Shown here in pieces: positions 1 to 64,000 of a stretch of 64,000 nucleotides of DNA. The translations under genes and the position numbers were made by a program. How positions within the stretch are numbered: the stretch's first letter is position 1; every line of letters starts with the position of its first letter. The notes below the pieces were generated by a model, which was given only the letters and a program-made list of their open reading frames with translations, did not search any database and had not been told where the DNA came from. The DNA is from a virus, in IMG/VR virus record IMGVR_UViG_3300027896_000002, positions 10,128 to 74,127 of that record; one strand, written 5' to 3'.

Positions 1-11
1 ATAAAGACGGC

Positions 12-2333
12 TTGCTCTGTGACATGGAAGGCAAGCCCTATCCGAACGAGCATGCCTGCTGCATCAACGACCCAAAAAAGTATGACCGTATCAGGAGAAA
101 CAATGATAAGTTTGGCAAGGGCATTCACGCTCTCTGGGGGATCAAAAAAGGAAATCCGGTTGAGCTTCAAGCCATTCGGTTTTCTAAGAGTAAGTTCACG
201 CCAGCGGAGGCCCGTAAGTGGTGCAAGGACCATGAGTACAAATGCAAGCCCTTTGAGCCTGCCAGTGAAAAGTGTGCAACGTGTGGCGCAGAGATGGTCT
301 GGAAGTGGTTTATGGAAGATGAGGAAGATGGTGTCTATTCTTGCGAGGCCTGCAAGGGGATCAAGGCAAAAAAGAACGAGTGCAAGTGTGACAACGAGAA
401 GTGTGGCCACACGGTCGCGTGGGATAGCAATTGCCACGGGATGAAGTGCCTCAAGTGTGGCAAGGGAACGTTGAGAAGGGTGAAGAAGACGAAGAAAGAT
501 CTTGAGGGTAAGATGAGTGTTGAAACAAAGAGTGGACGGATGTTTATCGGCATTCATTCTATCCCGACCTTAATTGGCGTTGACATATATTCCGAACCAA
601 AGTTAAGAGAGATACTTGAATTTACAAGAGAATTTCTGAATCGAGGGACTCCAGTGACTTTGATGGCTGACGACGATTCAATCTGTGAGCTTGATAAAGA
701 TAAAATTCGCTTACTTGAAGAGCCGAAAGGAGCTATTCCATATAAGAAGACCCCTTCTGCCAAAGATGATGAGCCTTGGAGCTTAAGGGAAGAGATAGGT
801 AAGGCATCGCTGGATGACTTGAGAGAGATGGCAGTATGGGTTGATGAGAAGCGTCCCAAGGCTAAAGGCTCATACAAGGGAATTCACCACAAGGCTGGTG
901 GAGATTATCCTGTCGTTAAGAAAGCTGTCAGGGCATTGGCGGCCAACCTTTTAAATTCCAGGGGAGGAATTCACATCCCAACCGTTGACTTGAAAAAAGC
1001 ACGAGAGCACTGTGCTTCCCACTACGAAGATCTGGGAATGGGTGAAGTGCCATGGAAGAGCAAGAAGGGAATAGAGTTTGTTGAGTGGGTAGCTATCAGT
1101 TTTGATCTTAGCGGAATTTCTTTTAGGTCGTTTACTGAAGAAGATAATAAAAAGATCTTTGAGAAAGCTAAAACTCTTATTCCAGACCTTGTTGAATTCT
1201 TCAGCCTAGAGTATAAGCAAGACGATTGGGGGTACGGGGATGGTGGAGATGGTGACGGTACTGGAGATAGTGCCGAGCCGAACCTTACCGAAAGCGAGAC
1301 GGTGGTCATCGAGATGATAGATGGCCAGGAGATCCGAGACCGCATGGATAACTTGGGCATTGAGTACACGATGGGCGGCCATCACTACGTTTATCCTGAC
1401 TTGGTTCCAGAGGAAAATAAGATCATCGTCGATGGAAGGATGAGCGATGAGGATATCGTTGCCACAAAAGTTCACGAGTTCACTGAACGTGAGCTTATGA
1501 AGTATTACGACTTTCCCTATAATAACGCCCACGAGATTGCTAACATAGCAGAGGAAGGAGTTCGCCATATCCTGAAAGACTGTGAAGATGGTGGGCACGG
1601 CGGGGTGCTGGGGGATGGCCGTAATCACGATCCTGAACACAGAGGCAACCATCATCACGACCATGGGAGGACGGTAGACCACACGTGGGAGCAGGATGCA
1701 CTCAACGTTGTTAAGGAACTTTATCAGGCTTGGGATGAAATGAAAAAGCTTGGGCAGCATGATGACGAATGCACCTTTGATTCAATATGTCCAGCATGTA
1801 AAACTCCCATAGGGAAATGTGATAAGCACGTTGAAGCGATGGCGACTCGAATTGTAAAAATGGACAAGGCCATTGCTGATTGTGAAGAGAAAATCGGACA
1901 GGGCATCAGCTCAGCTTCAACAGACGTAAGGGATGAGGAGTTGGATTCCTTTATCGATTTTATAAAGACCATGAAGGAGAAGTTTAATTCAATAGAGTTG
2001 ATGGTTGCCGCTTTGACAAATAAGCAGAACGACATGTGCGAGCACTACATCGAAAAATGTTCTGTCTGTGATAAGGTGATCTCATCTTGTCGATGTTCAT
2101 CGAAGGATAAAGTGATCAAGCTTTCTGTTTGTAAGGAGTGCAGAGAGAAGAATAAAACTTCGGAGCCACAAAAGATAGTTGCGGTCAATGGCGGGGATGA
2201 GGAGAAGAGGATGCTTGCTGAGATCTCAAAGCAGCTGTCAAGGGAGTTCAGTGACCTGATAACCCAGTATGAAGAAAATACACGGAAGCTTATCAGGGCT
2301 GAAATCAATAAAGCTAAAGGGAGGGTAGAATAG
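12..2333 (+). CDS. Large multidomain head-morphogenesis protein, 5'-truncated; probably the C-terminal part of a prohead protease/scaffold fusion
   Basis: Frame is open to the window edge; lies directly upstream of the major capsid gene; several CxxC clusters, an HExxE...H segment and a C-terminal coiled coil. Confidence 0.5.
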   Translation: MLCDMEGKPYPNEHACCINDPKKYDRIRRNNDKFGKGIHALWGIKKGNPVELQAIRFSKSKFTPAEARKWCKDHEYKCKPFEPASEKCATCGAEMVWKWFMEDEEDGVYSCEACKGIKAKKNECKCDNEKCGHTVAWDSNCHGMKCLKCGKGTLRRVKKTKKDLEGKMSVETKSGRMFIGIHSIPTLIGVDIYSEPKLREILEFTREFLNRGTPVTLMADDDSICELDKDKIRLLEEPKGAIPYKKTPSAKDDEPWSLREEIGKASLDDLREMAVWVDEKRPKAKGSYKGIHHKAGGDYPVVKKAVRALAANLLNSRGGIHIPTVDLKKAREHCASHYEDLGMGEVPWKSKKGIEFVEWVAISFDLSGISFRSFTEEDNKKIFEKAKTLIPDLVEFFSLEYKQDDWGYGDGGDGDGTGDSAEPNLTESETVVIEMIDGQEIRDRMDNLGIEYTMGGHHYVYPDLVPEENKIIVDGRMSDEDIVATKVHEFTERELMKYYDFPYNNAHEIANIAEEGVRHILKDCEDGGHGGVLGDGRNHDPEHRGNHHHDHGRTVDHTWEQDALNVVKELYQAWDEMKKLGQHDDECTFDSICPACKTPIGKCDKHVEAMATRIVKMDKAIADCEEKIGQGISSASTDVRDEELDSFIDFIKTMKEKFNSIELMVAALTNKQNDMCEHYIEKCSVCDKVISSCRCSSKDKVIKLSVCKECREKNKTSEPQKIVAVNGGDEEKRMLAEISKQLSREFSDLITQYEENTRKLIRAEINKAKGRVE

Positions 2334-2334
2334 A

Positions 2335-2462
2335 GATCCTAACCCGAATAGACGGGATCATCCCAATAGGGATTAACAGGTCGGGTGAAAATAAGATTTA
2401 ACAAGGATTCCACCCTGAATAGACGGAATCACCCAGGACTTAAAGGGGTTAGCAGGACAGGG
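2335..2462 (+). ncRNA. Tandem pair of candidate pseudoknotted RNA motifs in the capsid leader
   Basis: Two units with compensatory pairing: GATCCT/GGGATC vs GATTCC/GGAATC and CCCGA/TCGGG vs CCCTG/CAGGG; conserved AATAGAC and TTARCAGG. Confidence 0.55.
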
Positions 2463-2503
2463 GAAAAAAGAAAATAAAAAACTAAAAAAGGAGGAAACAC
2501 ACT

Positions 2504-3826
2504 ATGGACCCGATAGAAGTTGAAGTTAAAAAGAAAGAGGACGGCTCGTTGTATTTTGACGTGGCTAAGATCATGGAGCACATGCAGAATGGCACCTTAG
2601 GCGTTATTAGGCAGGAGATGAAGAGTCTTTTGCAGGCCGAGGTGAAGACCATTTTTGACAACAGCGATGGGCGTTTTGTCGGTAAAGAAGATAAGTCCAT
2701 CATCGACACAAGCTATTTCAGCAAAGGCTACGCGGCTGGCAGACGGGGTGAAATGGACGGAAGCCAGTTGGCTTTTACCCTGGCTGCTTGTGGTGGGCCG
2801 TGGCTAAAGCTCTCACCGGCTATGGAAAAGTTTGCAAACTTAGTTCGGCTGAGATTCGATCCCAATCAGATTGTCGCTAAGGGAATTAGCATGCAGGACT
2901 ATAACAAGGAGATGTATGATTGGAACAAGAAGGCCGCACTTTCTGGAGCTTTGACAGAGGCTGATGTGGGCGCGATTGTTCCAATTGAGTTCCTTGCAAC
3001 CGTCATTGAGTTTGCGATTGAGCAGAGCAAGATATTGCCCAAGCTCTGGAGAATTCCACTGGGTGCCTATCAGACAAGAATCCCGCAGCTTGCCCAGTCT
3101 GCAGGCAGCTATTTTGGTGGGATTTTGCTCTATCACCCAGAGGAAGCTTACGAGAAGACAGGTACAAAACCAACTTTCGTTTACAAGACCCTGACACCTA
3201 AGAAGTTGATCGGTTTGATTCCGATCTCTGACGAATTGGTTATGGACAGCTCAATCAACATCATCAATTACCTAACGGGCCTTTTCACCAGGGCCTTTCA
3301 GTATGCGTCAGAGGGTGAGGTGATTGCAGGTGCTGGGCTGTTGGGCCAGATGCTGGGCATCACCAGTGACCCTTTTATCAACGTAGTGCCCAGACAGACA
3401 GCAGGGACAGTCAAGAGAGATGATGTGATTAACCTTGAGTCTATCCTTGATGAGAACTTTCAGGACCTTAATTACCTGACAAGGAGAACAACCCTTAATA
3501 TTCTTCGCAAGGAGAAAAATGTTGTTGGCACTCCATTTTACTATGACACGATGGAGTCTGGGCTTGAGAGAGGGGTTGGCCCCCAGCTTAATGGGTATCC
3601 AGTGCTTAAAACTCGGAACGTGCCAGCCACAGGAAAGAAAGGTGACATCATCTGTGGTGAGCTTGGGTATTATCTCTGGGGCATTCGTCAGGACATGACC
3701 ATTGATATGTCAGCCGAGCGATATTTTGAGTACGATGTGAAGGCCATCCGCTTTGTGGTTCGTCAGGACGGACTGCCAGGCGTTTCGATTGCCTTTGCAG
3801 TGCTTGACAGTACCCCAGAATCATAA
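2504..3826 (+). CDS. Major capsid protein, HK97 fold
   Basis: GAIVPIEF...IE, KKLIGLIPISDEL..DS, LNGYPV, FEYDVKAIRFVVRQDG motifs; strong SD AAGGAGG. Confidence 0.92.
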   Translation: MDPIEVEVKKKEDGSLYFDVAKIMEHMQNGTLGVIRQEMKSLLQAEVKTIFDNSDGRFVGKEDKSIIDTSYFSKGYAAGRRGEMDGSQLAFTLAACGGPWLKLSPAMEKFANLVRLRFDPNQIVAKGISMQDYNKEMYDWNKKAALSGALTEADVGAIVPIEFLATVIEFAIEQSKILPKLWRIPLGAYQTRIPQLAQSAGSYFGGILLYHPEEAYEKTGTKPTFVYKTLTPKKLIGLIPISDELVMDSSINIINYLTGLFTRAFQYASEGEVIAGAGLLGQMLGITSDPFINVVPRQTAGTVKRDDVINLESILDENFQDLNYLTRRTTLNILRKEKNVVGTPFYYDTMESGLERGVGPQLNGYPVLKTRNVPATGKKGDIICGELGYYLWGIRQDMTIDMSAERYFEYDVKAIRFVVRQDGLPGVSIAFAVLDSTPES

Positions 3827-3835
3827 GAGCATTCA

Positions 3836-3914
3836 TCATCCAGCCTCCTTTCTGGATTGAACCGTGGCCCAGGGTAGTAGGGTAAACTGAAGACTGGGCC
3901 AATTTAAAAAGGAG
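3836..3914 (+). promoter_or_regulatory. Post-capsid RNA structure whose loop can pair with the next gene's SD
   Basis: Hairpin ATCCAG/CTGGAT with loop CCTCCTTT complementary to AAAGGAG (3908-3914); second hairpin TGGCCCAG/CTGGGCCA. Confidence 0.45.
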
Positions 3915-3918
3915 AATT

Positions 3919-5049
3919 ATGAACAAGGAGATTCCGGAAGTTTTAAAAGACGCCATTTTTACGGATGATAAAAGCATGGTTGAAGTTGAATATACTTTAT
4001 CTGGGTATGGAGGCGCCAAGACCTGGATTAGTGTGGAGCGGGCACTGCTTGGTGAAGCTCATGGAAGATGGAAGATAGTTAGAAGACTTCAGCGGTATGA
4101 TAACAAGATGATGACAGCGGAGATTCCTCCTGATTCTTTAACCAGGGGCAATTTATTCTCTAATGGAACGTATGAAACCAAGGGGGTAAAAAAAAAGAAA
4201 GTAGCTTGGGTTCAGGACCTGGTGATAAGGGGCGGGGCGGAGATCAGCAATGAGCTTGTCATTAGGACTGGGATTGAGTGTGGGTTTAACATCAAGCGAG
4301 TCTTTCAAACGGTGTCTTGTTCCATTATAGAGGACCTGTTGGGTCAGTGTGATCTTATTGTTCTTAATAACATCTGGGCCTTCTCAGATGAGCAAATGAG
4401 GGTTATTAAGATGTTTATCCAGAAGAAGCCTTATGTTAAATATGAGCATGATCATAGAGAGCTTGGCAGATTAGAATTTTCAAAAGGCCTTTTCTCAAAT
4501 TCTAAGCTTAACGTCTTTTTGTCCCCTGCCCATCTTAATAACTATCAAGAGAAGCTTGGGATAGACGGAATCTGTCTGCCTCTTGCCATTGATGTTGATC
4601 TTTTTAAACCTGTACAGGGGGTTGAGAGGAAATCTAACACGGCGCTGATATGTAACGTCAGGCATCTTAGGACATGGTTAAATCTTCAGAAATATGTGGA
4701 CGAGCATCCTGAGATTTTATTTACGGTAATGTTAAACGGTGAGACTAAGGTGGTGGGAGATAATGTTACCACCAGGCCGATGATTCCATATGAAGAGATG
4801 CCTAAACTTTATTCTGGGTTTGAGTACCTTGTCCATATCATGGATGGGTGGGGAGCTGGAGAGAGAGTCTTCTTTGAAGGCATGCTTTGTGGATGTAATG
4901 TGATTTCAAACAAAAGGGTAGGACATACTTCCTGGAATGAGCAGGAATCTATGGGTTGGGTCGTTGATTTTAAAGACGTCAATGGCTTGAGAGAATGGCT
5001 CAAGAAAGCGCCATATCAGTTTTGGAAAGCAATTGACCAAAGAATATAA
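3919..5049 (+). CDS. Glycosyltransferase (GT-B, GT4-like) with N-terminal extension
   Basis: GGAE motif, IDVDLFKP, GERVFFEGMLCGCNVI (E-x-x-x-x-G acceptor/donor motif). Confidence 0.8.
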   Translation: MNKEIPEVLKDAIFTDDKSMVEVEYTLSGYGGAKTWISVERALLGEAHGRWKIVRRLQRYDNKMMTAEIPPDSLTRGNLFSNGTYETKGVKKKKVAWVQDLVIRGGAEISNELVIRTGIECGFNIKRVFQTVSCSIIEDLLGQCDLIVLNNIWAFSDEQMRVIKMFIQKKPYVKYEHDHRELGRLEFSKGLFSNSKLNVFLSPAHLNNYQEKLGIDGICLPLAIDVDLFKPVQGVERKSNTALICNVRHLRTWLNLQKYVDEHPEILFTVMLNGETKVVGDNVTTRPMIPYEEMPKLYSGFEYLVHIMDGWGAGERVFFEGMLCGCNVISNKRVGHTSWNEQESMGWVVDFKDVNGLREWLKKAPYQFWKAIDQRI

Positions 5050-5060
5050 TAGGGATTTAC

Positions 5061-5822
5061 GTGAAAATATTTTGGGCATTTTGCATTTATAATGAAAGAG
5101 AAATGCTTCCTTTCAAGATAGATTTCATGAGAAAGAATGCCATCAATTTTTATGTCTTTGATAATGTAAGCGTAGATGGGTCGTGGGAATGGCTTCAAGA
5201 GAACAAAATTCCGTCTGGTAGGTTCAACTCTGATGGAATGTTCAACCTGACATTAAACCTTAGTTTGTTGACCAAGAAGATTCACGAGGTGAAGCCTGAT
5301 TGGGTTATTATGGCTGGGACAGATACCTTCTATGTCCATGGTAAGAGGACGCTTAGGGAGACGATAGAATCTGTGGACAAGCAGGGATTTAATTGTATCT
5401 ATGATGTTTTTAAATCGTTTCAGTTTATGTTTACTGGGGAAGAAAAACCTGGGGAAGATCCTAGGTTGACTTATATGTATTATGTTTTAAAATCTTTTAA
5501 TAATGTTTGCTGCATTGCCAAGTATTGTTCGCAGCTGAAGTTTAGGTCTGCTGATTGTCTTGTTGTCCCAAAGGCAAAGTTATATCAAGACGGGGATTTT
5601 GTGGCATTGCATTATAGCATGAGGCATGACGCAGAGAACAGGAAGACGGAACAATACATCAGGAGAAAAAAAGCTTGGGATTCGGGGCGTACCGCACGGT
5701 GCTATGGCACTCACTACGAGAGGATCGTGAACAGCGGCCGTTTTATTTTTGATAAAAAAGATCTCCTAGATGTAAGAGATTCTTTTCTTTGGGGGGCTAT
5801 AAGGAAGTCTGTAGAAGCGTGA
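5061..5822 (+). CDS. Glycosyltransferase (GT-A, GT2-like)
   Basis: IYNE..ML, VFDNVSVDGSWEWL, PDWVI...TD motifs. Confidence 0.75.
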   Translation: MKIFWAFCIYNEREMLPFKIDFMRKNAINFYVFDNVSVDGSWEWLQENKIPSGRFNSDGMFNLTLNLSLLTKKIHEVKPDWVIMAGTDTFYVHGKRTLRETIESVDKQGFNCIYDVFKSFQFMFTGEEKPGEDPRLTYMYYVLKSFNNVCCIAKYCSQLKFRSADCLVVPKAKLYQDGDFVALHYSMRHDAENRKTEQYIRRKKAWDSGRTARCYGTHYERIVNSGRFIFDKKDLLDVRDSFLWGAIRKSVEA

Positions 5823-6778
5823 TGAATGTTGTGATGCTTTCTAAACATGATTATGCTGGGAGCGGGTGGCAGATAGTCCAGGCTGTTCGTCGTCACACGA
5901 GGCATAATATTGTGCACGTCAAAACGACCTCCCATAAGCACGGTTATAAGACAGACTATATTCTAGATGGAAAAAATCGGGCAGTTGTTCAAGGGCTTGT
6001 GGACAAGGCTGATGTTGTTCACTTCAAGGGAGATGATCTTCCATCGAGAGATTGGTATGGAGTTAAGATCCCAGAGAAAGTGAAAATTATTCTTACCGTT
6101 GGGGGATCGTTTTTTAGAAGAAATGGAAGGAGGACAGGGCTTAGGCCAATTGAAGAGTATGTTAAAAGATCGGATTTTAGGACTGCCTTGTCTCCTGATT
6201 TGAATTATGATGAATTTAAGTCAGTGTATACTCCATACTTGATCGATAGCGAAAAAGCGGAGTATTCTTGGAAAGAGGATAGGGATGGAAAGTTTGTTAT
6301 TGGCTGCTATCCTGGAGTGAGAAAAGAAAAGGGTTTTGAATCAGTTGTCGAGCCTGCTTGGCGTCAGCTTGAAAAGGAAGGATATAAATTTGAGAAGGTG
6401 TTAACGATTGGAATGACATACGAACAAAGCGTTGGGGCCAAGAAGGGGATGTCAATATTTATAGATCAGATTTCCTTGGCCGGCTGCTATGGGAATTCTG
6501 CTCTTGAGGCCATGCAGTTTGGCATTCCTGTAGTTGCTTATATAGGAGATGTGGCTTTAAAGCATGCCATGGAAGAATTTAAAAAATCTCCGATTATGAA
6601 TCCTGGAAAAACAAAGGAGGGGCTTTATCTTTTACTCAAGAGGATACTGTCAAGAAAAATTGACTTGTCAGATATATCTAAAAAGACGAAATGTTACTGC
6701 GATGGTTTTCACTCCTATACCGTAGGGGCAAGGATATGGAATGAGATTTATGAAAAAGTTGCAAGCAAAAATGTTTAA
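5822..6778 (+). CDS. Glycosyltransferase (GT4-like)
   Basis: IFIDQI...YGNSALEAMQFGIPVV; ATG overlaps upstream TGA (ORF track starts at 5789). Confidence 0.75.
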   Translation: MNVVMLSKHDYAGSGWQIVQAVRRHTRHNIVHVKTTSHKHGYKTDYILDGKNRAVVQGLVDKADVVHFKGDDLPSRDWYGVKIPEKVKIILTVGGSFFRRNGRRTGLRPIEEYVKRSDFRTALSPDLNYDEFKSVYTPYLIDSEKAEYSWKEDRDGKFVIGCYPGVRKEKGFESVVEPAWRQLEKEGYKFEKVLTIGMTYEQSVGAKKGMSIFIDQISLAGCYGNSALEAMQFGIPVVAYIGDVALKHAMEEFKKSPIMNPGKTKEGLYLLLKRILSRKIDLSDISKKTKCYCDGFHSYTVGARIWNEIYEKVASKNV

Positions 6779-7379
6779 AAACGTTTTAGTTGTGTCTCCT
6801 CACACGGATGATGGTGAACTTGGGGCAGGGGGGTCATTGGCTAAATTCTCAAGAGAAGGAAGCCAAATTACTCATCTGGTGTTTTTTGATGGGGAAAAGC
6901 AGTCAGAGGAAATTTTAAAAGAGTTTGAAAAGTCAAACGGTATTTTTGCCCCATCTTCAAACAGGATAGTGGAGAGGCTTAAGATAAGAAGTTATGAAAA
7001 GGACCGTCAAAGAATATTGGATTTAATGATTGAAATTGAAAGAAGTTTTAAACCAGACCTTGTCTTTCTTCCCTCGTCGAGAGACTTTCATCAAGATCAC
7101 ATGACGGTTTCAAGGGAAGGGCTTAGGGCATTTAAATTTTCTACTATCTTCGGTTATGAGGAACCTTGGAATAACCTCGTGTTTGAGACGTCTTGCTTTA
7201 TTGAGATATCAAAAGGAGATCTTTCAAAGAAATTGCGGGCGTTAAATTGTTATAAGTCTCAAAAGGCGCACTATTATTTTTCAGATGAGATTATTCGATC
7301 ACTGGCTTTAGTCAGGGGAATGCAGATCAGGGCTCAGTACGCGGAGGCATTTGAGATCATTAGGATGATTGTTCATTGA
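6741..7379 (+). CDS. PIG-L/LmbE family N-acetylsugar deacetylase
   Basis: SPHTDDGELGAGG and DFHQDH metal-binding motifs; likely start 6771. Confidence 0.9.
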   Translation: MRFMKKLQAKMFKNVLVVSPHTDDGELGAGGSLAKFSREGSQITHLVFFDGEKQSEEILKEFEKSNGIFAPSSNRIVERLKIRSYEKDRQRILDLMIEIERSFKPDLVFLPSSRDFHQDHMTVSREGLRAFKFSTIFGYEEPWNNLVFETSCFIEISKGDLSKKLRALNCYKSQKAHYYFSDEIIRSLALVRGMQIRAQYAEAFEIIRMIVH

Positions 7380-7951
7380 GGAGTAATGGTTTGAAAATGA
7401 TAGAAAGATTCAAGTTTTGTCTGGAGATGAGAGAGAAATGTCCTGAGACTCTTGGGATTCATCCCTCAATAATTATCCCAGAATGGGTTTTAATTGGGAA
7501 AAATGTTTCAATTCATGAGAGAGTTATCTTGGGAAGTCAGGGTTTTGGATTTGCGAGAGATGAGGATGGCCATTGGTTTCATATCCCTCACGTTGGAAAG
7601 GTGATAATTGAGGATGACGTAGAGATATTTGAAGGGACAAATGTTTGCCGTGGTACGCTGGGAGATACTAAAATTGGCAGGGGGACGAAGATTGATGCCT
7701 TATGCCACATTGGGCATAATGCCGTGATAGGAGAAAATTGTATCATAACCGCTCATTGCATGATCGCAGGGTGCGTGATAGGAAATGACGTGTGGGTTGG
7801 CCCAAATTCAACGACTAAGCCCAAGATCCAGATAGCTGACAATGTGCTCATAGGCCAAGGTTCTAATGTCGTTGAGAGTATCCTAAAGCCTGGGGAAGTT
7901 TGGGCAGGAAATCCAGCTCGTTTTTTAAGAATGAGAAAACCGTTTGAGTAG
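7376..7951 (+). CDS. Hexapeptide-repeat acyltransferase (LpxD-like C-terminal part)
   Basis: GSQGFGF, VIIEDDVEI, TKIDALCHIGHN, WAGNPAR. Confidence 0.88.
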   Translation: MRSNGLKMIERFKFCLEMREKCPETLGIHPSIIIPEWVLIGKNVSIHERVILGSQGFGFARDEDGHWFHIPHVGKVIIEDDVEIFEGTNVCRGTLGDTKIGRGTKIDALCHIGHNAVIGENCIITAHCMIAGCVIGNDVWVGPNSTTKPKIQIADNVLIGQGSNVVESILKPGEVWAGNPARFLRMRKPFE

Positions 7952-7962
7952 AAAGGTAAAAA

Positions 7963-8217
7963 ATGTCATTGCATCCGGTGACTGATGAGGAGAGAAGAGC
8001 CAATAACCCAAAGATGTATGTGAGCAACAAGTGGACGATTTGTGAGTTGCTGCGAAAGATTTATATTTTGGCTGAAGCCAGGAATGATACAAGAACAATG
8101 CACCTTTCTCACGACGCTCTTTGCTATGCTAAAAGAATGAATCTTAAGCTAGGCCAAAAAGATCCGAAGTATGGAGAAGAGTGGTATTATGGTAAACGAG
8201 AAAGAAAAAATTATTAA
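7963..8217 (+). CDS. Hypothetical protein
   Basis: ORF with SD inside the glycan cluster. Confidence 0.55.
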   Translation: MSLHPVTDEERRANNPKMYVSNKWTICELLRKIYILAEARNDTRTMHLSHDALCYAKRMNLKLGQKDPKYGEEWYYGKRERKNY

Positions 8218-9136
8218 GAGGGCTTTGGTTACGGGCGGGGCAGGTTTTATAGGCTCTCACTTATGTGAGCGGTTGACGGGCATGGGGATTGAAGTAATTT
8301 CTCTTGATGATTATTCTGCTGGTCACATTGAAAATTTACGGAAAGTTCATTGCAAAAAAGTATATGGAGATGTGCTCAATGAATATTTGGTAATGGACTT
8401 GATGAAAGATGTGGATGTGGTATTTCACAACGCAGCAAGTAAAAAAACCATCTGCATCGCAGATCCTAAACATGATCTTGACGTAAATGCCAAGGGAACT
8501 TTGACACTGCTTACGGCAGCTTTGAAACAGGGGGTAAAAAAATTTATTCATGCATCAACTGGTTCTGTTTATGGACAGCCCTCCTGTTTTCCACAGGACG
8601 AAGATCACCCCTTGAGGCCGATCTCTTATTACGGCGTGAGTAAGTTGGCTGGGGAACGTTACGTTGAAATGTTTTACAAATTGTTTGGTTTAGACACGAC
8701 AATTTTGAGATATTTTCACGTGTATGGGCCTCGACAGGCTAATGGAAAATATGGCGGAGTGGTGGCAATTTTTATTACAGGCATGTTGATGGATTTGCCA
8801 ATATTTATTCACGGGGATGGTAGTCAAGAGAGATCTTTTACCTATGTGAAAGATATAGTAGACATAAATCTGGAAGCAATGAAATCTCCTTTTTCAAGTG
8901 GGCAGGTTTATAATTGTGCCTCTGGGCTGCACGTAAGCGTGCTTGATTTGCATCGGGAACTTGCAAGGCAATTAGATTGTAATGGAAAATCTCCAGTTTA
9001 TACAGAGAGTGATCTGGGAGAAGTTTTTAAGTTTGACGTTTCAAATGAAAAAGTCAAGAAGGATTTGAAGATAAATTTTACGTCGCTCGATGAAGGATTG
9101 CGGGAGACAATATCTTGGTTCAAGGTCAGTGCCTAG
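8171..9136 (+). CDS. NAD-dependent nucleotide-sugar epimerase/dehydratase
   Basis: VTGGAGFIGSHL, YGVSK (YxxxK), LRYFHVYGPRQ. Confidence 0.93.
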   Translation: MEKSGIMVNEKEKIIKRALVTGGAGFIGSHLCERLTGMGIEVISLDDYSAGHIENLRKVHCKKVYGDVLNEYLVMDLMKDVDVVFHNAASKKTICIADPKHDLDVNAKGTLTLLTAALKQGVKKFIHASTGSVYGQPSCFPQDEDHPLRPISYYGVSKLAGERYVEMFYKLFGLDTTILRYFHVYGPRQANGKYGGVVAIFITGMLMDLPIFIHGDGSQERSFTYVKDIVDINLEAMKSPFSSGQVYNCASGLHVSVLDLHRELARQLDCNGKSPVYTESDLGEVFKFDVSNEKVKKDLKINFTSLDEGLRETISWFKVSA

Positions 9137-9855
9137 TAGAGGTGATTGTCTTGAAGATATGTGCTTATCTACCCATTTATAAAAGAGAGGGACTTTTGGC
9201 GGAAACACTTCGAAGATTGAAACACCAGACATTGTCATTTGAGCGTATTGTAACTGTTGGAAGTTGTGACGAGGACAAGGAGATTGCAAAAAAATTTGGG
9301 GTTGATTATATTGGCCATGAAAACCATCCCTTGAGTGATAAGATTCAGGCAGGGGTGTCATACCTTCGTCAATTTAAACCTGATGCAATTATGGGCATAG
9401 GTTCAGATGATTGGGTTACAAGTAATTGGGTTGAGGAGGTCTCCAAATGCTTAGGAGAATTTGATATCATTGGGGCAGACCACTTTTATCTTTTTCTCGT
9501 AGATTCAAAGCCAATACAGTTGATTCGGTACTGTTATCCCTCTTCTCGGTATGGTGAGCCGATGGGCGCAGGCAGATTTGTATCAAGACGGATTTTGGAT
9601 AAGCTTGATTGGAGGCTTTATCCTCGGGGATTTGAATGGGGCCTTGACGGTAAAAGCCACAGCAGGATGGTGGCTTTAGGTGCAACGTACTCATTGTATA
9701 GAAGTGATAAAGCAAAAATCTTATGCCCAAAAGGAATTCAGGGACAATTGACCACTTGGGACCATGCGATCAACTCAGATCGCAGTAAGAAAATTGATGA
9801 TAAGCACTGGATCAGCACAAATTTCCCTGGCGTTGTAATGGAAGGGTCGGTATGA
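9115..9855 (+). CDS. Glycosyltransferase (GT2-like)
   Basis: LPIYKR, GIGSDDW, GAGR motifs. Confidence 0.7.
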   Translation: MVQGQCLVEVIVLKICAYLPIYKREGLLAETLRRLKHQTLSFERIVTVGSCDEDKEIAKKFGVDYIGHENHPLSDKIQAGVSYLRQFKPDAIMGIGSDDWVTSNWVEEVSKCLGEFDIIGADHFYLFLVDSKPIQLIRYCYPSSRYGEPMGAGRFVSRRILDKLDWRLYPRGFEWGLDGKSHSRMVALGATYSLYRSDKAKILCPKGIQGQLTTWDHAINSDRSKKIDDKHWISTNFPGVVMEGSV

Positions 9856-10643
9856 TTCTGATCGTCTCAAGGTTTGGTAGAATGAATAAATATCCAGATC
9901 AGGTTATGATGAGGAAAACATTGGCTGCTTTTTTAAGATCTCTGGACAATCAGACGGATAAGGGCTTCAGGGCTTTCTTAAGCTGCCATGATGTACCAGA
10001 GGGGTTCAATTATCCCTGGCTTGAATGGTGTTCGATGGCCGCTAACCCAGAGAACAGTGGCACAAAATACTGGAAACGATTCCCTATAAATCTAGATGAT
10101 CTTGGAGAAAGAATTGTCTGTACGTATGGCAGCAAAATTCAAGACTCTGGCCGTAAGGGGATTCACTCGGTGATAAAAGCAGGGCAATGGGCATATAGAA
10201 ATGGACTAAAAGATTTTTGGATAATGAGGATGGATAGCGACGACATGCTTGCAAAACGCACGATTGAAACTATTCACGCTCTTGATAAGCAAGGGATAGA
10301 GGCTATTTATAATAGACGCTGTCACATCTTTGACGCACGAACAAGAGAGATTGGGGAATATAATTACAGATCTTCTACAACCTGTAACGCTCTTAAGATG
10401 AGAATTGAGAAAAATATACTCCTGCGTTGGTTTTATCTTTGCACCAATCACACGAGATTTATCTCTGATGTGAGGAGAGATAAAATAAAATTTAAAGAGG
10501 TAGACTGGACTTATTGCATTGTCACTAATTCTAGGAATTCAATTTCTAGCAGGCCAACATTAACCGCAGAGAGATGGGCAAGGAAAATTGGCATGACGAA
10601 GAAATTATCAGATCGCTATGGCTTAGATCAGTTTGGGAGATAA
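9852..10643 (+). CDS. Putative glycosyltransferase (GT-A)
   Basis: SLDNQTDKGF, MRMDSDDML (DxD). Confidence 0.65.
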   Translation: MILIVSRFGRMNKYPDQVMMRKTLAAFLRSLDNQTDKGFRAFLSCHDVPEGFNYPWLEWCSMAANPENSGTKYWKRFPINLDDLGERIVCTYGSKIQDSGRKGIHSVIKAGQWAYRNGLKDFWIMRMDSDDMLAKRTIETIHALDKQGIEAIYNRRCHIFDARTREIGEYNYRSSTTCNALKMRIEKNILLRWFYLCTNHTRFISDVRRDKIKFKEVDWTYCIVTNSRNSISSRPTLTAERWARKIGMTKKLSDRYGLDQFGR

Positions 10644-11379
10644 CGTGATTGACATAATTGTTACAACGTATAATCGACTTCATTTTTTACAAAGTACTCT
10701 TGAAAGTCTTCTTGACAGCGTAACTAGTGAGCTGTTCAAACTTTATATCATTGATGATTGCAGCTTTGACGGGACGAGGGAATATCTTAGCAAGATGAAT
10801 AAATTTCTTGACATTTCTATCATCCTATCTGATGAAAGAAGAGGGGTCGTTCCAAACTTTAATTCTTTGTGGGATACAGTTATTTTAAATGAAAGGCATC
10901 CATTCTTGTGCTATCTGCAGGACGATATAGTTGCAGTGGAAAAAGATTGGCTTACCGTATTGACTGTGGCGTGGCACGAAATGAAAGACGCCTATAAGAT
11001 TGGTTTTTTGAGTGGGTATGATGCTCCAGAGCATCCAACAGAAAGAGAAATAATGTGGATGGGTCGAAATGTAAAGATTAAGAAGTCTACGTCAGGGCAA
11101 AATTTATTCGCTGATAAGAAGTTTTGGGCTTCTATAGGAAAGCCCCCTGAATTAAATTTTAATGGTTCGGTGCGTGGCTTTCCAGACAATGGTAAAGGGT
11201 CTAATATTGATGTCTGGTTTACAGGTTGTTATTCCTTGAGTAAATTTGACCAGAAAAATGCAGCTCCTAATTGTCTTTATAAGCAAGGCAAGAGGGTTAT
11301 GGTTATTCCAATGTTAAAGCATCTTGGCATTGAAAAAAAAGACTCAACTTGGCGACAAAATCGGGTCGGAGGGTTTTAA
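10633..11379 (+). CDS. Glycosyltransferase (GT2)
   Basis: IIVTTYNR, IIDDCSFDGT, YLQDD. Confidence 0.85.
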   Translation: MGDNVIDIIVTTYNRLHFLQSTLESLLDSVTSELFKLYIIDDCSFDGTREYLSKMNKFLDISIILSDERRGVVPNFNSLWDTVILNERHPFLCYLQDDIVAVEKDWLTVLTVAWHEMKDAYKIGFLSGYDAPEHPTEREIMWMGRNVKIKKSTSGQNLFADKKFWASIGKPPELNFNGSVRGFPDNGKGSNIDVWFTGCYSLSKFDQKNAAPNCLYKQGKRVMVIPMLKHLGIEKKDSTWRQNRVGGF

Positions 11380-11385
11380 GGAAAG

Positions 11386-12396
11386 ATGGGAAAAAGCGTA
11401 GCATATTTTGCTAACGGAATTGGAAATTTTATTATGATGATGCCTGCCCTGCAAGCAATGGCAACCTTGGCAGATAACAAGGTAGTAGACATCATTATAG
11501 ATAGCAATTGGGTTGACAACCGAAGACCCGCGGTCGAGGAGATCTGCACAGCTTGGCCTGTAATAGGAAAGATTATAAGGTATCCTAAACAAAAGTTCGA
11601 TAAAAATAGCTATGGGCACTGGTTCTTTACTGTTCATGGAATGACAAATGGCGCAGCCTCTATATTCCTTCCGAGAATGAAAAAGATTATTCCAAAACCC
11701 CACTGGAGATCTTCTCAAACGCATGAGAGAGATTATTATATGAATGTGGCGAGAGGGGTGGGGTACGAAGGTTTAGAACCAGAGATTCAGTTTCCATTGG
11801 CTAAGAATCCTATTGTTAATTTAACAAGGCCAATTATTGGTTTGTGCAATGGGTACTTTCGCACTTTTAATCATTATTGGGATAAAAAGGGATGGCAGTA
11901 TTTTCCAAGGTTGTCAGAAATTTTAGCACTGTATTTTGGTGGGTCTGTTGTTGGCCTTGGCCATGAGAATGAGATTCCAAAGGGGACAAAGCTTATTGTA
12001 GATTATGCAGGCAAACTTTCTATTTTGGAGACAGCTAAGGTTTTATCTCAGCTTGATTTGTTTATTACCACAGATACGGGGCTTATGCATCTGGCAGATG
12101 TACTTAATATCCCCACCATAGCAATGTTTGGGCCAACGCTTGTGACCAAAAACGGGATTAGGGGAGAGAATTCTTATGTTCTGCAAGCGGGCCTTAAGTG
12201 TGTCCCATGTCAGGAGACCTCAGCATATTATATGTGTAAGTTGAATGAATGCATGAGGTCTATTAAAACAGATGATGTGATGGCTAAGGCAAAAGAAATT
12301 TTGGGAGGACATGCCAATGAGCGAAGTTATCATAGCTGGAATTATAAAGTGGAGCGATCTTCAGAATTGGATAGAACCGTCTCCTCTGGATACTGA
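11386..12396 (+). CDS. Glycosyltransferase family 9 (heptosyltransferase-like)
   Basis: GIGN..M..PAL, FITTDTGLMHLA...PTIAMFGPT, CVPC...C...CM. Confidence 0.9.
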   Translation: MGKSVAYFANGIGNFIMMMPALQAMATLADNKVVDIIIDSNWVDNRRPAVEEICTAWPVIGKIIRYPKQKFDKNSYGHWFFTVHGMTNGAASIFLPRMKKIIPKPHWRSSQTHERDYYMNVARGVGYEGLEPEIQFPLAKNPIVNLTRPIIGLCNGYFRTFNHYWDKKGWQYFPRLSEILALYFGGSVVGLGHENEIPKGTKLIVDYAGKLSILETAKVLSQLDLFITTDTGLMHLADVLNIPTIAMFGPTLVTKNGIRGENSYVLQAGLKCVPCQETSAYYMCKLNECMRSIKTDDVMAKAKEILGGHANERSYHSWNYKVERSSELDRTVSSGY

Positions 12397-13000
12397 TCTC
12401 GGAAAGCTAACGCTGATCGGAGAGGGCGTTGTTTCTGACGCTGAAGATTATGTTCATGGAAAAATTAGTCGAGTTGAGGGTGAAATTGCCCATCTCGATG
12501 GGGGTAAAAATTATTTGACTTTACCTCATTTGAATGTCAGCAACGTTTTAATTTGGGAGGATATGAACAGGGTCTTTGGTAGTTCCACTTTGATCAATCC
12601 AAAAAGATATCAAGTTTATGGGCCGAGGGGAATTGCCAGAATTGGGAAGCCTAAGAGCCATTCGATAGGGGGTATTGCCTGGATGGATAGATTTTTCTCC
12701 GATTACTATTGGGATGATTTCTGGTTTGATAGATTTTTTGAGGGGAGGAGAGAATTTATTCATGGCAGGCTTGTAATAAAGGTTCGGTACGATGGGGGTT
12801 GGGATCAAGATACAGTTGAAAAAGGGTTGAAGCTTGCCATGATAACCCAGATTGGATATCGGTACAGAAGAAGAAAAGATCCTGGTCTTTCAACAGTGAG
12901 TTATCCAGATGGGTCGGTGACAAAAATGATGAACATCGATCAATGGCTTCCAGAGGTTAAAGCTACATTGAATAAGTATAAGAGGATATCGTTGATATGA
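12311..13000 (+). CDS. Head-tail connector/adaptor protein
   Basis: VRYDGGW...LKLAM...YRRR and LP.VK..L..YKR C-terminus; position. Confidence 0.7.
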   Translation: MPMSEVIIAGIIKWSDLQNWIEPSPLDTDLGKLTLIGEGVVSDAEDYVHGKISRVEGEIAHLDGGKNYLTLPHLNVSNVLIWEDMNRVFGSSTLINPKRYQVYGPRGIARIGKPKSHSIGGIAWMDRFFSDYYWDDFWFDRFFEGRREFIHGRLVIKVRYDGGWDQDTVEKGLKLAMITQIGYRYRRRKDPGLSTVSYPDGSVTKMMNIDQWLPEVKATLNKYKRISLI

Positions 13001-13656
13001 ATACATTAGATGTTGTCTATGAAAGTAAAATAGATATAAACCAGATCGCGCCATCGTTAACGAAAAAATTAGTTAGGACATTTGATCTTGGTGCTATTTG
13101 GCTGCAGAAACTTATTAGAACGGGATATATGAGTGGGCCAACGTCTGCTAAGTCGGTGAGCGTTAGAACTGGAGCTCTTAGGGCATCGGTGATACCGATT
13201 AAGACTGAAATCAAGGAAGATGCCGTTCAGGCAGGGGTTTCTATTGGTGGGAACATTTCACAAGGAGCAGGTACTCCAGCTGGTCGATATGCAGGGGTTC
13301 ATGTTGGAGGATATAGGTCTACTGTCATATCGGCAAAGAACAAAAAGTTTCTAACCATTCCCCTTACGGCTGCAAAAACTGGAGCAGGGGTAGCAAAAGG
13401 TTCAGCCTTAAGTGGTATTTGGGGTGAGACGTTTATTGCGAAGTCAAAGCAAGGAAATTTAATTATCTTTGGAAGAGAGAAGTTTGTCAAGGGGAAAAAG
13501 ATGGGAGAATTTAAGACGCCTATAGTTCCTCTTTTTCTTTTAAAGAAATCTGTTTCTGTACCAGGGAGAATTCATCCAAATGAAATTCTTGAGACCTTTG
13601 GCCGAAAATTAATTGGAGATTTATCAGCTCTCGGCATAGAAGACATAGGAAAGTGA
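12997..13656 (+). CDS. Neck/tail-completion protein (HK97 gp10-like)
   Basis: VRTGALRASV, YAGVHVGG; position. Confidence 0.6.
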   Translation: MNTLDVVYESKIDINQIAPSLTKKLVRTFDLGAIWLQKLIRTGYMSGPTSAKSVSVRTGALRASVIPIKTEIKEDAVQAGVSIGGNISQGAGTPAGRYAGVHVGGYRSTVISAKNKKFLTIPLTAAKTGAGVAKGSALSGIWGETFIAKSKQGNLIIFGREKFVKGKKMGEFKTPIVPLFLLKKSVSVPGRIHPNEILETFGRKLIGDLSALGIEDIGK

Positions 13657-14333
13657 AAATGGATAAGGTGATCTTAGCGATTGGTGGTGTGGTCATTAAA
13701 ACTGCTTGGGAAGAGTTGAAAGAGGTAGTCAGAAGCGAGAAAGTTGAGATCCTTGTTCATAACGGGGCTTCACTTTTTCATGACTTTCAGAGGGCAACGG
13801 ATAAAATTCTTGCAGCAGCTGGGATGCATTCATATCCGTTGGATGATCTTTTAATTAACAGAGAACTTGATCGACCTGCTGCTAATTTAGTTTGGAGTTG
13901 GATCAGGGGGGCACAGGCACCAGAAGCAAGCGTAACAAGGATTTGCGAGGAGATGAAAATTCCAACTCTTTGCTTCACGGCATTAGGATGTGATTTCTGG
14001 CAGCTTTTTGATCGAGGGTGGGATGAATTCGCGCAGAAAACAAAAAGGGATTTGGCTTTTTTGGCCAATAGGATGGTGGGAGGGCAGTTCCATTATCTTC
14101 TTCTTGGCTCTGCCGTGATTCACCCTGAGATATTTAGATCGGCAATGGCTCTTGCAAAGCCTGGAGTCTTTCGTGCTGATGTCGTGGATTTTAAGGATAT
14201 GTATCGGCCCCGGACAAGGGTTGCCAGGTATGGTTCTTATTATCAAACAGACTTTAAAACTTTTTTAAGAAAATGGCTTAATGAGGATAAAGTTATGCCA
14301 GGATTAGATTTTCAAGACGTAAGCAATCATTAG
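13653..14333 (+). CDS. Deoxyhypusine-synthase-like (NAD-binding fold) protein
   Basis: VHNGASLFHDF, LGSAVIHPEIF and YRP motifs recall bacterial DHS-like proteins; recognised from memory only. Confidence 0.45.
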   Translation: MKMDKVILAIGGVVIKTAWEELKEVVRSEKVEILVHNGASLFHDFQRATDKILAAAGMHSYPLDDLLINRELDRPAANLVWSWIRGAQAPEASVTRICEEMKIPTLCFTALGCDFWQLFDRGWDEFAQKTKRDLAFLANRMVGGQFHYLLLGSAVIHPEIFRSAMALAKPGVFRADVVDFKDMYRPRTRVARYGSYYQTDFKTFLRKWLNEDKVMPGLDFQDVSNH

Positions 14334-14342
14334 AGGTGAAAG

Positions 14343-14792
14343 ATGGCTAAGCCTGTAAAGACAGTTTTTATGGATCTTGTAGAGATAGCCTTGAAGGCAA
14401 CGATCTCATCTGACCATGATGTACAGAGGCGGCCAACTTTACCTATAGATCGGGATACTTATAAAGCCCCATTTATTAGGTTTGCATATACCACGTCAAA
14501 GAGGCGTAGGAATAACAGAGTGCAGCTTATAGAATTCGATCTACACGTTGAAGCTTCTATTGAGAGAACTGCCACAGACAGCGTGGATGTTGTTGGGGAG
14601 ATCTTGCAAGCAGATATAGAAAAGGCCTTGGCAGCGCTCGCCAATTTAAAGGTGAGTGGAAAACCTCAAATGAAAATTGAATGCACAGCAGATGATATTC
14701 TTTATTTTGACGATGAGTTAAAGGCTGGTATGGCAGTTTCAATTTATTCAATCACGTTAATGCATGAGTACGGGGATCCGTACAAATTCTAA
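14343..14792 (+). CDS. Putative tail terminator
   Basis: Size and position immediately before the tail tube gene; ends YGDPY. Confidence 0.55.
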   Translation: MAKPVKTVFMDLVEIALKATISSDHDVQRRPTLPIDRDTYKAPFIRFAYTTSKRRRNNRVQLIEFDLHVEASIERTATDSVDVVGEILQADIEKALAALANLKVSGKPQMKIECTADDILYFDDELKAGMAVSIYSITLMHEYGDPYKF

Positions 14793-14809
14793 AAAAGGAG
14801 GAAAGTAGA

Positions 14810-15337
14810 ATGGAACACACACCGCATGATGTTCAGTTATTGTCACTTGGCAAGGGGATTTTGAAGTTTGACCGGTTTGATGTCGATGGTCTTCCAACTG
14901 GGTTGGTTGATATCGGCAATGCTCCAACCTTCAACCTTACTATAACGGTTGATAAGTTAGAGCATCTTAGCTCGCGTGAAGGTGTCGCGACGATGGACGA
15001 TCAGGTTATTCGGTCGAGAAAGATGGAAGGTGATTTTGAGCTCGATGAACTGGGCCGTGAAAATCTTCGTCTTTGGTTGATGGGCAAGATCGGAAGTTTT
15101 GGCATTAAACCAATGACCGCGGGCGCGATTCAGGGAATGATTGATTTTATAGGAACGAGCGACGTTGGCCCTCGTTATCATTTCCAGGGATGGGTTGTCA
15201 ATCTCTTTCCAAAGGGCTCTCTCGGCTTGATCAGCACTGATTGGGGGAAGATGGGTTTTGATTTTACAATTCTTCAGGATTCGGTTGGGCATCCTGACAG
15301 TCCTTGGGGTGATTTGACCTTGTTGGGTCAATCATAA
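14810..15337 (+). CDS. Major tail tube protein
   Basis: LGKG.L.F, DIGNAPTFNL, PKGSLGLIS..WG motifs; strong SD. Confidence 0.8.
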   Translation: MEHTPHDVQLLSLGKGILKFDRFDVDGLPTGLVDIGNAPTFNLTITVDKLEHLSSREGVATMDDQVIRSRKMEGDFELDELGRENLRLWLMGKIGSFGIKPMTAGAIQGMIDFIGTSDVGPRYHFQGWVVNLFPKGSLGLISTDWGKMGFDFTILQDSVGHPDSPWGDLTLLGQS

Positions 15338-15350
15338 GATTCTAATTTAA

Positions 15351-15797
15351 TTGGAGGTTTTTATGAGAGAAGAATTAAAAAAATCCGAGGCTGAAGTAAT
15401 GTTTCCAGCGATCAGTCTCGATGGGTATCAGTTAAGGCCATGGACTTGGGATCAATTGATATCTGTTTTGCCAGATGTCATGAGTGCCATGGAAAAGGTG
15501 GAGACCCTTAAGATCAATTTTGATCAGATTGAAGCAATGGCTAATGACCCAAGGCAAAAGACAGAGCTGTTTAAACTTTTAGTCCCTGTCTTGATTGCAA
15601 TTGGCCCAATTGTTCTAAACATCATTGCAAAGACGATTGATGAGGATTTGGATAAAATTAAATCTTGGGACGCTTATAAAATTCTTAACATCGCTCTTGT
15701 GATAGCGATTCAGAATGCGTCTAGAATAAAAAACTCGGTCGGCCTCGTGGCAAGTCAGCTGGAGATGATTGGCCCGAGGCCTTTGCTGAAGCAATAG
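15351..15797 (+). CDS. Tail assembly chaperone (gpG-like)
   Basis: Between tube and tape measure genes; contains a slippery site. Confidence 0.75.
   Translation: MEVFMREELKKSEAEVMFPAISLDGYQLRPWTWDQLISVLPDVMSAMEKVETLKINFDQIEAMANDPRQKTELFKLLVPVLIAIGPIVLNIIAKTIDEDLDKIKSWDAYKILNIALVIAIQNASRIKNSVGLVASQLEMIGPRPLLKQ
15728..15734 (+). other. Programmed -1 frameshift slippery site A AAA AAC
   Basis: In-frame ATA AAA AAC; the -1 frame stays open (KLGRPRGKSAGDDWPEAFAEAIEFLISRGH...) into ORF 15803-16060. Confidence 0.8.
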
Positions 15798-15802
15798 AAT
15801 TT

Positions 15803-16060
15803 TTGATTTCAAGGGGCCATCGATTCGAGGATATCTTTAAGGTCTATACGGTTGATCAATTTTTTCTTCTTTTAGAGAAAGCAAGGGTCAATCGAAATAA
15901 GGAAATCCTCGAAGGCTCTTTTGGGGTGAGAGCGGCTTTAGGGGCAAATCAAAGAGAATGGAAGCAATACATTGATTCTTTGATGCCTCGTCCTGAGAAA
16001 GTCAAAGTTTCATCTAAGGTTGAATATCTGCAATTTAGGAGGTTGATGTCACATGGCTGA
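15803..16060 (+). CDS. Tail assembly chaperone frameshift extension (gpT-like)
   Basis: -1 frame relative to the 15351 ORF, reached through the slippery site. Confidence 0.7.
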   Translation: MISRGHRFEDIFKVYTVDQFFLLLEKARVNRNKEILEGSFGVRAALGANQREWKQYIDSLMPRPEKVKVSSKVEYLQFRRLMSHG

Positions 16061-18785
16061 TACCGAACTTGGCACGTTGATCCTGAGATTAAAAGCCGAT
16101 CTTTCTGATTTGAAGAAGGGGCTTAAGGACGCCGAGAATACTATCAAGGGATCTGTTGATACCCAGCAGAAAAGCGCTGGCACCCTTGGCCAATCTATTA
16201 TAGGCATAAAGACACAGTGGCTGGCTCTTGCGGCTGCCGCAGTTGCAATTGCGGCAACGATAAAAAAAGCCTTTGATTGGTCAGAGCTTGGGGCAAGGGC
16301 AGAGGCTATTCAAGAATCCTTTGACGCGATCACTAAAAGCTTTGATGTTAACGGGGCACAGCTTATCGCTAAAATTAAAGACACGGCGGGAGTTTATGTT
16401 AATGAAACTGAGTTGATGGTTTTTACGAATAAGCTTCTTGCCGAAGGCATTGCTGCAGCTGACATTCCAAAATTGTTTGAGGCCGCTCGGGTTGCTGCCA
16501 GGTTAATGGGAACTGACGTCAATGAGGCAATGACATTGGTAACACGGGCTGTCCTTACCTTTCAGACCAGAGGTTTATTCAGGCAAGCTTTCCCAATGGA
16601 ATCAGCAAAGGTTTTTGAAGTATATGCCACAGGCATTGGGCAAGACGTTGACATGCTTAGCACCTTTGCCAAGCAACAAGCAATGGTGAACGAGATCCTA
16701 AAACAATCAGCTGAAAAAATGCAGATACTTGGTGGCCCAGGAGGATTAGTTAGAAATCATTATGAAAATCTTCAATTGCTTAGTTCAGCTTACATGGAAG
16801 CTAAGGAGATGATTGGTAAGTTCATCGTTGATGGGGTCATGTGGCTTTCAGATGCCTTGGGAGGGCTTATTGGGATTGTTGAAAAAACCTATGAGAAAAT
16901 TACCTCTATTCCTAAGGCAATCAAGGGAGTTATTACCAGTGCTTCAGAATTTCTTGGAATAGCATCAAAAGCTCCTCCTCCGTTAGAACTTGCCACTAGT
17001 CATGGCGCTGCAGCCACTCCTGAGCTTGAACTTGCAGTTTCTCATGGTGCAGTTGATAAAGAAAAGAAGTCTTTGGTCGATGAAGACAAGCTTCAAAAGG
17101 CATTGACAAAATTGAGATTAGACGCTGAGAAGGCCCGTATCGACGCTGAAGGGCAGTTAAGAATTTATGGCCTTGAAGCCCAGCATAATCGAATCTTAAC
17201 TGAAGCGGCTAAGGTGGGGGAAGACACCCTTGAAATTGATTTAGCATTTGCTAAGAAAAAGGCCGCTATGGAATTAGCAAATACCCTGGCCTCCCTTAAG
17301 GCCCAAGAAGCAGCCGAGATGGCAACTGCTATCTCTGATAAAAAGACAAGAGAAATACCTGGAATTAAGGAAAAAATCAGACAGCAAGAATTAATCGCCG
17401 AGGGGAAATATCGAGAAGAAATAACCAAACTTGACTTGGATGAAGTAAAAAAGAGAAATGAAAGAAAGCTCGCCATTGATGAAGCTGCCACAAAAACTGA
17501 AATGTCTAATCAGCAAGCCGTTCTTGACCAGGCTCAAGATTATTACGACAGGCTTTTAATCTCTGCTAAGAACTTTTATAAGATCAAAGAAGATATTACT
17601 CTTTCAACCGGAACATCTGAGATCAGGATGCTTCAAGAGAGGCTTGACCTCGAAACTGATGAGGGAAAGAAAGCCGACCTTCGGGCACAAATCGCAGAAA
17701 AAATTAATGCCCTTGAAAAAAAGATCACCAGCGACCGGTGGGAGGGATATAAGGCACTTCAAGCTGAGGCTGACCTTCATAATCAAATTTTGCAAACAGA
17801 TACCAGTCGCCAGAACATGATGATTGACATGGCTCGGGAGAAATTTGAGATAACTGAGGCCGATGCCTTAACAAAAAGAATTCAACTTCAAAATGATCTC
17901 CTTTCAGCGTTGCAAGATCAATTAAATATTACCGATAAGATTAGTGACCCGAAAAAATATGCTGACCTTAAACTTGCGATCACTCAAACTACTGCCCAAA
18001 TTCAAACGATGAATATTTCACTTACCGAGCAAGTGGGGACGTTTGTCCAGCTTAGTGATTTGGGGATGAAACGGTATGCGGATAGTTTGCAGAAGAATCT
18101 TATCACTAACGTGGAAAATTTGGTTCCTAACGCCTTCGATACTGCCGGAAGCTCTGTCAAGGGGTTTATCAATAACCTTGTTGACGGGACAATGTCAGCA
18201 AGTGCAGCCTTAAAAGAAATGGCCAATAGTTTTGCAAAAGGTATATTGAATATGGTGGTTGACATTGGCCTTCTTATTGTAAAGATGGAGATTCTAAAAG
18301 CTCTTGGCTATGGTCAAGGAAGTACACCCGCTGCGGGTGAAAGTAGCTTAGGTGGAATGGGGGGTGGGAGTGGCATCCTTAACGTTGTTGTGGGGCTTAT
18401 TGGTAGCATATTTCAAGGTGGTGGTCAAGTTACTGGTCAATCTGGAATTGATAAAGTTCCAATTCGAGCTACTGTTGGAGAGTTTGTTATTCAACAATCT
18501 GCGGTTAAAAAATATGGATCAGGATTTATGGCAATGATCAACGAGGGAATGCTTGATGTTTCAAAATTAGTGGGAATATCTTCTCGACCACAACCTACTT
18601 TAGCTTTTGCCAGCGGTGGTGAGGTTACCTCTCAACCGACCCAAACGATGAAAAACGAAATTACCCTTATCAATGTCGTTGATTCAAGAGATATGGATAA
18701 ATGGGCAGCATCAGCGGCAGGTCAAAATGCGGTTATTAATGTTCTTAGTTCCAGATTAGCAACCGTAAAAAAGATTGTGAGGTAG
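16053..18785 (+). CDS. Tape measure protein
   Basis: 910 aa, helical and Ala/Leu/Lys-rich; LG.L..RL.AD N-terminus; C-terminal GG.V.G..G.D.VP...GEFVI. Confidence 0.92.
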   Translation: MADTELGTLILRLKADLSDLKKGLKDAENTIKGSVDTQQKSAGTLGQSIIGIKTQWLALAAAAVAIAATIKKAFDWSELGARAEAIQESFDAITKSFDVNGAQLIAKIKDTAGVYVNETELMVFTNKLLAEGIAAADIPKLFEAARVAARLMGTDVNEAMTLVTRAVLTFQTRGLFRQAFPMESAKVFEVYATGIGQDVDMLSTFAKQQAMVNEILKQSAEKMQILGGPGGLVRNHYENLQLLSSAYMEAKEMIGKFIVDGVMWLSDALGGLIGIVEKTYEKITSIPKAIKGVITSASEFLGIASKAPPPLELATSHGAAATPELELAVSHGAVDKEKKSLVDEDKLQKALTKLRLDAEKARIDAEGQLRIYGLEAQHNRILTEAAKVGEDTLEIDLAFAKKKAAMELANTLASLKAQEAAEMATAISDKKTREIPGIKEKIRQQELIAEGKYREEITKLDLDEVKKRNERKLAIDEAATKTEMSNQQAVLDQAQDYYDRLLISAKNFYKIKEDITLSTGTSEIRMLQERLDLETDEGKKADLRAQIAEKINALEKKITSDRWEGYKALQAEADLHNQILQTDTSRQNMMIDMAREKFEITEADALTKRIQLQNDLLSALQDQLNITDKISDPKKYADLKLAITQTTAQIQTMNISLTEQVGTFVQLSDLGMKRYADSLQKNLITNVENLVPNAFDTAGSSVKGFINNLVDGTMSASAALKEMANSFAKGILNMVVDIGLLIVKMEILKALGYGQGSTPAAGESSLGGMGGGSGILNVVVGLIGSIFQGGGQVTGQSGIDKVPIRATVGEFVIQQSAVKKYGSGFMAMINEGMLDVSKLVGISSRPQPTLAFASGGEVTSQPTQTMKNEITLINVVDSRDMDKWAASAAGQNAVINVLSSRLATVKKIVR

Positions 18786-18788
18786 TTT

Positions 18789-19994
18789 TTGAACATCGTA
18801 AGCGATTATCTTCTTCTTAAACCAAATTGGGTAGACCCTGTTAGTTATAAGAGGAAGTGGCAGACGAATATTCAGACAGGGTTAAAGGGGAGCGAGCAGC
18901 GGTCTGCACTTTTCACATGGCCAAGAAGGTCTCTGTCCTATTCGATACTTTCTTTGAATTATTCCAAGACGGCATCTTTGAAGAGGGTGCTCTATAAAAA
19001 TATGCATAATCTTCTGGGAATTCCCTTTTGGCAAGATGGAACTGTCCTGTCGTCTCAAGCTGCTTTTGGGCAGAAGGTCTTAAACGTTAGATCTACTATA
19101 AATAGAAATTTTGAGGTTGGGGGTTTATGTGTCTTGGTTAATTCAGAGGTCAATTTTGAGGATGGGATCATTGACGTTATGTCAAGTACCCAGATCACGT
19201 TGCATAGCAACCTCGCCCACACGTGGCCGATTGGCACGGAAGTTTATCCTGCTATGATTAGTCGAATTCAACCAAGTCAGCAGATTGATATGGCTACCTC
19301 TCTTTACGGAAAAATGAAGATTGATGCTGAAGAAGACTATTATGCTGGAATCGTCAGGCATATTGGTGGAGATGAATCATTTTCATTTTATAAGGGGTCT
19401 CGGGTATTTGACTGCCAGCCGAATTGGAGTTCTGAGCTTAACTACAAGCTCTATCACCCTTATGAGCGGCTTGCGTTCTTGGGCAAAACTTTCTCGATGA
19501 CTCATTATGATGAGACGGCAATTGGTTTAAATGTTCCGTATACCAAATTCAATAAAGCGTCAATTCAGAAGATCATTGACTTTTTTGACAGTCGAAAGGG
19601 AAGGTGGGGAAACTTCTGGATGCCAACATGGCAGAACGACATGATTGTCACTGCTCCTTTTTTAGCGTCAGATAATATCTTGAACATTCGCACGATGGAT
19701 TTTTCCTCTTACTGGCTTGCTGGGGCGATGGGTTCTTATATCATTATCTTCTGGCCTGACTGGACATTTGCGTGTGGAAAAGTAGTTGATGCCACCGCAA
19801 CGACTATTACTTTAGAATCAGTGATTGGAAAAAAGTGCGTTGCTAATCAACGATCACATCTTTTGGTTTGTTTTCTTCTGTGTTCAAGGTTCGATCAGGA
19901 TGAGATTGAAGTCGGATATTTGACCTCTGAGGTTGCTAACGTTAGTCTTTCCTCTCGAGCCTTGTTTGATGAAGTGTCAGTGATGGAATCATGA
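18789..19994 (+). CDS. Distal tail/baseplate protein (GTA-like)
   Basis: EQRSAL..PRRSL, FF..RKGRW..FW.PTW. Confidence 0.65.
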   Translation: MNIVSDYLLLKPNWVDPVSYKRKWQTNIQTGLKGSEQRSALFTWPRRSLSYSILSLNYSKTASLKRVLYKNMHNLLGIPFWQDGTVLSSQAAFGQKVLNVRSTINRNFEVGGLCVLVNSEVNFEDGIIDVMSSTQITLHSNLAHTWPIGTEVYPAMISRIQPSQQIDMATSLYGKMKIDAEEDYYAGIVRHIGGDESFSFYKGSRVFDCQPNWSSELNYKLYHPYERLAFLGKTFSMTHYDETAIGLNVPYTKFNKASIQKIIDFFDSRKGRWGNFWMPTWQNDMIVTAPFLASDNILNIRTMDFSSYWLAGAMGSYIIIFWPDWTFACGKVVDATATTITLESVIGKKCVANQRSHLLVCFLLCSRFDQDEIEVGYLTSEVANVSLSSRALFDEVSVMES

Positions 19995-20839
19995 AAGATG
20001 TTACCTCAGAATATACTAACAAGGAAAAGGCAGCCAAAAGAAAGCCCGTTGAACTTTATCACATTTGGGCAGGCGCCGGGGATCAATTGAATATTAATAC
20101 CTGGTACTATACGAGCGGTGATATTATTGTGTCGTTTGGAACTCCACCCCATGACTATGTTCCTGCCACTTTGAAACGAAGTCTGGTTCAATATGATGCT
20201 TCAAATGAAGTTACAAAAATGACTTTGCAAGCCGCTTACATCGAGAATCCTGCCCTTGAATTTATTAGCATCAACCCGATCGAAATTATTTGGATTGAGG
20301 TAATGAGACTTCACAGGGATCAGGTACCCCTTGAGGCAGACGTGGTCTTTGTTGGGCAGATCAAGAATGTTTCATTTAAGGGGACAGCGGCAAATGCCGA
20401 GTGCGTTGGCTTTGAGCATTTTCTTTCAATGCCAATTCCCCGCTATCGGTATCAACTCACCTGTAACTGGATGCTTTTTGAACCTAAATGTACCTTAGTT
20501 AAAGATGGAAGTAGTCCTGTTTTTAAGGTTGAGACAATCGTGACGGTTGATTCTACGGGGACAATTTTAACCAGTGCAGCTTTCTCTGCATTTGATGACG
20601 GGTACTTTATCTTTGGGTCGCTTGAATTTGGAGATGATGCCCGAACGATCGTCGATCACATTGGGAGTGGGATCACGATCAACTTTAAGATTAAGGCCCT
20701 TGTTAGTGGAGACATTATTAAAGCTTATCCTGGATGCGATGGTAGGATCACAACCTGTAGGGATAAATTTAATAATCTTTTGAATTTTTTAGGGTTTCCT
20801 TTTATCCCAGAAGAAAACCCGACATTAAGGAATTATTAA
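19991..20839 (+). CDS. Tail hub protein (DUF2163/BR0599-like)
   Basis: YQLTC...LF..KC and PGCDG..TC..KFNN..NF.GFPFIP Fe-S-type Cys motif. Confidence 0.85.
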   Translation: MKDVTSEYTNKEKAAKRKPVELYHIWAGAGDQLNINTWYYTSGDIIVSFGTPPHDYVPATLKRSLVQYDASNEVTKMTLQAAYIENPALEFISINPIEIIWIEVMRLHRDQVPLEADVVFVGQIKNVSFKGTAANAECVGFEHFLSMPIPRYRYQLTCNWMLFEPKCTLVKDGSSPVFKVETIVTVDSTGTILTSAAFSAFDDGYFIFGSLEFGDDARTIVDHIGSGITINFKIKALVSGDIIKAYPGCDGRITTCRDKFNNLLNFLGFPFIPEENPTLRNY

Positions 20840-21291
20840 TGAAGTATTTTTTTGAAGACATTGAGCGGCAAAGGAAATTAAGGAAGATTTTAGATGAATG
20901 GATCGGGACGCCTCACCGTCACCACTGTGGCGTAAAGGGGTTGGGGACTGATTGCATTCACTTTGTCGCCCGCGTCCTTGAAGAGATGGGGATATTGAAG
21001 TGGCGAAAGGATTTAGTGCCTGATTATCCACCTGACTGGCACATGCATAATACAAAAGAGCTGTTAAAAGAGCATCTTGAGAAAGAAATTCGAGGCGAGT
21101 GGGTTAACTTGAATACCCTGGTCAATGGTGACATAACCCTTAGTTATTTTGGAAAAGCCTCATCACACGCGGGTATTTACATGGATGGGTCTATCTACCA
21201 GGCTTTGGATCGTATTGGAGTAAGAAAAATTAATTTTAATGATCCGTGGTTAAAAAAACATATAAAATTTGCATATAGGATTTTAATATGA
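20839..21291 (+). CDS. NlpC/P60 family tail-associated peptidase
   Basis: WIGTP.H...KG.G.DC, HAGIY. Confidence 0.9.
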   Translation: MKYFFEDIERQRKLRKILDEWIGTPHRHHCGVKGLGTDCIHFVARVLEEMGILKWRKDLVPDYPPDWHMHNTKELLKEHLEKEIRGEWVNLNTLVNGDITLSYFGKASSHAGIYMDGSIYQALDRIGVRKINFNDPWLKKHIKFAYRILI

Positions 21292-23762
21292 GCACGGGTG
21301 GAGCGATTGGTGGAATATTGGGTGCAGTGATTGGCGCCCTCTTTGCTTATTTTACAGGGGGACTTAGCATTGTAGCAGGCGCCCTTATTGGGGGTTCGAT
21401 TGGTTATACGGTTGGCACTATCATTGATCCTCAAAAGCCAGATGTAAGAACCGCTGGCGTTCCGATTCAGGCCCTTCAATTCATGTCAAATGTGATAGGA
21501 TCTCCAATTCCTGATTTATTGGGGACGGGAAAAATTGTTGGATTTCTTCTTTGTTTTGGAAAAGAAAGAACTGTGGCAACTTGGCAAAGGACTGGAGGGA
21601 AAGGTGGTTCAGGAAGTGGTAGGCAATTCGCTGGTTATAATTATTATGCCTCTTGGGTTGTGGGAATTTGCTTAGGTCCGATTGATTCACTTTATACTAT
21701 TTTTAGAGATTCGGAGGATGTCGTTTGGACGGGTGAGGTTACTCTTCCTGTATCGGGTGGGAAGCAAACGATTGCAATACCAATTATGGGGTCGGTTGAT
21801 TTTTATTTTGGAACGAATGATCATCAACTTAACCCCCGCATTGCGGAGACTTTGCAGGCGGCCAGTCAATTGACTCAAGCCGCTGGAATTTTAAGTGGAG
21901 ACACAGTCATTGAACTTTCTGACAGTACCTTTTTTAATGTTAATGATCGCATCCTTATCTATGGCACAGCTACTGAATTGTCGGCAGATTGGGAAGAAAA
22001 TCATATCATCCAGTTGAAAGCTGGTGCTAATATTACCCTTACCACTCCGATGCTCTATTCTTATGTCAACGCGACAGTCTATAATTACAGTGCAGTTGGA
22101 GGTGTAGGTACCGCGATCAATTATCCATACCGAAATCTTTGTTTCGCTTTCTTTGACGACTGTCTTCTTGGAGGTTCAAACAGAATTCCAAGCATGCAAT
22201 TTGTGATTAGAAAATCTCCGGTTATTGCCTTTTCACCCTTTAATCAGATTCAAACTTTTGATTATAATCCAGCTCATGCCATGTGGTACATTTTGAAGAG
22301 CATGACTGGATTTCCAGAGGGATGGCTTCATGAGGGTGATTTCGCAGATTTGGCAGAAAAACTTGCCCTTGAAAATCGGGGGATTAGCCTTTTGATCGAT
22401 TCACTTCAAGCTTGTCTTAGTTATATTGAAAATATTGACACCCACATCGATGGCATCTTGCGATATGGTTCGGACGGAAAATTTCATCCTAAACTAATCA
22501 GAAATGATTATATTCTTGGAGACCTCCTCTCTATCGATGAATCAATGCTCATAGATGAACCAGAAATTTCGAGGAAAAGTTGGATCGATACCGTCAACGA
22601 GATGAAAGTTCAGTATTCAGAGATTACGGGGACTACAGGAAGAGTTACAGCCATGGGCCAGTATCTTGGATTCATTCCCCTTCATTTAGAAATTGATGGG
22701 GATTATGTCTATGTTTGTGGCCAGCAGGCATACGGCGTAGGAGAAACGAGTTACTATTATGCCGCAGTGAGGAAAATGAATGTAAGTGACTTGATGATAG
22801 TGGACGAGTTTGATCTTCACCAAGCGACTGACAACTTGAACAATGCCTTTTACCGAGTTCACGTGGATGGAGACTATTTGTATTTGGTTGGTTCTTCCTA
22901 CGTAGATGGCAAGGTTCAAACTGTTATTACCAAAAGAGATAAGAATAACCTTGCTATTGGACTTTGGACAAACTATCATTACCTTGGAGATCCAGCTTAT
23001 TCGGTTAACACAGGGATGGATTGCATTACAGATAATTTTTATTTATATGTTACAGAAAGCTGGAATGATGCTTATTACCATCAAGCGGCGTGGAGGCAAA
23101 AATTGAATAAATTGGATGGCTCCTTAATTTGGGAAGGAGGCTGGCCTTCCGTTATGACAGGTTATGATGGGATAGTCGATGCTGATCCCTACGTTATCAT
23201 AGCAGGAACGGCAGGAGGAGATAGGGCCATAGAGAAGATAAATATGGCAACGAATGCGTCTAATATATACAGTGTTTCACGTGATCGCTATTCAAACGAG
23301 GGCATTGTTTTATATGATGATGGCTATTATTATGTTTGTGGTAAAGGTTATGCAACGGCATACGGTGATTTTAGAGTTTCAGTGTTAAAATACGATGACT
23401 TTTTTATAAAGGTCTGGGAATGGACCAAAAATTATTTTACCGCTCCGCCTGATTTAGTTGAAGAATTACTTAACTGCGTGGTAGATGCTTCGGGAGTCTA
23501 TTCGATAGGACGTTTACAATATAACCCAATTCCTGGCATCTATTATTATCAGGCGGTATTTGCAAAGGTGAGCCTTGATGGCTCCCCCCTATGGGATCTT
23601 CAGCATGAGACTCAGTACCGGGCGGCCATGAGAGCGATCGGGCTATTAGATACCGATACCTTTGTAGTTGGAACCTATGACGACAACCAGTCCGTTTCGA
23701 TCGTGGATCGTTATGGCTATCTTGAAAAAAGGCTAACAGCAACGGGGGCAATGATAGGATAA
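21288..23762 (+). CDS. Tail tip (megatron/gpJ-like) N-terminal part fused to a beta-propeller
   Basis: TM-like N-terminus, GICLGPID, DYNPAH, ENRGIS, TVNE.KV.Y; C-terminal ~370 aa with repeated VDGDY.Y.G/KYD blades. Confidence 0.75.
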   Translation: MSTGGAIGGILGAVIGALFAYFTGGLSIVAGALIGGSIGYTVGTIIDPQKPDVRTAGVPIQALQFMSNVIGSPIPDLLGTGKIVGFLLCFGKERTVATWQRTGGKGGSGSGRQFAGYNYYASWVVGICLGPIDSLYTIFRDSEDVVWTGEVTLPVSGGKQTIAIPIMGSVDFYFGTNDHQLNPRIAETLQAASQLTQAAGILSGDTVIELSDSTFFNVNDRILIYGTATELSADWEENHIIQLKAGANITLTTPMLYSYVNATVYNYSAVGGVGTAINYPYRNLCFAFFDDCLLGGSNRIPSMQFVIRKSPVIAFSPFNQIQTFDYNPAHAMWYILKSMTGFPEGWLHEGDFADLAEKLALENRGISLLIDSLQACLSYIENIDTHIDGILRYGSDGKFHPKLIRNDYILGDLLSIDESMLIDEPEISRKSWIDTVNEMKVQYSEITGTTGRVTAMGQYLGFIPLHLEIDGDYVYVCGQQAYGVGETSYYYAAVRKMNVSDLMIVDEFDLHQATDNLNNAFYRVHVDGDYLYLVGSSYVDGKVQTVITKRDKNNLAIGLWTNYHYLGDPAYSVNTGMDCITDNFYLYVTESWNDAYYHQAAWRQKLNKLDGSLIWEGGWPSVMTGYDGIVDADPYVIIAGTAGGDRAIEKINMATNASNIYSVSRDRYSNEGIVLYDDGYYYVCGKGYATAYGDFRVSVLKYDDFFIKVWEWTKNYFTAPPDLVEELLNCVVDASGVYSIGRLQYNPIPGIYYYQAVFAKVSLDGSPLWDLQHETQYRAAMRAIGLLDTDTFVVGTYDDNQSVSIVDRYGYLEKRLTATGAMIG

Positions 23763-23766
23763 TAGA

Positions 23767-25170
23767 ATGACAATAGATGCAATAAACATCAAACAGTCAA
23801 CCGCGGACCCAATGGTCATTGATACTGGGAATCAGAAGATTCAGCAGAGGGTTGCATCAAAGACAGTTCAGTTTGGGCTCTTTACCAATAACCGAAACGC
23901 CGTGTGGGCCTGTAAGAACCAATTGAGAAAGGAGTCCTACCCGTTCGCTACGCTTAATTTAAAGATGAATCGAAACGCTTTTCCCTTTGAGATTGGCGAT
24001 ACCTTTAAGTTCTCTTACTCAAAATATAACATCGTAGACATGGTGGTCAGGGTTCTGCAAAGAAGTGAAGCGGAACTTGAATCAGAGGAGATTAACATCA
24101 TAGTGATGGAAGACCTTTTTCAGATCACTAATACAATTTCAGAATATTCACCTTCTCAAGAACGTTCTCAACCGAGGGTTGATTATGCGGTTAAGAATAT
24201 CATTCACGAAAAGCTCTTTGAACCCGTCTATGCTTGGTCTCTTGGAGAAGTAGCTATAACTCCCCTGGCCGCTCGAGAGTCTCAGATTGACCTTGGGTTC
24301 AATGCTTATATGAGTTTGGATGGTGGGGCTTCCTATTCTCCAAACCCAATTGCCCAGGGATTATTTTTTAGGGCTTATGGGGCACTTATTGGAACCTATC
24401 CCAAGGAGACTTATGAAATCGACGAGCTGGTGGGAATGGTAATCGACTTTTCTAATGCAGATGTTGACTTAATTGAAAGTCAAACTTGGCCTATGATCCT
24501 TTCTGGGAATCAAAATCTTGCTCTTCTTGGAGATGAAATCATTTCTTTTAAGACCATCACACCAATTTCTGGATCTCAGTATAAGCTTGAGGACATAATT
24601 CGAGGGCGCTACGGTACGGAAAAACAGGCCCATGTCGATGGCGAAACCTTCTTTTTTCTTGGCCAAGATATTCCTGTCATTACGAACAATGACATTTCAA
24701 CGGGAGCTGATAGGTTCTTTAAGCTCGTAGGATTTAACGCCGTTGAGTTTGGGGATATTTCGGCGGCAACTGCCATGGAACATCAATTTTTAGGGGTGGC
24801 CAAAACGCCTTATGTCCCGATCAACTTTGAGGCTAACGGTGGCTCATTTGCCTCTCGGTATGATACCGACATCATTCTTACCTGGTCATCAAGGTATCGA
24901 AACAAAGGAGCGGGGATCGGAATTCCAGGGACGGTTCTTTCTGATCTGACCTATGAGGGGTTGTTTGAGATTGAGGTTTGGGTTGGAGGCATCAAGGTAA
25001 GAACCCAAAGCGCCATTGACGCTTTGACATGGACTTATACGGAAGCGATGAACATCTCTGATAATGGTTCTTTGGCGAGCGAGGTAACATTTAAGCTCTC
25101 TAACTATCGAACGGAAGACGGGATCACTTACTATTCAAGCCAAGCTCAAGTGACCTGTAAAAAGAATTAG
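23767..25170 (+). CDS. Tail tip protein C-terminal part
   Basis: SYP...L, EIGD.F, NLALLGDEIISF...RGRYGT motifs of GTA-like megatron. Confidence 0.75.
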   Translation: MTIDAINIKQSTADPMVIDTGNQKIQQRVASKTVQFGLFTNNRNAVWACKNQLRKESYPFATLNLKMNRNAFPFEIGDTFKFSYSKYNIVDMVVRVLQRSEAELESEEINIIVMEDLFQITNTISEYSPSQERSQPRVDYAVKNIIHEKLFEPVYAWSLGEVAITPLAARESQIDLGFNAYMSLDGGASYSPNPIAQGLFFRAYGALIGTYPKETYEIDELVGMVIDFSNADVDLIESQTWPMILSGNQNLALLGDEIISFKTITPISGSQYKLEDIIRGRYGTEKQAHVDGETFFFLGQDIPVITNNDISTGADRFFKLVGFNAVEFGDISAATAMEHQFLGVAKTPYVPINFEANGGSFASRYDTDIILTWSSRYRNKGAGIGIPGTVLSDLTYEGLFEIEVWVGGIKVRTQSAIDALTWTYTEAMNISDNGSLASEVTFKLSNYRTEDGITYYSSQAQVTCKKN

Positions 25171-25181
25171 GAGGAAATTTT

Positions 25182-26402
25182 ATGGACAACGATAAATATG
25201 GCCTTCACGATGTCCTCTATGGAGTGCAGGGTTGGGATGCGATCATGGCCACCGACATGCAGATCATCAACGACCAGATGCCGACGAGAATCATAGGGAC
25301 TCTCGGAGAAACTGTGGTAGCCTACGAAGCCTTGTACCAAAAGGCCGCTGATTCAAAATGGTGGAAGGCTAAGGCGGATGGGGCCAAGCAGCCATGCCAG
25401 GGGTTAGCGGTTGAGGGTGGAGATGCTGATGATGAGATAAGAATTCATCGGATGGGGGAGATTACCAATGTCTCTTGGGCTTGGGCAACTATCGGAGCGG
25501 CCATCTACCTTGACCCCTCTACGGAGGGTGCTTTGACCCAAACGCCTCCAGCTGATAACGTTCAAATAATTGGTTATGCTAAGGCGGCAACCATAATGAT
25601 TGTAATGATTCAGGTGGTTGGCACCGGAACCGTTATGGTTCATGCGCTTGGAGGAGACGCTCATAGCGCTGATCTTAAGGCAAATCTTGACAATAAAATC
25701 TCAGATGGGGATCTTTTTTCTACCCTCCCTGGTGAGATTAACATTTTAACGGAGAAAGATGTTCCTGTCGGAACTGATCTGCTTTTAATTGAGGACAGTG
25801 AAGCAGACAACGCTAAAATGAAGGTGCAAATTGCGAACTTACCCGCTGGTATACCTGCCCCTCATGCACTGGGAGGAGATCAGCACACTGCCGACTCCAA
25901 AGCCAACCTTGATTCTAAATTAACAGACGCGACACTCATTTCCACCCTCCCTGGGGAAATTGCCGTACTTGAAGAAAAAATTATTCTTGACGCTGACGAT
26001 GTGATACTTGCGGAGGATAGTGCCGACGATAATGAAAAGGTAATGGTGAAAGCATCCAATCTTCCTGGCGCTGTTTTCAGCCAGGGCGGAACAATTTATA
26101 AATCAGATGGGATAGTTGACGCAGCCAACATCATTATCTGGGAGGCACCTTTTGCCTGCACGGTGACGAACGTAAAAGGATACCGGGTGGGGGGAACTGG
26201 GGCAACGATCAACGCAAGAAAGAACGGAGCGTCAAATCACCTTTCATCAAACTTATCTTTGTCAAGCACCGATGCCTGGGAAGATGGCGGGGTGGTTCAA
26301 AATACTGCCTATGCCATTGAAGATAAGCTTGAGATCATGTTGGTTTCGGTGGCTGGCAACCCGACTCAGATAGCAATCAAAGTAAATTTCAAGAGGCCTT
26401 AA
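25182..26402 (+). CDS. Tail fibre-like virion protein with two ~70-aa internal repeats
   Basis: KAKAD, IYL....GALTQT.P N-domain; repeat HALGGD.H.AD.KANLD.K...EDS. Confidence 0.7.
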   Translation: MDNDKYGLHDVLYGVQGWDAIMATDMQIINDQMPTRIIGTLGETVVAYEALYQKAADSKWWKAKADGAKQPCQGLAVEGGDADDEIRIHRMGEITNVSWAWATIGAAIYLDPSTEGALTQTPPADNVQIIGYAKAATIMIVMIQVVGTGTVMVHALGGDAHSADLKANLDNKISDGDLFSTLPGEINILTEKDVPVGTDLLLIEDSEADNAKMKVQIANLPAGIPAPHALGGDQHTADSKANLDSKLTDATLISTLPGEIAVLEEKIILDADDVILAEDSADDNEKVMVKASNLPGAVFSQGGTIYKSDGIVDAANIIIWEAPFACTVTNVKGYRVGGTGATINARKNGASNHLSSNLSLSSTDAWEDGGVVQNTAYAIEDKLEIMLVSVAGNPTQIAIKVNFKRP

Positions 26403-26413
26403 AAGAGGTATAA

Positions 26414-27763
26414 ATGGCAAGACTTTGGACTTGTGGCTTTGAGCTAAATTCTACAACCACTGGGATCGAATGGTCTGGTGGTTCTCACAATGTTTCTATT
26501 GGAATAACGAACGTTAGAAGCGGGACCTATTCACTACACTTTCCAGCTAACATCCAAAGTTATATTTATCAGCATTTTAACTCTGGTAATGTCAATGGTC
26601 CTTTCTATTTTCGTATGTATGTCTATGTGACCCATGCCCCAGCAGGTGCATCAGATATTTTAGACTTTCAAGATTCAGGTGGCACTCATAGACTATATGT
26701 ATATCTTAACGCCGATATGACCTTAACCCTGAAAGATGGGGCGGGTGTTACAATAGGGTCATCATCTGCTTTTAGTTTAAATGATTGGCATTGCATAGAA
26801 GCCAGTTATTATAACAATGGGGTGTCTGGAAAGGCTGAATTGGAAGCACGCCTCGACTATGGCGCTTTTGCTTCAACAACGACAGATGCTAATAATGGAA
26901 CAGTTAATCTTGTAAATATTGGAAATGAGTTGAGTGACGCACAATTAATCTTTGACATAGATGACCTCGCGATAAACGACAATACGGGTGCATTTCAGAA
27001 TAGTTATCCAGGAAGCGGAAAAGTAATCCGTTTAAAGCCGAACGCCGATGGAGATGCACACGCATGGCTTAAATCTGGTGGCGGTGCAGGAGATGCAAAC
27101 AACTATAACCAGGTATATGAAGTAACCCCAGATAATGCGGCGACATATCTAAAGGCTTTAAACCTTAACGTAGAGGATTTTTACAATTGTGACAACTCTG
27201 GAATAGGGGCCGGTGATATCGTCAATGTGGTTCAGGTTGGTGTTAGGTTTTCAGGCTATGCCAGTGGTTCTTATGGGCAACAATTTAAGGTTGAGTGTAA
27301 GAAAGCTTCAGCTGGAACAATTGCCCAAGGTTCAGCGATTGTAGGGGTAAATAATTGGAGAACAAATACACCTTCTCTCCCGTTTTTTCCTACTCTTACT
27401 TTACATCAAGACCCAGATGGTGGTGCCTGGACGCAGGCTACGTTAGACACCATGCAGATAGGAATGAAACAAACTGGTTATTATGCAGGTTGTTATGATT
27501 ATGTTTCTACTATATGGGCTTACGTAGATTATACCCCGGCAGCAACCACGACGACTACTACCACTACAACCTCAACTACAACGACGACAACGACGACGAC
27601 CACCACGACGACGACGACGACGACCACCACCACCACTACTACCACCACCACCACCACCACTACTACGACGACCACTACTACGACGACCACTACTACGACG
27701 ACCACTACCACGACGACCACCACTACCTCGCCACCATTATTTGTCCTGTGGCTGAGCGGGTGA
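26414..27763 (+). CDS. Virion beta-sandwich/lectin-like protein with C-terminal poly-Thr tract
   Basis: CGFE N-terminus, RSGTYSL, WHCIE, IDDLAIND; 60 Thr + 1 Ser at 27545-27727. Confidence 0.7.
   Translation: MARLWTCGFELNSTTTGIEWSGGSHNVSIGITNVRSGTYSLHFPANIQSYIYQHFNSGNVNGPFYFRMYVYVTHAPAGASDILDFQDSGGTHRLYVYLNADMTLTLKDGAGVTIGSSSAFSLNDWHCIEASYYNNGVSGKAELEARLDYGAFASTTTDANNGTVNLVNIGNELSDAQLIFDIDDLAINDNTGAFQNSYPGSGKVIRLKPNADGDAHAWLKSGGGAGDANNYNQVYEVTPDNAATYLKALNLNVEDFYNCDNSGIGAGDIVNVVQVGVRFSGYASGSYGQQFKVECKKASAGTIAQGSAIVGVNNWRTNTPSLPFFPTLTLHQDPDGGAWTQATLDTMQIGMKQTGYYAGCYDYVSTIWAYVDYTPAATTTTTTTTTSTTTTTTTTTTTTTTTTTTTTTTTTTTTTTTTTTTTTTTTTTTTTTTTTTTTSPPLFVLWLSG
27545..27727 (+). repeat. Poly-threonine coding tract (ACN codons)
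   Basis: 61 codons mixing ACC/ACG/ACT/ACA with one TCA. Confidence 0.95.
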
Positions 27764-27777
27764 GAAAGGAGAAGATT

Positions 27778-27963
27778 ATGGAAAAAGTTTTATGTAAAGA
27801 TTGTAAGGCTTGGGAAAGAGATGGGGCAGACGGGATATGTTGTAAAAATGCTCCAAGGCCAGAATGTCTTCCAATCGATAAGAAAGGATATACTCTTGTG
27901 TTGCCAAGAACCCAGGCTAATGGAGGATGCTTTGAAGGCATCCTGATAGAGGTGGCAAGTTGA
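27778..27963 (+). CDS. Small Cys-rich protein
   Basis: MEKVLCKDCKAW...C..GC; SD AAGGAG. Confidence 0.6.
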   Translation: MEKVLCKDCKAWERDGADGICCKNAPRPECLPIDKKGYTLVLPRTQANGGCFEGILIEVAS

Positions 27964-29024
27964 AGCTAAGCGTAATTATCCCAAATCGAAACGACACAGT
28001 GATGCTTGCCATCACGGTCAGAAGCATCCTTGAAGAGCTGAAAGCCGTGGAGGGTGGCGGGGAGATCGTGGTCGTTGACAATTCAGACGAGGACCTTTGG
28101 CTAATTTTGAAGACCATGAACGTTAGCCCTCTTGCCCTTCAATACGTCGAGGAGGGGAAAGTTCAACTCATCCATCAAAAGTTTCAAGGTATCTATTCGG
28201 CCAGGGCAGAGGCCATTCGAGCCGCCCGGGGGGAGTATGTCTATAACGTCGACAGCCACATGCTGGTCGGCCACAACACCCTGAAGGATATGGTTGACTT
28301 TATGGACGCAGATAAAGAGGGAAAGGTTGGCTTTGCCTTCTCGCCGATCGGTTGGTTCAGTGCCCACGAGGCCCTTGCAAGGCACGATATCCGAATTGAT
28401 CAGGGGACGATTTTTGGCAGCTGGGGAAAACGGTATTATAGGCCGATGAAGATCTGCTGGAACTTTGGCTCGTGCATCTGTCGAACGAGATGGTTCAATG
28501 AGGATTTTGGAGGATATGGTTTCTTTGATAAAAAAAGAATCTCATGGGGAGGGGGAGAATTTTATGCCGCCATAAAATCCTGGCTTCTTGGATATGAGAA
28601 CTGGGCGGTGCCGACAAGCCCTCAATACCACATTGGGCCATTTTCCAAGGAGATTGAAGCAAGAACATCCTACCGTTTTAGACAGTATGGGGGTTCAGGG
28701 AACGGAAAACTTGGGATAGGGATTTTTGCAGCTTTCTATGCTCTTGGCGGAGACGAGATGAAGGAAGAGGCATGGAACGCAGAAATTGCTGGAGTGGGTA
28801 AAAATTATGGCATCAGCGTCGAGCGAGATTGGGAAACGGCCAAGGAACTTGCCCACGAGGATTGGCTGTGGTTAAAGGAAAAGCAGAAGCTAACCTATTT
28901 TAAGCTCATGGAAAAACAACCCTGGAAAGAGGACGGATGGGGAGATTGGGAAAATTGGAAGCCAGACAAAGACGCTGGGATAAAAAGGGTCTTCAATCTG
29001 GCCAACTTAAAAGTGATTGGTTGA
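27960..29024 (+). CDS. Glycosyltransferase (GT2; ppGalNAc-T-like motifs)
   Basis: SVIIPNRN, EIVVVDN, ARGEY...DSH (DxH), WGGGE. Confidence 0.85.
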   Translation: MKLSVIIPNRNDTVMLAITVRSILEELKAVEGGGEIVVVDNSDEDLWLILKTMNVSPLALQYVEEGKVQLIHQKFQGIYSARAEAIRAARGEYVYNVDSHMLVGHNTLKDMVDFMDADKEGKVGFAFSPIGWFSAHEALARHDIRIDQGTIFGSWGKRYYRPMKICWNFGSCICRTRWFNEDFGGYGFFDKKRISWGGGEFYAAIKSWLLGYENWAVPTSPQYHIGPFSKEIEARTSYRFRQYGGSGNGKLGIGIFAAFYALGGDEMKEEAWNAEIAGVGKNYGISVERDWETAKELAHEDWLWLKEKQKLTYFKLMEKQPWKEDGWGDWENWKPDKDAGIKRVFNLANLKVIG

Positions 29025-29473
29025 AAGGTGTCATCGCTGACGTTCATCCGAGCGTAAAGTTCGGAAAGAATTGTTTAGTCTGGTCTTTTGCCGTGATCTG
29101 TCAGGGCGTGGAGATAGGAGAAAATTGTGCAATCGGTTCGGGGGTGTTTATAGGAAAGAATTGCAGAATAGGCAATAACGTAAGGATCCAAGATAAGGCA
29201 CACTTGACTCCGGGCATGATCGTTGAGAACAATGTCTTCATCGGGCCATGCGTAGTAACAATGAACGATAAATATCCAGTTGTATTAAATCCTGATTATG
29301 CGAAACGGCCCCCTTATTTTGAGGAGGGGTGCTCAATCGGAGCTGGAGCAATCATACTTCCAGGAGTCCGAATAGGGAGGTTCTCTGTAATTGGGGCAGG
29401 GGCTGTCGTGACTAAAGATGTAATAGCAGAATCAATCGTGGTTGGATGCCCTGCAAAAAAGATAACTGATTAG
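28937..29473 (+). CDS. Hexapeptide-repeat N-acyltransferase (WbpD/FdtC-like)
   Basis: VFIGPCVVTMND.YP, SIGAGA.ILPGV.IG, VVGCPAK; start likely near 29021. Confidence 0.88.
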   Translation: MGRLGKLEARQRRWDKKGLQSGQLKSDWLKGVIADVHPSVKFGKNCLVWSFAVICQGVEIGENCAIGSGVFIGKNCRIGNNVRIQDKAHLTPGMIVENNVFIGPCVVTMNDKYPVVLNPDYAKRPPYFEEGCSIGAGAIILPGVRIGRFSVIGAGAVVTKDVIAESIVVGCPAKKITD

Positions 29474-29487
29474 GGAAGGAGATTAAA

Positions 29488-29910
29488 TTGAAAAAACTAA
29501 GATATGGCTTGATCGCTGGTTTCGGGTTGCTTTCTCTCATCTGTTTGTTGAATGGCCAGGCAGATGTTTATCCAGTGGTGGCACCTGAACCTTTTCGATT
29601 TTCTTTAACAGAAGTCGTGGGTTTGGTCAGCGGGATTGTTTCCGTATTTTTGGTTATTATGGGATTTTTGCTCAAGCGAACTGTCTTTGGAGAAATCGAT
29701 GGCGTAAAAAAATCGGTTGAAAAGATGGATACCAAGAAACAGGATAAGTCAATGTGTGAGCAAATTGAATCTACTGCTTGCAGGGATAGAGAAGAGATTA
29801 AGAAAGACCTTAAAGATGGAGTCAAAAAATTCAGCCGAATAGATCGAAACATTGACCGCATCATGATAAAAATGAAACTTCCAATCGAGGGTAATAGGAC
29901 TGATGATTGA
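29488..29910 (+). CDS. Membrane protein with coiled coil (holin/antiholin-like)
   Basis: Signal-like N-terminus, one TM, position at start of lysis module. Confidence 0.45.
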   Translation: MKKLRYGLIAGFGLLSLICLLNGQADVYPVVAPEPFRFSLTEVVGLVSGIVSVFLVIMGFLLKRTVFGEIDGVKKSVEKMDTKKQDKSMCEQIESTACRDREEIKKDLKDGVKKFSRIDRNIDRIMIKMKLPIEGNRTDD

Positions 29911-29926
29911 AGGAGGAAAAGAAATC

Positions 29927-30058
29927 GTGAAAGTAATTGTTTGGAGCGTTGTAATGTTTGCCATGTTTGTGGCGGGGTTGTTTGTTCCTAACGTTCGCAC
30001 CTTGGCTTTATTTGGATTGGTGGCAATATTTTGGGGCTTTGTAGTTTATAGTAAATAA
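29927..30058 (+). CDS. Small two-TM membrane protein
   Basis: GTG start with GGAGG; hydrophobic 43 aa; not in ORF track. Confidence 0.5.
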   Translation: MKVIVWSVVMFAMFVAGLFVPNVRTLALFGLVAIFWGFVVYSK

Positions 30059-30089
30059 ATTTATCAAAAACTAAAGGAGGAAAAAAATT

Positions 30090-30830
30090 ATGAAAAGAAG
30101 ATATGACTGGATACGTGACCTGCCAGACCATAGAGATTTTATGTTTTTGAGGCTGCCGACGAAGATTCCAAACACGGTAGATCTTCGCCCGAAGTGCTCT
30201 CCGATAGAGAATCAGCTACAACTTGGAGCTTGTACGGCTAATGCTGGAGTTGGCATCTATGAATGCCTTGAGCACATTCAGGGGATGAAGTTTGATGATA
30301 AATCCCGTTTGTTTCTATACTATAATACCCGCCTTATCCAAGGAACTGTCAGTACTGACAGTGGGGGAACGATTCGGAATACCTTCAAGGCAGAGGCGAA
30401 ATATGGCATCTGTTCAGAGAAACTGTGGCTATATGATATTCAAAAGTTTGCGGTGTTACCACCGAAAAATTGTTATGCTGACGCGATAAAGCACACAATA
30501 ATTATTTATCAGAGAATGCAGACCCTCGATGATTTGCTCAACTGTCTTGCTCTCGGATTTCCATTTGAATTTGGCTTCTCAGTTTATCAATCTTTTGAAA
30601 GTGATAAAGTGGCGAAGACGGGAATCGTACCAATGCCGAAGAAGACCGAAGCGTTTCTCGGGGGCCATGCGGTAGACGGAGTTGGCTATGAGATGGACAA
30701 GAAGTGGATCATCTGTCGGAACTCGTGGGGTCCGCAGTGGGGGGACTACGGATATTTTTATCTCCCGTTTAATTACATTTCTAATCCTAACCTGGCCGCC
30801 GACTTTTGGATGGCAAAAAAAGAGACGTGA
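30090..30830 (+). CDS. Papain-like C1 cysteine peptidase
   Basis: Q..LGACTANA (Cys), GGHAV (His), RNSWG (Asn). Confidence 0.92.
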   Translation: MKRRYDWIRDLPDHRDFMFLRLPTKIPNTVDLRPKCSPIENQLQLGACTANAGVGIYECLEHIQGMKFDDKSRLFLYYNTRLIQGTVSTDSGGTIRNTFKAEAKYGICSEKLWLYDIQKFAVLPPKNCYADAIKHTIIIYQRMQTLDDLLNCLALGFPFEFGFSVYQSFESDKVAKTGIVPMPKKTEAFLGGHAVDGVGYEMDKKWIICRNSWGPQWGDYGYFYLPFNYISNPNLAADFWMAKKET

Positions 30831-30866
30831 TGCCTAAGACGCTCGTACTGTCTATTCTAAAGAGAG

Positions 30867-31061
30867 GTGATGGTTATGATTGAAATTATTTTGACAGCCA
30901 TTCTTAGAAAGGCCATATTTGCTGCCCTAATAGCTGTAGTATTTTTATGTTGGGACAAAGGGTATTTTAGGGCATTTGATACAGATAAGGTGATAGCAAA
31001 TGATCCACAGGCAATCGCGATTCTTTATGCTGGTCTTTTTATTTCCCTTGCTTTTGCTTAG
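30867..31061 (+). CDS. Small two-TM protein (holin-like)
   Basis: Hydrophobic, directly before the lysin. Confidence 0.5.
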   Translation: MMVMIEIILTAILRKAIFAALIAVVFLCWDKGYFRAFDTDKVIANDPQAIAILYAGLFISLAFA

Positions 31062-31587
31062 CTGTAAGGGGGAAATAACAGCAGAGGCAATAGCTAAGCC
31101 AGTGGCGGCTAAGGTGTCAATTCCTGAACCTGTTGGGAAGTATGATCTTTCTTTCAAGCGCTGGGGAGAGTTTTATTTTCCCTTTGACGACTGGCGCTGG
31201 TGGAAATCTCAGGGGATAGCGGAAAGCAACCTTAACCCAAATGCGGTGTCATGGTGTGGGGCTGTTGGGGTAATGCAAATTATGCCAGCTACTGCAACGG
31301 GTTTAGGCGTAAAGAACAGGTTAGATGCAGAAGAGAGTATCCAGGGAGGAATTAAATACGATAATCAGGTCGATAGAGTTTTTAAAAGTGTTGACCAGCC
31401 AGAGCGAAGGAAATTTATGTTTGCAGGTTACAACGCTGGGCCTGGAAATATTACGAAGGCTAAAAAATTGGCCGGTTCTGATACGTGGGATGTTACCGCA
31501 AATTCTCTTAACCTTGTTACCGGCCATAATTCGTTAGAGACAATAAACTACGTTAAGAGGATCTGCAAAATAAAAAAAGACCTTTAA
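31000..31587 (+). CDS. Lytic transglycosylase endolysin (SLT/MltF-like)
   Basis: AES..NPNAVS..GA.G.MQIMP.T, YNAGPGN, ET.NYV.RI; lipobox-like LLSC. Confidence 0.92.
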   Translation: MIHRQSRFFMLVFLFPLLLLSCKGEITAEAIAKPVAAKVSIPEPVGKYDLSFKRWGEFYFPFDDWRWWKSQGIAESNLNPNAVSWCGAVGVMQIMPATATGLGVKNRLDAEESIQGGIKYDNQVDRVFKSVDQPERRKFMFAGYNAGPGNITKAKKLAGSDTWDVTANSLNLVTGHNSLETINYVKRICKIKKDL

Positions 31588-31602
31588 AGGAGGTGATCAC
31601 AA

Positions 31603-31866
31603 ATGAGAAAATGGCTATCATGGTTTATGTTTTTTTTGATGTCGTGTCTCTTGTTCGTTATCTCTGCGTGTTCGGGGTCAACGACAGGTTCAGCTGTCGA
31701 AAAAACGATCATCCTGATTGTGGTGCTGATGATTGTGGCTATCTGCTTATTGATCGCCTTGGGGATTTTCCTCTACAAGGTATATAAGCACAATAAGGAC
31801 AAAATCGCCGCAGTTCATACTACTGTCAATGAGGTGCAACAAGCTGTGGCCACTCTCAAAAAGTAA
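31603..31866 (+). CDS. Small lipoprotein/membrane protein
   Basis: ISAC lipobox plus TM; SD GGAGG. Confidence 0.55.
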   Translation: MRKWLSWFMFFLMSCLLFVISACSGSTTGSAVEKTIILIVVLMIVAICLLIALGIFLYKVYKHNKDKIAAVHTTVNEVQQAVATLKK

Positions 31867-31872
31867 AAATTC

Positions 31873-31944
31873 ATTCTGGGACGAGGGGTCAAACACGGGT
31901 TAGCCAAGGGCAAGAAATACTCCACCCGTGCCTCGTCCCAGAAT
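31873..31944 (+). other. Long intergenic stem-loop
   Basis: ATTCTGGGACGAGG/CCTCGTCCCAGAAT 14 bp plus inner CACGGGT/ACCCGTG. Confidence 0.7.
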
Positions 31945-31958
31945 AAAGGAAAATAAAC

Positions 31959-32663
31959 ATGAACTTAAAAACAAGGCTTGATCTTTTATGGCAGAGCCCA
32001 CCCGTTTATTTGAAGACCAAAGATCCGGTGGCAATATTCTCTGATCATCACATGAATGATCAAGGCGTGGCAGATTATTTCTTTCCGAACTATCCTCGTT
32101 ACTTAAAAATTCGTAGAAATTATGCAAATAGTGGGTGGGTGACTATTGATTTAGGAGATAGGGAAGATCTCTGGAAATATCCGAAAGTACAAATTATTCG
32201 AGAAAGATACAAGGAAGCCTACGAGCTGGATGAACAACTTCGACGAGAAGGGCTATACTTTAAGGTGGGAGGAAATCACAATATTCAACTTGGGTATCCA
32301 GAAGCCTTAGTTTTAGACCATCCTGCCGGAAAGTTTCTACTGGTTCATGGGTACCAGGGTGATTTTTTTAATGATACGATGTGGCCGATTGCCATGCTGT
32401 TTGTGAGATATGTTGCCGACCCACTTGAAAAGATCGGCATTAAAGACCCTTGGAGCGTGAGCAAGAACCCAAAGAGGCACAAGAAGATAAGGGATGCCTT
32501 GATCTACTGGGCCAATCATGCTGATCCATCTATGACAGGAATGATCGCAGGACACACTCATAAGCAAGAGCAGATTGGGCGTTATTTTAATGTGGGGTGT
32601 GAGATGCATACCCAGCTTGAGTGTATAGAGATTAATCAAACAATTCAACTGAGAACGTGGTAG
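31959..32663 (+). CDS. Calcineurin-like metallophosphoesterase (LpxH-like)
   Basis: SDHH, LGD..D, GNHN, VHG, GHTH. Confidence 0.88.
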   Translation: MNLKTRLDLLWQSPPVYLKTKDPVAIFSDHHMNDQGVADYFFPNYPRYLKIRRNYANSGWVTIDLGDREDLWKYPKVQIIRERYKEAYELDEQLRREGLYFKVGGNHNIQLGYPEALVLDHPAGKFLLVHGYQGDFFNDTMWPIAMLFVRYVADPLEKIGIKDPWSVSKNPKRHKKIRDALIYWANHADPSMTGMIAGHTHKQEQIGRYFNVGCEMHTQLECIEINQTIQLRTW

Positions 32664-32675
32664 GAGGATAAGTTA

Positions 32676-33371
32676 ATGAAAAAAGTTATTCGCTGGTCGG
32701 TAATAGGAATTTTAGTAGGTGTTTTTTCTCCGTATATAATCATAGCTATCTTGAACTTCGTCAACTCCTGGCTTAATAGCTGGAAATTTAATTGGTGAAG
32801 GAGATTAGAGAATGAAAAAGATTATCTATTGGTCAATAATAGTAATTTTGATAGTTGCTCTTTCTCCATTTATAATCTTGTTTATAGCTGGAGATTTAGT
32901 TGGCGAAGGTCTTTCAATGTTAAGTTAAAAGGATGTATAAAAATGGAAATCTATATTGGAATTTTTGGTTTAATTTTGGCTCTCCTTATTTGCTGGCTAA
33001 TTTGGCCGTAGGAGGTGAGTTTATGATTCCTTATATTGTGGTAGGTCTTTTAGTGATAGGTGTGATTTGGAGAAACTGGTAGGAGGTGAATCAGTATGTT
33101 GAAGTATTGGCTATGTCTTATTGCGATTGTAGGTCTGGTTATAGCGGGACTAATATTCAAGACCAAAACAGGTGGAGTGAATGTTATTTTCTTCTTTGCT
33201 TTGATAGCATTAGGTTGGGCATTTTTATTGCTTACAAACAGAAAATGGGAACGGGAGGAATAAATAATGTTACGAATCTTACATAACCAAAAAAGGTATC
33301 AGAGATTTAATCCATTTACACTCATTATGGTGTTGATAGTTATTGCAGTCACATATCTCTTATCAAAGTAA
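32676..33371 (+). other. Array of six tiny membrane-peptide ORFs (32676-32798, 32812-32928, 32943-33011, 33023-33082, 33096-33263, 33267-33371)
   Basis: Each has an ATG with an SD-like motif (GGAG/GGAGG or AAGGA) and a hydrophobic helix; translated by hand. Confidence 0.6.
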
Positions 33372-33390
33372 GAACTGAAAAGGAGGGAGT

Positions 33391-33813
33391 TTGATGGAAC
33401 GAATAATGAAATTTATTAAGATATTTCCATGGTGGTTTTGGATCTTGGTAATTGTAGGCTTGCTTTTTCTATGGCAGGCTTTTTCAGGATGGTCAATGTC
33501 TAAAAAATATTTCGATCTGGCCGTTCAGGGCCTTAAGACAGAAGAGTCTCAGGTCCTTAAAAATAAGGATGAATACATCAAGGCATGTGAGACAGAGATC
33601 AGAGATAAGCAGGTAGAGATCGATCAGATTAAGAAAGAGAAGGCAACGCTACAGATTGATAAAGTCAATTCGGCCGCTGAAGTTGTCCGGCTAAAAAGGA
33701 GCAACGATGACCTTAAAAGGCAGATTCGAGAAATCATTATTCCTGATGATCCTGATCGGATCATTGACGATCTGCGGAAACGCTTTCCCTCAATCCATAA
33801 GATTCAGCCTTGA
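33391..33813 (+). CDS. Putative i-spanin
   Basis: N-terminal TM plus coiled coil at end of lysis module. Confidence 0.55.
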   Translation: MMERIMKFIKIFPWWFWILVIVGLLFLWQAFSGWSMSKKYFDLAVQGLKTEESQVLKNKDEYIKACETEIRDKQVEIDQIKKEKATLQIDKVNSAAEVVRLKRSNDDLKRQIREIIIPDDPDRIIDDLRKRFPSIHKIQP

Positions 33814-34156
33814 GTTTCCTGATCTTAAGGAATGGGATAAGCAGACCCAGGAATATCCGCTTCAAAATAAATTGATTGAAGATCAGGCCAAGACAATTCA
33901 AGAGCTCGAAAAATCTCTCGCCATAGAGATAAAAACCAACGAGCTGAACCAGCGAGAGCTCAATTTAAAAGATCAGATCATTGGCTTAAAAGATCAGGAG
34001 ATAGCGGCAACAAACAGGGCCAACGCTCAGTTAAAAGATGTCACGGATCGAGCTATCAAGCTGGCTGAGATCTCAAAGCCAAAATCCAACTGGGAACTCC
34101 AGGGAATTCTCTCTGGGGTAGCATTGGCTGTTGGATATTTTCTTGGAAGAAGATAA
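33707..34156 (+). CDS. Putative spanin partner/coiled-coil membrane protein
   Basis: Overlaps upstream gene; signal-like N-terminus, coiled coil, C-terminal TM. Confidence 0.5.
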   Translation: MTLKGRFEKSLFLMILIGSLTICGNAFPQSIRFSLEFPDLKEWDKQTQEYPLQNKLIEDQAKTIQELEKSLAIEIKTNELNQRELNLKDQIIGLKDQEIAATNRANAQLKDVTDRAIKLAEISKPKSNWELQGILSGVALAVGYFLGRR

Positions 34157-34573
34157 TTATAAGTAATGACATTCCGCTATCAACGGGTGATCTTTCACTA
34201 GCATCGGGACGATCCAATTTAGGTTAGTAATTATATTTGGGGGTAAAGAATCAATAGAAAATATTTTGACCTCTTCATCAGTTATAGACCTTATGTCTCG
34301 CATAGAGCCAAAGGCGCGAAACACCCAGCACTTCCAGTCTTTACCATTCATCTTTAGGATTATCTCCCAACTTGAGATTTCTAACCCTGCCTCCTCCTTA
34401 AATTCACGGATCATTGCCTTAAGAGGGTCTTCCCCGATCATGACCTTTCCTCCAATCCCGTTGAACCTCCCACTCTGCCATTTTGGCCTATTCTTTTTTA
34501 TTAAGGCTACTGTAGTTTTATCCCCTGAAAAATAAAAACCCAAGACATACCATCTTATAGCAATATTTTTCAC
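34157..34573 (-). CDS. NUDIX hydrolase
   Basis: GGK...GE....AMIREFKEEAG Nudix box. Confidence 0.9.
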   Translation of the reverse strand: MKNIAIRWYVLGFYFSGDKTTVALIKKNRPKWQSGRFNGIGGKVMIGEDPLKAMIREFKEEAGLEISSWEIILKMNGKDWKCWVFRAFGSMRDIRSITDEEVKIFSIDSLPPNIITNLNWIVPMLVKDHPLIAECHYL

Positions 34574-34584
34574 AATGCACCTCC

Positions 34585-35145
34585 TTATTGGTTTTGAACC
34601 AGGACATATAGGTTAGCTAAATTTTCTAAGATTCTATTTTTATAGTGCCCGTCTTTTCCGCCTAGATATAGGTCAAGGGTTTTAGAAATATCTTCACTAC
34701 TCTGTTTGGAGCATTCATCTAGGATCAAAGATCCTGCCCTTATCGATGGTTTAACATCAAACAAATCTCTCCTGTTTTTTGCTATCCCCAACTTTAACAA
34801 GGCAACCTTGTGAGTATCATACATCACCTGAGTTAGGCCAATCGCCCCTTTGCTTGAAATGGCCGTGGGGACAAATTCGCTTTCGACAAAAGTTAAAGCC
34901 AGGACCAAAAGGGGCTTGTGAGTTTTAAGTGACTCTTGAACTATGGTCCTTGCCGTAAATTCAGAAATCCGGCTTGAATGGTCAAAGACCCATTTTGTCA
35001 GGGAGATTTGAACTATCTCATTTCTTAAGCGGTTGGTCTCTTCCTTCTTTGTCTCTGGTAAATTCATCATTTCTAATTGGTATAAAACCCAGATCCCAGT
35101 TCCTATTGCAGTAAGTAAAAGTATCCCAGCAATTAATTTTTTCAT
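34585..35145 (-). CDS. Membrane-anchored SLT lytic transglycosylase
   Basis: VESEF.PTAISSKGAIGLTQV, Y.GG; N-terminal TM. Confidence 0.85.
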   Translation of the reverse strand: MKKLIAGILLLTAIGTGIWVLYQLEMMNLPETKKEETNRLRNEIVQISLTKWVFDHSSRISEFTARTIVQESLKTHKPLLVLALTFVESEFVPTAISSKGAIGLTQVMYDTHKVALLKLGIAKNRRDLFDVKPSIRAGSLILDECSKQSSEDISKTLDLYLGGKDGHYKNRILENLANLYVLVQNQ

Positions 35146-35165
35146 CTTTATTACCTCCCTTTATT

Positions 35166-35594
35166 TTATGCCCATGAAATAATTCTTTTGAATTGTGGCC
35201 AATCAATTGAATTATCCCAAACATGGGTTGCCACATCTTCCATCTGGGCCTTATTTAAGGTCCCAATAAGATAAATCTTTTTCCATGAAAAAATAAGATA
35301 GGTTCGTTCAATTCGAATTAAGAGCCAGCACCATCCACCATTATGGCCACGGTTTTGTAACCATGCTCGCTGTTGGTCAGTAAATCCTGGGACCTTAACA
35401 ATTGTCATTGGATTTTTTGGCCAAGCATCAAGAGACTTCAACTCAATCCAACCATTTATCTTATTGATTCCATATGAAACATCTGGCACCCCAGGTGAAA
35501 GTCGATCTTCATGTCGAGCAGCATCCCATGAGTTTCTCATTCCGCTTCGTAAGTATAGCCATAGAGACCTTTCTGCCATTATTTTGTCCCCCAA
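35166..35594 (-). CDS. PD-(D/E)xK nuclease (VRR-NUC/Holliday junction resolvase-like)
   Basis: PGVPD, GWIELK, QRAW. Confidence 0.8.
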   Translation of the reverse strand: MGDKIMAERSLWLYLRSGMRNSWDAARHEDRLSPGVPDVSYGINKINGWIELKSLDAWPKNPMTIVKVPGFTDQQRAWLQNRGHNGGWCWLLIRIERTYLIFSWKKIYLIGTLNKAQMEDVATHVWDNSIDWPQFKRIISWA

Positions 35595-37501
35595 TTCTCT
35601 ACAAGAGCATGGTCTATGATGATTGGGACCTTAAACTTGATCGTTGTTTCCATGATGTGGATCATTTCCTTAAAGGCCTCTTTTCCCTCTTTCGTCTTTG
35701 GCACAGAAGAAATTAGTTCATCATGAACGGTAAGATGTGGAATTAAAATACCACACAGCCCTGCTTCCCAAATATCAACCATGGCCTTTTTTATAAGGTC
35801 AGCGGCACTTCCCTGGATGATAGCGTTTAGGGCCCGATAGGTATAAGCTCGCTGTACCCCAGGACGTGGTGGAATTTCACCTTTGTCTAAGGCTTCCCAA
35901 ATTTTTTTATTAACTTGTTTAAGCATCAAGCTTTTATCTTCAATGGCATCAAGTTCCTTAGCTAAGGTGTAATCAACTGGAGCCCAGGTAATAAAGCGGC
36001 GCCGCCGGTTTAAAATTGTTTTAACATAGCCCTTTAAAAGAGCCGCGTTGGAAGCAGCCTCAAGGGTAGTTTTCATAAAAGGAATCTTTTCATTATATTC
36101 TTGAAGAAATTTTTCGGCTTCAGTGTACGGAAGTCCCAACTGTCTGGCAAGTTTTCTAAGGCCCATGCCATAGATTAAACCAAAATTAATGTCTTTAGCC
36201 TTTCGCCTTTGCTCTGGTTTACCAATTGTATTTGCGCACCATTGGTGATAGTCAATTTTTGGATTTTCATTATACTCAGCCCTAAATTGATCTGACCCAA
36301 GCCCAATGGCATAATGGGCAAAGATCCGAAATTCAACCTGTGAGTAGTCGGCTTTTCCTAAATCACATCCTTTTTCAGGGATAAACATTGAACGACACAA
36401 TGGCCCCAGTTCTTCATCACGAGCTGGAATAAATTGCAAGTTTGGGTGAGAGCATGAAAAACGCCCAGTAACAGTTCCGTACTCATCTGATAGTAGTTGG
36501 TTGAAAAGACAATGAACTCGGCCATTGATAAGCTGGTCTTTAATCGAGCCTTTCAAAAAGGTTCCAATAAATTTATCAAGGGTACGGCACGCGGTGATTA
36601 ACTTAGGCAACGGATGCTCATGGGCCCTTAACCATTCCTTAACAAAAGAAGGCTTTTTAGTCTTAGCGGTCAGAGGATATTCAACTTTAAATTTGTCAAA
36701 GGCCTTGGCAATATCCTCCGCTGCCTGATAATTAATTTTAAAGCCTACAAGCTTTTTTAATTCAGCGTAGGTTCGTTTTAGACGTTTATTATATTCAATG
36801 ATAGCGTGATTTAACTTAGTTTCATCAATCCGAATACCAATGCGTCTCATCTGTAAAAGTAGCGGGGAAAGCCTAGTCTCAAGCAAGAAAAGGTCCCATA
36901 GCTCTTCGGCCTTTAAAATTGACGCCTGCTTCTTAAAGATTTTAATTGGCAGCCTGACGTCTTGCTTCGCGTAGCAGGTGACTTTTTCAAAGGGAATTTT
37001 CCAAAGGTATTTTTGAACCTTGCCCTTCCACCCACGCTCAAGGCAATAGGCCTCAAGCTCAGTTTCTTCCTTAGTTTCACCTAAATACTTTTTAGCGAGG
37101 GCTCCAAGATTATAGTTGCCAGCGTTGTTCTCATCAAGCAAGGGCTCGGCAATTTGCACATCATACCAAGGTCCTTTTACCTGAACACCTTGCTCGGCTA
37201 AAAAATCAAAATCATATAGAAGGTTAGTCCCAAGCTTTATCTGTGAAACTCGACTAAGTTCTTTTTTAAGCCATGAAAAAACAGCCTTCTTGTTAAGGTT
37301 AGGGCCCCAATCATGGGCGATAGGGTAATATTCACAAAAATCATGGTCAGCGGCAATTGAGACGCCAATGATGTAAGCATCTCGACGAACCCCAGGTCCT
37401 TTTTCTACAAGGTCATCATCTCTGGTCTCAACGTCAATGCTAATGACCTTGGCTCTTGAAAGGTCAGGAAAACTATCTGGTAAATGGTAAAGGTCAGGCA
37501 T
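35579..37501 (-). CDS. polA: Family A DNA polymerase with 3'-5' exonuclease domain
   Basis: DVET exo I, TGRFS...PNLQ, DYSQVEFR, RRKAK.INFG..YG, IQGSAAD, TVHDE. Confidence 0.96.
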   Translation of the reverse strand: MPDLYHLPDSFPDLSRAKVISIDVETRDDDLVEKGPGVRRDAYIIGVSIAADHDFCEYYPIAHDWGPNLNKKAVFSWLKKELSRVSQIKLGTNLLYDFDFLAEQGVQVKGPWYDVQIAEPLLDENNAGNYNLGALAKKYLGETKEETELEAYCLERGWKGKVQKYLWKIPFEKVTCYAKQDVRLPIKIFKKQASILKAEELWDLFLLETRLSPLLLQMRRIGIRIDETKLNHAIIEYNKRLKRTYAELKKLVGFKINYQAAEDIAKAFDKFKVEYPLTAKTKKPSFVKEWLRAHEHPLPKLITACRTLDKFIGTFLKGSIKDQLINGRVHCLFNQLLSDEYGTVTGRFSCSHPNLQFIPARDEELGPLCRSMFIPEKGCDLGKADYSQVEFRIFAHYAIGLGSDQFRAEYNENPKIDYHQWCANTIGKPEQRRKAKDINFGLIYGMGLRKLARQLGLPYTEAEKFLQEYNEKIPFMKTTLEAASNAALLKGYVKTILNRRRRFITWAPVDYTLAKELDAIEDKSLMLKQVNKKIWEALDKGEIPPRPGVQRAYTYRALNAIIQGSAADLIKKAMVDIWEAGLCGILIPHLTVHDELISSVPKTKEGKEAFKEMIHIMETTIKFKVPIIIDHALVENWGTK

Positions 37502-37718
37502 AGCTACCTCATGGCTTCATACCCTGGGTCATTCAGGATCATCCAGGATCATTTTCTTTGGTTAGGTATATATCTTCCTATTAGGGCCCCTTAAAAAGAG
37601 GCTTAAAACATGTCCTCGGGAGCATAAATCTAATCATTTAGGACCATTCAGAATCAACTTTGATCATAAGTACATAACCTTCTATAGGTCTTATGGGATA
37701 ACACCTTAAGACCATGTC

Positions 37719-38225
37719 CTATGCTTCATAGGATAGTACTTTTTCATGGAGGATAGACCATTTGACTCCTAACTCAGAGAACAGTTGCTTTGACCTTTCA
37801 GAACTCTGATAGTCATAGGTGGCCTTAACCTCAACGATACCTACGTTCACGATGGCCTTAGCGCAGTCATAACACGGAAAAATTTTACAGTATAAAATTG
37901 CTCCTTCTACCGTGGGGCCATAGCGAGCCGCTTGTAGAATAGCATTAAGCTCCGCGTGCAAAGTCCTGGCACAATTTTTTGTTTCAATTTGCATATCATT
38001 TGACCAGTATTTTCTTGATTCGATCTCATGTCCAGCCTCATCACAGTGAGGTGCCCCCATTGGAGAGCCAACATGCCCAGTGGCAATGATCCGGCCTTGT
38101 TTCACGATGACTGCCCCAGCCATCCCTCGGTCACAGGTGCCACGCAAAGTAATCGCCTCAACTACGGCTCGATAGTATTCATCCCTTGAAATTCGGCTCA
38201 TAGTTTCTCCTTTCCTGCTAACCAA
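37719..38225 (-). CDS. dCMP deaminase
   Basis: HAELNA and PCYDC zinc motifs. Confidence 0.92.
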   Translation of the reverse strand: MVSRKGETMSRISRDEYYRAVVEAITLRGTCDRGMAGAVIVKQGRIIATGHVGSPMGAPHCDEAGHEIESRKYWSNDMQIETKNCARTLHAELNAILQAARYGPTVEGAILYCKIFPCYDCAKAIVNVGIVEVKATYDYQSSERSKQLFSELGVKWSILHEKVLSYEA

Positions 38226-39070
38226 TTTAATTTCTGTTTTAATAATGGGTCCTTGATCAAGTCAATAAAGCCATCAATCACTGGTAAATACTCTAGCTTA
38301 TTGGCCCGGATAAATTCATCCGTCATCTCAACATTTCGAAGCTCATAGTCAAGTTCAATGCCGCTTTTCAACGTCGAAAGAGGAGTGAACTGACTGTTAG
38401 GGATTAAGTTATGGCTTAAGATCTCATTGACCTTATCATAATGCTCTTGATAAACGTGAAAGCTGCCTTGGATCAGCCGAAATTCTCCTGGCTCAAGCTC
38501 CAAGATGGAGGCAAGAATTAGCTGGAGACAGGTAAAATTATGCACGTCGTAAGGAAACCCGAGCCAGGCATCTTGGCTTCGCATGTAGACGTTAAGATTC
38601 AAGCGCTCAAGGGGCCGGCGGATAAATTGCATAGTGATGGTGCATGGCACGTCCTTGGTTACTGGTGGCTTTTCACGCCAGATAGTTAGGACCGCTTGCC
38701 TGGTCCATGGATCTTGTCGCAGGGCATTTTCAACGTATGATAATTGATCCATGATCTTGGGCCCATAGGCGCCAAAGAACGTGATCCCGTCGTCAGAGTA
38801 AGCTTTAACCTTCTTGCTATAAAAGCCAATCATCTCGACATCATCGCGCCCAAGCAAGATCCAAAGAAGCTCGGCAGCCATGAACCTCTTAGAGGCATTT
38901 CGCACTAAGTTAATGAGGATATTATTCTGGATATTATTAAGTATGGTGCAAAATGGGCTTAGCTCCAAGCACTGATAACCCCGAGGCATGGTTATATTTC
39001 CATAACTCATAAGGTATTCTAAAGCATCCAAGTACAAGGCGTCAATTGAGCTGTTTGAAATAACTAACAT
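38198..39070 (-). CDS. Thymidylate synthase superfamily enzyme, probably a dCMP (hydroxy)methyltransferase
   Basis: TRQA, DVPC catalytic Cys, MRSQDAWLGFPYD with Asp at the ThyA Asn177 position. Confidence 0.8.
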   Translation of the reverse strand: MLVISNSSIDALYLDALEYLMSYGNITMPRGYQCLELSPFCTILNNIQNNILINLVRNASKRFMAAELLWILLGRDDVEMIGFYSKKVKAYSDDGITFFGAYGPKIMDQLSYVENALRQDPWTRQAVLTIWREKPPVTKDVPCTITMQFIRRPLERLNLNVYMRSQDAWLGFPYDVHNFTCLQLILASILELEPGEFRLIQGSFHVYQEHYDKVNEILSHNLIPNSQFTPLSTLKSGIELDYELRNVEMTDEFIRANKLEYLPVIDGFIDLIKDPLLKQKLNWLAGKEKL

Positions 39071-39996
39071 GGGTTTTCTCCTTTCATCGCGGCCTTTAAA
39101 AACTTCACATAGGCCTTAGGTTCATGGGCATGGAAGCGGTGCCAATATTGCGGGTGGGGAATTGTCTGGTGCTTGACTCCAAGGTTTAAAAGCTTTTGAT
39201 GGGCATAGGTACCTAAACCTATCCAAGTTGTATTTTCAAGGTTTAAAAAGTTAACTTCACCTTTAGTCAAGTTAATGGCATTGCAAAGATAAACTAAATC
39301 CTCGGGAACATTTGCTTCTTTGAATCGCTCATAAAGATAACTACTTGCCGGCCCATTGTCAAATGGCAACCCAAGCCAAGTTATTTTCATATTTAGCCTA
39401 TCGCCCACGAACACGACCTTTTCACCATAAATAGTTCCTACCCCTGAACAACAGTTCATAGCTAAGATAGCATGGCTCCTAAGCGGAAGAAGCAATCGTT
39501 CAAGGTGTAAGAGCAAGTCAGCTAGCGCTGTTTCCTTGGTGGCATCATAAAAAAGCAAGGGCCAAAGGTTACAGGAATGGATTAATGTTTTAAACCGAAC
39601 CCAAGCCCTTTGATTATCTTTCAATGAGATCTTCTCATTGGCTAAATTATCATTAAGCCGAGCTTGACAAACTTTGAGCGGGGTCGAGGCATAGATAAAG
39701 ATTGCCCCCTTAAGTCGACAGATGCGCTCGATCACGGCATATTGCAGGTCGCTTATCTTTGAGGCTCCCCGCAGCAGTGGGCCATAAACTCGCTCCCCAA
39801 AATAAGACCGGTCACACACGGTCGGGTAAGAGATGCCTTCAAAAAATGAAGCGTACTCTGACGCTGGGTCATTTCCCGGGGCACTAAAGTGAGCATATTG
39901 ATAATGAAATCGCTCCTCAATCTTTTTTGCCAGGGTAGTTTTTCCTGACTTATCTGGGCCTTCAATGATGATCAACATGACAGGGTCTCCTTTCAA
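39064..39996 (-). CDS. dNMP kinase fused to a UDG-like domain
   Basis: EGPDKSGKTT, CDRS...E.VYG; C-terminal VVFVGD, LG..A, HP motifs. Confidence 0.75.
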   Translation of the reverse strand: MKGDPVMLIIIEGPDKSGKTTLAKKIEERFHYQYAHFSAPGNDPASEYASFFEGISYPTVCDRSYFGERVYGPLLRGASKISDLQYAVIERICRLKGAIFIYASTPLKVCQARLNDNLANEKISLKDNQRAWVRFKTLIHSCNLWPLLFYDATKETALADLLLHLERLLLPLRSHAILAMNCCSGVGTIYGEKVVFVGDRLNMKITWLGLPFDNGPASSYLYERFKEANVPEDLVYLCNAINLTKGEVNFLNLENTTWIGLGTYAHQKLLNLGVKHQTIPHPQYWHRFHAHEPKAYVKFLKAAMKGENPC

Positions 39997-40015
39997 TTCA
40001 ATGGACGTTAAATTC

Positions 40016-40792
40016 TTAATGCCTATGGGGCTTATAGCTTAAGATTGGCTTTTGGCAAAGCCAAACGTTATTGCGGCTTTCATCTGGGTGCAAAGGCGCT
40101 AGGAAACAAGCCATAACATCATGGCTATAATAAGCAAGCAACTCGTCATAAATCTCTCGTTCATGGATACTAAGCGCTGATAAAAAGGATTTTTGATGTG
40201 AGGCGAAGGTGCCAAAACGACCAGTGATCATAAACCCAGTTTCTACGAGCGCTTTTTGAAGCTCAATGATCATCCACTCATGCACATGGTTGCGGGCTGC
40301 CTTGCCGTCAAAGACGGGGGTTGAAAGGATAATCAACCCATCTTGAGCACAGCACTCAAATAACCCACGTAATAAGCATAGACCATTTTCCCTGGTCATG
40401 TGCTCAATTACTTCATAGCAGACCACCACGTCAAATTGCCCATAGAGTTTAATTAACTCTTGGTATCGTTTTACAAAATTAAATTCTGAGTGCCAGTGAG
40501 CCCATTGCCTGATACCTACCTCAGGCAACTTGTTAAGATCTACCCCTACATATAACTTGGGCACTGAACTTTTACTGGCCGTTAAGACATTCATCAATGG
40601 CTTATCCTGCCCACACCCCACGTCTAAGATCTTTGATTTTGGATTAATAAATCGTCTTGTAAAACCCCAGCGAAAAAAGTGGGCGGCATAATCTCGATGT
40701 ACATATTTCCCATGTTGAGCTTCTCGAAGTTGGGTCTGATCAAATTCTCTTTCCTCTCTGACCTTATTTGGATTTCTTATTTCTTGTTTCAT
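40016..40792 (-). CDS. Class I SAM-dependent methyltransferase
   Basis: ILDVGCG, FDVVVCYEVIEH, ILSTP. Confidence 0.9.
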   Translation of the reverse strand: MKQEIRNPNKVREEREFDQTQLREAQHGKYVHRDYAAHFFRWGFTRRFINPKSKILDVGCGQDKPLMNVLTASKSSVPKLYVGVDLNKLPEVGIRQWAHWHSEFNFVKRYQELIKLYGQFDVVVCYEVIEHMTRENGLCLLRGLFECCAQDGLIILSTPVFDGKAARNHVHEWMIIELQKALVETGFMITGRFGTFASHQKSFLSALSIHEREIYDELLAYYSHDVMACFLAPLHPDESRNNVWLCQKPILSYKPHRH

Positions 40793-41139
40793 TAGTACCC
40801 CCTATCTTGGCGTGCTTGATTTTCCGCCATTTTATTTTCATAGGCCTCAAAGATCATTTCAGCATTCATCCCCCACATGATCATAAGTTCCATGGTAAAG
40901 TGAAAGATGTCAATTAGCTCGGTCTGAAGCAAGTCAAAGTTTACTGGCTTAACGGTTCGCTTCCATGGCTTCCAATTGATCTCGTCCCCAGCCTCACCCA
41001 ATTCACAACAGATGGCAAATAATAGGTCTTTAGTTTGCTCTTGGATGAGGGCGTCATTTTTCTTGTCCTCTAAAACTTGTACTCCAAGCCGTTGCATCAA
41101 GGCCTTTTGCATCTCAACTATTTGGCTTAACTTATCCAT
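40792..41139 (-). CDS. Dimeric (all-alpha) dUTPase/dCTPase
   Basis: E..E, WKPWK, ELIDIFHF, K...N..RQ..GY. Confidence 0.88.
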   Translation of the reverse strand: MDKLSQIVEMQKALMQRLGVQVLEDKKNDALIQEQTKDLLFAICCELGEAGDEINWKPWKRTVKPVNFDLLQTELIDIFHFTMELMIMWGMNAEMIFEAYENKMAENQARQDRGY

Positions 41140-41148
41140 TGTTTTATT

Positions 41149-41373
41149 TTACCTCCTTTTCAAAGCAATAAGTTTTTCTACGAGTTTCTCAGTAAACTTT
41201 TGGCGTTTTTCTACCTTATCGAGTGGAAACCACTCCTGTACCCCCTTCCATTTTCCAGGTATTTTTAAATTAGTTACCTTATAACGTAAAAAATGAGCCT
41301 CGACATTTAGTCGAAGGTTAGTCCCGTCCTTATTCTGAGTAGCCCGAATGACAATTATTTGATTATCTCTCAT
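41149..41373 (-). CDS. Hypothetical protein
   Basis: ORF with GGAGG SD. Confidence 0.6.
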   Translation of the reverse strand: MRDNQIIVIRATQNKDGTNLRLNVEAHFLRYKVTNLKIPGKWKGVQEWFPLDKVEKRQKFTEKLVEKLIALKRR

Positions 41374-41413
41374 TTGAATTTACCTCCCTTTATCCAATAG
41401 GTTTAGAAACAGC

Positions 41414-41447
41414 AAAAGGGCTTGAGAAATAAATCCCAAGCCCTTTT
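41414..41447. terminator. Intrinsic terminator-like hairpin
   Basis: AAAAGGGCTTG/CAAGCCCTTTT. Confidence 0.6.
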
Positions 41448-41455
41448 CATTTTGA

Positions 41456-42304
41456 TCATTTGACAAGGCTGTATGTCTCGGTCTTCTTATCATAGTCGGT
41501 GACCAAAAGTTCCTTGGTCCGCTTCGGGTTTTTAAAGATGCTCATGGCACACATCAGGTTGGCCTTGTCAAAGCCAGATCGTTTCATCAAGTCCTTTAAT
41601 GACCAGTTCTTTTTCTCAATGAAAGCAGCCCTGATCTTTCCCATCTTAGAATTTGGGTTTAACTTAAACCCCCTGGCCTTGCCAGATTTTGCTTTTCCCT
41701 TGGCTTTATCTCCCTTGTAATAAGCGCAATCAGCCACGCACTTATTCTTGGGCTTAGCCTGACGCTTTTCGCAGCCGCCAAAGGGGATCCGCTTTTGTTC
41801 CCCGGCGCAATGGATCATTTCGTTTGGCTTTGGGACATCAGCGTCTAGGGTATTTAACCGTTCGATCGCGGTTTTTCGGTCCGTGAACTTATAGACCTTT
41901 TTCCCAGTCCGCTTGTTAAATAGATCAACAAGCTCTTTCATGGTGAGTTGCTCGTACCCCTTTGCTTCTGGCTGTGCTTCCTGCTTCTTGTCGCCAACCA
42001 TCTTTTTATTGGCGTTCGAAATTTCCTCAAGCTCTTTTTTAGTAGATTCTTTTGTCATGGTCTCCTCCGGTTTTTTCACGCACGAGGCGTGGGCCGCGAC
42101 GAACGGCTCAGTTGATTGAACGATAAAGTTATGGCCTATCCTAATTTGGCCATGGCACTCGGAACAAGGAGTGTTCCGGTGTGCTACTTCTGCCTCTAAG
42201 TCCCAAACTTTTACTTGCGTCTCTGCCATTGTCTCCTCCTTTTTTTGTTCAAAGTGACTACCCCAGGGGGCAAAATATTTAGCATCTAACTTTTGCTTTT
42301 TCAT
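41456..42304 (-). CDS. Basic DNA-binding-like protein with internal in-frame starts (42229 and 42058)
   Basis: Lys-rich, winged-HTH-like C-terminus; two internal GGAGGAGAC-ATG leaders. Confidence 0.55.
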   Translation of the reverse strand: MKKQKLDAKYFAPWGSHFEQKKEETMAETQVKVWDLEAEVAHRNTPCSECHGQIRIGHNFIVQSTEPFVAAHASCVKKPEETMTKESTKKELEEISNANKKMVGDKKQEAQPEAKGYEQLTMKELVDLFNKRTGKKVYKFTDRKTAIERLNTLDADVPKPNEMIHCAGEQKRIPFGGCEKRQAKPKNKCVADCAYYKGDKAKGKAKSGKARGFKLNPNSKMGKIRAAFIEKKNWSLKDLMKRSGFDKANLMCAMSIFKNPKRTKELLVTDYDKKTETYSLVK

Positions 42305-42513
42305 CTTTCAACATTTCTCCCATTATGTTCAGAGATGCCTATAAAATTTTTATTGCGTGAATACCATTCCTTCCCATAGGTGCATTTAAGCCAGTTAATG
42401 ACCGTTGGTTTTCCCCTCGGTCTCTTAGGATCTGTCCTTCGTTCTGGCATCTCTGCAAGGACTGAAATCTCATGGGTCTTAGGGTCATAGAGCGTAATTT
42501 TATAGGTTGTCAT
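42301..42513 (-). CDS. Hypothetical protein
   Basis: ORF with GGAGG SD. Confidence 0.6.
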   Translation of the reverse strand: MTTYKITLYDPKTHEISVLAEMPERRTDPKRPRGKPTVINWLKCTYGKEWYSRNKNFIGISEHNGRNVER

Positions 42514-42530
42514 TTTAACCTACCTCCTTT

Positions 42531-43415
42531 TCAAGCCGCCCGTTTTTGCTTGGCCATTTCTTCCATCAAGTGCCACAAGCCACGGTTGACCCGAATATTT
42601 TCGGTAATGCCAGTGATGCCAGGGACCTTTTCCTTATGGACCAAGTGGCCATTTGGGGTTGTGTGCACGGTTCTTTCAAAGCGATTTCCCTTGGTCATTT
42701 TTTCTTGGATCCGATTAAAAATGTTCCAAATGGTTGGGGCCTCATCACTGACGCGAAGGGGCTTTAAAAGAGCTGGGACATCAAAGGTTCGGTCATCAAC
42801 GTGAAAATTAAAACCCTCGCTTGAGGTCTTTGAATCATCCTTGGCATATTTAAGAAGTAAAGTTGACTCGGCAAAGATGATTTGCTCAACGGGCTTGAGC
42901 TCAATTGCCTGATAGGATGAAATCTTCTTTGCAAGTTTAGGAACTTCCTCAATCACCTTATAGCTGGCTTCAATTACTTCTTTTTGCTCTTGCCCAAGAT
43001 GCATGACGTTGATCTGACCAAAGCTGCCCTCACTTACGATCAAGCCATTTAAGCAAGCCAGCTTAAAAAAGCCTGCCATGATTGAGTACCTGGTTGTCCT
43101 ATCATGAGCATTAGTCAAAATTAATTCAGGAGCCAAGTCTCCAACCTTATCAAGGTAGGTGCCCTCTTGCCGAAAACGAACCATATGTTTCTGATAACCC
43201 AACCGATTTTCCTTTAAGACCCGTTGCTCTTGCGCTTTTACCGGATACCAGTTATGATCGCAAAGGCCATCAATCACGTCCATGGTTGAATAAAACCGGT
43301 ACTTAGCGCTTGCCGTAGAAATTGGCTTAGTTTGAATGATGCTTCGAAGCGCCGCTAATTGTTCAAGGGAAATAAAACTTTTGCCATCGCCAATAGTAGT
43401 AATTCTGGTTGTCAT
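42531..43415 (-). CDS. DUF932/DUF945 family protein
   Basis: KHMVRFR, PELILTNAHD, GFF.LACLNG, W..FN..QE. Confidence 0.85.
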   Translation of the reverse strand: MTTRITTIGDGKSFISLEQLAALRSIIQTKPISTASAKYRFYSTMDVIDGLCDHNWYPVKAQEQRVLKENRLGYQKHMVRFRQEGTYLDKVGDLAPELILTNAHDRTTRYSIMAGFFKLACLNGLIVSEGSFGQINVMHLGQEQKEVIEASYKVIEEVPKLAKKISSYQAIELKPVEQIIFAESTLLLKYAKDDSKTSSEGFNFHVDDRTFDVPALLKPLRVSDEAPTIWNIFNRIQEKMTKGNRFERTVHTTPNGHLVHKEKVPGITGITENIRVNRGLWHLMEEMAKQKRAA

Positions 43416-43453
43416 AGGTCTCCTCCTTTTTTAAGTTATTCTGGATGGTTTAA

Positions 43454-43810
43454 TCACCACCCATACCGTTTAAAGGGAAAGGCAAATTCATTAATTGCCC
43501 TCTGCTTCTTTTCATCCATCTTATAGTAAAGGTTAATCACTGTCAACAACATTTCCTTTCCATCTTTTCCCCAGCCCCTCCATTGAACATGGGTTTTAAG
43601 GCAATCAGCATCAGTCACTGCTTCAATTACCTCTGCCCTTGAAATAGTTTTTCTACTTCCATGGCCAATCATAGCCTCTAACCAATCAGAGCCAATTTCC
43701 TGCCATGTTGAACTCATCGCCGAGCTTAATGCCTTTACCTGCTCACTTGTTAGGCCTGTTGCCTTGACCACTTTCGCCAATTCTTTTTCATAAATTTCTT
43801 TTGACATCAT
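43454..43810 (-). CDS. Hypothetical early protein
   Basis: Start placed after the conserved leader (ORF track extends to 43843). Confidence 0.6.
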   Translation of the reverse strand: MMSKEIYEKELAKVVKATGLTSEQVKALSSAMSSTWQEIGSDWLEAMIGHGSRKTISRAEVIEAVTDADCLKTHVQWRGWGKDGKEMLLTVINLYYKMDEKKQRAINEFAFPFKRYGW

Positions 43811-43839
43811 CTTGGTCTCCTCCTTTTGAATTTTATTTT

Positions 43840-43905
43840 GCACTCTTCCTCCCTTAACTTATAAAGCGCCGGCGGGCCTATCATTAGATAAGCCCACCCC
43901 AGGGA
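43840..43905 (-). ncRNA. Candidate pseudoknot RNA motif, copy 1
   Basis: UCCCU/AGGGA; 12-bp hairpin; GCGCUUU/AGAGUGC; conserved GGCG-N6-AAGUUAAGGG. Confidence 0.5.
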
Positions 43906-43906
43906 C

Positions 43907-44101
43907 CTACTTCCTGATGAAGGCGCCGGTCGTTCCCTTTGCAAATTTTCTAATCGCGCTCACGACGCTGGTCAAATCCTTCGGGTCGATTCGCATCGTG
44001 CCAAGAGATGCCTTTCGGTCAGTGGTAAGAAGCATCACGCCAAGGGTCCCACCGTTCTTTTTAATGGCCTTCTTTGCTGGCTTTTTTGCCATGGTCCTCA
44101 C
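43907..44101 (-). CDS. Small basic hypothetical protein
   Basis: ORF with SD. Confidence 0.55.
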   Translation of the reverse strand: MRTMAKKPAKKAIKKNGGTLGVMLLTTDRKASLGTMRIDPKDLTSVVSAIRKFAKGTTGAFIRK

Positions 44102-44134
44102 CTCCTTTCATGGAAAATTTTTACTAATAAAAAA

Positions 44135-44320
44135 TCAACGTAAGTCTATTCTCTCTTTCATTCGGCAATAAATAGGATTCCCAGACCTATCTATAAGTTT
44201 TGGGCTTAAAATGATATGGCATTTTGGACAGGTCAAAGTCTCCCACTTTTTTATCTCCTCTCCCATTGCCATAAATTCATCTCCACATACTGTGCAATAT
44301 AGCATTAAACCCTTTTCCAT
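44135..44320 (-). CDS. Small zinc-ribbon protein
   Basis: CxxC...CxxC. Confidence 0.55.
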   Translation of the reverse strand: MEKGLMLYCTVCGDEFMAMGEEIKKWETLTCPKCHIILSPKLIDRSGNPIYCRMKERIDLR

Positions 44321-44337
44321 TATTTTATTCTCCTTTC

Positions 44338-45105
44338 TTAATGGCCAATTACCCGTTGACCTTGACCTGGGTTATGGCGAAGGGCATTAGCCCTAAGGGA
44401 AACCTCGTTGGCCATTTGCTCACCTCGTCGTTGGCCCTCACTGTTGTGCCGAAACTGGTTTAACCTGTTAGCAGACCTAAGCCCCTTAAGATTTTTCATC
44501 CAATCATTTACCTCAGTCAAGGCCCGATCTAACCTAACCAAGGCGGTGGAGCCAGTAGGAGCTGCTGCGTTTCGCTCGGCATCAAACCGTTTGCTTAGAC
44601 CAAGGACAAAACCATAAAGCCAAGCACTTCGAAAGCCACGAGCTTCAGTCACATCACCATTGTCGCGGCATTCGTAAAAGTACTTGACATATTCCTTCTC
44701 GGCCATCTTCTCCGCAAGCTTATACATGGTTACAAAAAGATATTCGGCAATCTCACGGTCGCTTTTATGCCCAACTAAGCAGATATGATTTGAGCCAACG
44801 GAAATTAAGATCTTACAGAAATGGGCCTTAGCAATGATGCTGGCTAATTGCTCAGACCATTGCTGACGGGCCTTTTTTGAAGTAATTCCTTGAGTTTCAA
44901 AGTCAACCCATACCTTACAAATGGGGTCGGTATCTTCTCTCTTGTCCCAATCAACTTCAGACATAGAAAGATTGTGCTTGAGCAGCAGCTGATTAACCAT
45001 TCCAGCAAAGGCCTCGGCCTCTTCTTGGCTACCAATTTTCTCACATGATTCTGCCTTTGCATGAAGCTTTCGAATCTTGTCAATTACTTTTTCCTCGGTT
45101 GTCAT
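44338..45105 (-). CDS. DUF2786 domain protein
   Basis: KIRKL.AKA....EAE.F......LL.KHNL; F..GF. Confidence 0.8.
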   Translation of the reverse strand: MTTEEKVIDKIRKLHAKAESCEKIGSQEEAEAFAGMVNQLLLKHNLSMSEVDWDKREDTDPICKVWVDFETQGITSKKARQQWSEQLASIIAKAHFCKILISVGSNHICLVGHKSDREIAEYLFVTMYKLAEKMAEKEYVKYFYECRDNGDVTEARGFRSAWLYGFVLGLSKRFDAERNAAAPTGSTALVRLDRALTEVNDWMKNLKGLRSANRLNQFRHNSEGQRRGEQMANEVSLRANALRHNPGQGQRVIGH

Positions 45106-45134
45106 GGTGGTCTCCTCCTTTTAGATTTTATTTT

Positions 45135-45190
45135 GTTACCTACCTGGGATTAAACCCAGGTTTCGGCCATTTAGGCCTCATCAGGGCAAC
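45135..45190 (-). ncRNA. Hammerhead ribozyme (type I), GUA cleavage
   Basis: GUUGCC-CUGAUGA-GGCC UAAAU GGCC-GAAA-CCUGGG UUUAAU CCCAGG-UA-GGUAAC. Confidence 0.93.
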
Positions 45191-45540
45191 TGAATTGAAA
45201 TTTCAAGGCCATCTTTAAAACTTTGAATTGTGAGTGGAATTTCCTTAATCCGTAAAATCTTTGAAAGGTTTTTTCCTTGCAGGTCAGTCAATGGTTCTTT
45301 AAAATACAGGTGCAATAAAGCCCGTTTATAGGAAAAAGGCTTTGTTTCCATGAAGGAATTGTTAAAATACATCTGAGACCTGACAACCTCAATGCCCCTT
45401 CGTTTAAGGATTGGAAACACTGTTGTTATATGCTTATCAGCCAAGTCACTTAAAAGCTTGCAGTTTTTTTCTGCTAAATCTGCCTCAAGTAAAAGTTCTT
45501 GAACTTCCATCTCAATTCGTTCCTTATTAATCTTTTCCAT
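45181..45540 (-). CDS. Hypothetical early protein
   Basis: Conserved leader; stop is the first UGA of a hammerhead core. Confidence 0.65.
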   Translation of the reverse strand: MEKINKERIEMEVQELLLEADLAEKNCKLLSDLADKHITTVFPILKRRGIEVVRSQMYFNNSFMETKPFSYKRALLHLYFKEPLTDLQGKNLSKILRIKEIPLTIQSFKDGLEISIQLP

Positions 45541-45570
45541 GGTCTCCTCCTTTTGAATTTTATTTTATAG

Positions 45571-45756
45571 TTAACAATCAAATTTACTTTCAACCTTAAA
45601 CTTCTTGATCGCTTCATTCAGATAACTTTTCTCAATCTGCTTTCCCGCTGAAACAAGAATCGCATAATCGAGGTCACATCCCTTTAATGTGATCATCAGG
45701 GCTAATTTTAATTGGGCTGGCGTCATTTGCATTATGATGCTTTCTAAATTTTCCAT
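45571..45756 (-). CDS. Hypothetical early protein
   Basis: Conserved leader. Confidence 0.6.
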   Translation of the reverse strand: MENLESIIMQMTPAQLKLALMITLKGCDLDYAILVSAGKQIEKSYLNEAIKKFKVESKFDC

Positions 45757-45782
45757 AGTCTCCTCCTTTTGAATTTTATTTT

Positions 45783-45838
45783 ACCACCGACCCGAGATTA
45801 ATCTCGGGTTTCGACCATTGAGGTCTCATCAGGATGAT
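45783..45838 (-). ncRNA. Hammerhead ribozyme (type I), GUC cleavage
   Basis: AUCAUC-CUGAUGA-GACC UCAAU GGUC-GAAA-CCCGAG AUUAAU CUCGGG-UC-GGUGGU. Confidence 0.94.
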
Positions 45839-46215
45839 TTTCTTGCCTGAAATGTTTCTCCTCTTTTCTCGATGATTGCCCCTAATTGAAAAGCCGCTGC
45901 CATATCTATTAGATCTTGTACCTCCTCTTTAGCAAGTTTAACGGCTCTGGCAACACTCATCTTCCAATTTTTAATGTAATGATCTCGAAGTTGAAAGAGT
46001 AAAGTTTCTTCAAGAACTGGAAGCTCTACCACTTTCATCGTGGTGGTAGATTTATTGCACTCAACTCCCGCCATTGACCGTCGGCATCCACAGCTTCCAT
46101 CCACTGTCTCACCATCACACTCAAAGGAAAAATGAACAATCTCACCTTCCGGTACCCAGCAAAAATCATTTTTCCTTTGCCCCTGCATCTCTTTCGTTGC
46201 CACGATAATCTTCAT
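45829..46215 (-). CDS. Conserved Cys-containing hypothetical protein
   Basis: VAT..QG.R.NDF, C....CGC.R motif. Confidence 0.65.
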   Translation of the reverse strand: MKIIVATKEMQGQRKNDFCWVPEGEIVHFSFECDGETVDGSCGCRRSMAGVECNKSTTTMKVVELPVLEETLLFQLRDHYIKNWKMSVARAVKLAKEEVQDLIDMAAAFQLGAIIEKRGETFQARKSS

Positions 46216-46256
46216 AATCAGTCTCCTCCGTTTTGCCCATTGGGCGGTTAAAGGTT

Positions 46257-46403
46257 TTAATAAATTTCCCTGGCATTGATCGAATCAACTGTGATCTTTG
46301 CTGGCCCATTTTCCAAGGTCATTTTAATATACTCTTCGATCTGCCCGTCACCATCCATCTCACCATCATTGACTTCAATCTCCATTATAACTTTTATCTT
46401 CAT
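46257..46403 (-). CDS. Small acidic hypothetical protein (48 aa)
   Basis: ATG after conserved leader; not in ORF track. Confidence 0.6.
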   Translation of the reverse strand: MKIKVIMEIEVNDGEMDGDGQIEEYIKMTLENGPAKITVDSINAREIY

Positions 46404-46429
46404 GGTCTCCTCCTTTTTAATTTTATTCT

Positions 46430-46484
46430 ATCATCGACCCGAGTTAAACTCGGGTTTCGACCATTTAGGTCTCATCAGGATGAT
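46430..46484 (-). ncRNA. Hammerhead ribozyme (type I), GUC cleavage
   Basis: AUCAUC-CUGAUGA-GACC UAAAU GGUC-GAAA-CCCGAG UUUAA CUCGGG-UC-GAUGAU. Confidence 0.95.
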
Positions 46485-46500
46485 TTTTATATTTTTCTCA

Positions 46501-46779
46501 TTAGATTACTCTTACGATAGAAAGATAAGGTGTCGTATCCTGCTCCAATTTCCATCGCATCCTATCAACTATCAAATTAAGATCCATTCTGTGCGTGAAG
46601 TCTTGCTCCTCACCGTGCTCAAAATTAATGGTCACGATGAACTCCGTCTTCTCCTCGTCCTGCATATTGCTGTGAGAAGAAGAGACTCTCGACTTTGGAA
46701 AAAAAGATGCTGCCACTCTATAAAGACTGTTCATCTCGTTCCATGCTACTGCTCTTTTTTCCTGAATTTTTTTATTCAT
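46501..46779 (-). CDS. Hypothetical early protein
   Basis: Conserved leader. Confidence 0.6.
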   Translation of the reverse strand: MNKKIQEKRAVAWNEMNSLYRVAASFFPKSRVSSSHSNMQDEEKTEFIVTINFEHGEEQDFTHRMDLNLIVDRMRWKLEQDTTPYLSIVRVI

Positions 46780-46814
46780 TTTGGTCTCCTCCTTTTAAAA
46801 TTTGAATTTAAAAT

Positions 46815-47009
46815 TTAAGGCAATACAACAATTTCCAAAGCACCAGGAAAATTTCTTTTTATCTCTTTTAGAGCACTGGTAAAAAATCCATATCTCATTT
46901 CTCTAAAAGCCTGGCCGTTAGAATATTTAATATTAAACCACCATTGACCTTTTCCTTTTGGTTCTTTTCCATGGCTAAAAAAATATTCATTCTTATTTAT
47001 TGCTTTCAT
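46815..47009 (-). CDS. Hypothetical early protein
   Basis: Conserved leader; SHGK.PKG.G.W.F motif. Confidence 0.65.
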   Translation of the reverse strand: MKAINKNEYFFSHGKEPKGKGQWWFNIKYSNGQAFREMRYGFFTSALKEIKRNFPGALEIVVLP

Positions 47010-47037
47010 CTTGGTCTCCTCCTTTTAAATTTTTTAG

Positions 47038-47280
47038 TTAGAACCTGCAGTTAACTTCAAAGTAAGAATCCTTTGGCCATGCTCGCCATATTTTCCAAGC
47101 ATTGATAATCTCGACATGGGGAAATATTTTTTTAATTTGTTCAGCATAACTCTCAGCTGTTTTCCCAAAGGTATAAAAGAATCCAAACCTAAAACTTATC
47201 GTCTTATCCTTTTTGAAGATAATTTTATCAGGATAGATATTGGTCCCATCAATCATCTCTTTGAATTGTCTTTTTGTCAT
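47038..47280 (-). CDS. Hypothetical early protein
   Basis: Conserved leader. Confidence 0.65.
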   Translation of the reverse strand: MTKRQFKEMIDGTNIYPDKIIFKKDKTISFRFGFFYTFGKTAESYAEQIKKIFPHVEIINAWKIWRAWPKDSYFEVNCRF

Positions 47281-47438
47281 GGTCTCCTCCTTTTTTTACT
47301 TAATCCCTTTAACAAGGATTTGAAGTGCGACCGGCTCTAAAGAAAATAGAACCTTAATCGCTGTTAGAAATCCAATGATCTTCCAAATTCCAAAAAAATT
47401 TTTCTTTGTGATGTTGCCTTTCATTTTGGTCTCCTCCT

Positions 47439-47573
47439 TTATTTTTTGATAAGGCTTTTATGAATAATTTTTCCAGTAGAAAGTACAAGAAAACCTCTAC
47501 CATAACCATCTTCCTTTGTTGCTTTTCTAATAATAAAAATTTCCTTATTTCTAAACGTGTAAACTTTTCTCAT
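47439..47573 (-). CDS. Small hypothetical protein (44 aa)
   Basis: ATG after conserved leader; not in ORF track. Confidence 0.55.
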   Translation of the reverse strand: MRKVYTFRNKEIFIIRKATKEDGYGRGFLVLSTGKIIHKSLIKK

Positions 47574-47597
47574 GGTCTCCTCCTTTTAAATTTTAAT

Positions 47598-47672
47598 CGC
47601 GGCTTGCAACCCTTAACTTTTTTACCGCCGGCATGATCTATATCTTAATGATATAAACCACGCCACAGGGTC
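47598..47672 (-). ncRNA. Candidate pseudoknot RNA motif, copy 2
   Basis: GACCCU/AGGGUU; 15-bp hairpin; GCGGU/GCCGC; conserved GGCG-N6-AAGUUAAGGG. Confidence 0.5.
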
Positions 47673-47885
47673 ATTTTGTCTTTTCACTCTTCAGTTGTCA
47701 AGGTTGGTGGCGGATTATTCTAATGATAGGCCTGAAAAATGTTTTTCAGATCCTACGTTCGAAACGCCTTGGTTATTGTCAAAAACTTCTGCCTTTGCCA
47801 ATGAGGCTTGGTCCCCGGCTCGCTTGTTGCCTTTGTTTCTCGCCTCGCTTGCCTCATGATATTTATTAATCTTAACCATGACCTA

Positions 47886-47914
47886 ATCCTACTATATCTA
47901 AATGATAATGTAAA
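47886..47914 (-). promoter_or_regulatory. Sigma70-type early promoter
   Basis: TTTACA-17 nt-TAGGAT with AT-rich upstream region, facing the early gene array. Confidence 0.65.
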
Positions 47915-47941
47915 TACTTTTTTTCATTTCCAGGAAAATAG

Positions 47942-48061
47942 TTTCTAAGTTATTGAAATCATTAGGCTTTTTAATCATTAATTTTTTTTAATTTTAACCA
48001 TTTTTCTGTCTTAAAAAAGCTTCATGGTACATGTTTTTCTAAGTTATTGAAATTATTAGGC
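47942..48061. repeat. 26-bp direct repeat with IHF-like core
   Basis: TTTCTAAGTTATTGAAATYATTAGGC at 47942 and 48036. Confidence 0.7.
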
Positions 48062-48152
48062 CTTTTGAGTTAGAAACTAACACATTTCTCCTGGATAATA
48101 TTATTTTTTTCAATATTCAATTCCATGATGATCTGGACATCATTATAGAGCT

Positions 48153-49637
48153 TTAAACATAAAACCCACGGTCTGTGGTAGGGGTCACTAAAAATAAATT
48201 CTGTTTTGCCCGAGTCATGCCAACGTAGAAAACACGATTCTCAGCATCTGAATTTTTTTCCAAATGCTCTTCAGTTGAACGAGTTAAATCAGTCAATAAA
48301 ACTACGTGATCAGCCTCACCACCCTTAACTCCATGAATAGTGTCAAGATGCACTTTTGGAATGCCAGTTAACTTACGTCCTTTTTTTAAAATTGTAAGGT
48401 AATAGGAACGCTTATCGGCTGTCAATCCAGTCATGGCATCATGCCAAATACCTGGATCGAAGGAGACCAATCCCGACAACCGATAAGCGCCCGGTATTAA
48501 ATCTCGTGGTTTACCAAGATACTGTAAAATTTCTTCGCCCTTTATCTCATCTGTCATTCCGCCCTTTCGCAAGCGTTCATATTCTTGGATAATTTGTACT
48601 TCATCAGGGTTGACTGACACAAATGATCCTCGCATGGTATAAGAAATTCCCTGAGTTATACAAACCTCTTGTAGGATAGATAAAAAACAAACGTTGCGGG
48701 CAAGCAGCAACCAACTACCAGGTAAAGTTAAATCAATTTGATCAAGAGAAGAGCAGCGAACTACCCGGCCTAAATCATCACGAGGCTGTAATTTTTTCTC
48801 GTACCGCTTATCAATTCTTTTAGTCAAGGCCATGGCCTCATTAAAGATCATTTTAGGAAGACGATAGGAGTATGGCAAAATCTCACGCTCATTTTCTCCT
48901 AACTCTAAGAAGCGATTGATATCAGCCCCAGACCATTCATAAATTGCCTGGTCATCATCACCAGCGATATAAAGTCGCTTGGCCTTGGCAAAGGCAATAT
49001 CAACTACCTGCCACTGCAAGGGCGTTAAGTCTTGGGCCTCGTCAATGATCGTGGCCTCAACCCCAATGTCACCCCCATCTTTTACAAAATTCTGAAGCAT
49101 GTCGGTAAAATCAATTAAGCCACGCTTTTGCTTATAGGCCCTTAGAGTTTTTGAAAAGAGCTCAACCATGTGCCATGAAAGGTCCCAATCAGTTTGATGC
49201 CAAACGTCCTTTAAATCTTGCCCAATGTTTCGAGCAAGGTTATCTATGAATAACATCTTGTCACCGTCTCGCATTCCAGAATCATCGTCAATGATCATTT
49301 TACCAATGATTGGGATGCCAAGCAAATCGCCAATTTCCTTTAGGTGCTCAGTTCGTATCACCTGGTCTCTTTTTATTCCAAGTTGACGATAGCATAAAGA
49401 ATGAAGAGTCCTAAAAAAAAGAAAATCTTTTTCCTTCAACTTGAACTTTAGGGCCGCGCGTTGACATGCCTCGTTTACGGCCTTTTTAGTAAAGGAAACA
49501 AAGGCAATCAGGTGGGGCTTTAGGCCACGTGATAGTTCCTCATCCATAACTTCTAAAAGCCTGGTAGTTTTACCTGCCCCAGGACCTCCAAGAATCAACC
49601 TTTTATACATGGGGATTTTTTCTCCTTCCATGGCCAC
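48153..49637 (-). CDS. SF1 UvrD-like helicase
   Basis: GGPGAGKT, IDEAQD, GDDDQAIY, TIHGVKGGE, YVGMTRAK. Confidence 0.93.
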   Translation of the reverse strand: MAMEGEKIPMYKRLILGGPGAGKTTRLLEVMDEELSRGLKPHLIAFVSFTKKAVNEACQRAALKFKLKEKDFLFFRTLHSLCYRQLGIKRDQVIRTEHLKEIGDLLGIPIIGKMIIDDDSGMRDGDKMLFIDNLARNIGQDLKDVWHQTDWDLSWHMVELFSKTLRAYKQKRGLIDFTDMLQNFVKDGGDIGVEATIIDEAQDLTPLQWQVVDIAFAKAKRLYIAGDDDQAIYEWSGADINRFLELGENEREILPYSYRLPKMIFNEAMALTKRIDKRYEKKLQPRDDLGRVVRCSSLDQIDLTLPGSWLLLARNVCFLSILQEVCITQGISYTMRGSFVSVNPDEVQIIQEYERLRKGGMTDEIKGEEILQYLGKPRDLIPGAYRLSGLVSFDPGIWHDAMTGLTADKRSYYLTILKKGRKLTGIPKVHLDTIHGVKGGEADHVVLLTDLTRSTEEHLEKNSDAENRVFYVGMTRAKQNLFLVTPTTDRGFYV

Positions 49638-49974
49638 AGCAAGTTTTTTTTAACAGTTGTTTTTCAAGAAGTTGTAGCACGCGCCCACAAGAACATTTTA
49701 CCGTCCAATGGGTTGGGTATAAAAATGGGTGCCTCATGACCACGGTCAATTGGCCAAATTGCTGCCCGACATAATTACGGTCTTTTTTTAAATGACCATT
49801 AGGGCCCCCATGCCGACGGTTTAAGCCGTTACGCCGAGGCACTCCCCAGCGAGAGAGGTACTTAGCGATCGTAGGCGCAGTGGTTCTAAATTCACGTGCC
49901 AAAGCCCGAAGCGATTTTCCCTTTTTTATATAACCCGTAGTCAAAGCAGTTTTATGTTTATCCCAGAGTTTCAT
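49603..49974 (-). CDS. HTH-containing protein
   Basis: SLRALAREF.T...TI..YL.R.GV; GQQFGQLTV...CSCG resembles HNH-associated N-domains. Confidence 0.55.
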   Translation of the reverse strand: MKLWDKHKTALTTGYIKKGKSLRALAREFRTTAPTIAKYLSRWGVPRRNGLNRRHGGPNGHLKKDRNYVGQQFGQLTVVMRHPFLYPTHWTVKCSCGRVLQLLEKQLLKKTCCGHGRRKNPHV

Positions 49975-49986
49975 TCTTTTCTCCCT

Positions 49987-51489
49987 TTAAAACTCTTGGT
50001 CTTTAATTGATGGCACTTCAAGTGGCTCGGTCTGCGTTGAAAAAGCGGGGATTGCCCAAGCCCTAAAGAATTTTCCCTTGATCTTAAAGGTCTTTACCCC
50101 AGCCTTAAGCTCACGGAGAATGTTCCATGCCTTACGAGATTCAATCATAAATTTTTTCTTACGCAGCCATTCAAGTAAGTCCATTGATCTAAAATAAGTC
50201 CGCTCATTTTCAGTAAAAGGCTTGCCAAGAAGCATTTCTTCAGCTGAACGAGCCCCTGCTCGTTCAGTGCAAAAGCGCTCAATCATTGAAAGAAACTCAC
50301 CACGCAGCCCTGCGTCTTCAGGGGCAGGAAGTGGTTCAGCTTTGCTTAAAAGGTCCTTAATCAAGTTACGCCAAACATTGTCCTTGATCCGATTTGGCAA
50401 AATGTTAAAGCTGTCTACACAAGCCTTGGTAAAACGATTCTGGCTTAAAAAATCCTCTGATGAGGGCAGGGTCAACCGCTTGCCGTCTACGTTTAATAGC
50501 CACATTGGCGGATCAGTTAAAATCTTTATCATCCCGTCCATTATTATCCCTGGATCTTCTCCTGACCGCTTTAACCCAAATTCACGACGCGCACAAATTG
50601 ACCGATTGCAAACGAGCGAGATGGGTGGGTCACTACACTTATAAAAATAATCCTTACGGCCAACTGACTTTAGCGTTCCCTCTACCTCCTTGTCCTTTAA
50701 GGGAGGAATCAAGTAGCGTTTATTCATCTCCCCAGCTTTAACTTGCCAGCTGTCACCATATTTCATCTTGCAAAAAATAGCCAAGTTAAATAGGCCCTTG
50801 TTGCGAGTCCCTTCAGGAAAACCAGCTCGTGCCAAATGCTGTAGGCAAGGGGGACCGCCAACTAGTTCCTCATCTGTCTTTAACTTTAATTCCCCTATTG
50901 TCTTAGCCGTCGTTGAAAGCTTAGCGGCGTAAGTTAAAAATTCCTCGGGGGATAGGGCTTCACCCTTTTTAAGGGCGTAGCGGGTCGTTCTTGCCCCAGC
51001 GAAATAAGGCATATTAATCCATGAACCAACATCATCCTCACCGCCAAGCTCGGCCTGCTTTGGAAAGATTTCTACCTGTGGGTAGCCAAGGAGTACCGCC
51101 CACTCCATTAAATGGTCGCGCACAAATGCCGCTGGGGTTGGCTCACTTAGGAAAAGGTAGAGATGAGCCCCGCCACTTTTCGTGCGGCACACGACCAAAG
51201 GAAGCCCAATTCGATTGACAAGGGCCTCTAACGCAGTAAGGTCAAGGTTATAGACATCAATGTCAATCGCCCCGAAATGACAAAAGTTCTCATCATCAAT
51301 GGGCACGATGCCAAGCCCAACTTTACCAGCTAAGTGGGCTTTCCAAATTTCAACAGTGACAATTTCCTTGAGCGTTTTTGCTTGGCCACCAACTTTTCCT
51401 TGTGTATTTACACCACCCACAGTCTGATACGAGCCATGAGCTCGTTCAAGCCCCTTAAACAGTTCAAGGAACTGTTGTGCTATTGTCAT
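49987..51489 (-). CDS. AEP-type primase with PriCT-like domain
   Basis: GAIDID, TKSGGAHLY, EIFPKQ, GPPCL, EGTRN..LFN. Confidence 0.85.
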   Translation of the reverse strand: MTIAQQFLELFKGLERAHGSYQTVGGVNTQGKVGGQAKTLKEIVTVEIWKAHLAGKVGLGIVPIDDENFCHFGAIDIDVYNLDLTALEALVNRIGLPLVVCRTKSGGAHLYLFLSEPTPAAFVRDHLMEWAVLLGYPQVEIFPKQAELGGEDDVGSWINMPYFAGARTTRYALKKGEALSPEEFLTYAAKLSTTAKTIGELKLKTDEELVGGPPCLQHLARAGFPEGTRNKGLFNLAIFCKMKYGDSWQVKAGEMNKRYLIPPLKDKEVEGTLKSVGRKDYFYKCSDPPISLVCNRSICARREFGLKRSGEDPGIIMDGMIKILTDPPMWLLNVDGKRLTLPSSEDFLSQNRFTKACVDSFNILPNRIKDNVWRNLIKDLLSKAEPLPAPEDAGLRGEFLSMIERFCTERAGARSAEEMLLGKPFTENERTYFRSMDLLEWLRKKKFMIESRKAWNILRELKAGVKTFKIKGKFFRAWAIPAFSTQTEPLEVPSIKDQEF

Positions 51490-51580
51490 GACGTCGCGGC
51501 CTATATTTCATACCCCTATGTGCTTCACCACTTTTTATTCATTTAGGGGTAAGTTTTTTCCTTTCAAAGTTTTTGACAAC

Positions 51581-51621
51581 AACTGGATCAAGGGAAATTT
51601 TAAAAGACCCCTGATCCAGTT
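51581..51621. terminator. Hairpin downstream of the SSB-like gene
   Basis: AACTGGATCA/TGATCCAGTT. Confidence 0.5.
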
Positions 51622-51639
51622 TACTCAATGATCATTTCC

Positions 51640-52491
51640 TTAAAACGCATCATCCTGAACGACTTGATTTGATGGTTCCGCGGCTCTTGCCTTATTGCTA
51701 CTGATTTGCTGGCTAAATTGCTTGGCCAATTCATAAATGTCAACCTCAGAGGTAGGACTAAGCTTATGATCTAACTCGATCATGATACCTTTCCAAGTAC
51801 CTTTGTCATTGCTCTCGGTCACGGTCGTCAGCTTATAGCTGTGTGAAAACATCGGAGGCGTAAACTTCCCACCACTCTTTCCCACGAGCTTGATGGTCTT
51901 CATCAGGGTCATCCAATTTCGTGACTTCTTAAGCTGGGTAGAACTAAGAGCCAGAACAATCATTCTTGGCCCCTGTTCAGTTAGGTGAAGACAAAAATGA
52001 TAGCAGGTATCCACCAGCACGTCCCCATTGTCTAAATTAAACTTGCCGCTCGCGTCACGCTTCAAGACAGTGGTGTCTATATCTTCAAAAAGATGCTCAC
52101 CGCGATAACCACCACCCTGGTCACGTGGGACCCATTCCGTGAATTTGTGCTGATAGCTCGCGGGGACAATGACCACGCCTTTTTTGCCATCATATAATTC
52201 TTTAGTTGCCGTGTTTAAAAACATTCCTGGCTTAGCACCCTTGACATAAGCTCCGTTGTCCTCGGCGCATTGCGGAGAATTTGTTTGCAGCACGATCAAA
52301 AACGGCACGGCATAGGCATCTCGGCCTGCCATCTCGAAGCCAGCGTCTCGGTCAGCCTCAAAGTTCATGAGGCTGGCTGGCAAGTTCTTGGTAGCACCCA
52401 CCGGATGCCTTGTTGATACTTCTTTTCCTACTTTTTTTCCCGTATTTTTTTCGTCTGTCTTTTTCATGATTTCCTCCCTTTCGATTTTCAA
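51640..52491 (-). CDS. Putative ssDNA-binding/annealing protein
   Basis: PFL.VLQ..SP, STQLKKSR.W, acidic DDAF tail; likely start 52467. Confidence 0.65.
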   Translation of the reverse strand: MKIEREEIMKKTDEKNTGKKVGKEVSTRHPVGATKNLPASLMNFEADRDAGFEMAGRDAYAVPFLIVLQTNSPQCAEDNGAYVKGAKPGMFLNTATKELYDGKKGVVIVPASYQHKFTEWVPRDQGGGYRGEHLFEDIDTTVLKRDASGKFNLDNGDVLVDTCYHFCLHLTEQGPRMIVLALSSTQLKKSRNWMTLMKTIKLVGKSGGKFTPPMFSHSYKLTTVTESNDKGTWKGIMIELDHKLSPTSEVDIYELAKQFSQQISSNKARAAEPSNQVVQDDAF

Positions 52492-52601
52492 TGATTATTG
52501 GGTCTGTAATATCGCCACAGTGAAGACAGCGATAACCTTTAAAACGTTCTCCAGTTTCATGGTCAACAAACCATTCACGGCTTAATGGCCCGTGACAAAT
52601 T

Positions 52602-53177
52602 TCACACCTTAGCAGGCTTTTCTCTTGGCCGCTCAACCTTTGCCTCCCGGTATTCAAAAATTTCAAAAAACGTTGGCAATGGGTTACCGGCCTCAAGCTG
52701 CTCTTTTACGAAGGCCTTTAAGGTTCCGCCATGAATACTTTCCTTATGGGCAGAATCATAGCCCTTGGCCATTAATTCTTTTAAAAGTTTCAAAGCCTTT
52801 TTGTCTTCTTTCATGCCAAATTTTGTAACTACCTCATTTTTAATCAAGGAATCAAATTCATTTTCCCGCAACCAGGCAAAAGCCTTAAATTGATTCTCTG
52901 CCTTAATGCTAGCTTCAATTAGTTCTCTGATTGTTACCTTAATGCCAGAGGTTAACTTAAATTCACTAACCCCAATATCTCGCATTAGGTCAGGAATTAA
53001 TCTTCTTCTTAATTCATTTAATTTTAACTGCTTTTGTTCAAGCTTCTCAGTTAAATCCTGTATGACTTTTTCTTGTGTCAATAGAGCTTTGGCTAAAACA
53101 GATAACTGTTTTAACTGGGCATTATTTGGCATCACCATTGCCTCTTTTGCATCTTGTTCAAGGTTCATTTTTTTCAC
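52602..53177 (-). CDS. Conserved replication-module protein
   Basis: IPDLM...G, AF.WLRE...LIK, IH..TL.AFVKE motif, upstream of SSB-like gene. Confidence 0.65.
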   Translation of the reverse strand: MKKMNLEQDAKEAMVMPNNAQLKQLSVLAKALLTQEKVIQDLTEKLEQKQLKLNELRRRLIPDLMRDIGVSEFKLTSGIKVTIRELIEASIKAENQFKAFAWLRENEFDSLIKNEVVTKFGMKEDKKALKLLKELMAKGYDSAHKESIHGGTLKAFVKEQLEAGNPLPTFFEIFEYREAKVERPREKPAKV

Positions 53178-53434
53178 CTCCTTTCATTGATGGTCAATGA
53201 GCAGGATTCACACCTATAGGTTTCCAGCCCCACAGCTTGCTCTGGATAGCCATCATTGACCATTTCAACAATCACCATAGCTTTGACACAATTGGCACCA
53301 GCAAGGTCCTTCATAATCCTCGGGGTGCTCTTCCTCAGCCTCGGTCTTTTTCATTAGCTCATCGTACCGGTCACAATTTTCACGAAGGCTTTTTAACTCT
53401 TCCCATTCTTCAGGGGTCAAGATTTTTCACCTCC

Positions 53435-53698
53435 TTAATTTGGATTTCTTTTTGTAGGAGGATCTGACATTGATCCACCTGGCTTTTCAATTACTTCTCC
53501 CAGGGATTGTTCATCAAAATAAACCCAATCCAACGGTTTTCCATCCTTAAGTTCTGGAGATAATAACCCAACACGAGTGCAGCCATAAAGATATTCTGTC
53601 TTGCACATGGCCACTCCAATAAATCCAGTATGCATGTCCCTATATCTCTCTCCCAATTTTATCATTGCTTTCACCTCCTTCCTCTTTGACTTTATCAT
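53435..53698 (-). CDS. Hypothetical phage protein
   Basis: LG..Y.D..TGF.G......YL.GC, FDE motif. Confidence 0.6.
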   Translation of the reverse strand: MIKSKRKEVKAMIKLGERYRDMHTGFIGVAMCKTEYLYGCTRVGLLSPELKDGKPLDWVYFDEQSLGEVIEKPGGSMSDPPTKRNPN

Positions 53699-53818
53699 CT
53701 AAAAAATCTTGATAGCCATCGTATAAACCGTCCATGTAGTCTTTGCCATGAGGCTCGACACGAACGTCTTGAGTCTGTCCGTCAGCATACCCATGGATAT
53801 ATTCTTCCCAGTTTCTGC

Positions 53819-54391
53819 TCATAACTTCTCTTTAATTTTATCATCAACCAAAAACGTAGCTTCTTGGTCTGCTAAGATTAAAGCCCCAACCAGAGGCATT
53901 GACCGAATAGCCGCGTCAAGAGCATAGTGGTTGGGGTCTTGTTCCCAACTTGACATATGCCAACGAACGGCCAAGGCCTCGGCCTCGGTCAGGGCCATAA
54001 ACCGTTGTAAGATAGCCAGGCTCTTTTCCCCATGTCCCATTGGAAATTGGTCCTTGATTTCCCAAACTATTTTCTTTACCCATTGCCCAGTGCGATCATC
54101 TTTTACATTGCGGGTGCCCCTGACATAAAAGTTTATCTTGCAAAGGTCATGAAAAAGGCTAACTAATACTCGACTCTCTTCATCAACTTTTAAATCATGG
54201 TTTAGGGCTATATGCTCAAGCGCCGCATAGACATTTAAGCTATGGGTCACTAACCCTCCCTCAACGCTAAGGTGATTAAACTTTGAACAAGGAGCCTGAT
54301 AAAAATCAGTTGTGGCCAAGTACTTCATTAGGTCCTTAATCCCCTTGCGCTTGGCCTTAAGGTCAATCAACTTATTAAAGATGTCCCTCAT
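53819..54391 (-). CDS. HD-domain phosphohydrolase
   Basis: GGL..HSLNV, FHDLCK, GHGEKS, RWHM, AD. Confidence 0.9.
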   Translation of the reverse strand: MRDIFNKLIDLKAKRKGIKDLMKYLATTDFYQAPCSKFNHLSVEGGLVTHSLNVYAALEHIALNHDLKVDEESRVLVSLFHDLCKINFYVRGTRNVKDDRTGQWVKKIVWEIKDQFPMGHGEKSLAILQRFMALTEAEALAVRWHMSSWEQDPNHYALDAAIRSMPLVGALILADQEATFLVDDKIKEKL

Positions 54392-55047
54392 TTAGTTTGT
54401 CCTTTCTTGTTCAAATTTTTCCTTTAGCCTTTGAAATTCACCTTCAAATTTTTCTTTCCATGCTTGAAATTTAACATAACAGTCGTCACAAATAATGTCG
54501 CATTCTTCTAGAGTACACCCTGGAAAATCTTTTTCTAATTCTTCTTTCATTTCCCTTAGGTCTTCTGGGCTATCCTCTTCTAATTCTTTTTTACAGCGAG
54601 CGCACGTTTTCATTTTTTACAACCCCTTTTTAGCGATAAGAAATTCTTTTACTTGCTCAGGAGATAGATAAGCAATTCCTAAGTTATAACAAGAATCCTC
54701 TTCCACCACGAGATAACTTCCCTTGTACCCTGAACGAATGATAGTTCGCCTTAAATCTTTTTCCTTGCCCTTGATATCAGCTTGCAAGAAACAAGTGATT
54801 TTTTTAATTTTCATCACTCAACTCCTTCTAAAAAATATTGATCAATCAAAAACCTTATGTACCCTGGGCCATAATTATACCAAGCTTTTTCCCACATCTC
54901 AGGCCAATCTTGCTGCTTATATTCCTTAACCCAGGATTTAAAATCTTTTTTAAATTTTCCCGGGACCTGTTTCCATGGTGCCGAATAATCAGTCCCGTCG
55001 TCATTGACCATTCGCCGTAATGCCTTTAACAGGTCGATTGATCTCAT
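54392..55047 (-). other. Three small hypothetical ORFs (54392-54613, 54617-54817, 54814-55047)
   Basis: Tightly packed co-oriented ORFs. Confidence 0.55.
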
Positions 55048-56502
55048 TTATTTTCTTCTTTTTCCCAGCACTGCTTCAGCTGATTTTCTGGCTCTCTCAT
55101 GCACAGCGCGAACTTGTTCATCAGCCGTGTCGTTGGCAATCAGGTCAATATAAAGCACTGGGTGTTTTAACCCAACTCGATGGCACCGATCTTCTGATTG
55201 ATAGCGGTGCTCATAGGAAAAATCGTTTGAAAAGTAAAAGACCGTCTCCGCGGCATAAAGATCAATGCCAACTCCTGAGGCCTGTTGTCCCACTAAAAAC
55301 CTGGCCTTGCCTCCTTGAAAATTTTTAATCATCTCTGGCCGCTTGTTAGCAGGGATCCCGCCATGGTATTCAGTTACCTGATCATAACCATAAAGTTCCT
55401 TAAGCCTTGTCACAATGGCCATGATCTCGGCGCGAAAGCGAGCCCAAACGATCGTCTTGCCAGGGTGGTCCTCAATGAGCTCAAACAAGAGGTCAAGCTT
55501 AGGGTTTTCTTTTAAAGGCCTAACGGTGCTGGCACCAGGTTCTTTGGATGGCAAAAAGCCCCCAGTGATCTGCTGGCAACGCAATAACCGGGTGATCTGC
55601 AGCGGAGTTAAAAGGCGAAAGTCCTCAAACTCTAACACTCCTTCCTTTTCAACCTGTTGATAAAGGTGACGCTGCTGGGTGGAAAGGTCAACTCCAACAA
55701 CCTTATAGATCTTGGCGGGCAGGTCAAGGCACTCTGTCTTTTCTCGTCGATAGTAATGAGGCTTGAGCCTGTGGCGAAGGTCATCAAGGTGAATGTACTC
55801 GATTAATTCCTCATATTCCCAAGACTTGTCCCCCTTGCGGGTGAACTTTTTTTCCCACCGGCCGTAATTATGCCTGAAAGCGGCGTAAGAATAAAAGCCC
55901 AAGAGCTCGTAGCCTAAAAAAGCAAACTGGCTGTAAACGTCAAATGGAGACTGGGTCACGGGAGTGCCAGTTAAAATTCGCCGGTACTTGGCATGCCGCC
56001 CAAGGGAAATAATCCGCTTAGTGCGTTGGGCGCGAGGGGTCTTGATGCGGGTTGACTCGTCAACAACCATCAAGGTTGGAAATTGGTAAAGCAATTTTAG
56101 CGACAACTCATAAGCGGTCCTTGGGGAAGAGTAGGCTTCCACGTTGACAATGAAAAGCCGAAGGCGCCGTTCTTGAAGGGTAGGGGCCAAGAGCTCAAAG
56201 ACTGCCTCGTTAAAGTATTTAGCCTTTACCCGGCCCGCGCCATATTCCACCATCACGTAGGGACAGTCAAGGTGAAGCGGAACTTGATTTCTTGCCCAGT
56301 TGGAATGAACCCCGTTAGGGGCAACTACCAGCATGGCCTCAATCCGGTGAGCTTTAAAGAGTTTTTCCGCAGTGTCAAGGGCAATCTTAGTTTTCCCCAA
56401 CCCCTGCTCTAGTAGAAAGGCAAAGTTCTTTTTTTCCCACGACAGCTTCAAACATTCGGCCTGGTGCTTAAACGGAGTAGTCTTCATTTTGTGTCTAAGC
56501 AA
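55048..56502 (-). CDS. SNF2-family helicase
   Basis: EQGLGKT, VVDES, LTGTP, QSEDRCHRVG. Confidence 0.93.
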   Translation of the reverse strand: MLRHKMKTTPFKHQAECLKLSWEKKNFAFLLEQGLGKTKIALDTAEKLFKAHRIEAMLVVAPNGVHSNWARNQVPLHLDCPYVMVEYGAGRVKAKYFNEAVFELLAPTLQERRLRLFIVNVEAYSSPRTAYELSLKLLYQFPTLMVVDESTRIKTPRAQRTKRIISLGRHAKYRRILTGTPVTQSPFDVYSQFAFLGYELLGFYSYAAFRHNYGRWEKKFTRKGDKSWEYEELIEYIHLDDLRHRLKPHYYRREKTECLDLPAKIYKVVGVDLSTQQRHLYQQVEKEGVLEFEDFRLLTPLQITRLLRCQQITGGFLPSKEPGASTVRPLKENPKLDLLFELIEDHPGKTIVWARFRAEIMAIVTRLKELYGYDQVTEYHGGIPANKRPEMIKNFQGGKARFLVGQQASGVGIDLYAAETVFYFSNDFSYEHRYQSEDRCHRVGLKHPVLYIDLIANDTADEQVRAVHERARKSAEAVLGKRRK

Positions 56503-56632
56503 TCTCCGTCTGTGTTATAGGGGTCAAACGCATATCGACAACCCTCGTTAAACCCACAGTGAATGCAGGTACAAGTTTTATAATTAATCTCTAATTCTTT
56601 AAACCGGGTTTTTTCTTCTTTAGAAATTTTCC

Positions 56633-56830
56633 TCATATCAGCCCCTTTTGCTTGGCGAGCCACTCAGGAACCTCGACGATATGAGACCATTCCCGAAAGT
56701 CAACCTGGCTTTTTGGCAGCCAGTATTTTTTGTCATCGATTCGAATGTAAATGGCCAATGGCCGGTCTTCAAGCAGCTCGTCGAATTCAATCTCAACCAT
56801 CCCTGATGAAATTAGCCATCTCATTGTCAT
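56633..56830 (-). CDS. Hypothetical phage protein
   Basis: WLPKSQ...PEWLA..KGL motif. Confidence 0.65.
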   Translation of the reverse strand: MTMRWLISSGMVEIEFDELLEDRPLAIYIRIDDKKYWLPKSQVDFREWSHIVEVPEWLAKQKGLI

Positions 56831-56862
56831 AGGATCACTATCTCTTCTTATCTTAGTAGAAG

Positions 56863-56902
56863 GAAAAAAAATTGGAGAGAAGCTTTTAGGCTCCTCTCCA
56901 AT
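56863..56902 (-). terminator. Intrinsic terminator
   Basis: ATTGGAGAG...CTCTCCAAT followed by U-tract on the - strand. Confidence 0.75.
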
Positions 56903-56906
56903 AACA

Positions 56907-57728
56907 TTACTTTACGTCTACCTTTACCCAGCCTTGCTCTTTATACTCTGACTCAGAAACCTTCTTGAGCGGGTCAATCGCCTTGATGAGATAAAATTTT
57001 AAGGTAATCTTTGGGTCAAAGGTATTTACCGCAAATGCCCCAATGCCAGCAACGTTCGACCCCCAGGCAACGGGGTTAACCCCGCCCTGAAAACCCGCCG
57101 CCGAGCCACCCCCACCAGCGTTAGAGCCGATAGACTTTTGCGAGGTCTTGAACGAGACATCAAACCTGATGTTAGTAGTGTCCTTCTGCCCGAACAGGGT
57201 AATGACCTTTGGCACCAATGCAAGAAGGTCTTGGTCATAATCTTCAATTCTGGAAAAGCCCATCCACCTTCCACCCCTTGTGTAAGGCTCGACCCTAATA
57301 ACCTTGTCAGCTTCTTGAACGACCTTTTCCTCACCAGTGGCAGGGTTCATCCAGACTTTTTTCAACTTCAACCTTTGAATAGCGTAAAATTCAGGCACAT
57401 CTCCTTCAGGGATACGGCCTGCCATACCAGGAACCATCTGCAATAGGTATGGTGGTAAATTTTGCGGTTGCTGATAGTTCGGGTAAGATTGAATCACAGC
57501 CAAGGCACCAACATCATTGGTGCTATTATTTGTGGGGCTGCTGCTTGCAGTACCACTAATACTAGGGTTTATGGTAGGGCTAATGGTAGGGGCACTAACA
57601 GCAATCCCAACACCTTTCGAAATTGAATCTGACGTAGCAACCTGAGCTAAAGCCATGACAGGGCTCATCAGCACTACAATCACAGCTAATAAAATTGATT
57701 TTCTTATCACCTTGCTTCCTCCTTTCAA
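56907..57728 (-). CDS. Secreted hypothetical protein
   Basis: Signal peptide (...VMALA-Q), S/T/P-rich N-terminus, Gly-rich segment. Confidence 0.65.
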   Translation of the reverse strand: MKGGSKVIRKSILLAVIVVLMSPVMALAQVATSDSISKGVGIAVSAPTISPTINPSISGTASSSPTNNSTNDVGALAVIQSYPNYQQPQNLPPYLLQMVPGMAGRIPEGDVPEFYAIQRLKLKKVWMNPATGEEKVVQEADKVIRVEPYTRGGRWMGFSRIEDYDQDLLALVPKVITLFGQKDTTNIRFDVSFKTSQKSIGSNAGGGGSAAGFQGGVNPVAWGSNVAGIGAFAVNTFDPKITLKFYLIKAIDPLKKVSESEYKEQGWVKVDVK

Positions 57729-57779
57729 CTGGAAATTAGAATTAGAGGGAAGGAGAAATCCTTCCCTCCTCTAAGGCCA

Positions 57780-58187
57780 TTAAAAACTGCCAAAGGCCCC
57801 GCCACTGACATTTAGCTTGCCGGCAACTGCCCACCCATTAAGGGCAATTCCACCACCAATGGCGGTACCGCTGTTGCCTGCCTGATCGCCCTTAGTAGCT
57901 GTATAGGAAGAACCTTGTAACCCAACAGAGCCGGTGGCTGTGCTCAGATTTCCAGAAGAATTGACTGCAAACCCTGTGCCTCCACCAGAAACAGTGCTAA
58001 TTGCTCCACCATTTTTATCATTGGCGTAGGTAGACTCAGTAACCACTGCTCCACCTGCTGCCCCTGTTAGGTTACCAGCAGCCCCAACCACGGTAAGCTT
58101 TCCGTGGACGCCAAAACCATCCGCAAACACGGGAGTGGTCATTAAAGCAACCGCTAAAACTAAACTAACCAGTAACATCTTTTTCAT
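57780..58187 (-). CDS. Secreted Gly/Ala/Ser-rich protein
   Basis: Signal peptide (...PVFA-D), low-complexity beta-like sequence ending in Phe. Confidence 0.7.
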   Translation of the reverse strand: MKKMLLVSLVLAVALMTTPVFADGFGVHGKLTVVGAAGNLTGAAGGAVVTESTYANDKNGGAISTVSGGGTGFAVNSSGNLSTATGSVGLQGSSYTATKGDQAGNSGTAIGGGIALNGWAVAGKLNVSGGAFGSF

Positions 58188-58220
58188 GATCTTCCTCCTT
58201 TTTAAGATTAAGGTTAAACG

Positions 58221-61200
58221 TTAGGACGCTCCAGTCAACTTGGCACCACCTCCTTTTTTAAGGTACTTGTCCAGATAATGGTAAACGTTCCTGAACTCGT
58301 GATGATAAATCCTGATATAGATCACATGGATCAAGACCCCAAAGCCCATAGAGACATTGACCAAAAGGAATAGGCCAGGAAGTTCTTGACCATAACCGTG
58401 GGTCAGTCCCGTCGCGACCACAGCGAAAAACACCCAGATCGGAATGAAATGCACTTTTGACCCTCTTATTTTTTTTCAGGCTTAATCATCAGGCTTGATC
58501 ATGTTGACTTGCACCTGAACTACCTTAATCGCCTCGTCTGACTCAATCACCCCGTGTGAAAGACGATTCCTGACAAAACTCTTTAGGTCATTGTTGTTAA
58601 GCTTTGTCTTCACCTCAACCGTAACTACTTTCTTTTTTGCCTCCATCCTTGATCACCTCCCTTCAACTTTTTCCTGGCCCAACGGACAAATTTCCTTAAG
58701 TCAAATCTCCAAAACGGCGCCTGCCTGTAACGACTTGCCATCAGCCACTCGCAATAACCAATTCCCTCTTCCAAGTTGGCGTCGGTATAGAGCCTAACCC
58801 TTCCCTCATACCGCCCAGTTTGATGCATAAAGTCCCAGATCATCAGCCGGCAGATTGCCATCAGAATTCAATCCCCCTCATTATGGCCAGGGCAGGTGGC
58901 CTTGGCTTTGGCCTTGACCTTGCCTGCTCAAACAAGATTCCCATGCAAAAGCCCCAGGAGAGACCAATAAAAATTCCCAGGATCATTATAATTTTAACCT
59001 GGTGGCTATATTCCCCCTTCAAGGATAATTTTTTCACCTTATTTTTTCCCCCGTCAAAAGGCCATTCATGAAGGCCACGTCTTCCCTTGACAATTTAACT
59101 TTAACCAAGTCATTTTCCACCTCGACGATCAAATTCAGAAATTTGACGCCCTCAGGAAGGACTGGCATGCCCCCGCACCTGCTTTTAATGGCGCCCGCAA
59201 TTTCCCTCAAGTCTATCGCGACGGCAAACAACGGCTCACTCATCTTTCTTCTTCCTCCGAAACAAGTCGGCTATGAGCTTAGCCGACGAGCCAACCCCAC
59301 CGATTCCAACTAAAAGCTGTCCGAGGATCTTAGCCTCTTGGTAAAAGCCTAGCGTTGATTTTATCTTTAAGAGATCGATCATTTCAGGAACGGCCCATAG
59401 GGTAAATCCCAGGACAATGATGCCAATATAAAATTTCCAAGAACCTAACAGCCTTTTCATTTTTATCCCTTATTCAAAGATCCTCAGCAGAAAGCAGGCC
59501 CCAACGGCCAACAAGAGGCATAAGATAAAGACGACAAGCCCTTTCACCTTAGGTCCCCCACCCTGACCTTTCTTGCCTTAAAAAATTTTCTAACTTGAAT
59601 AGGATTTTTCTTCTTTTGGCACGCCTCCAACCCTACCCAACCAAACGTTGGGCCTTTCATTAAGCAGTGGCCTCTCAGCCTACAAAATTCAAGCTTCCAA
59701 TCACACCCCGAGCCTTTTGACGTCTTTTCCTTCACCTTCTACTCCCTCGACGAGGCCTCTGCCATGTCCTTTTCAATCACCCACATGTTGTTCGATTGAA
59801 CGAGCTTCCTCATAGCGGGTCTTTCAAAATTGAACTTGATGGCCTTAATGAACCCTTCCCACCTGACCACCTTATAAGCTAACTTATAATCCCCGTGGTG
59901 AGCGCTTGTGATTATTATCCCAGAAGAATTTCCCCTGAGGCCAATTTGATTTGTCTCTTCTTCAAAGAAGAGGGCCATCTTCGGACACTTGTTGAAACAC
60001 TTTTCCCAGACTTGGTTGGAAAAAGCCAGGGCTTGATTGGAGACCCGAACCGAATCACCTTCAAAATTCAACTTGCCACCTTTTGGAAAATATCTTTTAA
60101 ACATTTTTTAACCCACTCCCCCTTCCATTACTAAGGCCAAATTATTTAATCAACACAGACAGCTTACAAACGGGGCACATCTTCTTAGGCATTCCCTTCC
60201 CAGTATAGAACATCCTGACATGGTGTTCTTTCCCACACCTTGGGCAAAGCGCAATAATTATTCTCCGATCTGACTTGACATCATGGCCTGAACTCATGCA
60301 GCTTAAACTTGTCCTCAACCAATTTGAAAAAGTCTTTCTCGTCAGCCTGCTGGTTTAATAGCTCAACGATCAGGCTGCCATAAATTGAGTCAACTTTTTC
60401 GGCGACCAACAAATCTGACCTTGATTCCCGGTCAAAATTGTCAACGCGAATGATTTTCATGTTTCCTCCCCTGGCAACTTGCCGTCTGGGGCATGGTACC
60501 TTTTGTTGAGCTCAATCCAGATTTCTGGAAAAGCTTGCCGCAGCTTTACGGCGTTGCCACTGTCTGCCCGCCGCATGGCTGCCTGGATCAGGGCATAAAA
60601 CGGCGGGTCGTTGAGCAGCAGCTCCCTTCCAATGACATAGTCAGCGTAGCTCATATCAATTCCTCCTCGACTGTCACGAGGGCCTCGCAGCGAGGGCAAA
60701 GAAACCTGACCATGGTAGGCATGCCCTCGAAGAGCGCGGGAGTTTCCTCAACATATTTAATTGCGGCCCTGGCGACTAAAAACCTACATTCAGTGCAATA
60801 ATAAAACTCTGAATTTTCCACCTTACCTCCAGTTTTGCCACCACCTGTCAAAAAGTTCCTCAAGGTCTTTCATCACCACCCTGTCAGGCACGCCGCCCGT
60901 TGAGGCGCCAGCCATCAAAATATTTCCCCTCTTATCTTCAACTATCCAATAGAAATGACCACTATTGTAGTAATCGTCAAGGCGCTGGGTCAACTTGACG
61001 TGGTAGCCCCTGATTTTCTTTTTTAAGGTATGTTGAACGATCATTCTCGTCTCTTCGCCGCGGCCATGGCATCGTCAAGGTTATCAAGCAATTCTTGTAG
61101 TTCTTTCTTGCACTCGTTACCCCTTATCAGAGTGAGCGCAACGAATTACCCCGGCAATAATTTTTCCGCCTTCACCAACACAATCTCGATTCAAGATCAC

Positions 61201-61863
61201 CCGATCTACCCCAACAGGCCCATCCCCAAGAAAATTCCCAATGTACACGTCAGCGTCATCGGGCAGTTGGTTCAACAATTTAACAAGGTCTTTTTTCTTC
61301 ATCATTTTTCCTTACCTCTATCTTCCCAAAACATCAAACACCTTTATTCTTTCCACCAAAATCAATATCTTGTTTTGGTCCCTGAGGCAGGTCACATTTT
61401 TCAACGGTTTAAGGATTGCTTGTTCCTCAATAGTTATGTGCGCCTCTACCTCTGCGTCCTCGGTTATTAACCCCGCATCCAGTGATTCTTTTATTCTCCT
61501 TAAATGCTCCCTAACTTTCACTTCTTATCCTATCTCCTTGCTGACAGTTGTGCCTTCTCCAAACAGCCCCTTCCGCTGGAGCCTAAGGCGACGGCGCCAC
61601 CTTCTTGAAAAAGCCAAGTTTACTGTGGCTCTTTCAAAGAGGGCCATTTCAGCCTTTTCTTTTTCTGACAGGGGAATCACAACTTCAAAAAGGCCACAAC
61701 CCCCGCCACAAGACCACCTTACCACCTTCTTATCCGCCGACTTAAATTTTAAGGCACCGTGGCACTTGTGACAATGGCGATAGCGAAAGCTTAAAGGCAA
61801 AATGTATCTCATGCCTATATAAACTCCCTTAAGGCAAACGCCTTTCTCCCTCGCCTCTGACAT
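58221..61863 (-). other. Cluster of ~15 small hypothetical ORFs, several zinc-ribbon or membrane type
   Basis: Co-oriented, overlapping short ORFs (e.g. 59739-60104, 60142-60297, 60281-60460, 61525-61863). Confidence 0.55.
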
Positions 61864-62453
61864 TTGGAGTGTCGTAATTTTGACAATGCCCTGGCCTCAA
61901 TCACCCCGATCCTAACTCTAGTAAGGTTAAAGGCTGAACCTATCCTCTCTAAGGTAGCCTCTTCCTCGTCATTGAGGCCAAACCGCATTTCAATGATTTT
62001 TTTCTCCCTCGGAGTTAAATTAACTAAGGCCTCATTAATTTGTTCCTTTAGCTCAATCAGCTCAACGTGTTCATCTAGGTTTAAGTTAGGTCGATTGAGT
62101 TCAGCGAAAATTTTTTCAGACTCTATCTCCAATTGAAAAGATGACCTTCTTGCTTCCCTTAGATGCTCTGGAAAAATTTCCTCACAGGTCTTATTTAAAG
62201 CCTTGCAAATTTTAACTGCCGTAGGGGTCCAGAAAAAAGGACCATTGATTAAGGATAATTGCCGTTTGAATCTTTTAGAATGCGTAGTAATAGGAGACCT
62301 TTTAAAATTTAAATAATCTCCAAGGGATTGAATATTAACTCCTGCCTTCTTGGCAATTTTACTTTGAGAAATTCCCTTGCCCCATAATTCTTCAGCAGCT
62401 TGAAGGATTAAGTTGTTTTTTATTTTCATCAAAAGTCGTAAGTCTTTAGCCAT
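61815..62453 (-). CDS. HTH plus sigma70 region-4 protein
   Basis: LTPREKKIIEMRFGL....TLE.IG..F.LTR.RI..IE.RAL.KLR (RpoD-like region 4); N-terminal SQSKIAKKAGV HTH. Confidence 0.85.
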   Translation of the reverse strand: MAKDLRLLMKIKNNLILQAAEELWGKGISQSKIAKKAGVNIQSLGDYLNFKRSPITTHSKRFKRQLSLINGPFFWTPTAVKICKALNKTCEEIFPEHLREARRSSFQLEIESEKIFAELNRPNLNLDEHVELIELKEQINEALVNLTPREKKIIEMRFGLNDEEEATLERIGSAFNLTRVRIGVIEARALSKLRHSKCQRRGRKAFALREFI

Positions 62454-62460
62454 AGGCCTG

Positions 62461-62490
62461 ATTATAGCTCAGGCCTTTTATAAATGTAAA
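62461..62490 (-). promoter_or_regulatory. Sigma70-type promoter, probably leaderless transcript
   Basis: TTTACA-18 nt-TATAAT, 7 nt before ATG at 62453; no SD. Confidence 0.6.
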
Positions 62491-62558
62491 TCCTTTTTTT
62501 ATGGTCCTTTGAAAATAAAGATCAAAGAGCTGGCACCTATATATAATGATACGGAAAA

Positions 62559-63065
62559 CAAGCCACGTGATGCTCAGAGGCAAGCCATGTGATGCTTAAT
62601 AATTTCAATAGGTTACAAAAAGATGCTATTTATAAGTTATTGATTTTATTAAGCTTCTTTGACTCAGGGTCCAGAGAGATTTCATTCATCAAGTGATGCA
62701 ACTATGAAAATTCTTCATTAACAACTTCAATAAGTTAGGGGACAATTTCCTGGTTGCATCACATGCATCACATGTAGCTTCAATATGTGATGACTATCTA
62801 ACTTTATGAATTTACAACAACTTTTTGAGCTTTTTCTCTTATAAGGGGTAAAAAGACAATGGAAAAAATGTTTTATTTTTTTTTCTTCAAAACATATGAT
62901 GCAAGTGATACATGTGATGATGCTAAATAATTTTAATAACTTAGAGCATAAGACATAGTGATGCAGATGTGATGTTTGATAATAAAACAGATATTGTTAA
63001 GCCCTTGGGAACTTTAGAAAAATACTTTGATTTATTTCTCCCATTGTCTTTTCACCCCTTATAAG
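62559..63065. repeat. Repeat-rich non-coding region (origin or packaging site candidate)
   Basis: About ten GTGATG(C)-like motifs, IHF consensus at 62633-62645, 25-bp inverted repeat 62838-62862/63041-63065. Confidence 0.6.
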
Positions 63066-63187
63066 GGAGACAGAATTTCCTGGACTTATTAAAAGTATTT
63101 ACATTAAATAAAAAGTTTAAAATATTAAATTATTTATTGTACATTGGCCTTAAAGCATGATATAGACATAGGGCTATAAGGTGAGGC

Positions 63188-63622
63188 ATGAAGAAGAGGA
63201 GTTTAGTTAGTAATAGAGCTCGGGTTAAAATTAAAGTTAAAAAGGGAAGACAGAGACGCCATAACATTCCGCTTGAGGAAATTATCAAGGCCTTGGAATT
63301 GAAGAAGGGATTCGTGTCGATGGCAGCTAAGGCTCTTCGCATTACTCATGGCGGCCTTGATAAAAGAATCCATGGCAGTGAGGAGCTGCAAGAGGCCCTT
63401 CGGTTGATTAATGAAAAAAATCTGGATACGTCAGAATCGACCTTGCTTACTTTGATTAGTAAGAAAAATCTTGGTGCAACCACCTTTCACCTTAAGTGTA
63501 AGGGAAAGAACCGAGGCTATGTTGAGCGGCAAGAGTTAGCAGGCCCTGGTGGAGGCCCAATTCCAATTCAACGGTTAACGGTAGAGTTTATAAAGCCAAG
63601 TCAAGTACGAAAGGAAAAGTAA
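63188..63622 (+). CDS. Putative terminase small subunit
   Basis: HTH (G.VS.AAKAL), A..F.LK.KGK.RGYVERQE..G..GGPI; first gene of the + strand operon. Confidence 0.7.
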   Translation: MKKRSLVSNRARVKIKVKKGRQRRHNIPLEEIIKALELKKGFVSMAAKALRITHGGLDKRIHGSEELQEALRLINEKNLDTSESTLLTLISKKNLGATTFHLKCKGKNRGYVERQELAGPGGGPIPIQRLTVEFIKPSQVRKEK

Positions 63623-63651
63623 TGATTTTGCTTGAATTAGGAAAAATACTT

Positions 63652-64000
63652 AATGGGCTTCATCAGATGAACCTCAAAGTCCATGGGATGTTTAATGGGC
63701 TTCATCCAATGAACCTCAAAGTCCATGGGATGTTCAATGGGCTTCATCCAATGAACCTCAAAGTCCATGGGATGTTCAATGGGCTTCATCCAATGAACCT
63801 CAAAGTCCATGGGATGTTCAATGGGCTTCATCCAATGAACCTCAAAGTCCATGGGATGTTCAATGGGCTTCATCCAATGAACCTCAAAGTCCATGGGATG
63901 TTCAATGGGCTTCATCCAATGAACCTCAAAGTCCATGGGATGTTCAATGGGCTTCATCCAATGAACCTCAAAGTCCATGGGATGTTTAATGGGCTTCATC
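63652..64000. repeat. 42-bp near-perfect tandem repeat, 8 copies plus a partial one, running off the window
   Basis: Unit AATGGGCTTCATCCAATGAACCTCAAAGTCCATGGGATGTTC at 63652, 63694 ... 63988. Confidence 0.95.

Follow-up and report, generated by a model that had tools for sequence, protein, structure and literature searches.

The stretch of DNA analysed here, hereafter the window, is 64,000 nucleotides long and corresponds to bases 10128-74127 of a 74,127-base IMG/VR virus record. In it, a 170-nt spacer (2334-2503) separates a protease/scaffold-like gene from an HK97-type major capsid gene, and the portal gene is located further upstream of the protease/scaffold-like gene. For comparison we used approximately 40 related loci obtained by capsid-based searches of IMG/VR and JGI metagenomes, which are referred to by number (L004, L026 and so on). 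The gene preceding the spacer encodes a protein of 1005 amino acids composed of a prohead protease N-terminal domain and a long scaffold-like C-terminal part; its N-terminus matches prohead proteases (phrog_80, 1e-12) and the orthologous protein of L004 matches Peptidase_S78. Near the C-terminus of this protein there is a Cys-rich, zinc-ribbon-like insert (C-x6-C-x2-C ... C-x-C ... C-x2-C, window 2030-2150), which is absent from the close relative L041, and similar clusters are present in L026, L012, L033, L035 and L050. Nearly all upstream proteins of the capsid clade (L004, L012, L014, L026, L027 and others) end in ...[RK]-G-[KR]-[VI]-x directly before the stop codon, a motif encoded at 2300-2333 in the window, and this ending may be a capsid-binding or protease-cleavage tail.

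The features of the spacer and its surroundings are collected in Table 1. Two units of approximately 55 nt lie in the spacer and are followed by an A-rich leader with a predicted unpaired probability of 0.71; in L004 and L026, too, an A-rich tail and the sequence AAGGAGG come after the element. Scoring of 1800-2800 in the window gave neither a promoter-like nor a terminator-like site, and the spacer region is without tRNA or tmRNA. A reading of the units as a simple tandem repeat was rejected, as was a recoding stimulator causing frameshift or read-through into a fusion protein, given the stops in all three frames of 2301-2520 between the genes. An intrinsic terminator, that is a GC-rich hairpin and a U-run, was also sought in 1800-2800 and none is present there, such a structure being found in the homologous P2 of L004 and L026. 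On the other side of the capsid gene, the hairpin 3' of the stop codon keeps its stem in L041, with the loop alone altered, and the terminator scan did not score it. In L004 this site is occupied by another hairpin. The window hairpin may mark the point at which a stable segment of capsid mRNA ends on its 3' side. Elsewhere in the window, a crude ORF map shows stretches of 0.7-1 kb without any ORF of at least 70 amino acids (32664-33706, 47281-48152 and 62454-63187).

Table 1. Positions of the features in the window and, where a locus number is given, in related loci.
Feature	Position	Strand	Remarks
Upstream gene stop codon, TAG	2331-2333	+	unit 1 begins 2 nt downstream
Unit 1	2335-2386	+	pairing, covariation, layout descriptor
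Unit 1, P1	2335-2340 with 2354-2359	+	GATCCT/GGGATC, one U-G pair
Unit 1, L1	A2341	+	
Unit 1, pseudoknot strands	2342-2347 with 2381-2386	+	ACCCGA/TCGGGT
Unit 1, L2	2348-2353	+	AUAGAC
Unit 1, P2 hairpin	2360-2373	+	ATCCC-AATA-GGGAT, abuts P1
Unit 1, linker	2374-2380	+	UAACAGG
Inter-unit spacer GAAAAUAAGAUUUAACAAG	2387-2405	+	A/U-rich, unpaired; 16/19 identical in L041
Unit 2	2406-2462	+	pairing, covariation, layout descriptor
Unit 2, P1	2406-2411 with 2425-2430	+	GATTCC/GGAATC
Unit 2, L1	A2412	+	
Unit 2, pseudoknot strands	2413-2417 with 2458-2462	+	CCCTG/CAGGG
Unit 2, L2	2418-2424	+	(A)AUAGAC
Unit 2, P2 hairpin	2431-2449	+	ACCC...GGGT
Unit 2, linker	2450-2456	+	UAGCAGG
A-rich unstructured leader	2463-2503	+	A-rich tract 2463-2487, then Shine-Dalgarno
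Shine-Dalgarno AAGGAGG	2488-2494	+	9 nt before capsid ATG
HK97-type major capsid gene, 440 aa	2504-3826	+	Pfam PF05065, 1.1e-31
Hairpin 3' of capsid stop codon	3865-3901	+	8-bp stem GGCCCAGG/CUGGGCC, no U-run
Multibranch fold in L027	L027:1385-1500		z = -5.6
Long hairpin in L062	L062:1389-1490		z = -3.8
GC hairpin then U7 in L033	L033:1369-1446		
GC hairpin then U7 in L035	L035:1362-1449		

The original prediction was of two tandem pseudoknot units on the capsid-sense strand whose stems had changed in a compensatory manner, and the analysis bore out this structural reading, with every listed element found at the positions predicted and with support from the comparison of the units, the L041 alignment, the G-U pairs and the orthologues in L041, the L004 group and L026. 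Each unit consists of a 6-bp P1, a 1-nt loop, a pairing of 5-6 bp between the P1 loop and the 3' tail, an embedded P2 hairpin and a 7-nt linker of the form UARCAGG. The unpaired AATAGAC is identical in unit 1 and unit 2, and TTAACAGG and TTAGCAGG differ by one base between the units. Pairing and covariation show each unit to be, at the level of predicted structure, an H-type RNA pseudoknot with a hairpin embedded in the third loop and with P2 stacked directly on P1. Nested MFE folding of the region was unexceptional in comparison with shuffles (z = 0.10), so it is the covariation and the pseudoknot, not bulk stability, that carry the case. Addition of the pseudoknot helix brought the energy of each unit 3-5 kcal/mol lower than that of the nested MFE fold (a rough sum with a standard penalty), L026 excepted. 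A descriptor for the full layout of P1, P2 and loop-tail pairing matched 3% of shuffled spacers, and it matched twice in the real spacer. Base pairing between the linker and GACCTGATAACCC, which lies in the coding sequence upstream, was rejected, since it is not conserved in L041.

Between the two units, 9 of the 38 alignable positions outside P2 differ and eight of these nine are in stems. Nevertheless 11 of 12 pairs are kept, through three double (compensatory) changes, namely C-G to U-A in P1 and A-U to C-G and C-G to U-A in the pseudoknot, together with one change from U-G to C-G. Random substitutions kept as many pairs in approximately 3% of trials (P ~0.03 for this comparison of paralogues). 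When the two units of L041 were aligned with those of the window, 97% of cells paired and four pairs presented double changes; none of 500 shuffles reached the covariation score, and slid registers dropped to 25-57% paired. Taken together, the comparisons give covariation in P2 as well as in P1 and the pseudoknot. Five G-U pairs across the element sequences, one of them a C-to-U polymorphism inside the P2 of L004, would be A-C mismatches on the opposite strand, which indicates that the RNA is the capsid-sense strand. The pairs of L004 and L026 were listed by a scripted hand parse, MAFFT having given no in-register alignment of them.

Homologues of the motif, which the original prediction had proposed looking for upstream of other capsid genes, were found before the related capsid genes of L041, the L004 group and L026. 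L041 is a 78-kb metagenome contig with 89% capsid identity that carries both units. Its unit 1 is identical to that of the window at 52 of 52 positions, and at 60 of 60 with the tail included, and the flanking coding DNA is 14% diverged (P ~1e-4); because of this difference, unit 1 is judged to be under strong purifying selection. In unit 2 of L041 there is one change in L2, and P2 has been swapped for GUCCC-AAUA-GGGAU, which is still a hairpin with its pairing kept. The source sample also contains a minor strain (contig depth ~14 versus ~180) of an L041-type variant, with unit 1 unchanged; in the comparison over window 2150-2650 the contigs break at 2363/2365, inside the shared unit.

The L004 group is a clade at 70% capsid identity made up of near-identical contigs with three sequence variants of the element. 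These have a single unit of the same layout and with different P1 and pseudoknot sequences: in L004, P1 is GUCCCC/GGGGAC, L1 is A, the pseudoknot is GCCCUGA/UCGGGGC, L2 is UCAAGCGA, the linker is UAACAAU, and P2 is a 69-nt hairpin containing a terminator-like stem with a U-run. Chance alone would give a pseudoknot of 7 bp at these homologous, fixed positions with a probability of approximately 1e-3. L026, at 60% capsid identity, has a looser version, with P1 AAUCCCC/GGGGAUU, the loop pairing GUCCU/AGGAC, a 2-nt linker and a long P2 that likewise carries a terminator-like hairpin with a U-run; when it is aligned on the shared CCUGA loop motif, its pseudoknot presents a further change from C-G to U-A. 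Over all of these elements the length of P2 ranges from 14 to 69 nt. The position is constant, just 3' of the protease/scaffold stop codon, and is followed by an A-rich unpaired tract and a strong ribosome-binding site. These comparisons show the predicted pseudoknot fold to be conserved, with covarying pairs, across four sequence types, of which three are closely related. Ahead of its unit, L004 has approximately 200 nt of extra non-coding sequence (L004:2643-2838) in which P1 and P2 are arranged a second time, with a loop-tail pairing of 8 bp, AGCACAUU/AAUGUGUU. This second arrangement could be due to chance, and 60% of shuffles of that long spacer yield some match.

The absence of a recognised family, also part of the original prediction, was confirmed by cmscan, which gave no Rfam 15 match for the window element: for 2200-2600, at E up to 10, no family came near its gathering threshold. 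The sole match in this region, to CRISPR-DR17 on the minus strand, scored 16.9 bits (gathering score 42, E = 2.2) and is taken as chance, and nothing was matched at the elements of L004, L026 and L041. The element was found only in the capsid leader: searches of the window, of the phage as a whole and of the contigs of the relatives gave no further copy, and the covariance model R1 likewise detected nothing else in the window or in the whole contigs of the relatives. Scans of IMG/VR with exact and degenerate motifs returned only the L004 group and chance matches in coding DNA. A scan of 185,579 species genomes gave 47 chance matches, and the best match to the covariance model lay inside a leuB-like gene. 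A search of bacterial genomes with the capsid protein found one short MAG contig only, and the collection of phage records that was searched contains no close relative; two capsid relatives, P0002 and P0004, at 83% and 64% identity, are known as proteins alone. In these searches the motif family is narrow, with four sequence types, and no members came to light other than those in the window, L041, the L004 group and L026. It is well supported that the element is a candidate RNA motif uncatalogued in Rfam 15 and of a known general kind, the structured leader of a phage late gene.

In roughly half of the related lineages the protease and capsid genes are only 2-27 nt apart and the element is absent. 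In other lineages (L027, L062, L033 and L035) the same spacer is occupied by unrelated and very stable structures, which are listed in Table 1. The pseudoknot descriptor also matched in L027 and L062, where nested folds of the multibranch or long-hairpin type account better for the matches. That one site carries different structures, and that sister lineages do without them, favours a generic post-transcriptional role and disfavours a conserved ligand or a catalytic core. The original prediction had suggested an element that binds protein, stabilises the message or is processed and so raises capsid output relative to the upstream gene; indirectly, the picture in the related lineages would point to stabilisation or processing of a generic kind.

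Among known RNAs, preQ1-II has a fold in which the order is helix 5' strand, pseudoknot 5' strand, helix 3' strand, embedded hairpin, linker and pseudoknot 3' strand, and the Shine-Dalgarno sequence is within the pseudoknot 3' strand. The units of the window share this strand order, that of an H-type pseudoknot with a hairpin in the third loop. However, in unit 2 the pseudoknot 3' strand is 26 nt upstream of the Shine-Dalgarno sequence and in unit 1 it is 102 nt upstream, and the window element has no Rfam match. With the flavivirus xrRNAs the window shares an arrangement of compact pseudoknotted units in tandem in a viral untranslated region; xrRNA folds stop bacterial RNase J1 in vitro (PMC5760640). 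In contrast, these are three-way junctions with a ring encircling the 5' end, whereas the window has two stacked hairpins and one loop-tail helix in each unit; the covarying structure, as read from the nucleotide sequence, contains no three-way junction and there was no Rfam xrRNA match.

The leader of T4 gene 32, with its T2 counterpart, is the closest precedent. RNase E cleaves all mRNAs of T4 gene 32 at -71, beside a leader pseudoknot located 67 nt upstream of the start codon, and an A+U-rich unpaired tract lies 3' of the pseudoknot in these most stable T4 mRNAs (PMC3014915). The window has in common with the T4/T2 leader an H-type pseudoknot tens of nucleotides before the start codon of a heavily expressed phage gene, a first loop of a single nucleotide, and an A-rich (A+U-rich) unpaired tract extending from the pseudoknot to the ribosome-binding site. 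It differs in that its element has no sequence similarity to T4/T2 and is duplicated in tandem, in that its pseudoknot, predicted from the DNA, has an embedded hairpin and a strand of 6-8 nt between the helices, and in that the gene which follows encodes an HK97-type capsid protein (PF05065), for which nucleic-acid binding is not known, and not a single-strand-binding protein that binds its own leader. A survey of candidate structured RNAs in IMG/VR produced 8,495 models, of which five are located before a major capsid protein family and twelve before gene 32 (PMC10690425). The window element resembles these candidates as a covarying and probably cis-acting structure directly upstream of a phage gene, but it ends 42 nt upstream of the start codon and the filter of the survey was at most 25 nt.

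Our best guess, and a tentative one drawn by analogy with the T4 gene 32 leader, is that the element works in cis, its compact structure shielding the capsid mRNA segment at the 5' end. Perhaps the A/U-rich sequence at the upstream stop codon is where the long late transcript is cut or trimmed, and the pseudoknot, duplicated in the window phage, would then be the 5' end of the capsid segment and would shield it from 5'-end-dependent decay, either by RNase E entry or by RNase J-type trimming. Through such shielding the capsid mRNA would outlast the protease/scaffold message and capsid output would be uncoupled from it. The unpaired AAUAGAC and UARCA might make tertiary contacts that tighten the fold, for example A-minor contacts of the linker in the P1 groove. 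The presence of a conserved hairpin also 3' of the capsid gene is consistent with a generic role. On the other hand, the bias of the differences to stems (8/9) together with the invariant AAUAGAC between the window's units is a pattern more typical of specific recognition, which counts against a shield; a plain stabiliser needs no sequence-conserved loops. Also against a shield, the terminator-like U-run hairpin in the P2 of L004 and L026 would be transcribed at a time when the pseudoknot cannot yet close. A role as insulator of the ribosome-binding site was rejected, since its accessibility in silico was unchanged by the units (0.71 with and 0.72 without). That the 5' end of the capsid mRNA is defined or protected by a protein-free RNA device, be it a nuclease-stopping fold as a bacterial counterpart of the xrRNAs or a new self-cleaving ribozyme, seems to us very unlikely.

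The invariant unpaired bases, the compact pseudoknot and a stem of variable length (14-69 nt) are features of many ribozymes and aptamers, and a tandem arrangement is seen in some riboswitches. Small self-cleaving ribozymes often occur near phage genes. A catalytic or ligand-sensing RNA, either a new small ribozyme cutting the late mRNA before the capsid gene or a tandem riboswitch aptamer, is nevertheless improbable: no Rfam ribozyme or riboswitch matched, even at E up to 10, and the candidate core loop L2 varies in length and sequence between lineages. HDV-like ribozymes form a nested double pseudoknot in which the P3 hairpin and L3 separate the 5' strand of P2 from the 3' strand of P1. The element has an HDV-like strand order, yet where P3 and L3 must form there are, over the different lineages, only 5-8 nt (AUAGAC, UCAAGCGA, GACGG), and there was no Rfam HDV-type match. 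In pistol ribozymes the P1 loop pairs with the strand between P2 and P3, and there is a conserved linker and a G-U cleavage site; the pseudoknot 3' strand of the window is not flanked by helices in this manner, being followed by an unpaired A-rich tail with no enclosing helices, and again no Rfam match was obtained. A riboswitch would lack an expression platform here, as the pseudoknot does not touch the Shine-Dalgarno sequence and 1800-2800 of the window is without a terminator. Specific recognition might instead be by a protein, each pseudoknot being the site of a phage or host factor that tunes capsid translation, on the model of gp32 and the gene 32 leader. Such a protein would nucleate on the pseudoknot and spread over the A-rich leader or recruit ribosomes to it, and two units would allow cooperative binding. 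This operator is a possibility, although we think it unlikely. It would account for loops that are more conserved than stems (eight of nine differences in stems, AAUAGAC invariant in the window's units and UARCAGG with a one-base difference), and the different sequence and length of L2 in the 70% clade (UCAAGCGA) would be expected if RNA and protein co-evolve; the order of pseudoknot, A-rich unpaired tract and ribosome-binding site also matches the gene 32 operator (PMC3014915). However, no candidate binding protein was found, and the downstream product is a capsid protein and not a nucleic-acid-binding protein. Nor does the Cys-rich insert of the upstream protein track the element, and a tie between the two was rejected, L041 being without the insert and yet with both units.

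The element begins 2 nt after the upstream stop codon, and it may therefore be asked whether it serves the upstream gene or transcription, as a 3' barrier keeping 3'-5' exonucleases off the protease/scaffold message, a site of pausing or partial termination, or an obstacle to Rho loading in the long spacer that is not translated. The same spacer of L004, L026, L027, L033 and L035 contains terminator-like GC hairpins with U-runs, which would agree with this, but the units of the window have no U-run and were not scored as terminators. Attenuation at this place would be counter-intuitive, because capsid is needed in far greater copy number than protease, and spacers of the L033 type are too short for a promoter 3' of the hairpin, so that read-through must be the rule; we consider such a role decidedly improbable. 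Even less probable, in our judgement, is that the spacer has no RNA function and contains either a recent tandem duplication with chance complementarity or paired sites of a DNA-binding protein. In its favour are the small sample, a P of ~0.03 for the paralogue covariation test taken alone, a nested MFE no better than in shuffles, and the interrupted palindrome that the arms of P1 form in DNA. Against this, covariation is seen in P1 as well as in the loop-tail helix interleaved with it, the layout is found at fixed positions in orthologues whose sequences differ, the P2 of unit 2 was replaced in L041 and is still a hairpin, the G-U pairs are strand-specific, and unit 1 appears to be under strong purifying selection. 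One DNA-binding protein would presumably not tolerate different half-sites in one genome.

Surveys already catalogue candidate structures upstream of capsid genes (PMC10690425), and the element described here would be of that general class. If it does shield the capsid segment, an uncultured group of freshwater-sediment phages would provide a simple and testable example of capsid message levels being set by a small, modular pseudoknot. Phages need hundreds of capsid subunits for a few protease or portal subunits, all from one late transcript. To our knowledge, how the capsid/protease ratio is set is known in only a few model phages. The unit could in that case also be a portable part for stabilising mRNA or tuning expression, and its interest would rise considerably if it turned out to stop nucleases without any protein or to be a new ribozyme.

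Follow-up and report, generated by a model that had tools for sequence, protein, structure and literature searches.

The 11 ORFs at positions 3919 to 12396 of the window, by which we mean the whole 64,000-nt stretch of DNA analyzed here, probably encode a pathway, expressed late and confined to the cytoplasm, by which the phage glycosylates its own virion proteins. Judging from gene order and protein sequence, the most likely product is a complex sugar on the last serine of the capsid and tail-tube proteins. The window is enclosed in a complete 74-kb genome (DTR present) of an uncultured freshwater phage. The initial annotation had already proposed virion glycosylation, and this appears to be the best supported reading, given the position of the island in a fixed slot, a terminal-serine signature, the predicted solubility of the enzymes, and the lack of an integrase.

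Gene content and layout of the island

All 11 ORFs lie on the + strand, with the capsid gene on one side and the head-tail adaptor gene on the other, and neighbours overlap by up to 86 nt or are separated by up to 92 nt. Of their products, seven are glycosyltransferases (three GT-B and four GT-A), and the others are a deacetylase of the PIG-L family, an acyltransferase resembling LpxD, a UDP-hexose 4-epimerase, and a small 84-aa product. This layout confirms the initial placement of overlapping or closely spaced glycan genes between capsid and head-tail connector. The initial count of seven glycosyltransferases (two GT4-like, four GT-A, one GT9) also stands, with two of the GT-A assignments based on weak or indirect matches. 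The features discussed below, in window coordinates, are as follows.

2504 to 3826, + strand: major capsid protein, HK97-type, 440 aa, ending ...DSTPES, proposed acceptor 1 (PF05065, 1e-31; phrog_10)
3919 to 5049, + strand: core enzyme 1, 376-aa GT-B glycosyltransferase, candidate priming enzyme (weak PF13524 match, 4e-4, below cut-off)
5061 to 5822, + strand: accessory GT-A-like protein, 253 aa (weak PF13704 match, 6e-4, below cut-off)
5789 to 6778, + strand (start at 5789 or 5822): accessory MshA-like GT4 enzyme (family profile against PDB: MshA 7qsg, 2.6e-4, then other GT4 enzymes)
6741 to 7379, + strand: PIG-L family de-N-acetylase (PF02585, 5.8e-14, 53.1 bits against a cut-off of 28.2)
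7376 to 7951, + strand: left-handed beta-helix (hexapeptide) acyltransferase, LpxD-like (PF00132, 1e-20; NCBIfam LpxD, 4e-48, below cut-off)
7963 to 8217, + strand: small 84-aa ORF (neither Pfam nor PHROG family; homologues in 5 of 79 related loci)
8171 to 9136, + strand: UDP-hexose or UDP-HexNAc 4-epimerase-like SDR enzyme, putative donor supply (PF01370, 2e-58)
9115 to 9855, + strand: GT2 glycosyltransferase, 246 aa (PF00535, 1.9e-6; homologues in 4 of 79 loci)
9852 to 10643, + strand: GT-A-like protein, 263 aa (no match alone; family matches putative rhamnosyltransferases)
10633 to 11379, + strand: GT2 glycosyltransferase, 248 aa (PF00535, 8e-13; homologues in 31 of 79 loci)
11386 to 12396, + strand: core enzyme 2, GT9 family GT-B enzyme (PF01075, 1e-14, 55 bits against a cut-off of 22)
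12311 to 13000, + strand: head-tail adaptor, downstream border of the island (phrog_442, 7e-8)
14810 to 15337, + strand: major tail (tube) protein, 175 aa, ending ...LLGQS, proposed acceptor 2 (phrog_807, 5e-23)
26414 to 29473, + strand: putative second glycosylation module outside the island (translation, Pfam), including a GT2 at 27960 to 29024, + strand (PF00535, 2.5e-14), and a hexapeptide transferase at 28937 to 29473, + strand (PF00132, 5e-27)
38198 to 39070, - strand: thymidylate-synthase homologue (1.8e-25)

The core of the pathway would consist of two conserved GT-B enzymes, the 376-aa enzyme, encoded immediately past the capsid gene, and the GT9 enzyme, encoded immediately ahead of the adaptor gene. 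Residues 92 to 376 of the former match GT1, GT4, CgeB, and GT9 folds (TM 0.6 to 0.67, ESM Atlas model), and its N-terminal part of ~90 aa is variable. Its 147 homologues come from uncultured sources in every case, and cultured phages gave no match. The GT9 family profile matches WaaF (1psw, 3.5e-13), 3tov, and WaaC, and the alignment with WaaF spans the donor-site motif D-T-G-x-M-H (D-x-G-x-M-H) within the C-terminal GT9 domain. A cluster of four cysteines (C272, C275, C284, and C289) is invariant in this family. The GT9 enzyme falls far below the curated WaaC, WaaF, and WaaQ cut-offs, its best score being 45.2 bits against the 134.6 of the heptosyltransferase II equivalog, and TibC, structures of which are presumably present in the PDB, was absent among the five PDB matches of the family profile (E ≤ 10). 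The GT9 family assignment is the sole basis for the initial suggestion that the coat may be LPS-core-like.

Among the accessory enzymes, the 253-aa GT-A-like protein has 27 homologues, one of which carries PF00535, and its profile gave no match in the PDB. The MshA-like GT4 had no Pfam match as a single sequence; it has 84 homologues, PF00534 is found in several of those listed, and its database form is 318 aa long, which places the start near 5822. The PIG-L ORF is also BshB1-like (2e-15, below cut-off). The acyltransferase aligns only to positions 157 to 313 of the 345 in the LpxD model, i.e., the beta-helix part, and is without LpxD's N-terminal uridine-binding part; its second-best family is NeuD/PglB/VioB (1.5e-21). 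The best PDB match of the epimerase is UDP-glucose 4-epimerase (4zrm, 3e-52), followed by WbpP and WbgU. The family of the 263-aa GT-A-like protein contains PF11316, a putative rhamnosyltransferase domain, in 9 of 15 members (best, 1e-7) and weak PF00535 matches in 3 of 15; a D-S-D-D motif (D128-S129-D130-D131) is invariant, and a PDB search with the protein gave no match.

The island enzymes are all predicted to be soluble. A hydropathy scan of the 11 window ORFs and of 338 ORFs in the islands of relatives found no polytopic membrane protein, i.e., none with at least two hydrophobic segments; one marginal segment is present in 24 of the 338. Pfam families of Gtr-type or O-antigen membrane components (GtrA flippase, serotype-specific Gtr, Wzx, and Wzy) were likewise absent from the island, bearing out the initial claim that it has no flippase, polymerase, or GtrA/B-type genes. 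A profile search of the complete genome for integrase or resolvase (PF00589 and PF00239), which detected both positive controls, found neither. Lysogenic conversion is ruled out by the absence of an integrase, and together with the absence of polytopic membrane genes this upholds the earlier argument against O-antigen conversion.

Recurrence of the island and the C-terminal serine

The capsid-to-adaptor slot holds a glycan island in dozens of related contigs across a large phage lineage, a recurrence that places the arrangement beyond chance, although the synteny counts are non-independent since every relative has a capsid of the same family. Downstream of the capsid gene, 52 of 71 unique-capsid loci carry a homologue of the 376-aa enzyme, with a median distance of ~120 nt, and most of the remaining 19 loci end less than 2.5 kb past the capsid gene. 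Five loci (L153, L155, L157, L158, and L159) have no island despite at least 2.5 kb of sequence downstream of the capsid gene, on contigs only 9 to 29% complete, whose missing parts may carry such genes. GT9 homologues are found in 42 of 79 related loci. Where both capsid and adaptor genes are present (14 loci), the island spans 2.0 to 10.3 kb, the shortest (2.0 kb, locus L078) consisting of the 376-aa enzyme and GT9 and nothing else. The accessory genes of relatives vary widely, with other tailoring enzymes swapped in at the same place, and the cassette in our window is rare: among the 79 related loci, PIG-L was found in none, the MshA-like GT4 in one, and the 253-aa GT-A in two. Checked for synteny in this way, the island proposed in the initial annotation recurs in the same slot as a core of two GT-B enzymes plus a variable accessory set.

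The capsid and tail-tube proteins are mutually unrelated, yet a near-invariant C-terminal serine is common to both. Among unique family members, the last residue of the capsid is Ser in 67 of 70, Thr in 2, and Gln in 1, and that of the tail tube is Ser in 20 of 21. Entropy at the last position is 0.29 bits for the capsid and 0.28 bits for the tail tube, compared to 2.7 to 3.0 bits at positions -2 to -5 and 2.8 to 3.7 bits for the last residue of the adaptor, 376-aa enzyme, and GT9 families. The background frequency of terminal Ser is 53 in 715 other unique proteins. One locus with an island (L076) has a capsid ending in Gln. Furthermore, the capsids of the five island-less loci end in Ser, so the terminal serine may reflect an older trait of the family that has been retained for some different reason.

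Proposed pathway and competing targets

In the pathway we propose, one of the core enzymes would probably begin O-glycosylation at the C-terminal serine of both acceptors, capsid and tail tube, and the glycan would then be extended and branched by the second core enzyme together with the MshA-like GT4 and the four GT-A enzymes. Donors would be host nucleotide sugars, with the phage epimerase interconverting UDP-Glc(NAc) and UDP-Gal(NAc). Since the MshA-like GT4 gene overlaps the PIG-L gene, GlcNAc transfer followed by de-N-acetylation on the acceptor is suggested; in this phage, the GT4 probably adds GlcNAc, PIG-L removes the acetyl group, and the LpxD-like acyltransferase re-acylates the freed amine. 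The overlapping genes for these three enzymes are consistent with the initial idea of a deacetylated and re-acylated sugar. What the sequences show directly is gene identity, synteny, a conserved core with variable accessory genes, the terminal-serine signature, and the absence of membrane components; from these we infer the acceptor, which sugars are used, in what order the steps run, and how the particle is affected, perhaps through a variable surface coat.

Outside the island, a fibre-like protein of 449 aa, in which ~60 residues form a threonine run, is encoded ahead of a GT2 and a hexapeptide transferase. This poly-threonine fibre adjoining a GT2 and an acyltransferase may represent a second virion-linked module, and we count it toward virion glycosylation. 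The genome has three PF00535 matches, all of them in its structural arm and away from the DNA-modification genes.

Three other targets were considered. Late in infection, soluble phage enzymes might modify lipid-linked intermediates of the host (LPS core, O-antigen, capsule, or exopolysaccharide), with the product exported by host flippase and ligase; the benefit would lie in blocking superinfection or in keeping progeny from sticking to debris. Peripheral LPS and O-antigen glycosyltransferases can be soluble and without membrane segments, which counts for such remodelling, as do the membership of GT9 in the LPS heptosyltransferase family, the LpxD-like acyltransferase, and the resemblance of GT2, GT4, epimerase, and methyltransferase sets to O-antigen loci. 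Multi-enzyme clusters in cyanomyoviruses have been interpreted as host envelope remodelling (PMC12801897). However, this would leave unexplained both the fixed post-capsid slot across the lineage and the near-invariant terminal Ser on two unrelated virion proteins. Given also the lack of an initiating phosphoglycosyltransferase, flippase, polymerase, or Gtr-type gene in the island, the exclusion of lysogenic conversion, and the low GT9 scores against WaaC, WaaF, and WaaQ, we consider envelope remodelling unlikely.

Alternatively, some or all of the enzymes could glycosylate 5-hydroxymethyl-pyrimidine bases of phage DNA before packaging, as the initial annotation had suggested for hydroxymethylcytosine. 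T4 alpha- and beta-glucosyltransferases are enzymes of this kind, and the genome does carry a putative base-modification module at 37719 to 40792 (thymidylate-synthase homologue, dCMP deaminase, kinase-like protein, and methyltransferase), with no glycosyltransferase beside it. Phage GT-A and GT-B enzymes resembling LPS, teichoic-acid, BshA, MshA, and PglH enzymes are described as placing hexose, HexNAc, or heptose on 5hmC, with structural proteins among their gene neighbourhoods and whole-pathway clustering common (Pyle et al., bioRxiv 10.1101/2023.12.21.572611). Arabinosyl-5hoC is another sugar hypermodification of phage DNA (PMC13326640). The base-modification module is, however, 26 kb from the island on the opposite strand and does not travel with it: PF00303 occurs in just one of five large island-carrying related contigs, these being 61 to 79% complete, and the window's thymidylate-synthase homologue has a weak match in one of four other related records. 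Within 10 kb of the MshA-like GT4, none of 42 viral loci has a thymidylate-synthase homologue, deaminase, or PolA. Moreover, the DNA glycans reported by Pyle et al. (bioRxiv 10.1101/2023.12.21.572611) are mono- to trisaccharides, a need that seven transferases, a deacetylase, and an acyltransferase exceed. We therefore regard a DNA target as improbable, and the earlier suggestion is disfavoured. The least probable arrangement, in our estimate, is a divided one, in which the core enzymes serve the virion while the accessory cassette (253-aa GT-A, MshA-like GT4, PIG-L, acyltransferase, and epimerase) serves hmC DNA, a small molecule, or another target. The cassette is missing from nearly all relatives, its parts travel together in other phage lineages (GT4 with epimerase in 10 of 42 loci, GT4 with the 253-aa GT-A in 5 of 42), and its MshA-PIG-L logic is that of small-molecule thiol pathways. 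Yet its genes are translationally coupled within the island, no DNA-modification genes lie near it in other phages, and the swapping of tailoring enzymes at the same place in relatives fits one variable glycan.

Comparison with known glycosylation systems

Pathways in which a GT4 step is followed by a PIG-L step include MshA/MshB (mycothiol), BshA/BshB (bacillithiol), and PIG-A/PIG-L (GPI anchor), and the MshA-like GT4 gene likewise directly precedes the PIG-L gene here. The following step here, however, involves an LpxD-like acyltransferase and no cysteine ligase, and in place of inositol phosphate, malate, or a lipid the acceptor is probably a protein-borne glycan. Like WaaC and WaaF, the GT9 enzyme has a C-terminal GT9 domain, with its donor-binding motif aligned to that of WaaF, but it differs in its lineage-specific four-cysteine cluster and its place in a virion operon. 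In DNA hypermodification clusters, too, the phage GT-A and GT-B enzymes have relatives among LPS, teichoic-acid, and MshA/BshA enzymes, and an epimerase and secondary transferases may accompany them; the island is far larger, tied to the capsid gene, and apart from the base-modification genes.

To our knowledge, such glycosylation of capsid and tail-tube proteins has been demonstrated experimentally solely in a few mycobacteriophages. O-glycosylation of their virions was reportedly described by Freeman and colleagues in Cell Host Microbe in 2023. The systems comprise Che8 gp108-110, Corndog gp35-38, and Myrna (PMC12619734, PMC12363180, PMC11256854, PMC11652166), with capsid and tail-tube subunits reported to carry glycans at their C-termini and with Che8 gp110 and Corndog gp38 named as essential (PMC12619734, PMC12363180). 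In phmmer searches (E ≤ 0.01), these seven Che8 and Corndog proteins had no match among the window proteins or all ORFs of 145 loci, and profiles of the two core families had none among the seven at E ≤ 10. We found a terminal Ser in all four of the Che8 capsid gp6, Che8 tail gp11, and Corndog gp41 and gp49, and in none of the six capsid and tail-tube proteins of L5, Bxb1, and TM4. Phage-encoded, soluble glycosyltransferases and Ser-ending capsid and tail-tube subunits are thus features that our phage shares with Che8 and Corndog. As in our island, the Corndog genes for gp35-38 lie within the head module, flanked by the portal and protease genes, whereas those of Che8 are at the genome's far right end, away from the capsid gene. 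In contrast to the three or four enzymes of mycobacteriophages, our phage, a member of an uncultured freshwater lineage, has seven transferases and three tailoring or donor enzymes; across its relatives, two GT-B enzymes are conserved as the core and the accessory cassettes vary greatly.

Gene content of the capsid-adaptor interval

The window spans bases 10128-74127 of a 74,127-bp IMG/VR virus record, and since a 97-bp direct terminal repeat is present on the record, the genome is complete. No tyrosine integrase, serine recombinase or sugar nucleotidyltransferase was found in a search of this complete genome; judging from its gene content, the phage therefore looks virulent, and host nucleotide sugars must be used. 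No tRNA genes were found, and cultured phages returned no near-identical DNA and only remote relatives of the capsid protein (6 records, 22-27% identity). One DNA run, a freshwater metagenome, contains the stretch and may be its source, while no RNA dataset is listed as containing it. Host assignment by MAG bins was tried and rejected: four contigs with the family of the 376-aa enzyme described below led to Paceibacterota, Caldatribacteriota, Pirellulales and a deltaproteobacterium, which are mutually inconsistent.

A classical late operon on the plus strand makes up the left arm. Between its capsid and adaptor genes lie 11 closely coupled ORFs on the same strand, whose neighbors overlap by up to 86 nt or stand up to 92 nt apart.

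Late-operon genes and the capsid-adaptor interval (window positions; identities from Pfam, NCBIfam, PDB and Atlas searches)
Left arm, +: large terminase
Left arm, +: portal-MuF fusion
12-2333, +: 773-aa protein, before the capsid gene
2504-3826, +: HK97-type capsid protein
3919-5049, +: 376-aa GT-B enzyme; N-terminal ~90 aa unique
5061-5822, +: 253-aa protein, probably GT-A (weak PF13704 match; 1 of 27 homologues with PF00535)
5789-6778, +: MshA-like GT4 (family profile against 7qsg, 2.6e-4)
6741-7379, +: PIG-L deacetylase
7376-7951, +: acyltransferase, matching the beta-helix part of LpxD only (4e-48; next family 1.5e-21)
7963-8217, +: 84-aa ORF, no family
8171-9136, +: UDP-hexose 4-epimerase-like SDR (best in PDB 4zrm, then WbpP and WbgU)
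9115-9855, +: GT2 enzyme (246 aa)
9852-10643, +: 263-aa protein; PF11316 (putative rhamnosyltransferase) in 9 of 15 family members; invariant D-S-D-D motif
10633-11379, +: second GT2 enzyme (248 aa)
11386-12396, +: GT9 enzyme
12311-13000, +: head-tail adaptor
14810-15337, +: Ig-type major tail protein (tail tube)
Left arm, +: tape measure

These identities bear out the gene inventory of the initial annotation, and its statement that the island lacks flippase, polymerase and GtrA/B-type membrane genes also holds. The encoded enzymes are soluble: none of the 11 island proteins, and none of 338 island ORFs of relatives, has at least two hydrophobic segments, and 24 of the 338 have one marginal segment. 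Among cultured phages the 376-aa enzyme had no match and the GT9 enzyme one weak match. Single-sequence PDB queries of three unassigned proteins returned nothing useful, family profiles built for the 253-aa and 263-aa proteins had no PDB match, and an hhalign comparison of these two families was insignificant. The GC content of the island is 0.40 to 0.42, versus 0.46 to 0.47 in the first 4 kb of the window.

Several features of this arm deserve mention in their own right. In the GT9 enzyme, residues C272, C275, C284 and C289 are invariant in 29 relatives and form a C-x-P-C...C...C cluster, which is absent from the aligned region of WaaF and WaaC and may be a metal site. In the spacer between the capsid and 376-aa enzyme genes (3827-3918), the minimum-energy fold pairs C-C-U-C-C-U-U with the Shine-Dalgarno region of the enzyme gene, and an 8-bp GC-rich hairpin adjoins this pairing. 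The fold may damp expression of the enzyme relative to the capsid protein, the hairpin being not significant against shuffles (z = -1.38); scans for promoters and terminators over 2200-16200 likewise did not rise above shuffles. The 773-aa protein contains many C-x-x-C pairs and histidines, has no real Pfam family, and is conserved among relatives only in short parts. The terminase-portal interval, which lies upstream of the window, contains a 488-aa ORF (2681-4147 of the genome, our locus L095) with no Pfam family at E ≤ 0.01. At 13653-14333, the head-tail genes include one for a 226-aa protein, also with no Pfam family, whose Atlas model resembles deoxyhypusine synthase or ArgZ-C in fold (TM 0.77-0.79); it may be an additional protein- or sugar-modifying enzyme. 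Its homologues change place, lying upstream of the capsid gene in the related loci L010-L012 and within the island in L026.

The island and a terminal serine across relatives

We collected 145 loci from three IMG/VR scans, one with the capsid protein as query and two with alignments, of the 376-aa enzyme and of the capsid protein, respectively. Since some contigs were retrieved twice under different locus identifiers, counts are given by unique protein sequence, and since all relatives belong to one capsid family, they are not counts of independent events. The glycan island that the initial annotation placed in the head module recurs in related phages: a homologue of the 376-aa enzyme lies downstream of the capsid gene for 52 of 71 unique capsid proteins, at a median of ~120 nt, and most of the other 19 loci end shortly past the capsid gene. 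In the first 79 loci, GT9 was present in 42, the 248-aa GT2 in 31, the 263-aa family in 16 and hexapeptide transferases in 10, followed by the epimerase (7), the 246-aa GT2 (4), the 253-aa protein (2), the MshA-like GT4 (1) and PIG-L (0). Where both capsid and adaptor genes were recovered (14 loci), the island ranged from 2.0 kb, with the 376-aa enzyme and GT9 only, to 10.3 kb with 14 ORFs. The 338 island ORFs fell into 128 clusters at 35% identity, whose representatives include 9 GT2, 5 GT1/GT4, 2 GT17-like and 2 GT9 enzymes, many SAM methyltransferases, epimerases/dehydratases, radical-SAM and B12-binding enzymes, PAPS-reductase-like proteins and one DegT aminotransferase. The slot tallies and cluster diversity therefore show that the two ends of the slot are occupied by a conserved core of two GT-B enzymes and that the tailoring genes between them vary greatly, an arrangement that resembles O-antigen loci.

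The GT17-like enzymes (L014:11524-12348 and L011:15411-16220, 1e-28) share a family with the animal bisecting-GlcNAc transferase; one of these islands also encodes a protein with a Laminin_G_3/ConA-like lectin fold (L014:13877-14809). In four viral contigs outside the capsid family (L173, L175, L179 and L185), the MshA-like GT4, epimerase and 253-aa GT-A recur together, which suggests a mobile three-gene sub-cassette.

The capsid and tail-tube proteins share a C-terminal serine, ending in ...DSTPES and ...LLGQS, respectively, in the window. Among 70 unique capsid proteins the last residue is Ser in 67, Thr in 2 and Gln in 1, and 20 of 21 unique tail-tube proteins likewise end in Ser; the remaining sequence is the front half of a split ORF, and the other half does end in Ser. 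Entropy at the last position is 0.29 bits (capsid) and 0.28 bits (tail tube), compared to 2.7 to 3.0 bits at positions -2 to -5 and to 2.8 to 3.7 bits at the last residue of the adaptor, 376-aa enzyme and GT9 families. As background, Ser is last in 53 of 715 other proteins of the same loci. The 666-aa and 401-aa virion proteins also end in Ser; their homologues are few. One locus has the island and a capsid protein that ends in Gln, and five capsid relatives (L153, L155 and L157-L159) have the terminal Ser without a local island, on contigs that are 9-29% complete. No group with neither terminal Ser nor island was found among the capsid loci. The five relatives form a sister group in which the capsid protein ends in ...ATS and no island follows its gene; in this group a 170-aa protein at the tail-tube position ends in Ala.

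Proposed virion glycosylation and alternative acceptors

We propose that, upon late expression, one of the core GT-B enzymes would start an O-glycan on the terminal Ser of the capsid and tail-tube subunits. The 376-aa enzyme is favored as the starter because its gene adjoins the capsid gene and its variable extra domain could read the tag. GT9 and the GT-A enzymes would extend the glycan, and the MshA-like GT4, PIG-L and LpxD-like trio would add a hexosamine that is N-deacetylated and re-acylated. The typical substrate of PIG-L enzymes is acceptor-linked GlcNAc, and a non-nucleotide acceptor would also fit the acyltransferase because the uridine-binding part of LpxD is missing from it. The epimerase would supply a 4-epimer donor and may also feed a second module in the tail-fiber region. 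There, at 26414-29473, the gene for a fiber-like protein that contains a ~60-residue threonine run precedes genes for a GT2 and a hexapeptide transferase, in a predicted second, mucin-like glycosylation module.

Glycosylation of DNA by the island enzymes is a serious rival to this reading, because the genome carries a thymidylate-synthase module and because Pyle et al. (bioRxiv 10.1101/2023.12.21.572611) show that phage enzymes of the GT-A and GT-B types, similar to LPS, MshA and BshA enzymes, transfer hexose, HexNAc or heptose to 5hmC. On the minus strand at 37719-40792, a dCMP deaminase, a thymidylate-synthase homologue, a P-loop kinase-like protein and a SAM methyltransferase stand in a row, in what looks like a base-modification module with no adjoining glycosyltransferase. 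However, this module lies 26 kb from the island on the opposite strand, while such pathways are usually clustered, as Pyle et al. state, and all three GT2 matches of the genome are in the structural arm. Furthermore, a PF00303 gene was found in only one of five large island-bearing related contigs (61-79% complete), and no thymidylate-synthase homologue, deaminase or PolA lay within 10 kb in any of 42 viral loci with the MshA-like GT4 family. Remodeling of the host envelope would employ similar enzymes, but it leaves both the fixed slot and the serine tag unexplained, and we consider it unlikely.

Virion glycosylation is thus the reading we prefer, and a broader version of it can be put forward tentatively. 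The island might be a viral counterpart of the O-antigen, in which a heteroglycan on the C-terminal Ser of every capsid and tail-tube subunit is begun by two GT-B starters and diversified by swappable cassettes, among them methyltransferases, GT17-like and radical-SAM enzymes and aminotransferases. In the present phage, an amino sugar of the glycan would be de-N-acetylated and then re-acylated by the LpxD-like enzyme, and a fatty acyl group, if that is what is transferred, would give a lipoglycan-coated particle. If true, this would imply strong diversifying selection on phage surface glycans where antibodies are absent. If the lineage glycosylates its virions, sugar coats would be widespread among phage particles, tagging by a C-terminal serine would be either a convergent or a very old solution, and the coat would be under diversifying selection for reasons besides adaptive immunity. 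Candidate benefits include decoy avoidance, resistance to proteases or grazing, and adhesion to mucus or exopolysaccharide. The island may also interest glyco-engineers: it would be a compact toolkit of soluble enzymes for glycosylating proteins in the cytoplasm, with a tag of one residue, and it is testable in E. coli.

Comparison with mycobacteriophage virion glycosylation

In the literature that we searched, virion glycosylation by phage enzymes was described only for actinobacteriophages, with experimental reports for mycobacteriophages only, and we found no account of glycan islands next to the capsid gene, or of a terminal-serine tag, in phages other than actinobacteriophages. Mycobacteriophage capsid and tail-tube subunits both carry C-terminal glycans (PMC12619734), the modification is termed O-glycosylation (PMC11652166), and Che8, Corndog and Myrna are glycosylated, with Che8 gp110 and Corndog gp38 essential (PMC12363180). 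In mycobacteriophages the modification is discussed as an antibody shield.

The glycosyltransferase block of Corndog (gp35-38) likewise lies inside the head module, in the portal-protease interval. Corndog gp41, the capsid protein by position and size, and gp49, a tail subunit by position, both end in Ser, and in Che8 the last two residues are Gly-Ser both in gp6, annotated as the capsid protein, and in gp11, the major tail protein. Directly after the Corndog capsid gene, gp42 (21779-22027 of our Corndog locus, L100) is an 82-aa protein with Glu-Pro-Ala repeats that ends in ...KSTS. None of the six capsid and tail-tube proteins of L5, Bxb1 and TM4, control mycobacteriophages that we take to lack such glycosylation enzymes, ends in Ser. 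Because no homology was detectable between the island enzymes and those of mycobacteriophages, we regard the island as a functional analogue and not as a member of the mycobacteriophage enzyme family. Che8, Corndog and the freshwater lineage are alike in the serine that ends their capsid and tail-tube proteins, whereas the enzyme sets of the island are not detectably related to those of mycobacteriophages and are far richer.

Follow-up and report, generated by a model that had tools for sequence, protein, structure and literature searches.

The window, a 64-kb stretch of DNA from an uncultured freshwater phage, contains a late structural operon in which four tightly packed, translationally coupled genes are placed between the tail and the lysis genes. 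No promoter or terminator was found between these four genes, and none of their products contains a TM segment. The following features are present:

26414-27544 (+): N-terminal domain of ~377 amino acids of a virion appendage protein of the phrog_14065 family (E 5e-58)
27545-27727 (+): poly-Thr tract (60 Thr and 1 Ser, residues 378-438), the proposed O-glycosylation acceptor or stalk
27728-27763 (+): hydrophobic C-terminal peptide SPPLFVLWLSG and stop codon, from the translation
27778-27963 (+): 61-amino acid Cys protein, a putative zinc-ribbon-like accessory without a family match
27960-29024 (+): soluble glycosyltransferase of GT-A type, its GT27-like catalytic domain followed by a helical C-terminal region (PF00535; AF2 model)
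28937-29473 (+): sugar N-acetyltransferase of the QdtC/WlbB class with a left-handed beta-helix (hexapeptide) fold (PF00132, E 5e-27)

The first ORF (26414-27763, plus strand, 449 amino acids) was checked base for base. The 60 Thr residues and the single Ser described in the first-pass annotation are encoded as stated, with all four Thr codons in use (ACC 22, ACG 21, ACT 14, ACA 3, and TCA 1), and are followed by the short hydrophobic tail that had likewise been reported, the first residue of which is the Ser encoded by 27728-27730. In comparison with the remaining phage counts (ACC 67, ACT 55, ACA 47, ACG 40), ACA is depleted in the tract. No other Ser/Thr-rich ORF of at least 100 amino acids is found within the window. 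Since TRF detects imperfect repeat units of 15 nt and 30 nt (78-80% match), the tract must have grown by repeat expansion, but the AC dinucleotide alone stays constant in it, in agreement with the selection for Thr suggested in the first-pass annotation.

The same repeat units could mean that the tract is an artefact, due to assembly or to repeat expansion, or a microsatellite that is hypervariable and neutral, the 449-amino acid protein then normally being short-linkered like most of its family, in which tails of 12-30 residues prevail. In line with this, the independent assembly of the likely source run breaks within the tract: the Logan contigs covering both flanks at ~165x with zero differences stop inside it, 88 nt from the left and 51 nt from the right, so that no independent contig bridges the tract to confirm its exact length. 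Against this explanation, these contigs do reach into the tract, the reading frame is held over 61 codons with mixed third positions, and relatives carry Thr tracts of 60-350 residues in the same place. Because some of these are even longer than that of the window, an assembly artefact is unlikely, and the explanation as a whole is regarded as extremely improbable. Two further sequencing runs gave no coverage of the tract region, and one further run covered positions 27200-27301 alone, at a depth of 2.

The phrog_14065 match of the appendage protein spans residues 1-428. Homologues are 36-47% identical to residues 1-377 at 100% coverage. The conserved domain closes with ...W.xVDYTP; nearly all of the more than 230 homologues have ...VDYTP ahead of a variable tail, and the tails are hypervariable. 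Hydrophobic C-terminal peptides, for example ...LLGVG or ...MALMGIG, are also present in short-tailed members of the family. For residues ~23-190, there is a resemblance to a ConA-like beta-sandwich; the domain profile matches CIP1 (3zyp, E 1.3e-3), and Laminin_G_3 is the nearest named ESM cluster. The designation as the last tail gene is a putative one by position in the window, since in the IMG/VR loci from which the gene context of the family was taken, homologues sit in phage head or neck modules.

Between the appendage gene and the glycosyltransferase gene lies one small Cys-rich gene, as had been noted; its product contains six Cys in 61 amino acids, and AAGGAG is located 8 nt upstream of the gene. 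Four of the Cys (CxxC...C...C) together with W12, P26, P28, and T45 are invariant. Searches of Pfam, PHROG, and NCBIfam gave no match, and the ESM neighbours of the protein are unnamed viral clusters. In the window, a second frame, 27514-27963, connects the tract with the Cys gene. A conserved frameshift fusion of the tract to the Cys gene was considered and rejected, as stop codons part the two in three related viral contigs (L002, L066, L073).

The third gene encodes a protein of 354 amino acids; its start codon, TTG, and the stop codon of the preceding Cys gene overlap. The protein matches PF00535 (E 2.5e-14, 54 bits; gathering cutoff 23.3) and contains the motifs D98-S-H100 and W196-G-G-G-E200. 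Invariant among 33 relatives are D40-N-S, D98-x-H100, W196, and H224, the three Gly following W196 being nearly so. In a profile alignment to GalNAc-T10, D98/H100 fall on LDSHCE and H224, corresponding to the third metal-ligand position, on ...VGHI, while W196-G-G-G-E200 aligns to WGGEQYE with the Glu offset by one residue; D98, H100, and H224 are the predicted divalent-metal ligands. The likeness of this GT2 to the polypeptide GalNAc-transferases, originally proposed from its DxH and WGG.E motifs, is in agreement with these alignments. The enzymes concerned, the GT27 ppGalNAc-Ts, are the animal/eukaryotic starters of mucin-type O-glycosylation.

The structural comparison leads to the same family. 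It was based on an alignment-based AF2 model with a pLDDT of 92.8, a single-sequence AF2 model (pLDDT 33.7) having been set aside. With Foldseek, the top ~30 matches are all GT27 ppGalNAc-Ts (E 8e-15 to 1e-12), and with VIA-align, run against 48,161 chains, the GT27 structures 8v9q (Z 24.6, 281 aligned residues, rmsd 3.0) and 8uhv (Z 24.0) rank first and second. The runners-up are K4CP (Z 18.3), SpsA (17.5), TarS (16.9), and TarP (16.7), which amounts to a lead of GT27 over the next GT-A family of ~6 Z units. In a profile search of the PDB, the chondroitin polymerase K4CP obtained 6e-12 versus 4.8e-6 for the best GT27 chain, GalNAc-T10. Pfam finds no ricin-type lectin domain in the phage enzyme, residues 253-354 being helical in the model, and no TM segment is present that could serve as membrane anchor (maximum 19-residue hydropathy 0.93). 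The family of the phage enzyme is nearly absent from cellular genomes, and the DNA of 26414-29473 has no match in GenBank phages.

The predicted product of the fourth gene is a nucleotide-sugar N-acetyltransferase of the QdtC/WlbB/FdtD class. The PDB matches comprise 7s43 (1e-27), WlbB 3mqg (2e-27), WxcM-like 4mzu (3.5e-25), and QdtC 3fs8 (5e-20), with O-acetyltransferases reaching ~1e-12 at best; the match to the NCBIfam NeuD/PglB/VioB subfamily (E 4.5e-27) is under the curated cutoff. With nucleotide-sugar N-acetyltransferases matching at E ~1e-27, the initial assignment as a sugar N-acyltransferase is upheld.

Co-occurrence of poly-Thr ORFs with such glycosyltransferases was found from the side of the enzyme, from the side of the tract, and inside the appendage family. 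Five of the 72 viral loci with relatives of the glycosyltransferase hold a Ser/Thr tract, and all five belong to the glycosyltransferase group of the window. The order poly-Thr ORF, Cys gene, and glycosyltransferase is contiguous in four other viral contigs (L002, L065, L066, L073), in none of which a homologue of the N-terminal domain of the window was detected (tblastn, E 1e-5). A fifth locus, L005, has the order poly-Thr ORF, Cys-like ORF, and a second DxH glycosyltransferase. The acetyltransferase also follows the glycosyltransferase in L002 and in L003; in the latter, the Cys gene precedes the glycosyltransferase and the poly-Thr ORF is absent. About 65 of the 72 loci, all of the glycosyltransferase family A, have no Ser/Thr-rich protein inside 10 kb, and the wider family must therefore have other acceptors.

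A reciprocal scan for viral loci with at least 24 consecutive ACN codons yielded at least 120 loci, and among the matches listed, seven (L106, L113, L132, L135, L153, L179, L182) contain a DxH GT-A enzyme. It is always encoded on the same strand directly 3' of the poly-Thr ORF, at a gap of 4-85 nt or, judged by the coordinates of L132, with an overlap. The glycosyltransferases linked to poly-Thr ORFs represent at least four lineages, namely two separate clades of family A, family B, and the enzyme of L135. For some 50 further viral loci with poly-Thr ORFs, the 25 Pfam families most frequent in the neighbourhood include no glycosyltransferase family, and a rule by which each poly-Thr viral ORF would have a glycosyltransferase neighbour was rejected on these grounds. 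The majority of viral poly-Thr ORFs lack a glycosyltransferase gene next to them. Searches of PHROG and Pfam gave no match for the N-terminal domains of the remaining poly-Thr proteins.

Within phrog_14065, 20 of 142 ORFs neighbouring members with Ser/Thr-rich tails match PF00535 versus one of 133 ORFs neighbouring the other members (Fisher p 1.3e-5, the ORF counts not being phylogenetically independent); this comparison is Pfam-based, with a Ser/Thr threshold of 0.5 picked in view of the outcome of an earlier test at 0.6, which weakens it. The earlier test, in which a local glycosyltransferase HMM was used, was not significant (p 0.27). As to the two detection methods, the local HMM overlooked glycosyltransferases that Pfam later picked up.

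From the loci without a tract, a different scenario may be drawn, in which glycosyltransferase and acetyltransferase act on another acceptor, be it host envelope glycans, the cassette then being a moron of the TarP-like or O-antigen-conversion type, or, as in mycobacteriophages, other virion proteins, and the tract is an unglycosylated flexible linker located upstream by chance. TarP and TarS are GT2 wall-teichoic-acid GlcNAc-transferases, TarP being prophage-encoded, with teichoic-acid ribitol phosphate as the published acceptor; we know of no link of either enzyme to Thr-rich proteins. Both are soluble GT-A enzymes, encoded by phage or host and comparable in size to the enzyme of the window, and they are strong structural matches (Foldseek E 3e-12 in addition to the Z-scores given above). 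The best PHROG match of the phage enzyme is GtrB-like O-antigen conversion (E 3e-4). The predominance of family-A loci lacking a nearby Ser/Thr-rich ORF, the arrangement of L003, and the slot of the cassette in the tail-to-lysis interval, which is typical for morons, point in the same direction. Yet the structural scores of TarP and TarS are clearly below those of GT27, by ~6-8 Z units, contiguity with poly-Thr is repeated in the at least four glycosyltransferase lineages despite unrelated N-terminal domains, the genes are translationally coupled in a late structural operon, and a protein search among 50,697 GenBank phages, temperate ones included, found no relative of the glycosyltransferase. 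Action on another acceptor is thus considered an unlikely alternative, albeit one of some weight.

Far less probable is that the glycosyltransferase modifies phage DNA bases in a hydroxymethylcytosine-type hypermodification instead of protein. Phage glycosyltransferases decorating hmC-DNA are known (Pyle et al. 2024, listed in the references of PMC12619734), but the fold of the enzyme is nearest to polypeptide transferases, and its gene is situated within the late structural operon beside the tract, with the linkage to poly-Thr ORFs being seen in other contigs too.

With moderate confidence, we favor the interpretation that the four genes are a phage-encoded mucin-type O-glycosylation cassette, comprising enzyme and substrate within the late operon. 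The enzyme-substrate cassette for an O-glycosylated "phage mucin", as suggested in the first-pass annotation, gains support from the GT27-like fold and the recurrent synteny; we infer the transfer to the tract as acceptor as well as the sugar identity, the anomeric linkage, and the place of the product on the particle. According to this proposal, the appendage protein, consisting of the ConA-like N-terminal domain, the 60-Thr tract, and the 11-residue hydrophobic end, would be made in the host cytoplasm during late infection. Aided by a divalent metal that is bound by DxH and His, the soluble GT27-like enzyme would transfer sugars from a nucleotide sugar onto the Thr hydroxyls of the tract, and the QdtC/WlbB-class N-acetyltransferase would most likely complete the acetamido-sugar donor. 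The four-Cys protein would be an accessory, possibly an adaptor or chaperone. Eventually, the glycosylated tract would form an extended, protease-resistant, mucin-like stalk of the virion. Because the gene order of poly-Thr ORF and glycosyltransferase recurs in other phages, it is probable that some phages themselves produce mucin-like appendages. A more specific version, which is put forward only tentatively and is rather doubtful, would be that a GT27-like clade, seemingly near-confined to viruses, builds true mucin-type (HexNAc-O-Thr) bottle-brush phage stalks in the bacterial cytoplasm with the help of a small zinc-binding partner.

Several known systems are close to the cassette, among them GT27. 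The GT-A domain of the family (ppGalNAc-T1/T2/T10, Toxoplasma GalNAc-T3) is the best structural match (Z 24.0-24.6 over 278-281 aligned residues), and DxH, WGG(G)E, and the downstream His are similarly spaced in the phage enzyme. Differences are the identity of just 17-20%, the helical C-terminal region in place of a ricin-type lectin domain, the assignment by Pfam to PF00535 alone, and the soluble nature of the phage enzyme, which has no membrane anchor or secretory pathway and, the host being prokaryotic, would act in the bacterial cytoplasm. The bacterial Ser/Thr-rich systems employ GT-B GtfA/B or membrane-linked Pgf/GtrB-type machinery, and their glycoproteins are exported cell-surface proteins and not proteins of phage particles. 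The adjacency of the phage glycosyltransferase gene to a Thr-rich putative acceptor is reminiscent of Toxoplasma, where the Thr-rich mucin domain of CST1 is a target of TgGalNAc-Ts (PMC5225312). Dense O-glycosylation is also found in streptococcal Ser/Thr-rich disordered regions, including Pgf/Cnm, and serine-rich repeat adhesins and Pgf-Cnm share with the proposed cassette the long Ser/Thr-rich low-complexity regions, the dedicated enzymes encoded nearby, and the extended stalks (PMC12041528). In virions of mycobacteriophages (Che8 and relatives; Freeman et al. 2023 via PMC12619734), glycans are added in the cytoplasm to the C-termini of capsid and tail-tube subunits. There, phage-encoded glycosyltransferases lie inside the structural gene block, a likeness which for the window concerns gene placement alone, while the acceptor in the window would be an appendage protein with its homopolymeric Thr tract, and neither a GT27-like enzyme nor a Cys partner is described for those phages in the accessible literature. 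No literature precedent was found for phage poly-Thr proteins, a phage GT27, or mucin-like phage proteins.

Phage virion glycosylation is so far documented, in the accessible literature, only in mycobacteriophages, at the C-termini of capsid and tail-tube proteins, and the cassette is likely to be a different variant of it. The window provides another system, one that can be tested at low cost, in which a putative homopolymeric Thr acceptor is combined with a soluble GT27-like enzyme, and this pairing is seen again in a number of environmental phages that are unrelated. As a simple genomic signature, a DxH GT-A gene placed after the gene of a Ser/Thr-tailed structural protein may help to detect glycosylated phages in metagenomes. 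If the proposal is true, the enzyme would densely O-glycosylate Thr tracts in the bacterial cytoplasm, which would make it useful in glycoengineering, and it would be a data point for the evolutionary origin of GT27. The product would be a novel phage surface structure, which could alter adsorption, the adherence to mucus or to exopolysaccharide, the resistance to proteases, and recognition by the immune system. If, moreover, the viral GT27-like mucin clade were to prove true, mucin-type O-glycosylation would be no purely eukaryotic invention, phages would hold the closest non-eukaryotic relatives of its enzymes, and the pair of poly-Thr ORF and glycosyltransferase would act as a portable module, open to attachment to virion proteins that are not related to each other.

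The parent IMG/VR record measures 74,127 bp, has a G+C content of 42.7%, is rated complete by CheckV, and supplies the window as its bases 10128-74127. The plus strand of the window carries a head-to-tail morphogenesis operon, with tail genes followed by the poly-Thr cassette and then by a lysis block.

2504-3826, plus strand: major capsid gene
3919-12396, plus strand: glycan gene block of 8.5 kb, directly 3' of the major capsid gene
21288-23762 and 23767-25170, plus strand: gpJ/Rcc01698-like host-specificity protein (phrog_1101), split in two tail ORFs
25182-26402, plus strand: 406-aa protein, a weak phrog_30025 match being its sole match
26414-27763, plus strand: appendage protein, 449 aa
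27778-27963, plus strand: 61-aa protein with 6 Cys, own Shine-Dalgarno sequence, 14 nt after the poly-Thr ORF
27960-29024, plus strand: GT2 glycosyltransferase, TTG start overlapping the stop codon of the Cys gene
28937-29473, plus strand: hexapeptide transferase, overlapping the 3' end of the glycosyltransferase gene
30090-31587: C1 peptidase and SLT transglycosylase of the lysis block, which also contains TM proteins

The two gpJ/Rcc01698-like ORFs cover consecutive parts of phrog_1101 (profile positions 20-360, then 361-794), with a gap of 4 nt between them. In the 406-aa protein, a motif of ~90 residues is internally duplicated (HALGGD.H.AD.KANLD.K..D...STLPGEI..L.EK, twice in the translation). 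The C1 peptidase belongs to the papain family (PF00112, E 6e-14), and a relative is also present near the glycosyltransferase in another contig, L008; the transglycosylase has a hydrophobic, lipobox-like N-terminal segment (...LLLLSC), and small TM proteins flank the pair.

Between the four cassette genes no promoter- or terminator-like sites were found, and TM segments are absent from all four products. The poly-Thr tract spans residues 378-438 of the appendage protein (nt 27545-27727) with 60 Thr and one Ser, and the protein ends in SPPLFVLWLSG; among the other window ORFs of at least 100 aa there is no second Ser/Thr-rich stretch. The Thr codons are ACC (22), ACG (21), ACT (14), and ACA (3). 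Tandem Repeats Finder (TRF) resolves the tract into imperfect 15- and 30-nt units matching at 78-80%, and it probably grew by repeat expansion, as judged from sequence. Only the first two codon positions are constant, which fits selection on Thr; that the tract should be artefactual or neutral is barely credible. Run X1, a freshwater metagenome containing 97% of the sampled words, is the likely source; its independently built contigs match both flanks at ~165x with 0 differences and enter the tract by 88 nt and 51 nt before ending. The existence of the tract is thereby supported from both sides, but not its full length, as no contig spans it. An alternative-frame ORF (27514-27963), reading the tract as Asp/His/Tyr-rich sequence and running into the Cys gene, is not conserved in relatives and was dismissed as coincidence.

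For the glycosyltransferase, the coordinates and motifs of the first-pass annotation proved exact, with DSH at residues 98-100 and WGGGE at residues 196-200. Pfam assigns PF00535 only. Among 33 aligned relatives, out of 99 found, D40-N-S, D98-x-H100, W196, and H224 do not vary, and G197-G199 scarcely do. An alignment-based model (pLDDT 92.8, pTM 0.92) was compared with the PDB by Foldseek, and the top ~30 matches were GT27 polypeptide GalNAc-transferases (GalNAc-T2, PGANT9, T10, TgGalNAc-T3, T1, T12, T4, and T7; E 8e-15 to 1e-12), followed first by TarP (E 3e-12). An independent all-against-representatives structure search gave mouse GalNAc-T1 (Z 24.6, 281 residues, rmsd 3.0) and TgGalNAc-T3 (Z 24.0), with K4CP (18.3), WrtF (18.0), heparosan synthase (17.7), SpsA (17.5), TarS (16.9), and TarP (16.7) below. 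The GT27-like fold anticipated from sequence thus provided the best matches in both searches. In the family profile aligned to GalNAc-T10, DSH corresponds to LDSHCE and WGGGE...H224 to WGGEQYE...GHI. On account of the structure matches and this alignment, the modelled fold of the enzyme and the layout of its putative metal site resemble those of a GT27 catalytic domain. Unlike GT27 enzymes, it has neither lectin domain nor anchor, and by these criteria it is not a GT27 member; its identity to them is 17-20%, and at profile level K4CP scores better than GT27.

The glycosyltransferase family looks virus-restricted by sequence distribution. It has 0 matches among 50,697 GenBank phage records, and representatives of 185,579 prokaryotic species yielded one full-length match, on a 6-kb MAG contig. 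This contig (L275; CBDUMJ010000116.1, 6.3 kb) was assigned to an 'uncultured archaeon' MAG and is probably viral sequence included there by binning. Matches in BFVD, a library of predicted viral structures, are weaker than those to GT27.

The downstream gene had been called an N-acyltransferase, and its closest solved relatives, all nucleotide-sugar N-acetyltransferases, support this (7s43, 1e-27; WlbB, 2e-27; a WxcM-like protein, 3.5e-25; QdtC, 5e-20); O-acetyltransferases reach only ~1e-12. This likeness is a hint of an acetamido-sugar donor; the window ORFs scanned with Pfam include no aminotransferase. The block at 3919-12396 encodes GT1-like, three or four GT2-like, and GT9 heptosyltransferase-like enzymes, a PIG-L deacetylase, an LpxD-like acyltransferase, and an SDR epimerase/dehydratase. 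Possible roles of the block are extension of a glycan on the Thr tract, glycosylation of further virion proteins, or action on DNA. For the GT27-like enzyme itself, glycosylation of DNA bases is highly improbable.

Residues 1-377 of the appendage protein match phrog_14065 (E 5e-58) and have more than 230 metagenomic relatives at 36-47% identity. The conserved part ends in '...W.xVDYTP' in nearly all of them, and the sequence beyond diverges completely. Most tails comprise 12-30 residues with a hydrophobic terminal peptide such as ...LLGVG or ...MALMGIG; others contain hundreds of residues of repeats. From these comparisons, the protein appears to be of the short-tailed kind, with its linker expanded to 60 Thr. 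Its N-terminal half is weakly similar to ConA-like beta-sandwiches (CIP1, E 1.3e-3; Laminin_G_3 neighbours). In Streptomyces phage Hiyaa the homologue is gp13, annotated 'minor tail protein', whose gene sits between those for major capsid and head-to-tail adaptor; coat, portal, and adaptor genes are among the family's neighbours in other contigs. By these head/adaptor-type neighbours, the family is a structural-module appendage; of the original designation 'last tail gene', the structural module holds, and a place in the tail is putative.

Extreme low-complexity C-termini occur in L194-L273 (e.g., L218:5762-~11060, L204:2170-6990, and L255:6998-9577). They include SPSxSxSPS repeats of up to 1,387 residues in L218 and a 478-residue tail with 94% Ser/Thr in L255; L204 has an extra 1,607-aa poly-Thr/Ser ORF just upstream. 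Neighbourhoods of such members are rich in Methyltransf_24 and GT2 proteins.

Co-occurrence of poly-Thr ORFs and glycosyltransferases was followed from both sides. Relatives of the window's enzyme (family A) are encoded in 72 IMG/VR loci, five of which (L002, L005, L065, L066, L073) contain Ser/Thr tracts under a strict scan (at least 80% Ser/Thr in 25 residues). Four show the order poly-Thr ORF, Cys protein, glycosyltransferase; in L005 the poly-Thr ORF and a Cys-like ORF precede a second, more distant DxH enzyme. L002 also shares the overlap of glycosyltransferase and hexapeptide transferase genes, and L003 has Cys gene, glycosyltransferase, and acetyltransferase without the tract. In the family tree, the tract-linked enzymes fall into two separate, well-supported clades. 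None of the five loci has a homologue of the window's N-terminal appendage domain (tblastn, E 1e-5), and the N-terminal parts are neither equally long (a 165-aa domain in L002, regions of ~330-470 aa in L065 and L066) nor alike in sequence.

Scanning for 24 consecutive ACN codons returned at least 120 viral loci. Among the matches listed, 70 of 120 contain a genuine poly-Thr ORF (100 aa or longer), and seven (L106, L113, L132, L135, L153, which is the L002 contig, L179, L182) have a DxH GT-A enzyme, always on the same strand directly 3' of that ORF and, among these matches, nowhere else. The 'family B' enzymes (L005, L106, L113, L132, L179, L182) retain DxH, FGGEE, and the downstream His. The two family-A clades, family B, and the L135 enzyme together represent at least four GT-A lineages with the same adjacency. 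Two family-B enzymes 3' of poly-Thr ORFs (L132:2627-4540, L106:3744-5792) are fused to a ~300-aa C-terminal region with Cys-rich ends, that of L106 alone weakly matching CmcI/rhamnosyl O-methyltransferases (E 2.3e-4; 21.4 bits against a 23.2-bit cutoff), which suggests glycan methylation.

Within phrog_14065, 16 of 69 non-redundant loci have Ser/Thr-rich tails. PF00535 occurs in 20 of 142 same-strand neighbouring ORFs of such members, against 1 of 133 for 17 members without such tails (p 1.3e-5, at a Ser/Thr threshold picked after an insensitive first test with p 0.27, and with ORFs of one locus, and related phages, being non-independent). Other neighbours of the Ser/Thr-rich-tailed members are GT1-type enzymes, UDP-glucose dehydrogenases, epimerases, and 11 Methyltransf_24 proteins. 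L255 also encodes, shortly before the 478-residue tail, a Glyco_transf_7C-type protein (WGGE module).

At ~65 family-A loci no Ser/Thr-rich ORF is nearby, and for ~50 poly-Thr loci the 25 most frequent Pfam families in the neighbourhood include no glycosyltransferase family, so the link is limited to particular sub-lineages. There the expected co-occurrence stands, but not as a rule for all poly-Thr proteins or for the enzyme family. That the enzyme acts on another acceptor, for example the host envelope or other virion proteins, has to be weighed between these tractless loci and the adjacency in several lineages, and is considered unlikely. In L006-L064, relatives at 35-44% identity belong to cassettes in ~65 viral contigs some 45-50 kb long. 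Judged visually and on ORF translations alone, the cassettes contain a paralogous glycosyltransferase (MKLSIIISERNDP...), ORFs resembling methyltransferases or sulfotransferases, and an epimerase, and adjoin an apparent M15-type peptidase and terminase, with no Ser/Thr-rich ORF.

Phage-encoded virion glycosylation is described for mycobacteriophages, whose capsid and tail-tube proteins bear glycans at their C-termini (Freeman et al. 2023, as cited in PMC12619734). In eukaryotes, Thr-rich mucin domains such as that of Toxoplasma CST1 are glycosylated by GT27 (PMC5225312), and Ser/Thr-rich bacterial surface proteins have glycosylation systems of their own (PMC12041528). In full-text literature searches, no account came up of a poly-Thr protein from a phage being paired with a GT27-like enzyme. 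In the best-supported reading, which we favour with some reserve, the adjacent GT27-like enzyme would transfer sugars to the Thr tract in the cytoplasm while the late genes are expressed. An acetamido-sugar donor would be provided, or completed, by the acetyltransferase, and the role of the 4-Cys protein would be accessory. Eventually, the product would be a stiff, hydrophilic, protease-resistant stalk joining the ConA-like domain to the hydrophobic C-terminal peptide.

Follow-up and report, generated by a model that had tools for sequence, protein, structure and literature searches.

Cytosine replacement is among the principal means by which phages evade restriction and certain CRISPR systems, and modified bases have become tools, as in the use of T4 glucosyltransferase for mapping 5-hydroxymethylcytosine (5hmC) and of deaminases selective for 5-methylcytosine (5mC) in methylation sequencing. 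In the T-even 5hmC pathway, gp56 serves as dCTPase/dUTPase, gp42 as dCMP hydroxymethylase, gp1 as dNMP kinase and cd as dCMP deaminase. We analysed 64,000 nucleotides of an uncultured freshwater phage (the window; IMG/VR record IMGVR_UViG_3300027896_000002) that encode a like set of predicted activities with the same logic and with the DCTDD active-site signature of gp42. Unlike in the T-even phages, the thymidylate synthase (TS)-fold enzyme of the window belongs to a separate lineage that is only distantly related to gp42, the polymerase is of family A, and a TMPK/YorR-like kinase carries a fused UDG-like domain; the window also has a class I methyltransferase, has no gp42-adjacent glucosyltransferases and gathers its genes in one compact, coupled operon. 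We conclude that this tightly coupled gene set very probably replaces the cytosine of the phage DNA by 5hmC; chemical measurements exist neither for the window phage nor for other carriers of the cassette, and nothing is chemically proven. Our overall reading, a T4-type pre-replicative cytosine-replacement module in a Pam3-like freshwater siphovirus, including tailoring by the methyltransferase, is held with moderate confidence.

Other described systems share parts of this arrangement. The CMP hydroxymethylase MilA (mildiomycin; PDB 5b6d, 5jnh), which is the closest solved relative of the window TS-fold enzyme (E 8e-20), also has Asp143, Asp177 and Thr147 (PMC13326640), but it acts on a ribonucleotide in a Streptomyces antibiotic pathway and belongs to no phage DNA module. 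Phages of the XP12/PaMx74 type likewise encode an Asp177 TS followed by a deaminase, near an NTP pyrophosphatase and PolA, whereas in those phages the enzymes have the signature NCPDD and fall with ThyA, PaMx74 has a DHFR, and both the methyltransferase and the kinase::UDG gene are missing. The pathway to 5-carbamoyloxymethylcytosine (MetaGPA; PMC8670742) is likewise built from a hydroxymethylase and a single small tailoring enzyme, for which capping of the hydroxyl is proposed; that enzyme is a carbamoyltransferase there and a SAM methyltransferase, with an unidentified product, here. Finally, a parallel is offered by SPO1-like, SP15-like and N4-like phages with PolA::UDG (PMC13697223), in which a family-4-type UDG domain accompanies PolA in modified-pyrimidine genomes, but the UDG-like domain of the window is fused to a dNMP kinase instead of the polymerase.

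The TS-fold enzyme, predicted to be a dCMP hydroxymethylase (5hmdCMP synthase), is encoded at 38198..39070 on the minus strand (290 aa) and matched Pfam Thymidylat_synt (PF00303) with an E value of 1.8e-25 (90 bits, cut-off 24.3). The original prediction had described it as a ThyA homologue with an Asp that aligns with E. coli ThyA and T4 gp42. We located the motif concerned, RSQDAWLGFPYD, in this ORF, and MAFFT, run with the two references taken from annotated records, reproduced both reference strings quoted in that prediction and placed the final Asp of the motif in one column with E. coli ThyA N177 and T4 gp42 D179. HMMER alignments to MilA and ThyA structures agreed on this placement. The Asp177 column was invariant in 117/117 database homologues and in 72/72 relatives linked to the methyltransferase and is thus not a chance feature. 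The catalytic Cys and the residues that bind phosphate and substrate in the TS-fold family were conserved as well (C146, R21, E58, Y94, R126, R166, S167, D169, H207 and Y209).

Five positions then distinguish the known activities. The window enzyme reads D143, C146, T147, D169 and D177 (DCTDD; E. coli numbering), identical to T4 gp42, at positions where ThyA reads LCHDN, the 5mC-type enzymes of PaMx74 and Bosa NCPDD, SPO1 gp29 DCNDN and RB69 gp48 ECTND. All 117 homologues carried DCTDD, as did 71 of the 72 methyltransferase-linked enzymes, the remaining one being DCHDD. According to published rules, N177D denotes dCMP, an acidic residue at 143 hydroxymethylation and D169N a 5-hydroxy product (PMC13326640), and the position-143 rule is a correlation from few characterised enzymes. 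With Asp177, an acidic residue at 143 and Asp169, the window enzyme has the sequence features of a gp42-type dCMP hydroxymethylase, the conversion itself being inferred. Because its signature is that of T4 gp42, unlike NCPDD (PaMx74 and Bosa) or ECTND (RB69), we predict 5hmdCMP as the product and consider 5mC unlikely. A 5-hydroxy-dCMP synthase of the RB69 gp48 type was rejected, since the window enzyme keeps Asp169 where RB69 gp48 has Asn.

Both databases and the AXL3 and PW916 papers annotate thymidylate synthase and thymidylate kinase, and the cassette of these two cultured phages is accordingly described as ordinary thymidylate synthesis, in which the deaminase would supply dUMP, the TS dTMP and the kinase dTDP. 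This explanation is hard to sustain, and we give it hardly any weight: Asn177 is replaced by Asp without exception, AXL3 also has ThyX, and AXL3 DNA is restriction-resistant. In addition, the window enzyme departs from bona fide ThyA by N177D and by L143D, which leaves position 143 not hydrophobic, and it reached only 72 and 62 bits with the NCBIfam ThyA equivalog models, whose cut-offs are 327 and 108, respectively.

A quick tree grouped the 5mC enzymes with ThyA, apart from the clade of the window enzyme (SH-aLRT 93). XP12 was represented in it by PaMx74 and the XP12-like Bosa, and MilA was not included. The window enzyme did not group with T4 gp42, which has a very long branch, as do RB69 gp48, ThyA and SPO1 gp29; given these long branches, the tree shows only the separation from the ThyA/5mC clade and not kinship with gp42. 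The tree also bears on a 5mC genome of the XP12/PaMx74 type, in which the TS would be a dCMP methylase and the deaminase would turn 5-methyl-dC into thymidine nucleotides. Such a genome would suit the neighbourhood of TS, deaminase, NTP pyrophosphatase and PolA, which is like that of 5mC phages, and the window phage, in which we found neither a thymidylate synthase of its own nor ThyX. We nevertheless judge it improbable, and reject a methylase assignment, since the enzyme has D143/T147 (DCTDD) where PaMx74 and Bosa have N/P (NCPDD), the 5mC enzymes lie with ThyA in a separate clade, and no DHFR was found in the window phage, whereas PaMx74 has one beside its TS. The original prediction had allowed 5mC, 5hmC or a derivative; D143/T147 and the absence of DHFR narrow this to 5hmC as the favoured primary product, with 5mC unlikely.

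We next consider the genes around the TS-fold enzyme. A dNMP kinase, an all-alpha dUTPase/dCTPase, a dCMP deaminase and a SAM methyltransferase had been named as its neighbours, and each was matched by profile searches. The MazG-like all-alpha NTP pyrophosphatase, a predicted dCTPase/dUTPase (40792..41139, minus strand; 115 aa), belongs to Pfam dUTPase_2 (PF08761; E 1e-14, 55.6 bits, above the family cut-off of 22.9) and also matches PHROG NTP pyrophosphohydrolase families. By analogy with T4 gp56, it is predicted to make dCMP and to keep dCTP out of DNA, a preference for dCTP being assumed. The dCMP deaminase (37719..38201, minus strand; 160 aa from the ATG at 38201) matched PF00383 (E 2.6e-19) and a PHROG family (E 6e-32) and lies directly downstream of the TS in 65/80 related loci. 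In tblastn it retrieved generic dCMP deaminase relatives only, which do not indicate the substrate; we predict that it diverts dCMP to dUMP for dTMP synthesis by the host. The adjacency to PolA likewise stood: a family A DNA polymerase with a 3'-5' exonuclease (35579..37501, minus strand; PF00476 E 5.8e-68, PF01612 E 7e-8) lies beside the cassette, as it does in many related loci, and is inferred to build modified dCTP into the DNA.

The cassette genes are translationally coupled through successive junctions. The pyrophosphatase stop and the methyltransferase start share TAATG, the next junction is a 37-nt spacer in which a Shine-Dalgarno site lies, the TS start overlaps the kinase stop in ATGTTAG, and the deaminase start overlaps the TS stop in ATGA, with AAGGAG upstream. 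The most likely start codons are the ATG at 39978 for the kinase, preceded by AAAGGAG, and the ATG at 38201 for the deaminase, each in preference to an upstream TTG.

This gene set is very common and extends to cultured phages. The TS subfamily is encoded in at least 579 IMG/VR stretches and the methyltransferase in at least 194, hundreds of viral contigs carry the cassette, and all five genes are also present in Stenotrophomonas phage AXL3. Of 37 enzymes, only TasI and Tru1I cut AXL3 DNA, which resisted 35/35 tested enzymes with G/C in their sites (PMC7504290). A neighbourhood of TS, deaminase, pyrophosphatase and PolA has moreover been linked to contigs with modified cytosine (70% vs 6%; MetaGPA; bioRxiv 2024.12.05.627091). 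The T4-like logic for replacing dC that was originally proposed is therefore supported by the active-site signature, by translational coupling, by conservation of the cassette and by the restriction-resistant DNA of AXL3.

The class I SAM methyltransferase (40016..40792, minus strand; 258 aa), predicted to tailor the 5-hydroxymethyl group, matched Pfam Methyltransf_23 (E 3.7e-10) and was modelled as a single domain (pLDDT 92.5) with a generic small-molecule fold. Foldseek and VIA-align gave Z scores of 16-18, tied among CmoM, UbiG, ChlM and HEN1, and with so long a list of tied class I enzymes fold searches cannot name the substrate. Profile searches matched UbiG (1.8e-9) and HENMT1 (2.2e-7). 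E127, E130, H131 and H169 are invariant and align with the metal ligands of HENMT1 (PMC10781085); UbiG has ExxEH too, which leaves a HEN1-like metal site as no more than a lead, and the score against bacterial Hen1 was only 18 bits (cut-off 340). A DNA N6/N4 or C5 methyltransferase was rejected, as the 258-aa single-domain protein had only small-molecule-type Pfam matches and none to PF00145 or N6_N4. The family is restricted to viruses (atlas clusters 95-100% viral), and its only tblastn matches were in AXL3, PW916 and two Manatee Spring phages, each of them also a top TS match.

What this enzyme modifies was approached through linkage. Among 80 IMG/VR loci retrieved with the methyltransferase, 72 had a TS within 10 kb, and all 72 were of the dCMP type (71 DCTDD, 1 DCHDD); conversely, 60/80 loci retrieved with the TS had the methyltransferase. 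The 20 without it, together with Pelagibacter phage HTVC200P, indicate that the TS pathway works without this step, and they fit a plain 5hmC genome in which the methyltransferase has an RNA, a protein or a small metabolite as its target and owes its linkage to the cassette to early expression alone. Such a genome is equally compatible with the fold and profile searches, which led to generic methyltransferases of small molecules or RNA and gave no hint of a substrate. The exclusive association with dCMP-type TS speaks against it, as do the restriction of the enzyme to viruses, its translational coupling inside a nucleotide operon and its replacement by other SAM enzymes, Dcm-like or radical-SAM, which occupy the same slot in loci without it. 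We therefore regard plain 5hmC as unlikely, though still a serious alternative to tailoring by the methyltransferase.

On the tailoring reading, the methyltransferase, whose product is unknown, may turn 5hmC into an undescribed derivative. The methylated hmC of the original prediction agrees with the strict linkage between methyltransferase family and TS type and remains an inference. O-methylation of the hydroxymethyl group is only a tentative assignment; the enzyme could instead act on N4 or another atom, or on a target that is not a nucleotide. Equally tentative, and not something we would assert, is that cytosine is wholly replaced by a methylated 5hmC derivative, likeliest 5-methoxymethylcytosine from a virus-only UbiG/HEN1-like O-methyltransferase, in this phage and in the phages that carry the cassette, AXL3 and PW916 included. 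In the literature searched we found nothing relevant on a methoxymethylcytosine DNA base or on a methyltransferase acting on 5hmdCMP. If the enzyme does methyl-cap 5hmC, its product would add a natural base to those known in DNA and offer a minimal alternative to glycosylation, with consequences for Stenotrophomonas phage therapy candidates, type IV restriction, glycosylase defences and environmental virome sequencing.

Glycosylation itself has to be weighed, since hydroxylated cytosines in phage DNA are well known to be glycosylated (PMC13326640) and the window contains a glycan island (3919-12396) that encodes several glycosyltransferases and sugar-nucleotide tailoring enzymes. These could glycosylate 5hmC after its synthesis, as in T4, without excluding a role for the methyltransferase. 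The island, however, lies 26 kb off inside a late structural operon and has no matches to T4-type DNA glucosyltransferase families, and we think its involvement improbable.

The gene between methyltransferase and TS encodes the kinase-fused UDG-like domain that had been predicted (39064-39978, minus strand), and Pfam matches of homologues (PF02223 and PF03167), a profile search and a structure model (pLDDT 95.9, both folds matched) all confirmed the fusion. Its N-terminal P-loop dNMP kinase domain (39469..39978) is thymidylate-kinase-like: residues 2-159 matched YorR (2axp; 1e-16) and also thymidylate kinases, Foldseek gave a TM score of 0.78 to 2axp, and G12, K13, D56 and R57, which belong to the P-loop (EGxDxxGK(T/S)T) and the DR motif of such kinases, were invariant in 44 homologues. 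As its PF02223 and TIGR00041 scores fall under the cut-offs, we class the domain, on profile evidence, as a divergent thymidylate-kinase-like member, and we predict that it phosphorylates modified dCMP. The C-terminal family-4 UDG-like domain (39064..39468) matched family-4 UDG and UdgX over residues 176-253 (about 1e-7) and 1l9g in Foldseek (E 4.5e-5). It keeps the acidic residue of motif A (GE.PG), the stacking Phe, an Asn and the His-Pro of motif B (HPS), and the PG of motif A is replaced. In 38/80 related loci it is fused to the kinase. Its role is unknown and any activity is inferred; it might remove uracil or connect the protein with the polymerase. We found no description of a kinase::UDG fusion in the literature searched, and we consider it a second lead, one to how the supply of nucleotides and the control of uracil are tied to replication.

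The folds, the active-site signature, gene coupling and co-occurrence are observations, and every substrate and product in the following scheme is inferred from them. The MazG-like pyrophosphatase would convert dCTP to dCMP, from which the TS-fold enzyme, with methylene-tetrahydrofolate, would form 5-hydroxymethyl-dCMP; Asp177 would select cytosine, and Asp143 would permit water to attack the exocyclic methylene intermediate, replacing hydride transfer. The kinase domain may then phosphorylate the modified nucleotide, with a host NDP kinase completing the triphosphate, and the adjacent PolA would incorporate it, so that C is replaced genome-wide. The deaminase is proposed to shunt some dCMP to dUMP for host thymidylate synthesis. 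We consider this course from pyrophosphatase through TS-fold enzyme and kinase to PolA, with its deaminase shunt, to be probable. The virus-only methyltransferase would further modify the hydroxymethyl group, putatively by O-methylation to 5-methoxymethylcytosine; its small size and its lack of motifs of DNA methyltransferases make the nucleotide its probable substrate. Finally, the UDG-like domain might remove uracil, the odds of whose entry the deaminase would raise, or tether the kinase to the polymerase.

In the window phage, the palindromes GATC, GGCC, GCGC, CGCG and TCGA were not avoided, which supports modified DNA only weakly; CTAG (O/E 0.27) and CCGG (O/E 0.59) were under-represented, and the latter runs counter to this. 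Megablast against 50,697 phage records returned no near relative of the 5-kb region, and Rfam gave no match at the gathering threshold in 33000-48000. Upstream of the cassette, a scan for terminator-like structures detected a 14-bp stem-loop (41414..41447, minus strand), which might act as a terminator or processing site at the beginning of the unit.

The parent IMG/VR record (74,127 bp, of which the window covers 10128–74127) is rated complete by CheckV. Its proteins resembling Pam3 gp33 and gp34, its HK97-type capsid and its origin in a freshwater metagenome indicate an uncultured siphovirus of fresh water. Megablast of a 5-kb region against 50,697 phage records found no close relative at the DNA level. 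Structural genes occupy the plus strand up to ~33 kb and replication and early genes the minus strand, on which the neighbours listed in the original prediction are all present. In order of transcription, these minus-strand genes encode a dUTPase_2/MazG-like pyrophosphatase (115 amino acids; 40792–41139), a class I SAM methyltransferase (258 amino acids; 40016–40792), a kinase fused to a UDG-like domain (kinase::UDG, 304 amino acids; 39064–39978), a thymidylate-synthase-fold protein (290 amino acids; 38198–39070) and a dCMP deaminase (37719–38201), followed after a 217-nt gap by the family A polymerase PolA (35579–37501). The five cassette genes are translationally coupled, as their junctions show: TAATG between pyrophosphatase and methyltransferase, a 37-nt spacer carrying AAAGGAG between methyltransferase and kinase, ATGTTAG between kinase and thymidylate synthase (TS) homologue, and ATGA, with AAGGAG upstream, between TS homologue and deaminase.

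The TS homologue had been proposed to be an Asp-type relative of ThyA, and this was borne out. The protein contains RSQDAWLGFPYD, and when it was aligned with E. coli ThyA and T4 gp42 from annotated records, the final Asp of this string lined up with ThyA Asn177 and gp42 Asp179. HMMER alignments to solved structures, among which the CMP 5-hydroxymethylase MilA was the best relative, gave the same placement. In TS-fold enzymes, Cys146 (E. coli numbering) is catalytic, Asn or Asp at residue 177 specifies dUMP or dCMP as the substrate, respectively, residue 143 is hydrophobic with methyl products and acidic with hydroxymethyl products, and replacement of Asp169 by Asn marks flavin-dependent 5-hydroxy-dCMP synthases (PMC13326640, 2026); position 147 was added to this diagnostic set by MetaGPA work (PMC8670742). 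We read positions 143/146/147/169/177 in a single alignment with fetched reference enzymes and obtained L-C-H-D-N for E. coli ThyA, D-C-T-D-D for T4 gp42 (5hmdCMP), D-C-N-D-N for SPO1 gp29 (5hmdUMP), E-C-T-N-D for RB69 gp48 (5-hydroxy-dCMP) and N-C-P-D-D for PaMx74 and the XP12-like Xanthomonas phage Bosa (5mC type). The window enzyme reads D-C-T-D-D, as does every one of the 117 database homologues that are 230 amino acids or longer. Its signature therefore agrees with those of the two characterised cytosine hydroxymethylases, which predicts a hydroxymethylase, and is unlike those of the 5mC-type and 5-hydroxy-type enzymes.

To the extent that sequence alone can decide, ordinary thymidylate synthesis is ruled out, and the enzyme scored far under each NCBIfam ThyA equivalog cut-off. 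We found no second TS, ThyX or DHFR in this phage. An enzyme that oxidises tetrahydrofolate would be expected to have a DHFR nearby, and PaMx74 keeps one next to its methylase, whereas the window phage lacks one. In a quick maximum-likelihood tree, the window enzyme fell in a large clade separate from the PaMx74 and Bosa enzymes, which grouped with ThyA (T4 gp42 and RB69 gp48 could not be placed owing to their long branches). The signature, the tree placement and the missing DHFR thus all run contrary to an XP12-like 5mC genome, which we disfavour. The proposal that this module modifies cytosine, which had allowed for 5mC, 5hmC or a derivative, is therefore supported and narrowed to a 5hmC-based pathway, the core steps of which we consider likely. 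We note a C-terminal extension of ~60 residues (about residues 225–290; window 38198–38400) in the window enzyme and its closest relatives; in the alignment it is missing from gp28 of Stenotrophomonas phage AXL3 and from T4 gp42, and nothing in ThyA corresponds to it.

These five genes also occur, with their order almost unchanged, in AXL3, in its relative PW916 and in two complete Manatee Spring virome genomes, one from a siphovirus and the other from a podovirus. AXL3 virion DNA is cut by only 2 of 37 restriction enzymes, TasI (AATT) and Tru1I (TTAA), and none of the 35 whose recognition site includes G or C cut it; its authors concluded that G/C bases are altered, left the modification unidentified and annotated the cassette as thymidylate synthesis although ThyX is also present (PMC7504290). 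Published annotations of AXL3 gp27–gp31 and of PW916 name dTMP synthesis or a deoxyuridylate hydroxymethyltransferase; going by the Asp177 signature, which indicates dCMP as the substrate, these are probably wrong. In MetaGPA screens, 70% of the dCMP deaminases on modified-cytosine contigs have a TS homologue within 3 kb, compared with 6% of those on unmodified contigs, and pyrophosphatase and PolA domains are the other common neighbours (bioRxiv 2024.12.05.627091). The window shares this neighbourhood of deaminase, TS homologue, pyrophosphatase and PolA. The module is a variation on an already known kind of cytosine-modification system and, because cultured phages carry it, can be tested at once.

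We surveyed IMG/VR from two seeds, fetching 80 loci for each. The methyltransferase seed gave at least 194 confirmed stretches, and a TS homologue lay within 10 kb of the methyltransferase in 72 of the 80 loci, usually 1–3 kb downstream on the same strand; in four of the remaining eight, the contig runs on for no more than about 650 bases downstream of it. The signature of these TS homologues was D-C-T-D-D in 71 of 72 and D-C-H-D-D in one. Seeding with the TS subfamily (at least 579 stretches) recovered a methyltransferase in 60 of 80 loci, a kinase in 59, a deaminase in 65, PolA in 59 and the kinase::UDG fusion in 38. Ten methyltransferase-free loci were sampled. In four of them the same upstream slot was occupied by a Dcm-like PF00145 protein, in another by a radical SAM/SPASM enzyme and in a further one by a stand-alone UDG. 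The PF00145 and radical SAM/SPASM enzymes lie just upstream of the kinase and TS (L125:7906–9048, L137:7847–9244, L151:5201–6421, L157:8161–9273 and L142:1826–2827, named by locus), and since the neighbouring enzyme already fills C5, a C5-methylase fold here suggests a different, unknown chemistry. The TS can therefore exist without the methyltransferase, and Pelagibacter phage HTVC200P is another such case; the methyltransferase, by contrast, is hardly ever seen without a D-C-T-D-D-type TS. This one-sided co-occurrence is what would be expected if the methyltransferase decorates the TS product. It remains possible that the genome contains plain 5hmC and that the methyltransferase is unrelated to it.

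The methyltransferase family comprises 692 proteins (E ≤ 1e-5), almost wholly viral. Across 45 sequences, 27 columns are invariant, including an N-terminal R/D/T...RDY..H...W block, the GCG SAM motif and E127, E130, H131, N168, H169 and E172. The confident structural model (pLDDT 92.5) matched many class I small-molecule and RNA methyltransferases at tied scores, nominally led by CmoM, whose methylation target is the C5 side chain of a tRNA uridine, with UbiG, ChlM and HEN1 close behind. Family profiles matched UbiG (1.8e-9) and human HENMT1 (2.2e-7), although scores fell far under the NCBIfam UbiG and Hen1 cut-offs. ExxEH, which UbiG also has, and H169 align with E132, E135, H136 and H181, the metal ligands of HENMT1 (PMC10781085). 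No DNA-methyltransferase motifs or extra domain were found in the protein. We infer an O-methyltransferase that would act on 5hmdCMP or a later nucleotide form; both substrate and reaction are inferences. If this were true, the DNA would contain 5-methoxymethylcytosine, a base that no paper we found reports in phage DNA. A methylated 5hmC derivative is a plausible but unproven extension of the pathway, and we hold it only tentatively.

The kinase::UDG fusion has 55 full-length homologues, several with precomputed PF02223 and PF03167 matches. In an alignment of 44, the P-loop and DR motif of the N-terminal half are invariant, and the C-terminal half conserves an acidic residue after an invariant Gly, Pro-Phe, Asn and His-Pro-Gln. 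The first half of the very confident AlphaFold model (pLDDT 95.9) resembles YorR and thymidylate/deoxynucleoside kinases, and the second half a Thermotoga family-4 UDG; profile searches agreed (YorR, 1e-16; family-4 UDG or UdgX, about 1e-7). Phages are already known in which a UDG domain is fused to the family A polymerase; this domain is active in the SPO1-like and SP15-like groups, whose thymine is modified, but inactive in the N4-like group (PMC13697223). There the partner is a polymerase, whereas here it is a nucleotide kinase, a fusion described in no paper that we found. The UDG-like domain may remove uracil, which would be likelier to enter DNA given the phage-encoded deaminase, or may instead tether the kinase to the polymerase.

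Glycosylation of 5hmC could in principle be provided by an 8.5-kb glycan gene island (window 3919–12396) that encodes GT1-, GT2- and GT9-like glycosyltransferases, a PIG-L deacetylase, a hexapeptide acyltransferase and an NAD-dependent epimerase/dehydratase. The island lies in the late operon between the capsid and head–tail genes, far from the cytosine module, and its enzymes could act on virion proteins or, less probably, on the 5hmC of the DNA. Across the whole window, CTAG (observed/expected 0.27) and CCGG (0.59) are under-represented, and GATC, GGCC, GCGC, CGCG, TCGA and AGCT are at expectation; these statistics do not much help or harm any reading.

Immediately upstream of the cassette are two open reading frames (41149–41373, 74 amino acids; 41456–42304, 282 amino acids) without a Pfam, PHROG or NCBIfam match. 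Between them, a perfect 14-bp stem-loop (41414–41447, minus strand) may be a terminator or RNA processing site; no Rfam family matched window 33000–48000 at the gathering threshold. A NUDIX hydrolase (34157–34573) directly downstream of PolA and an HD-domain phosphohydrolase (53819–54391) farther along the early region could also act on the nucleotide pool.
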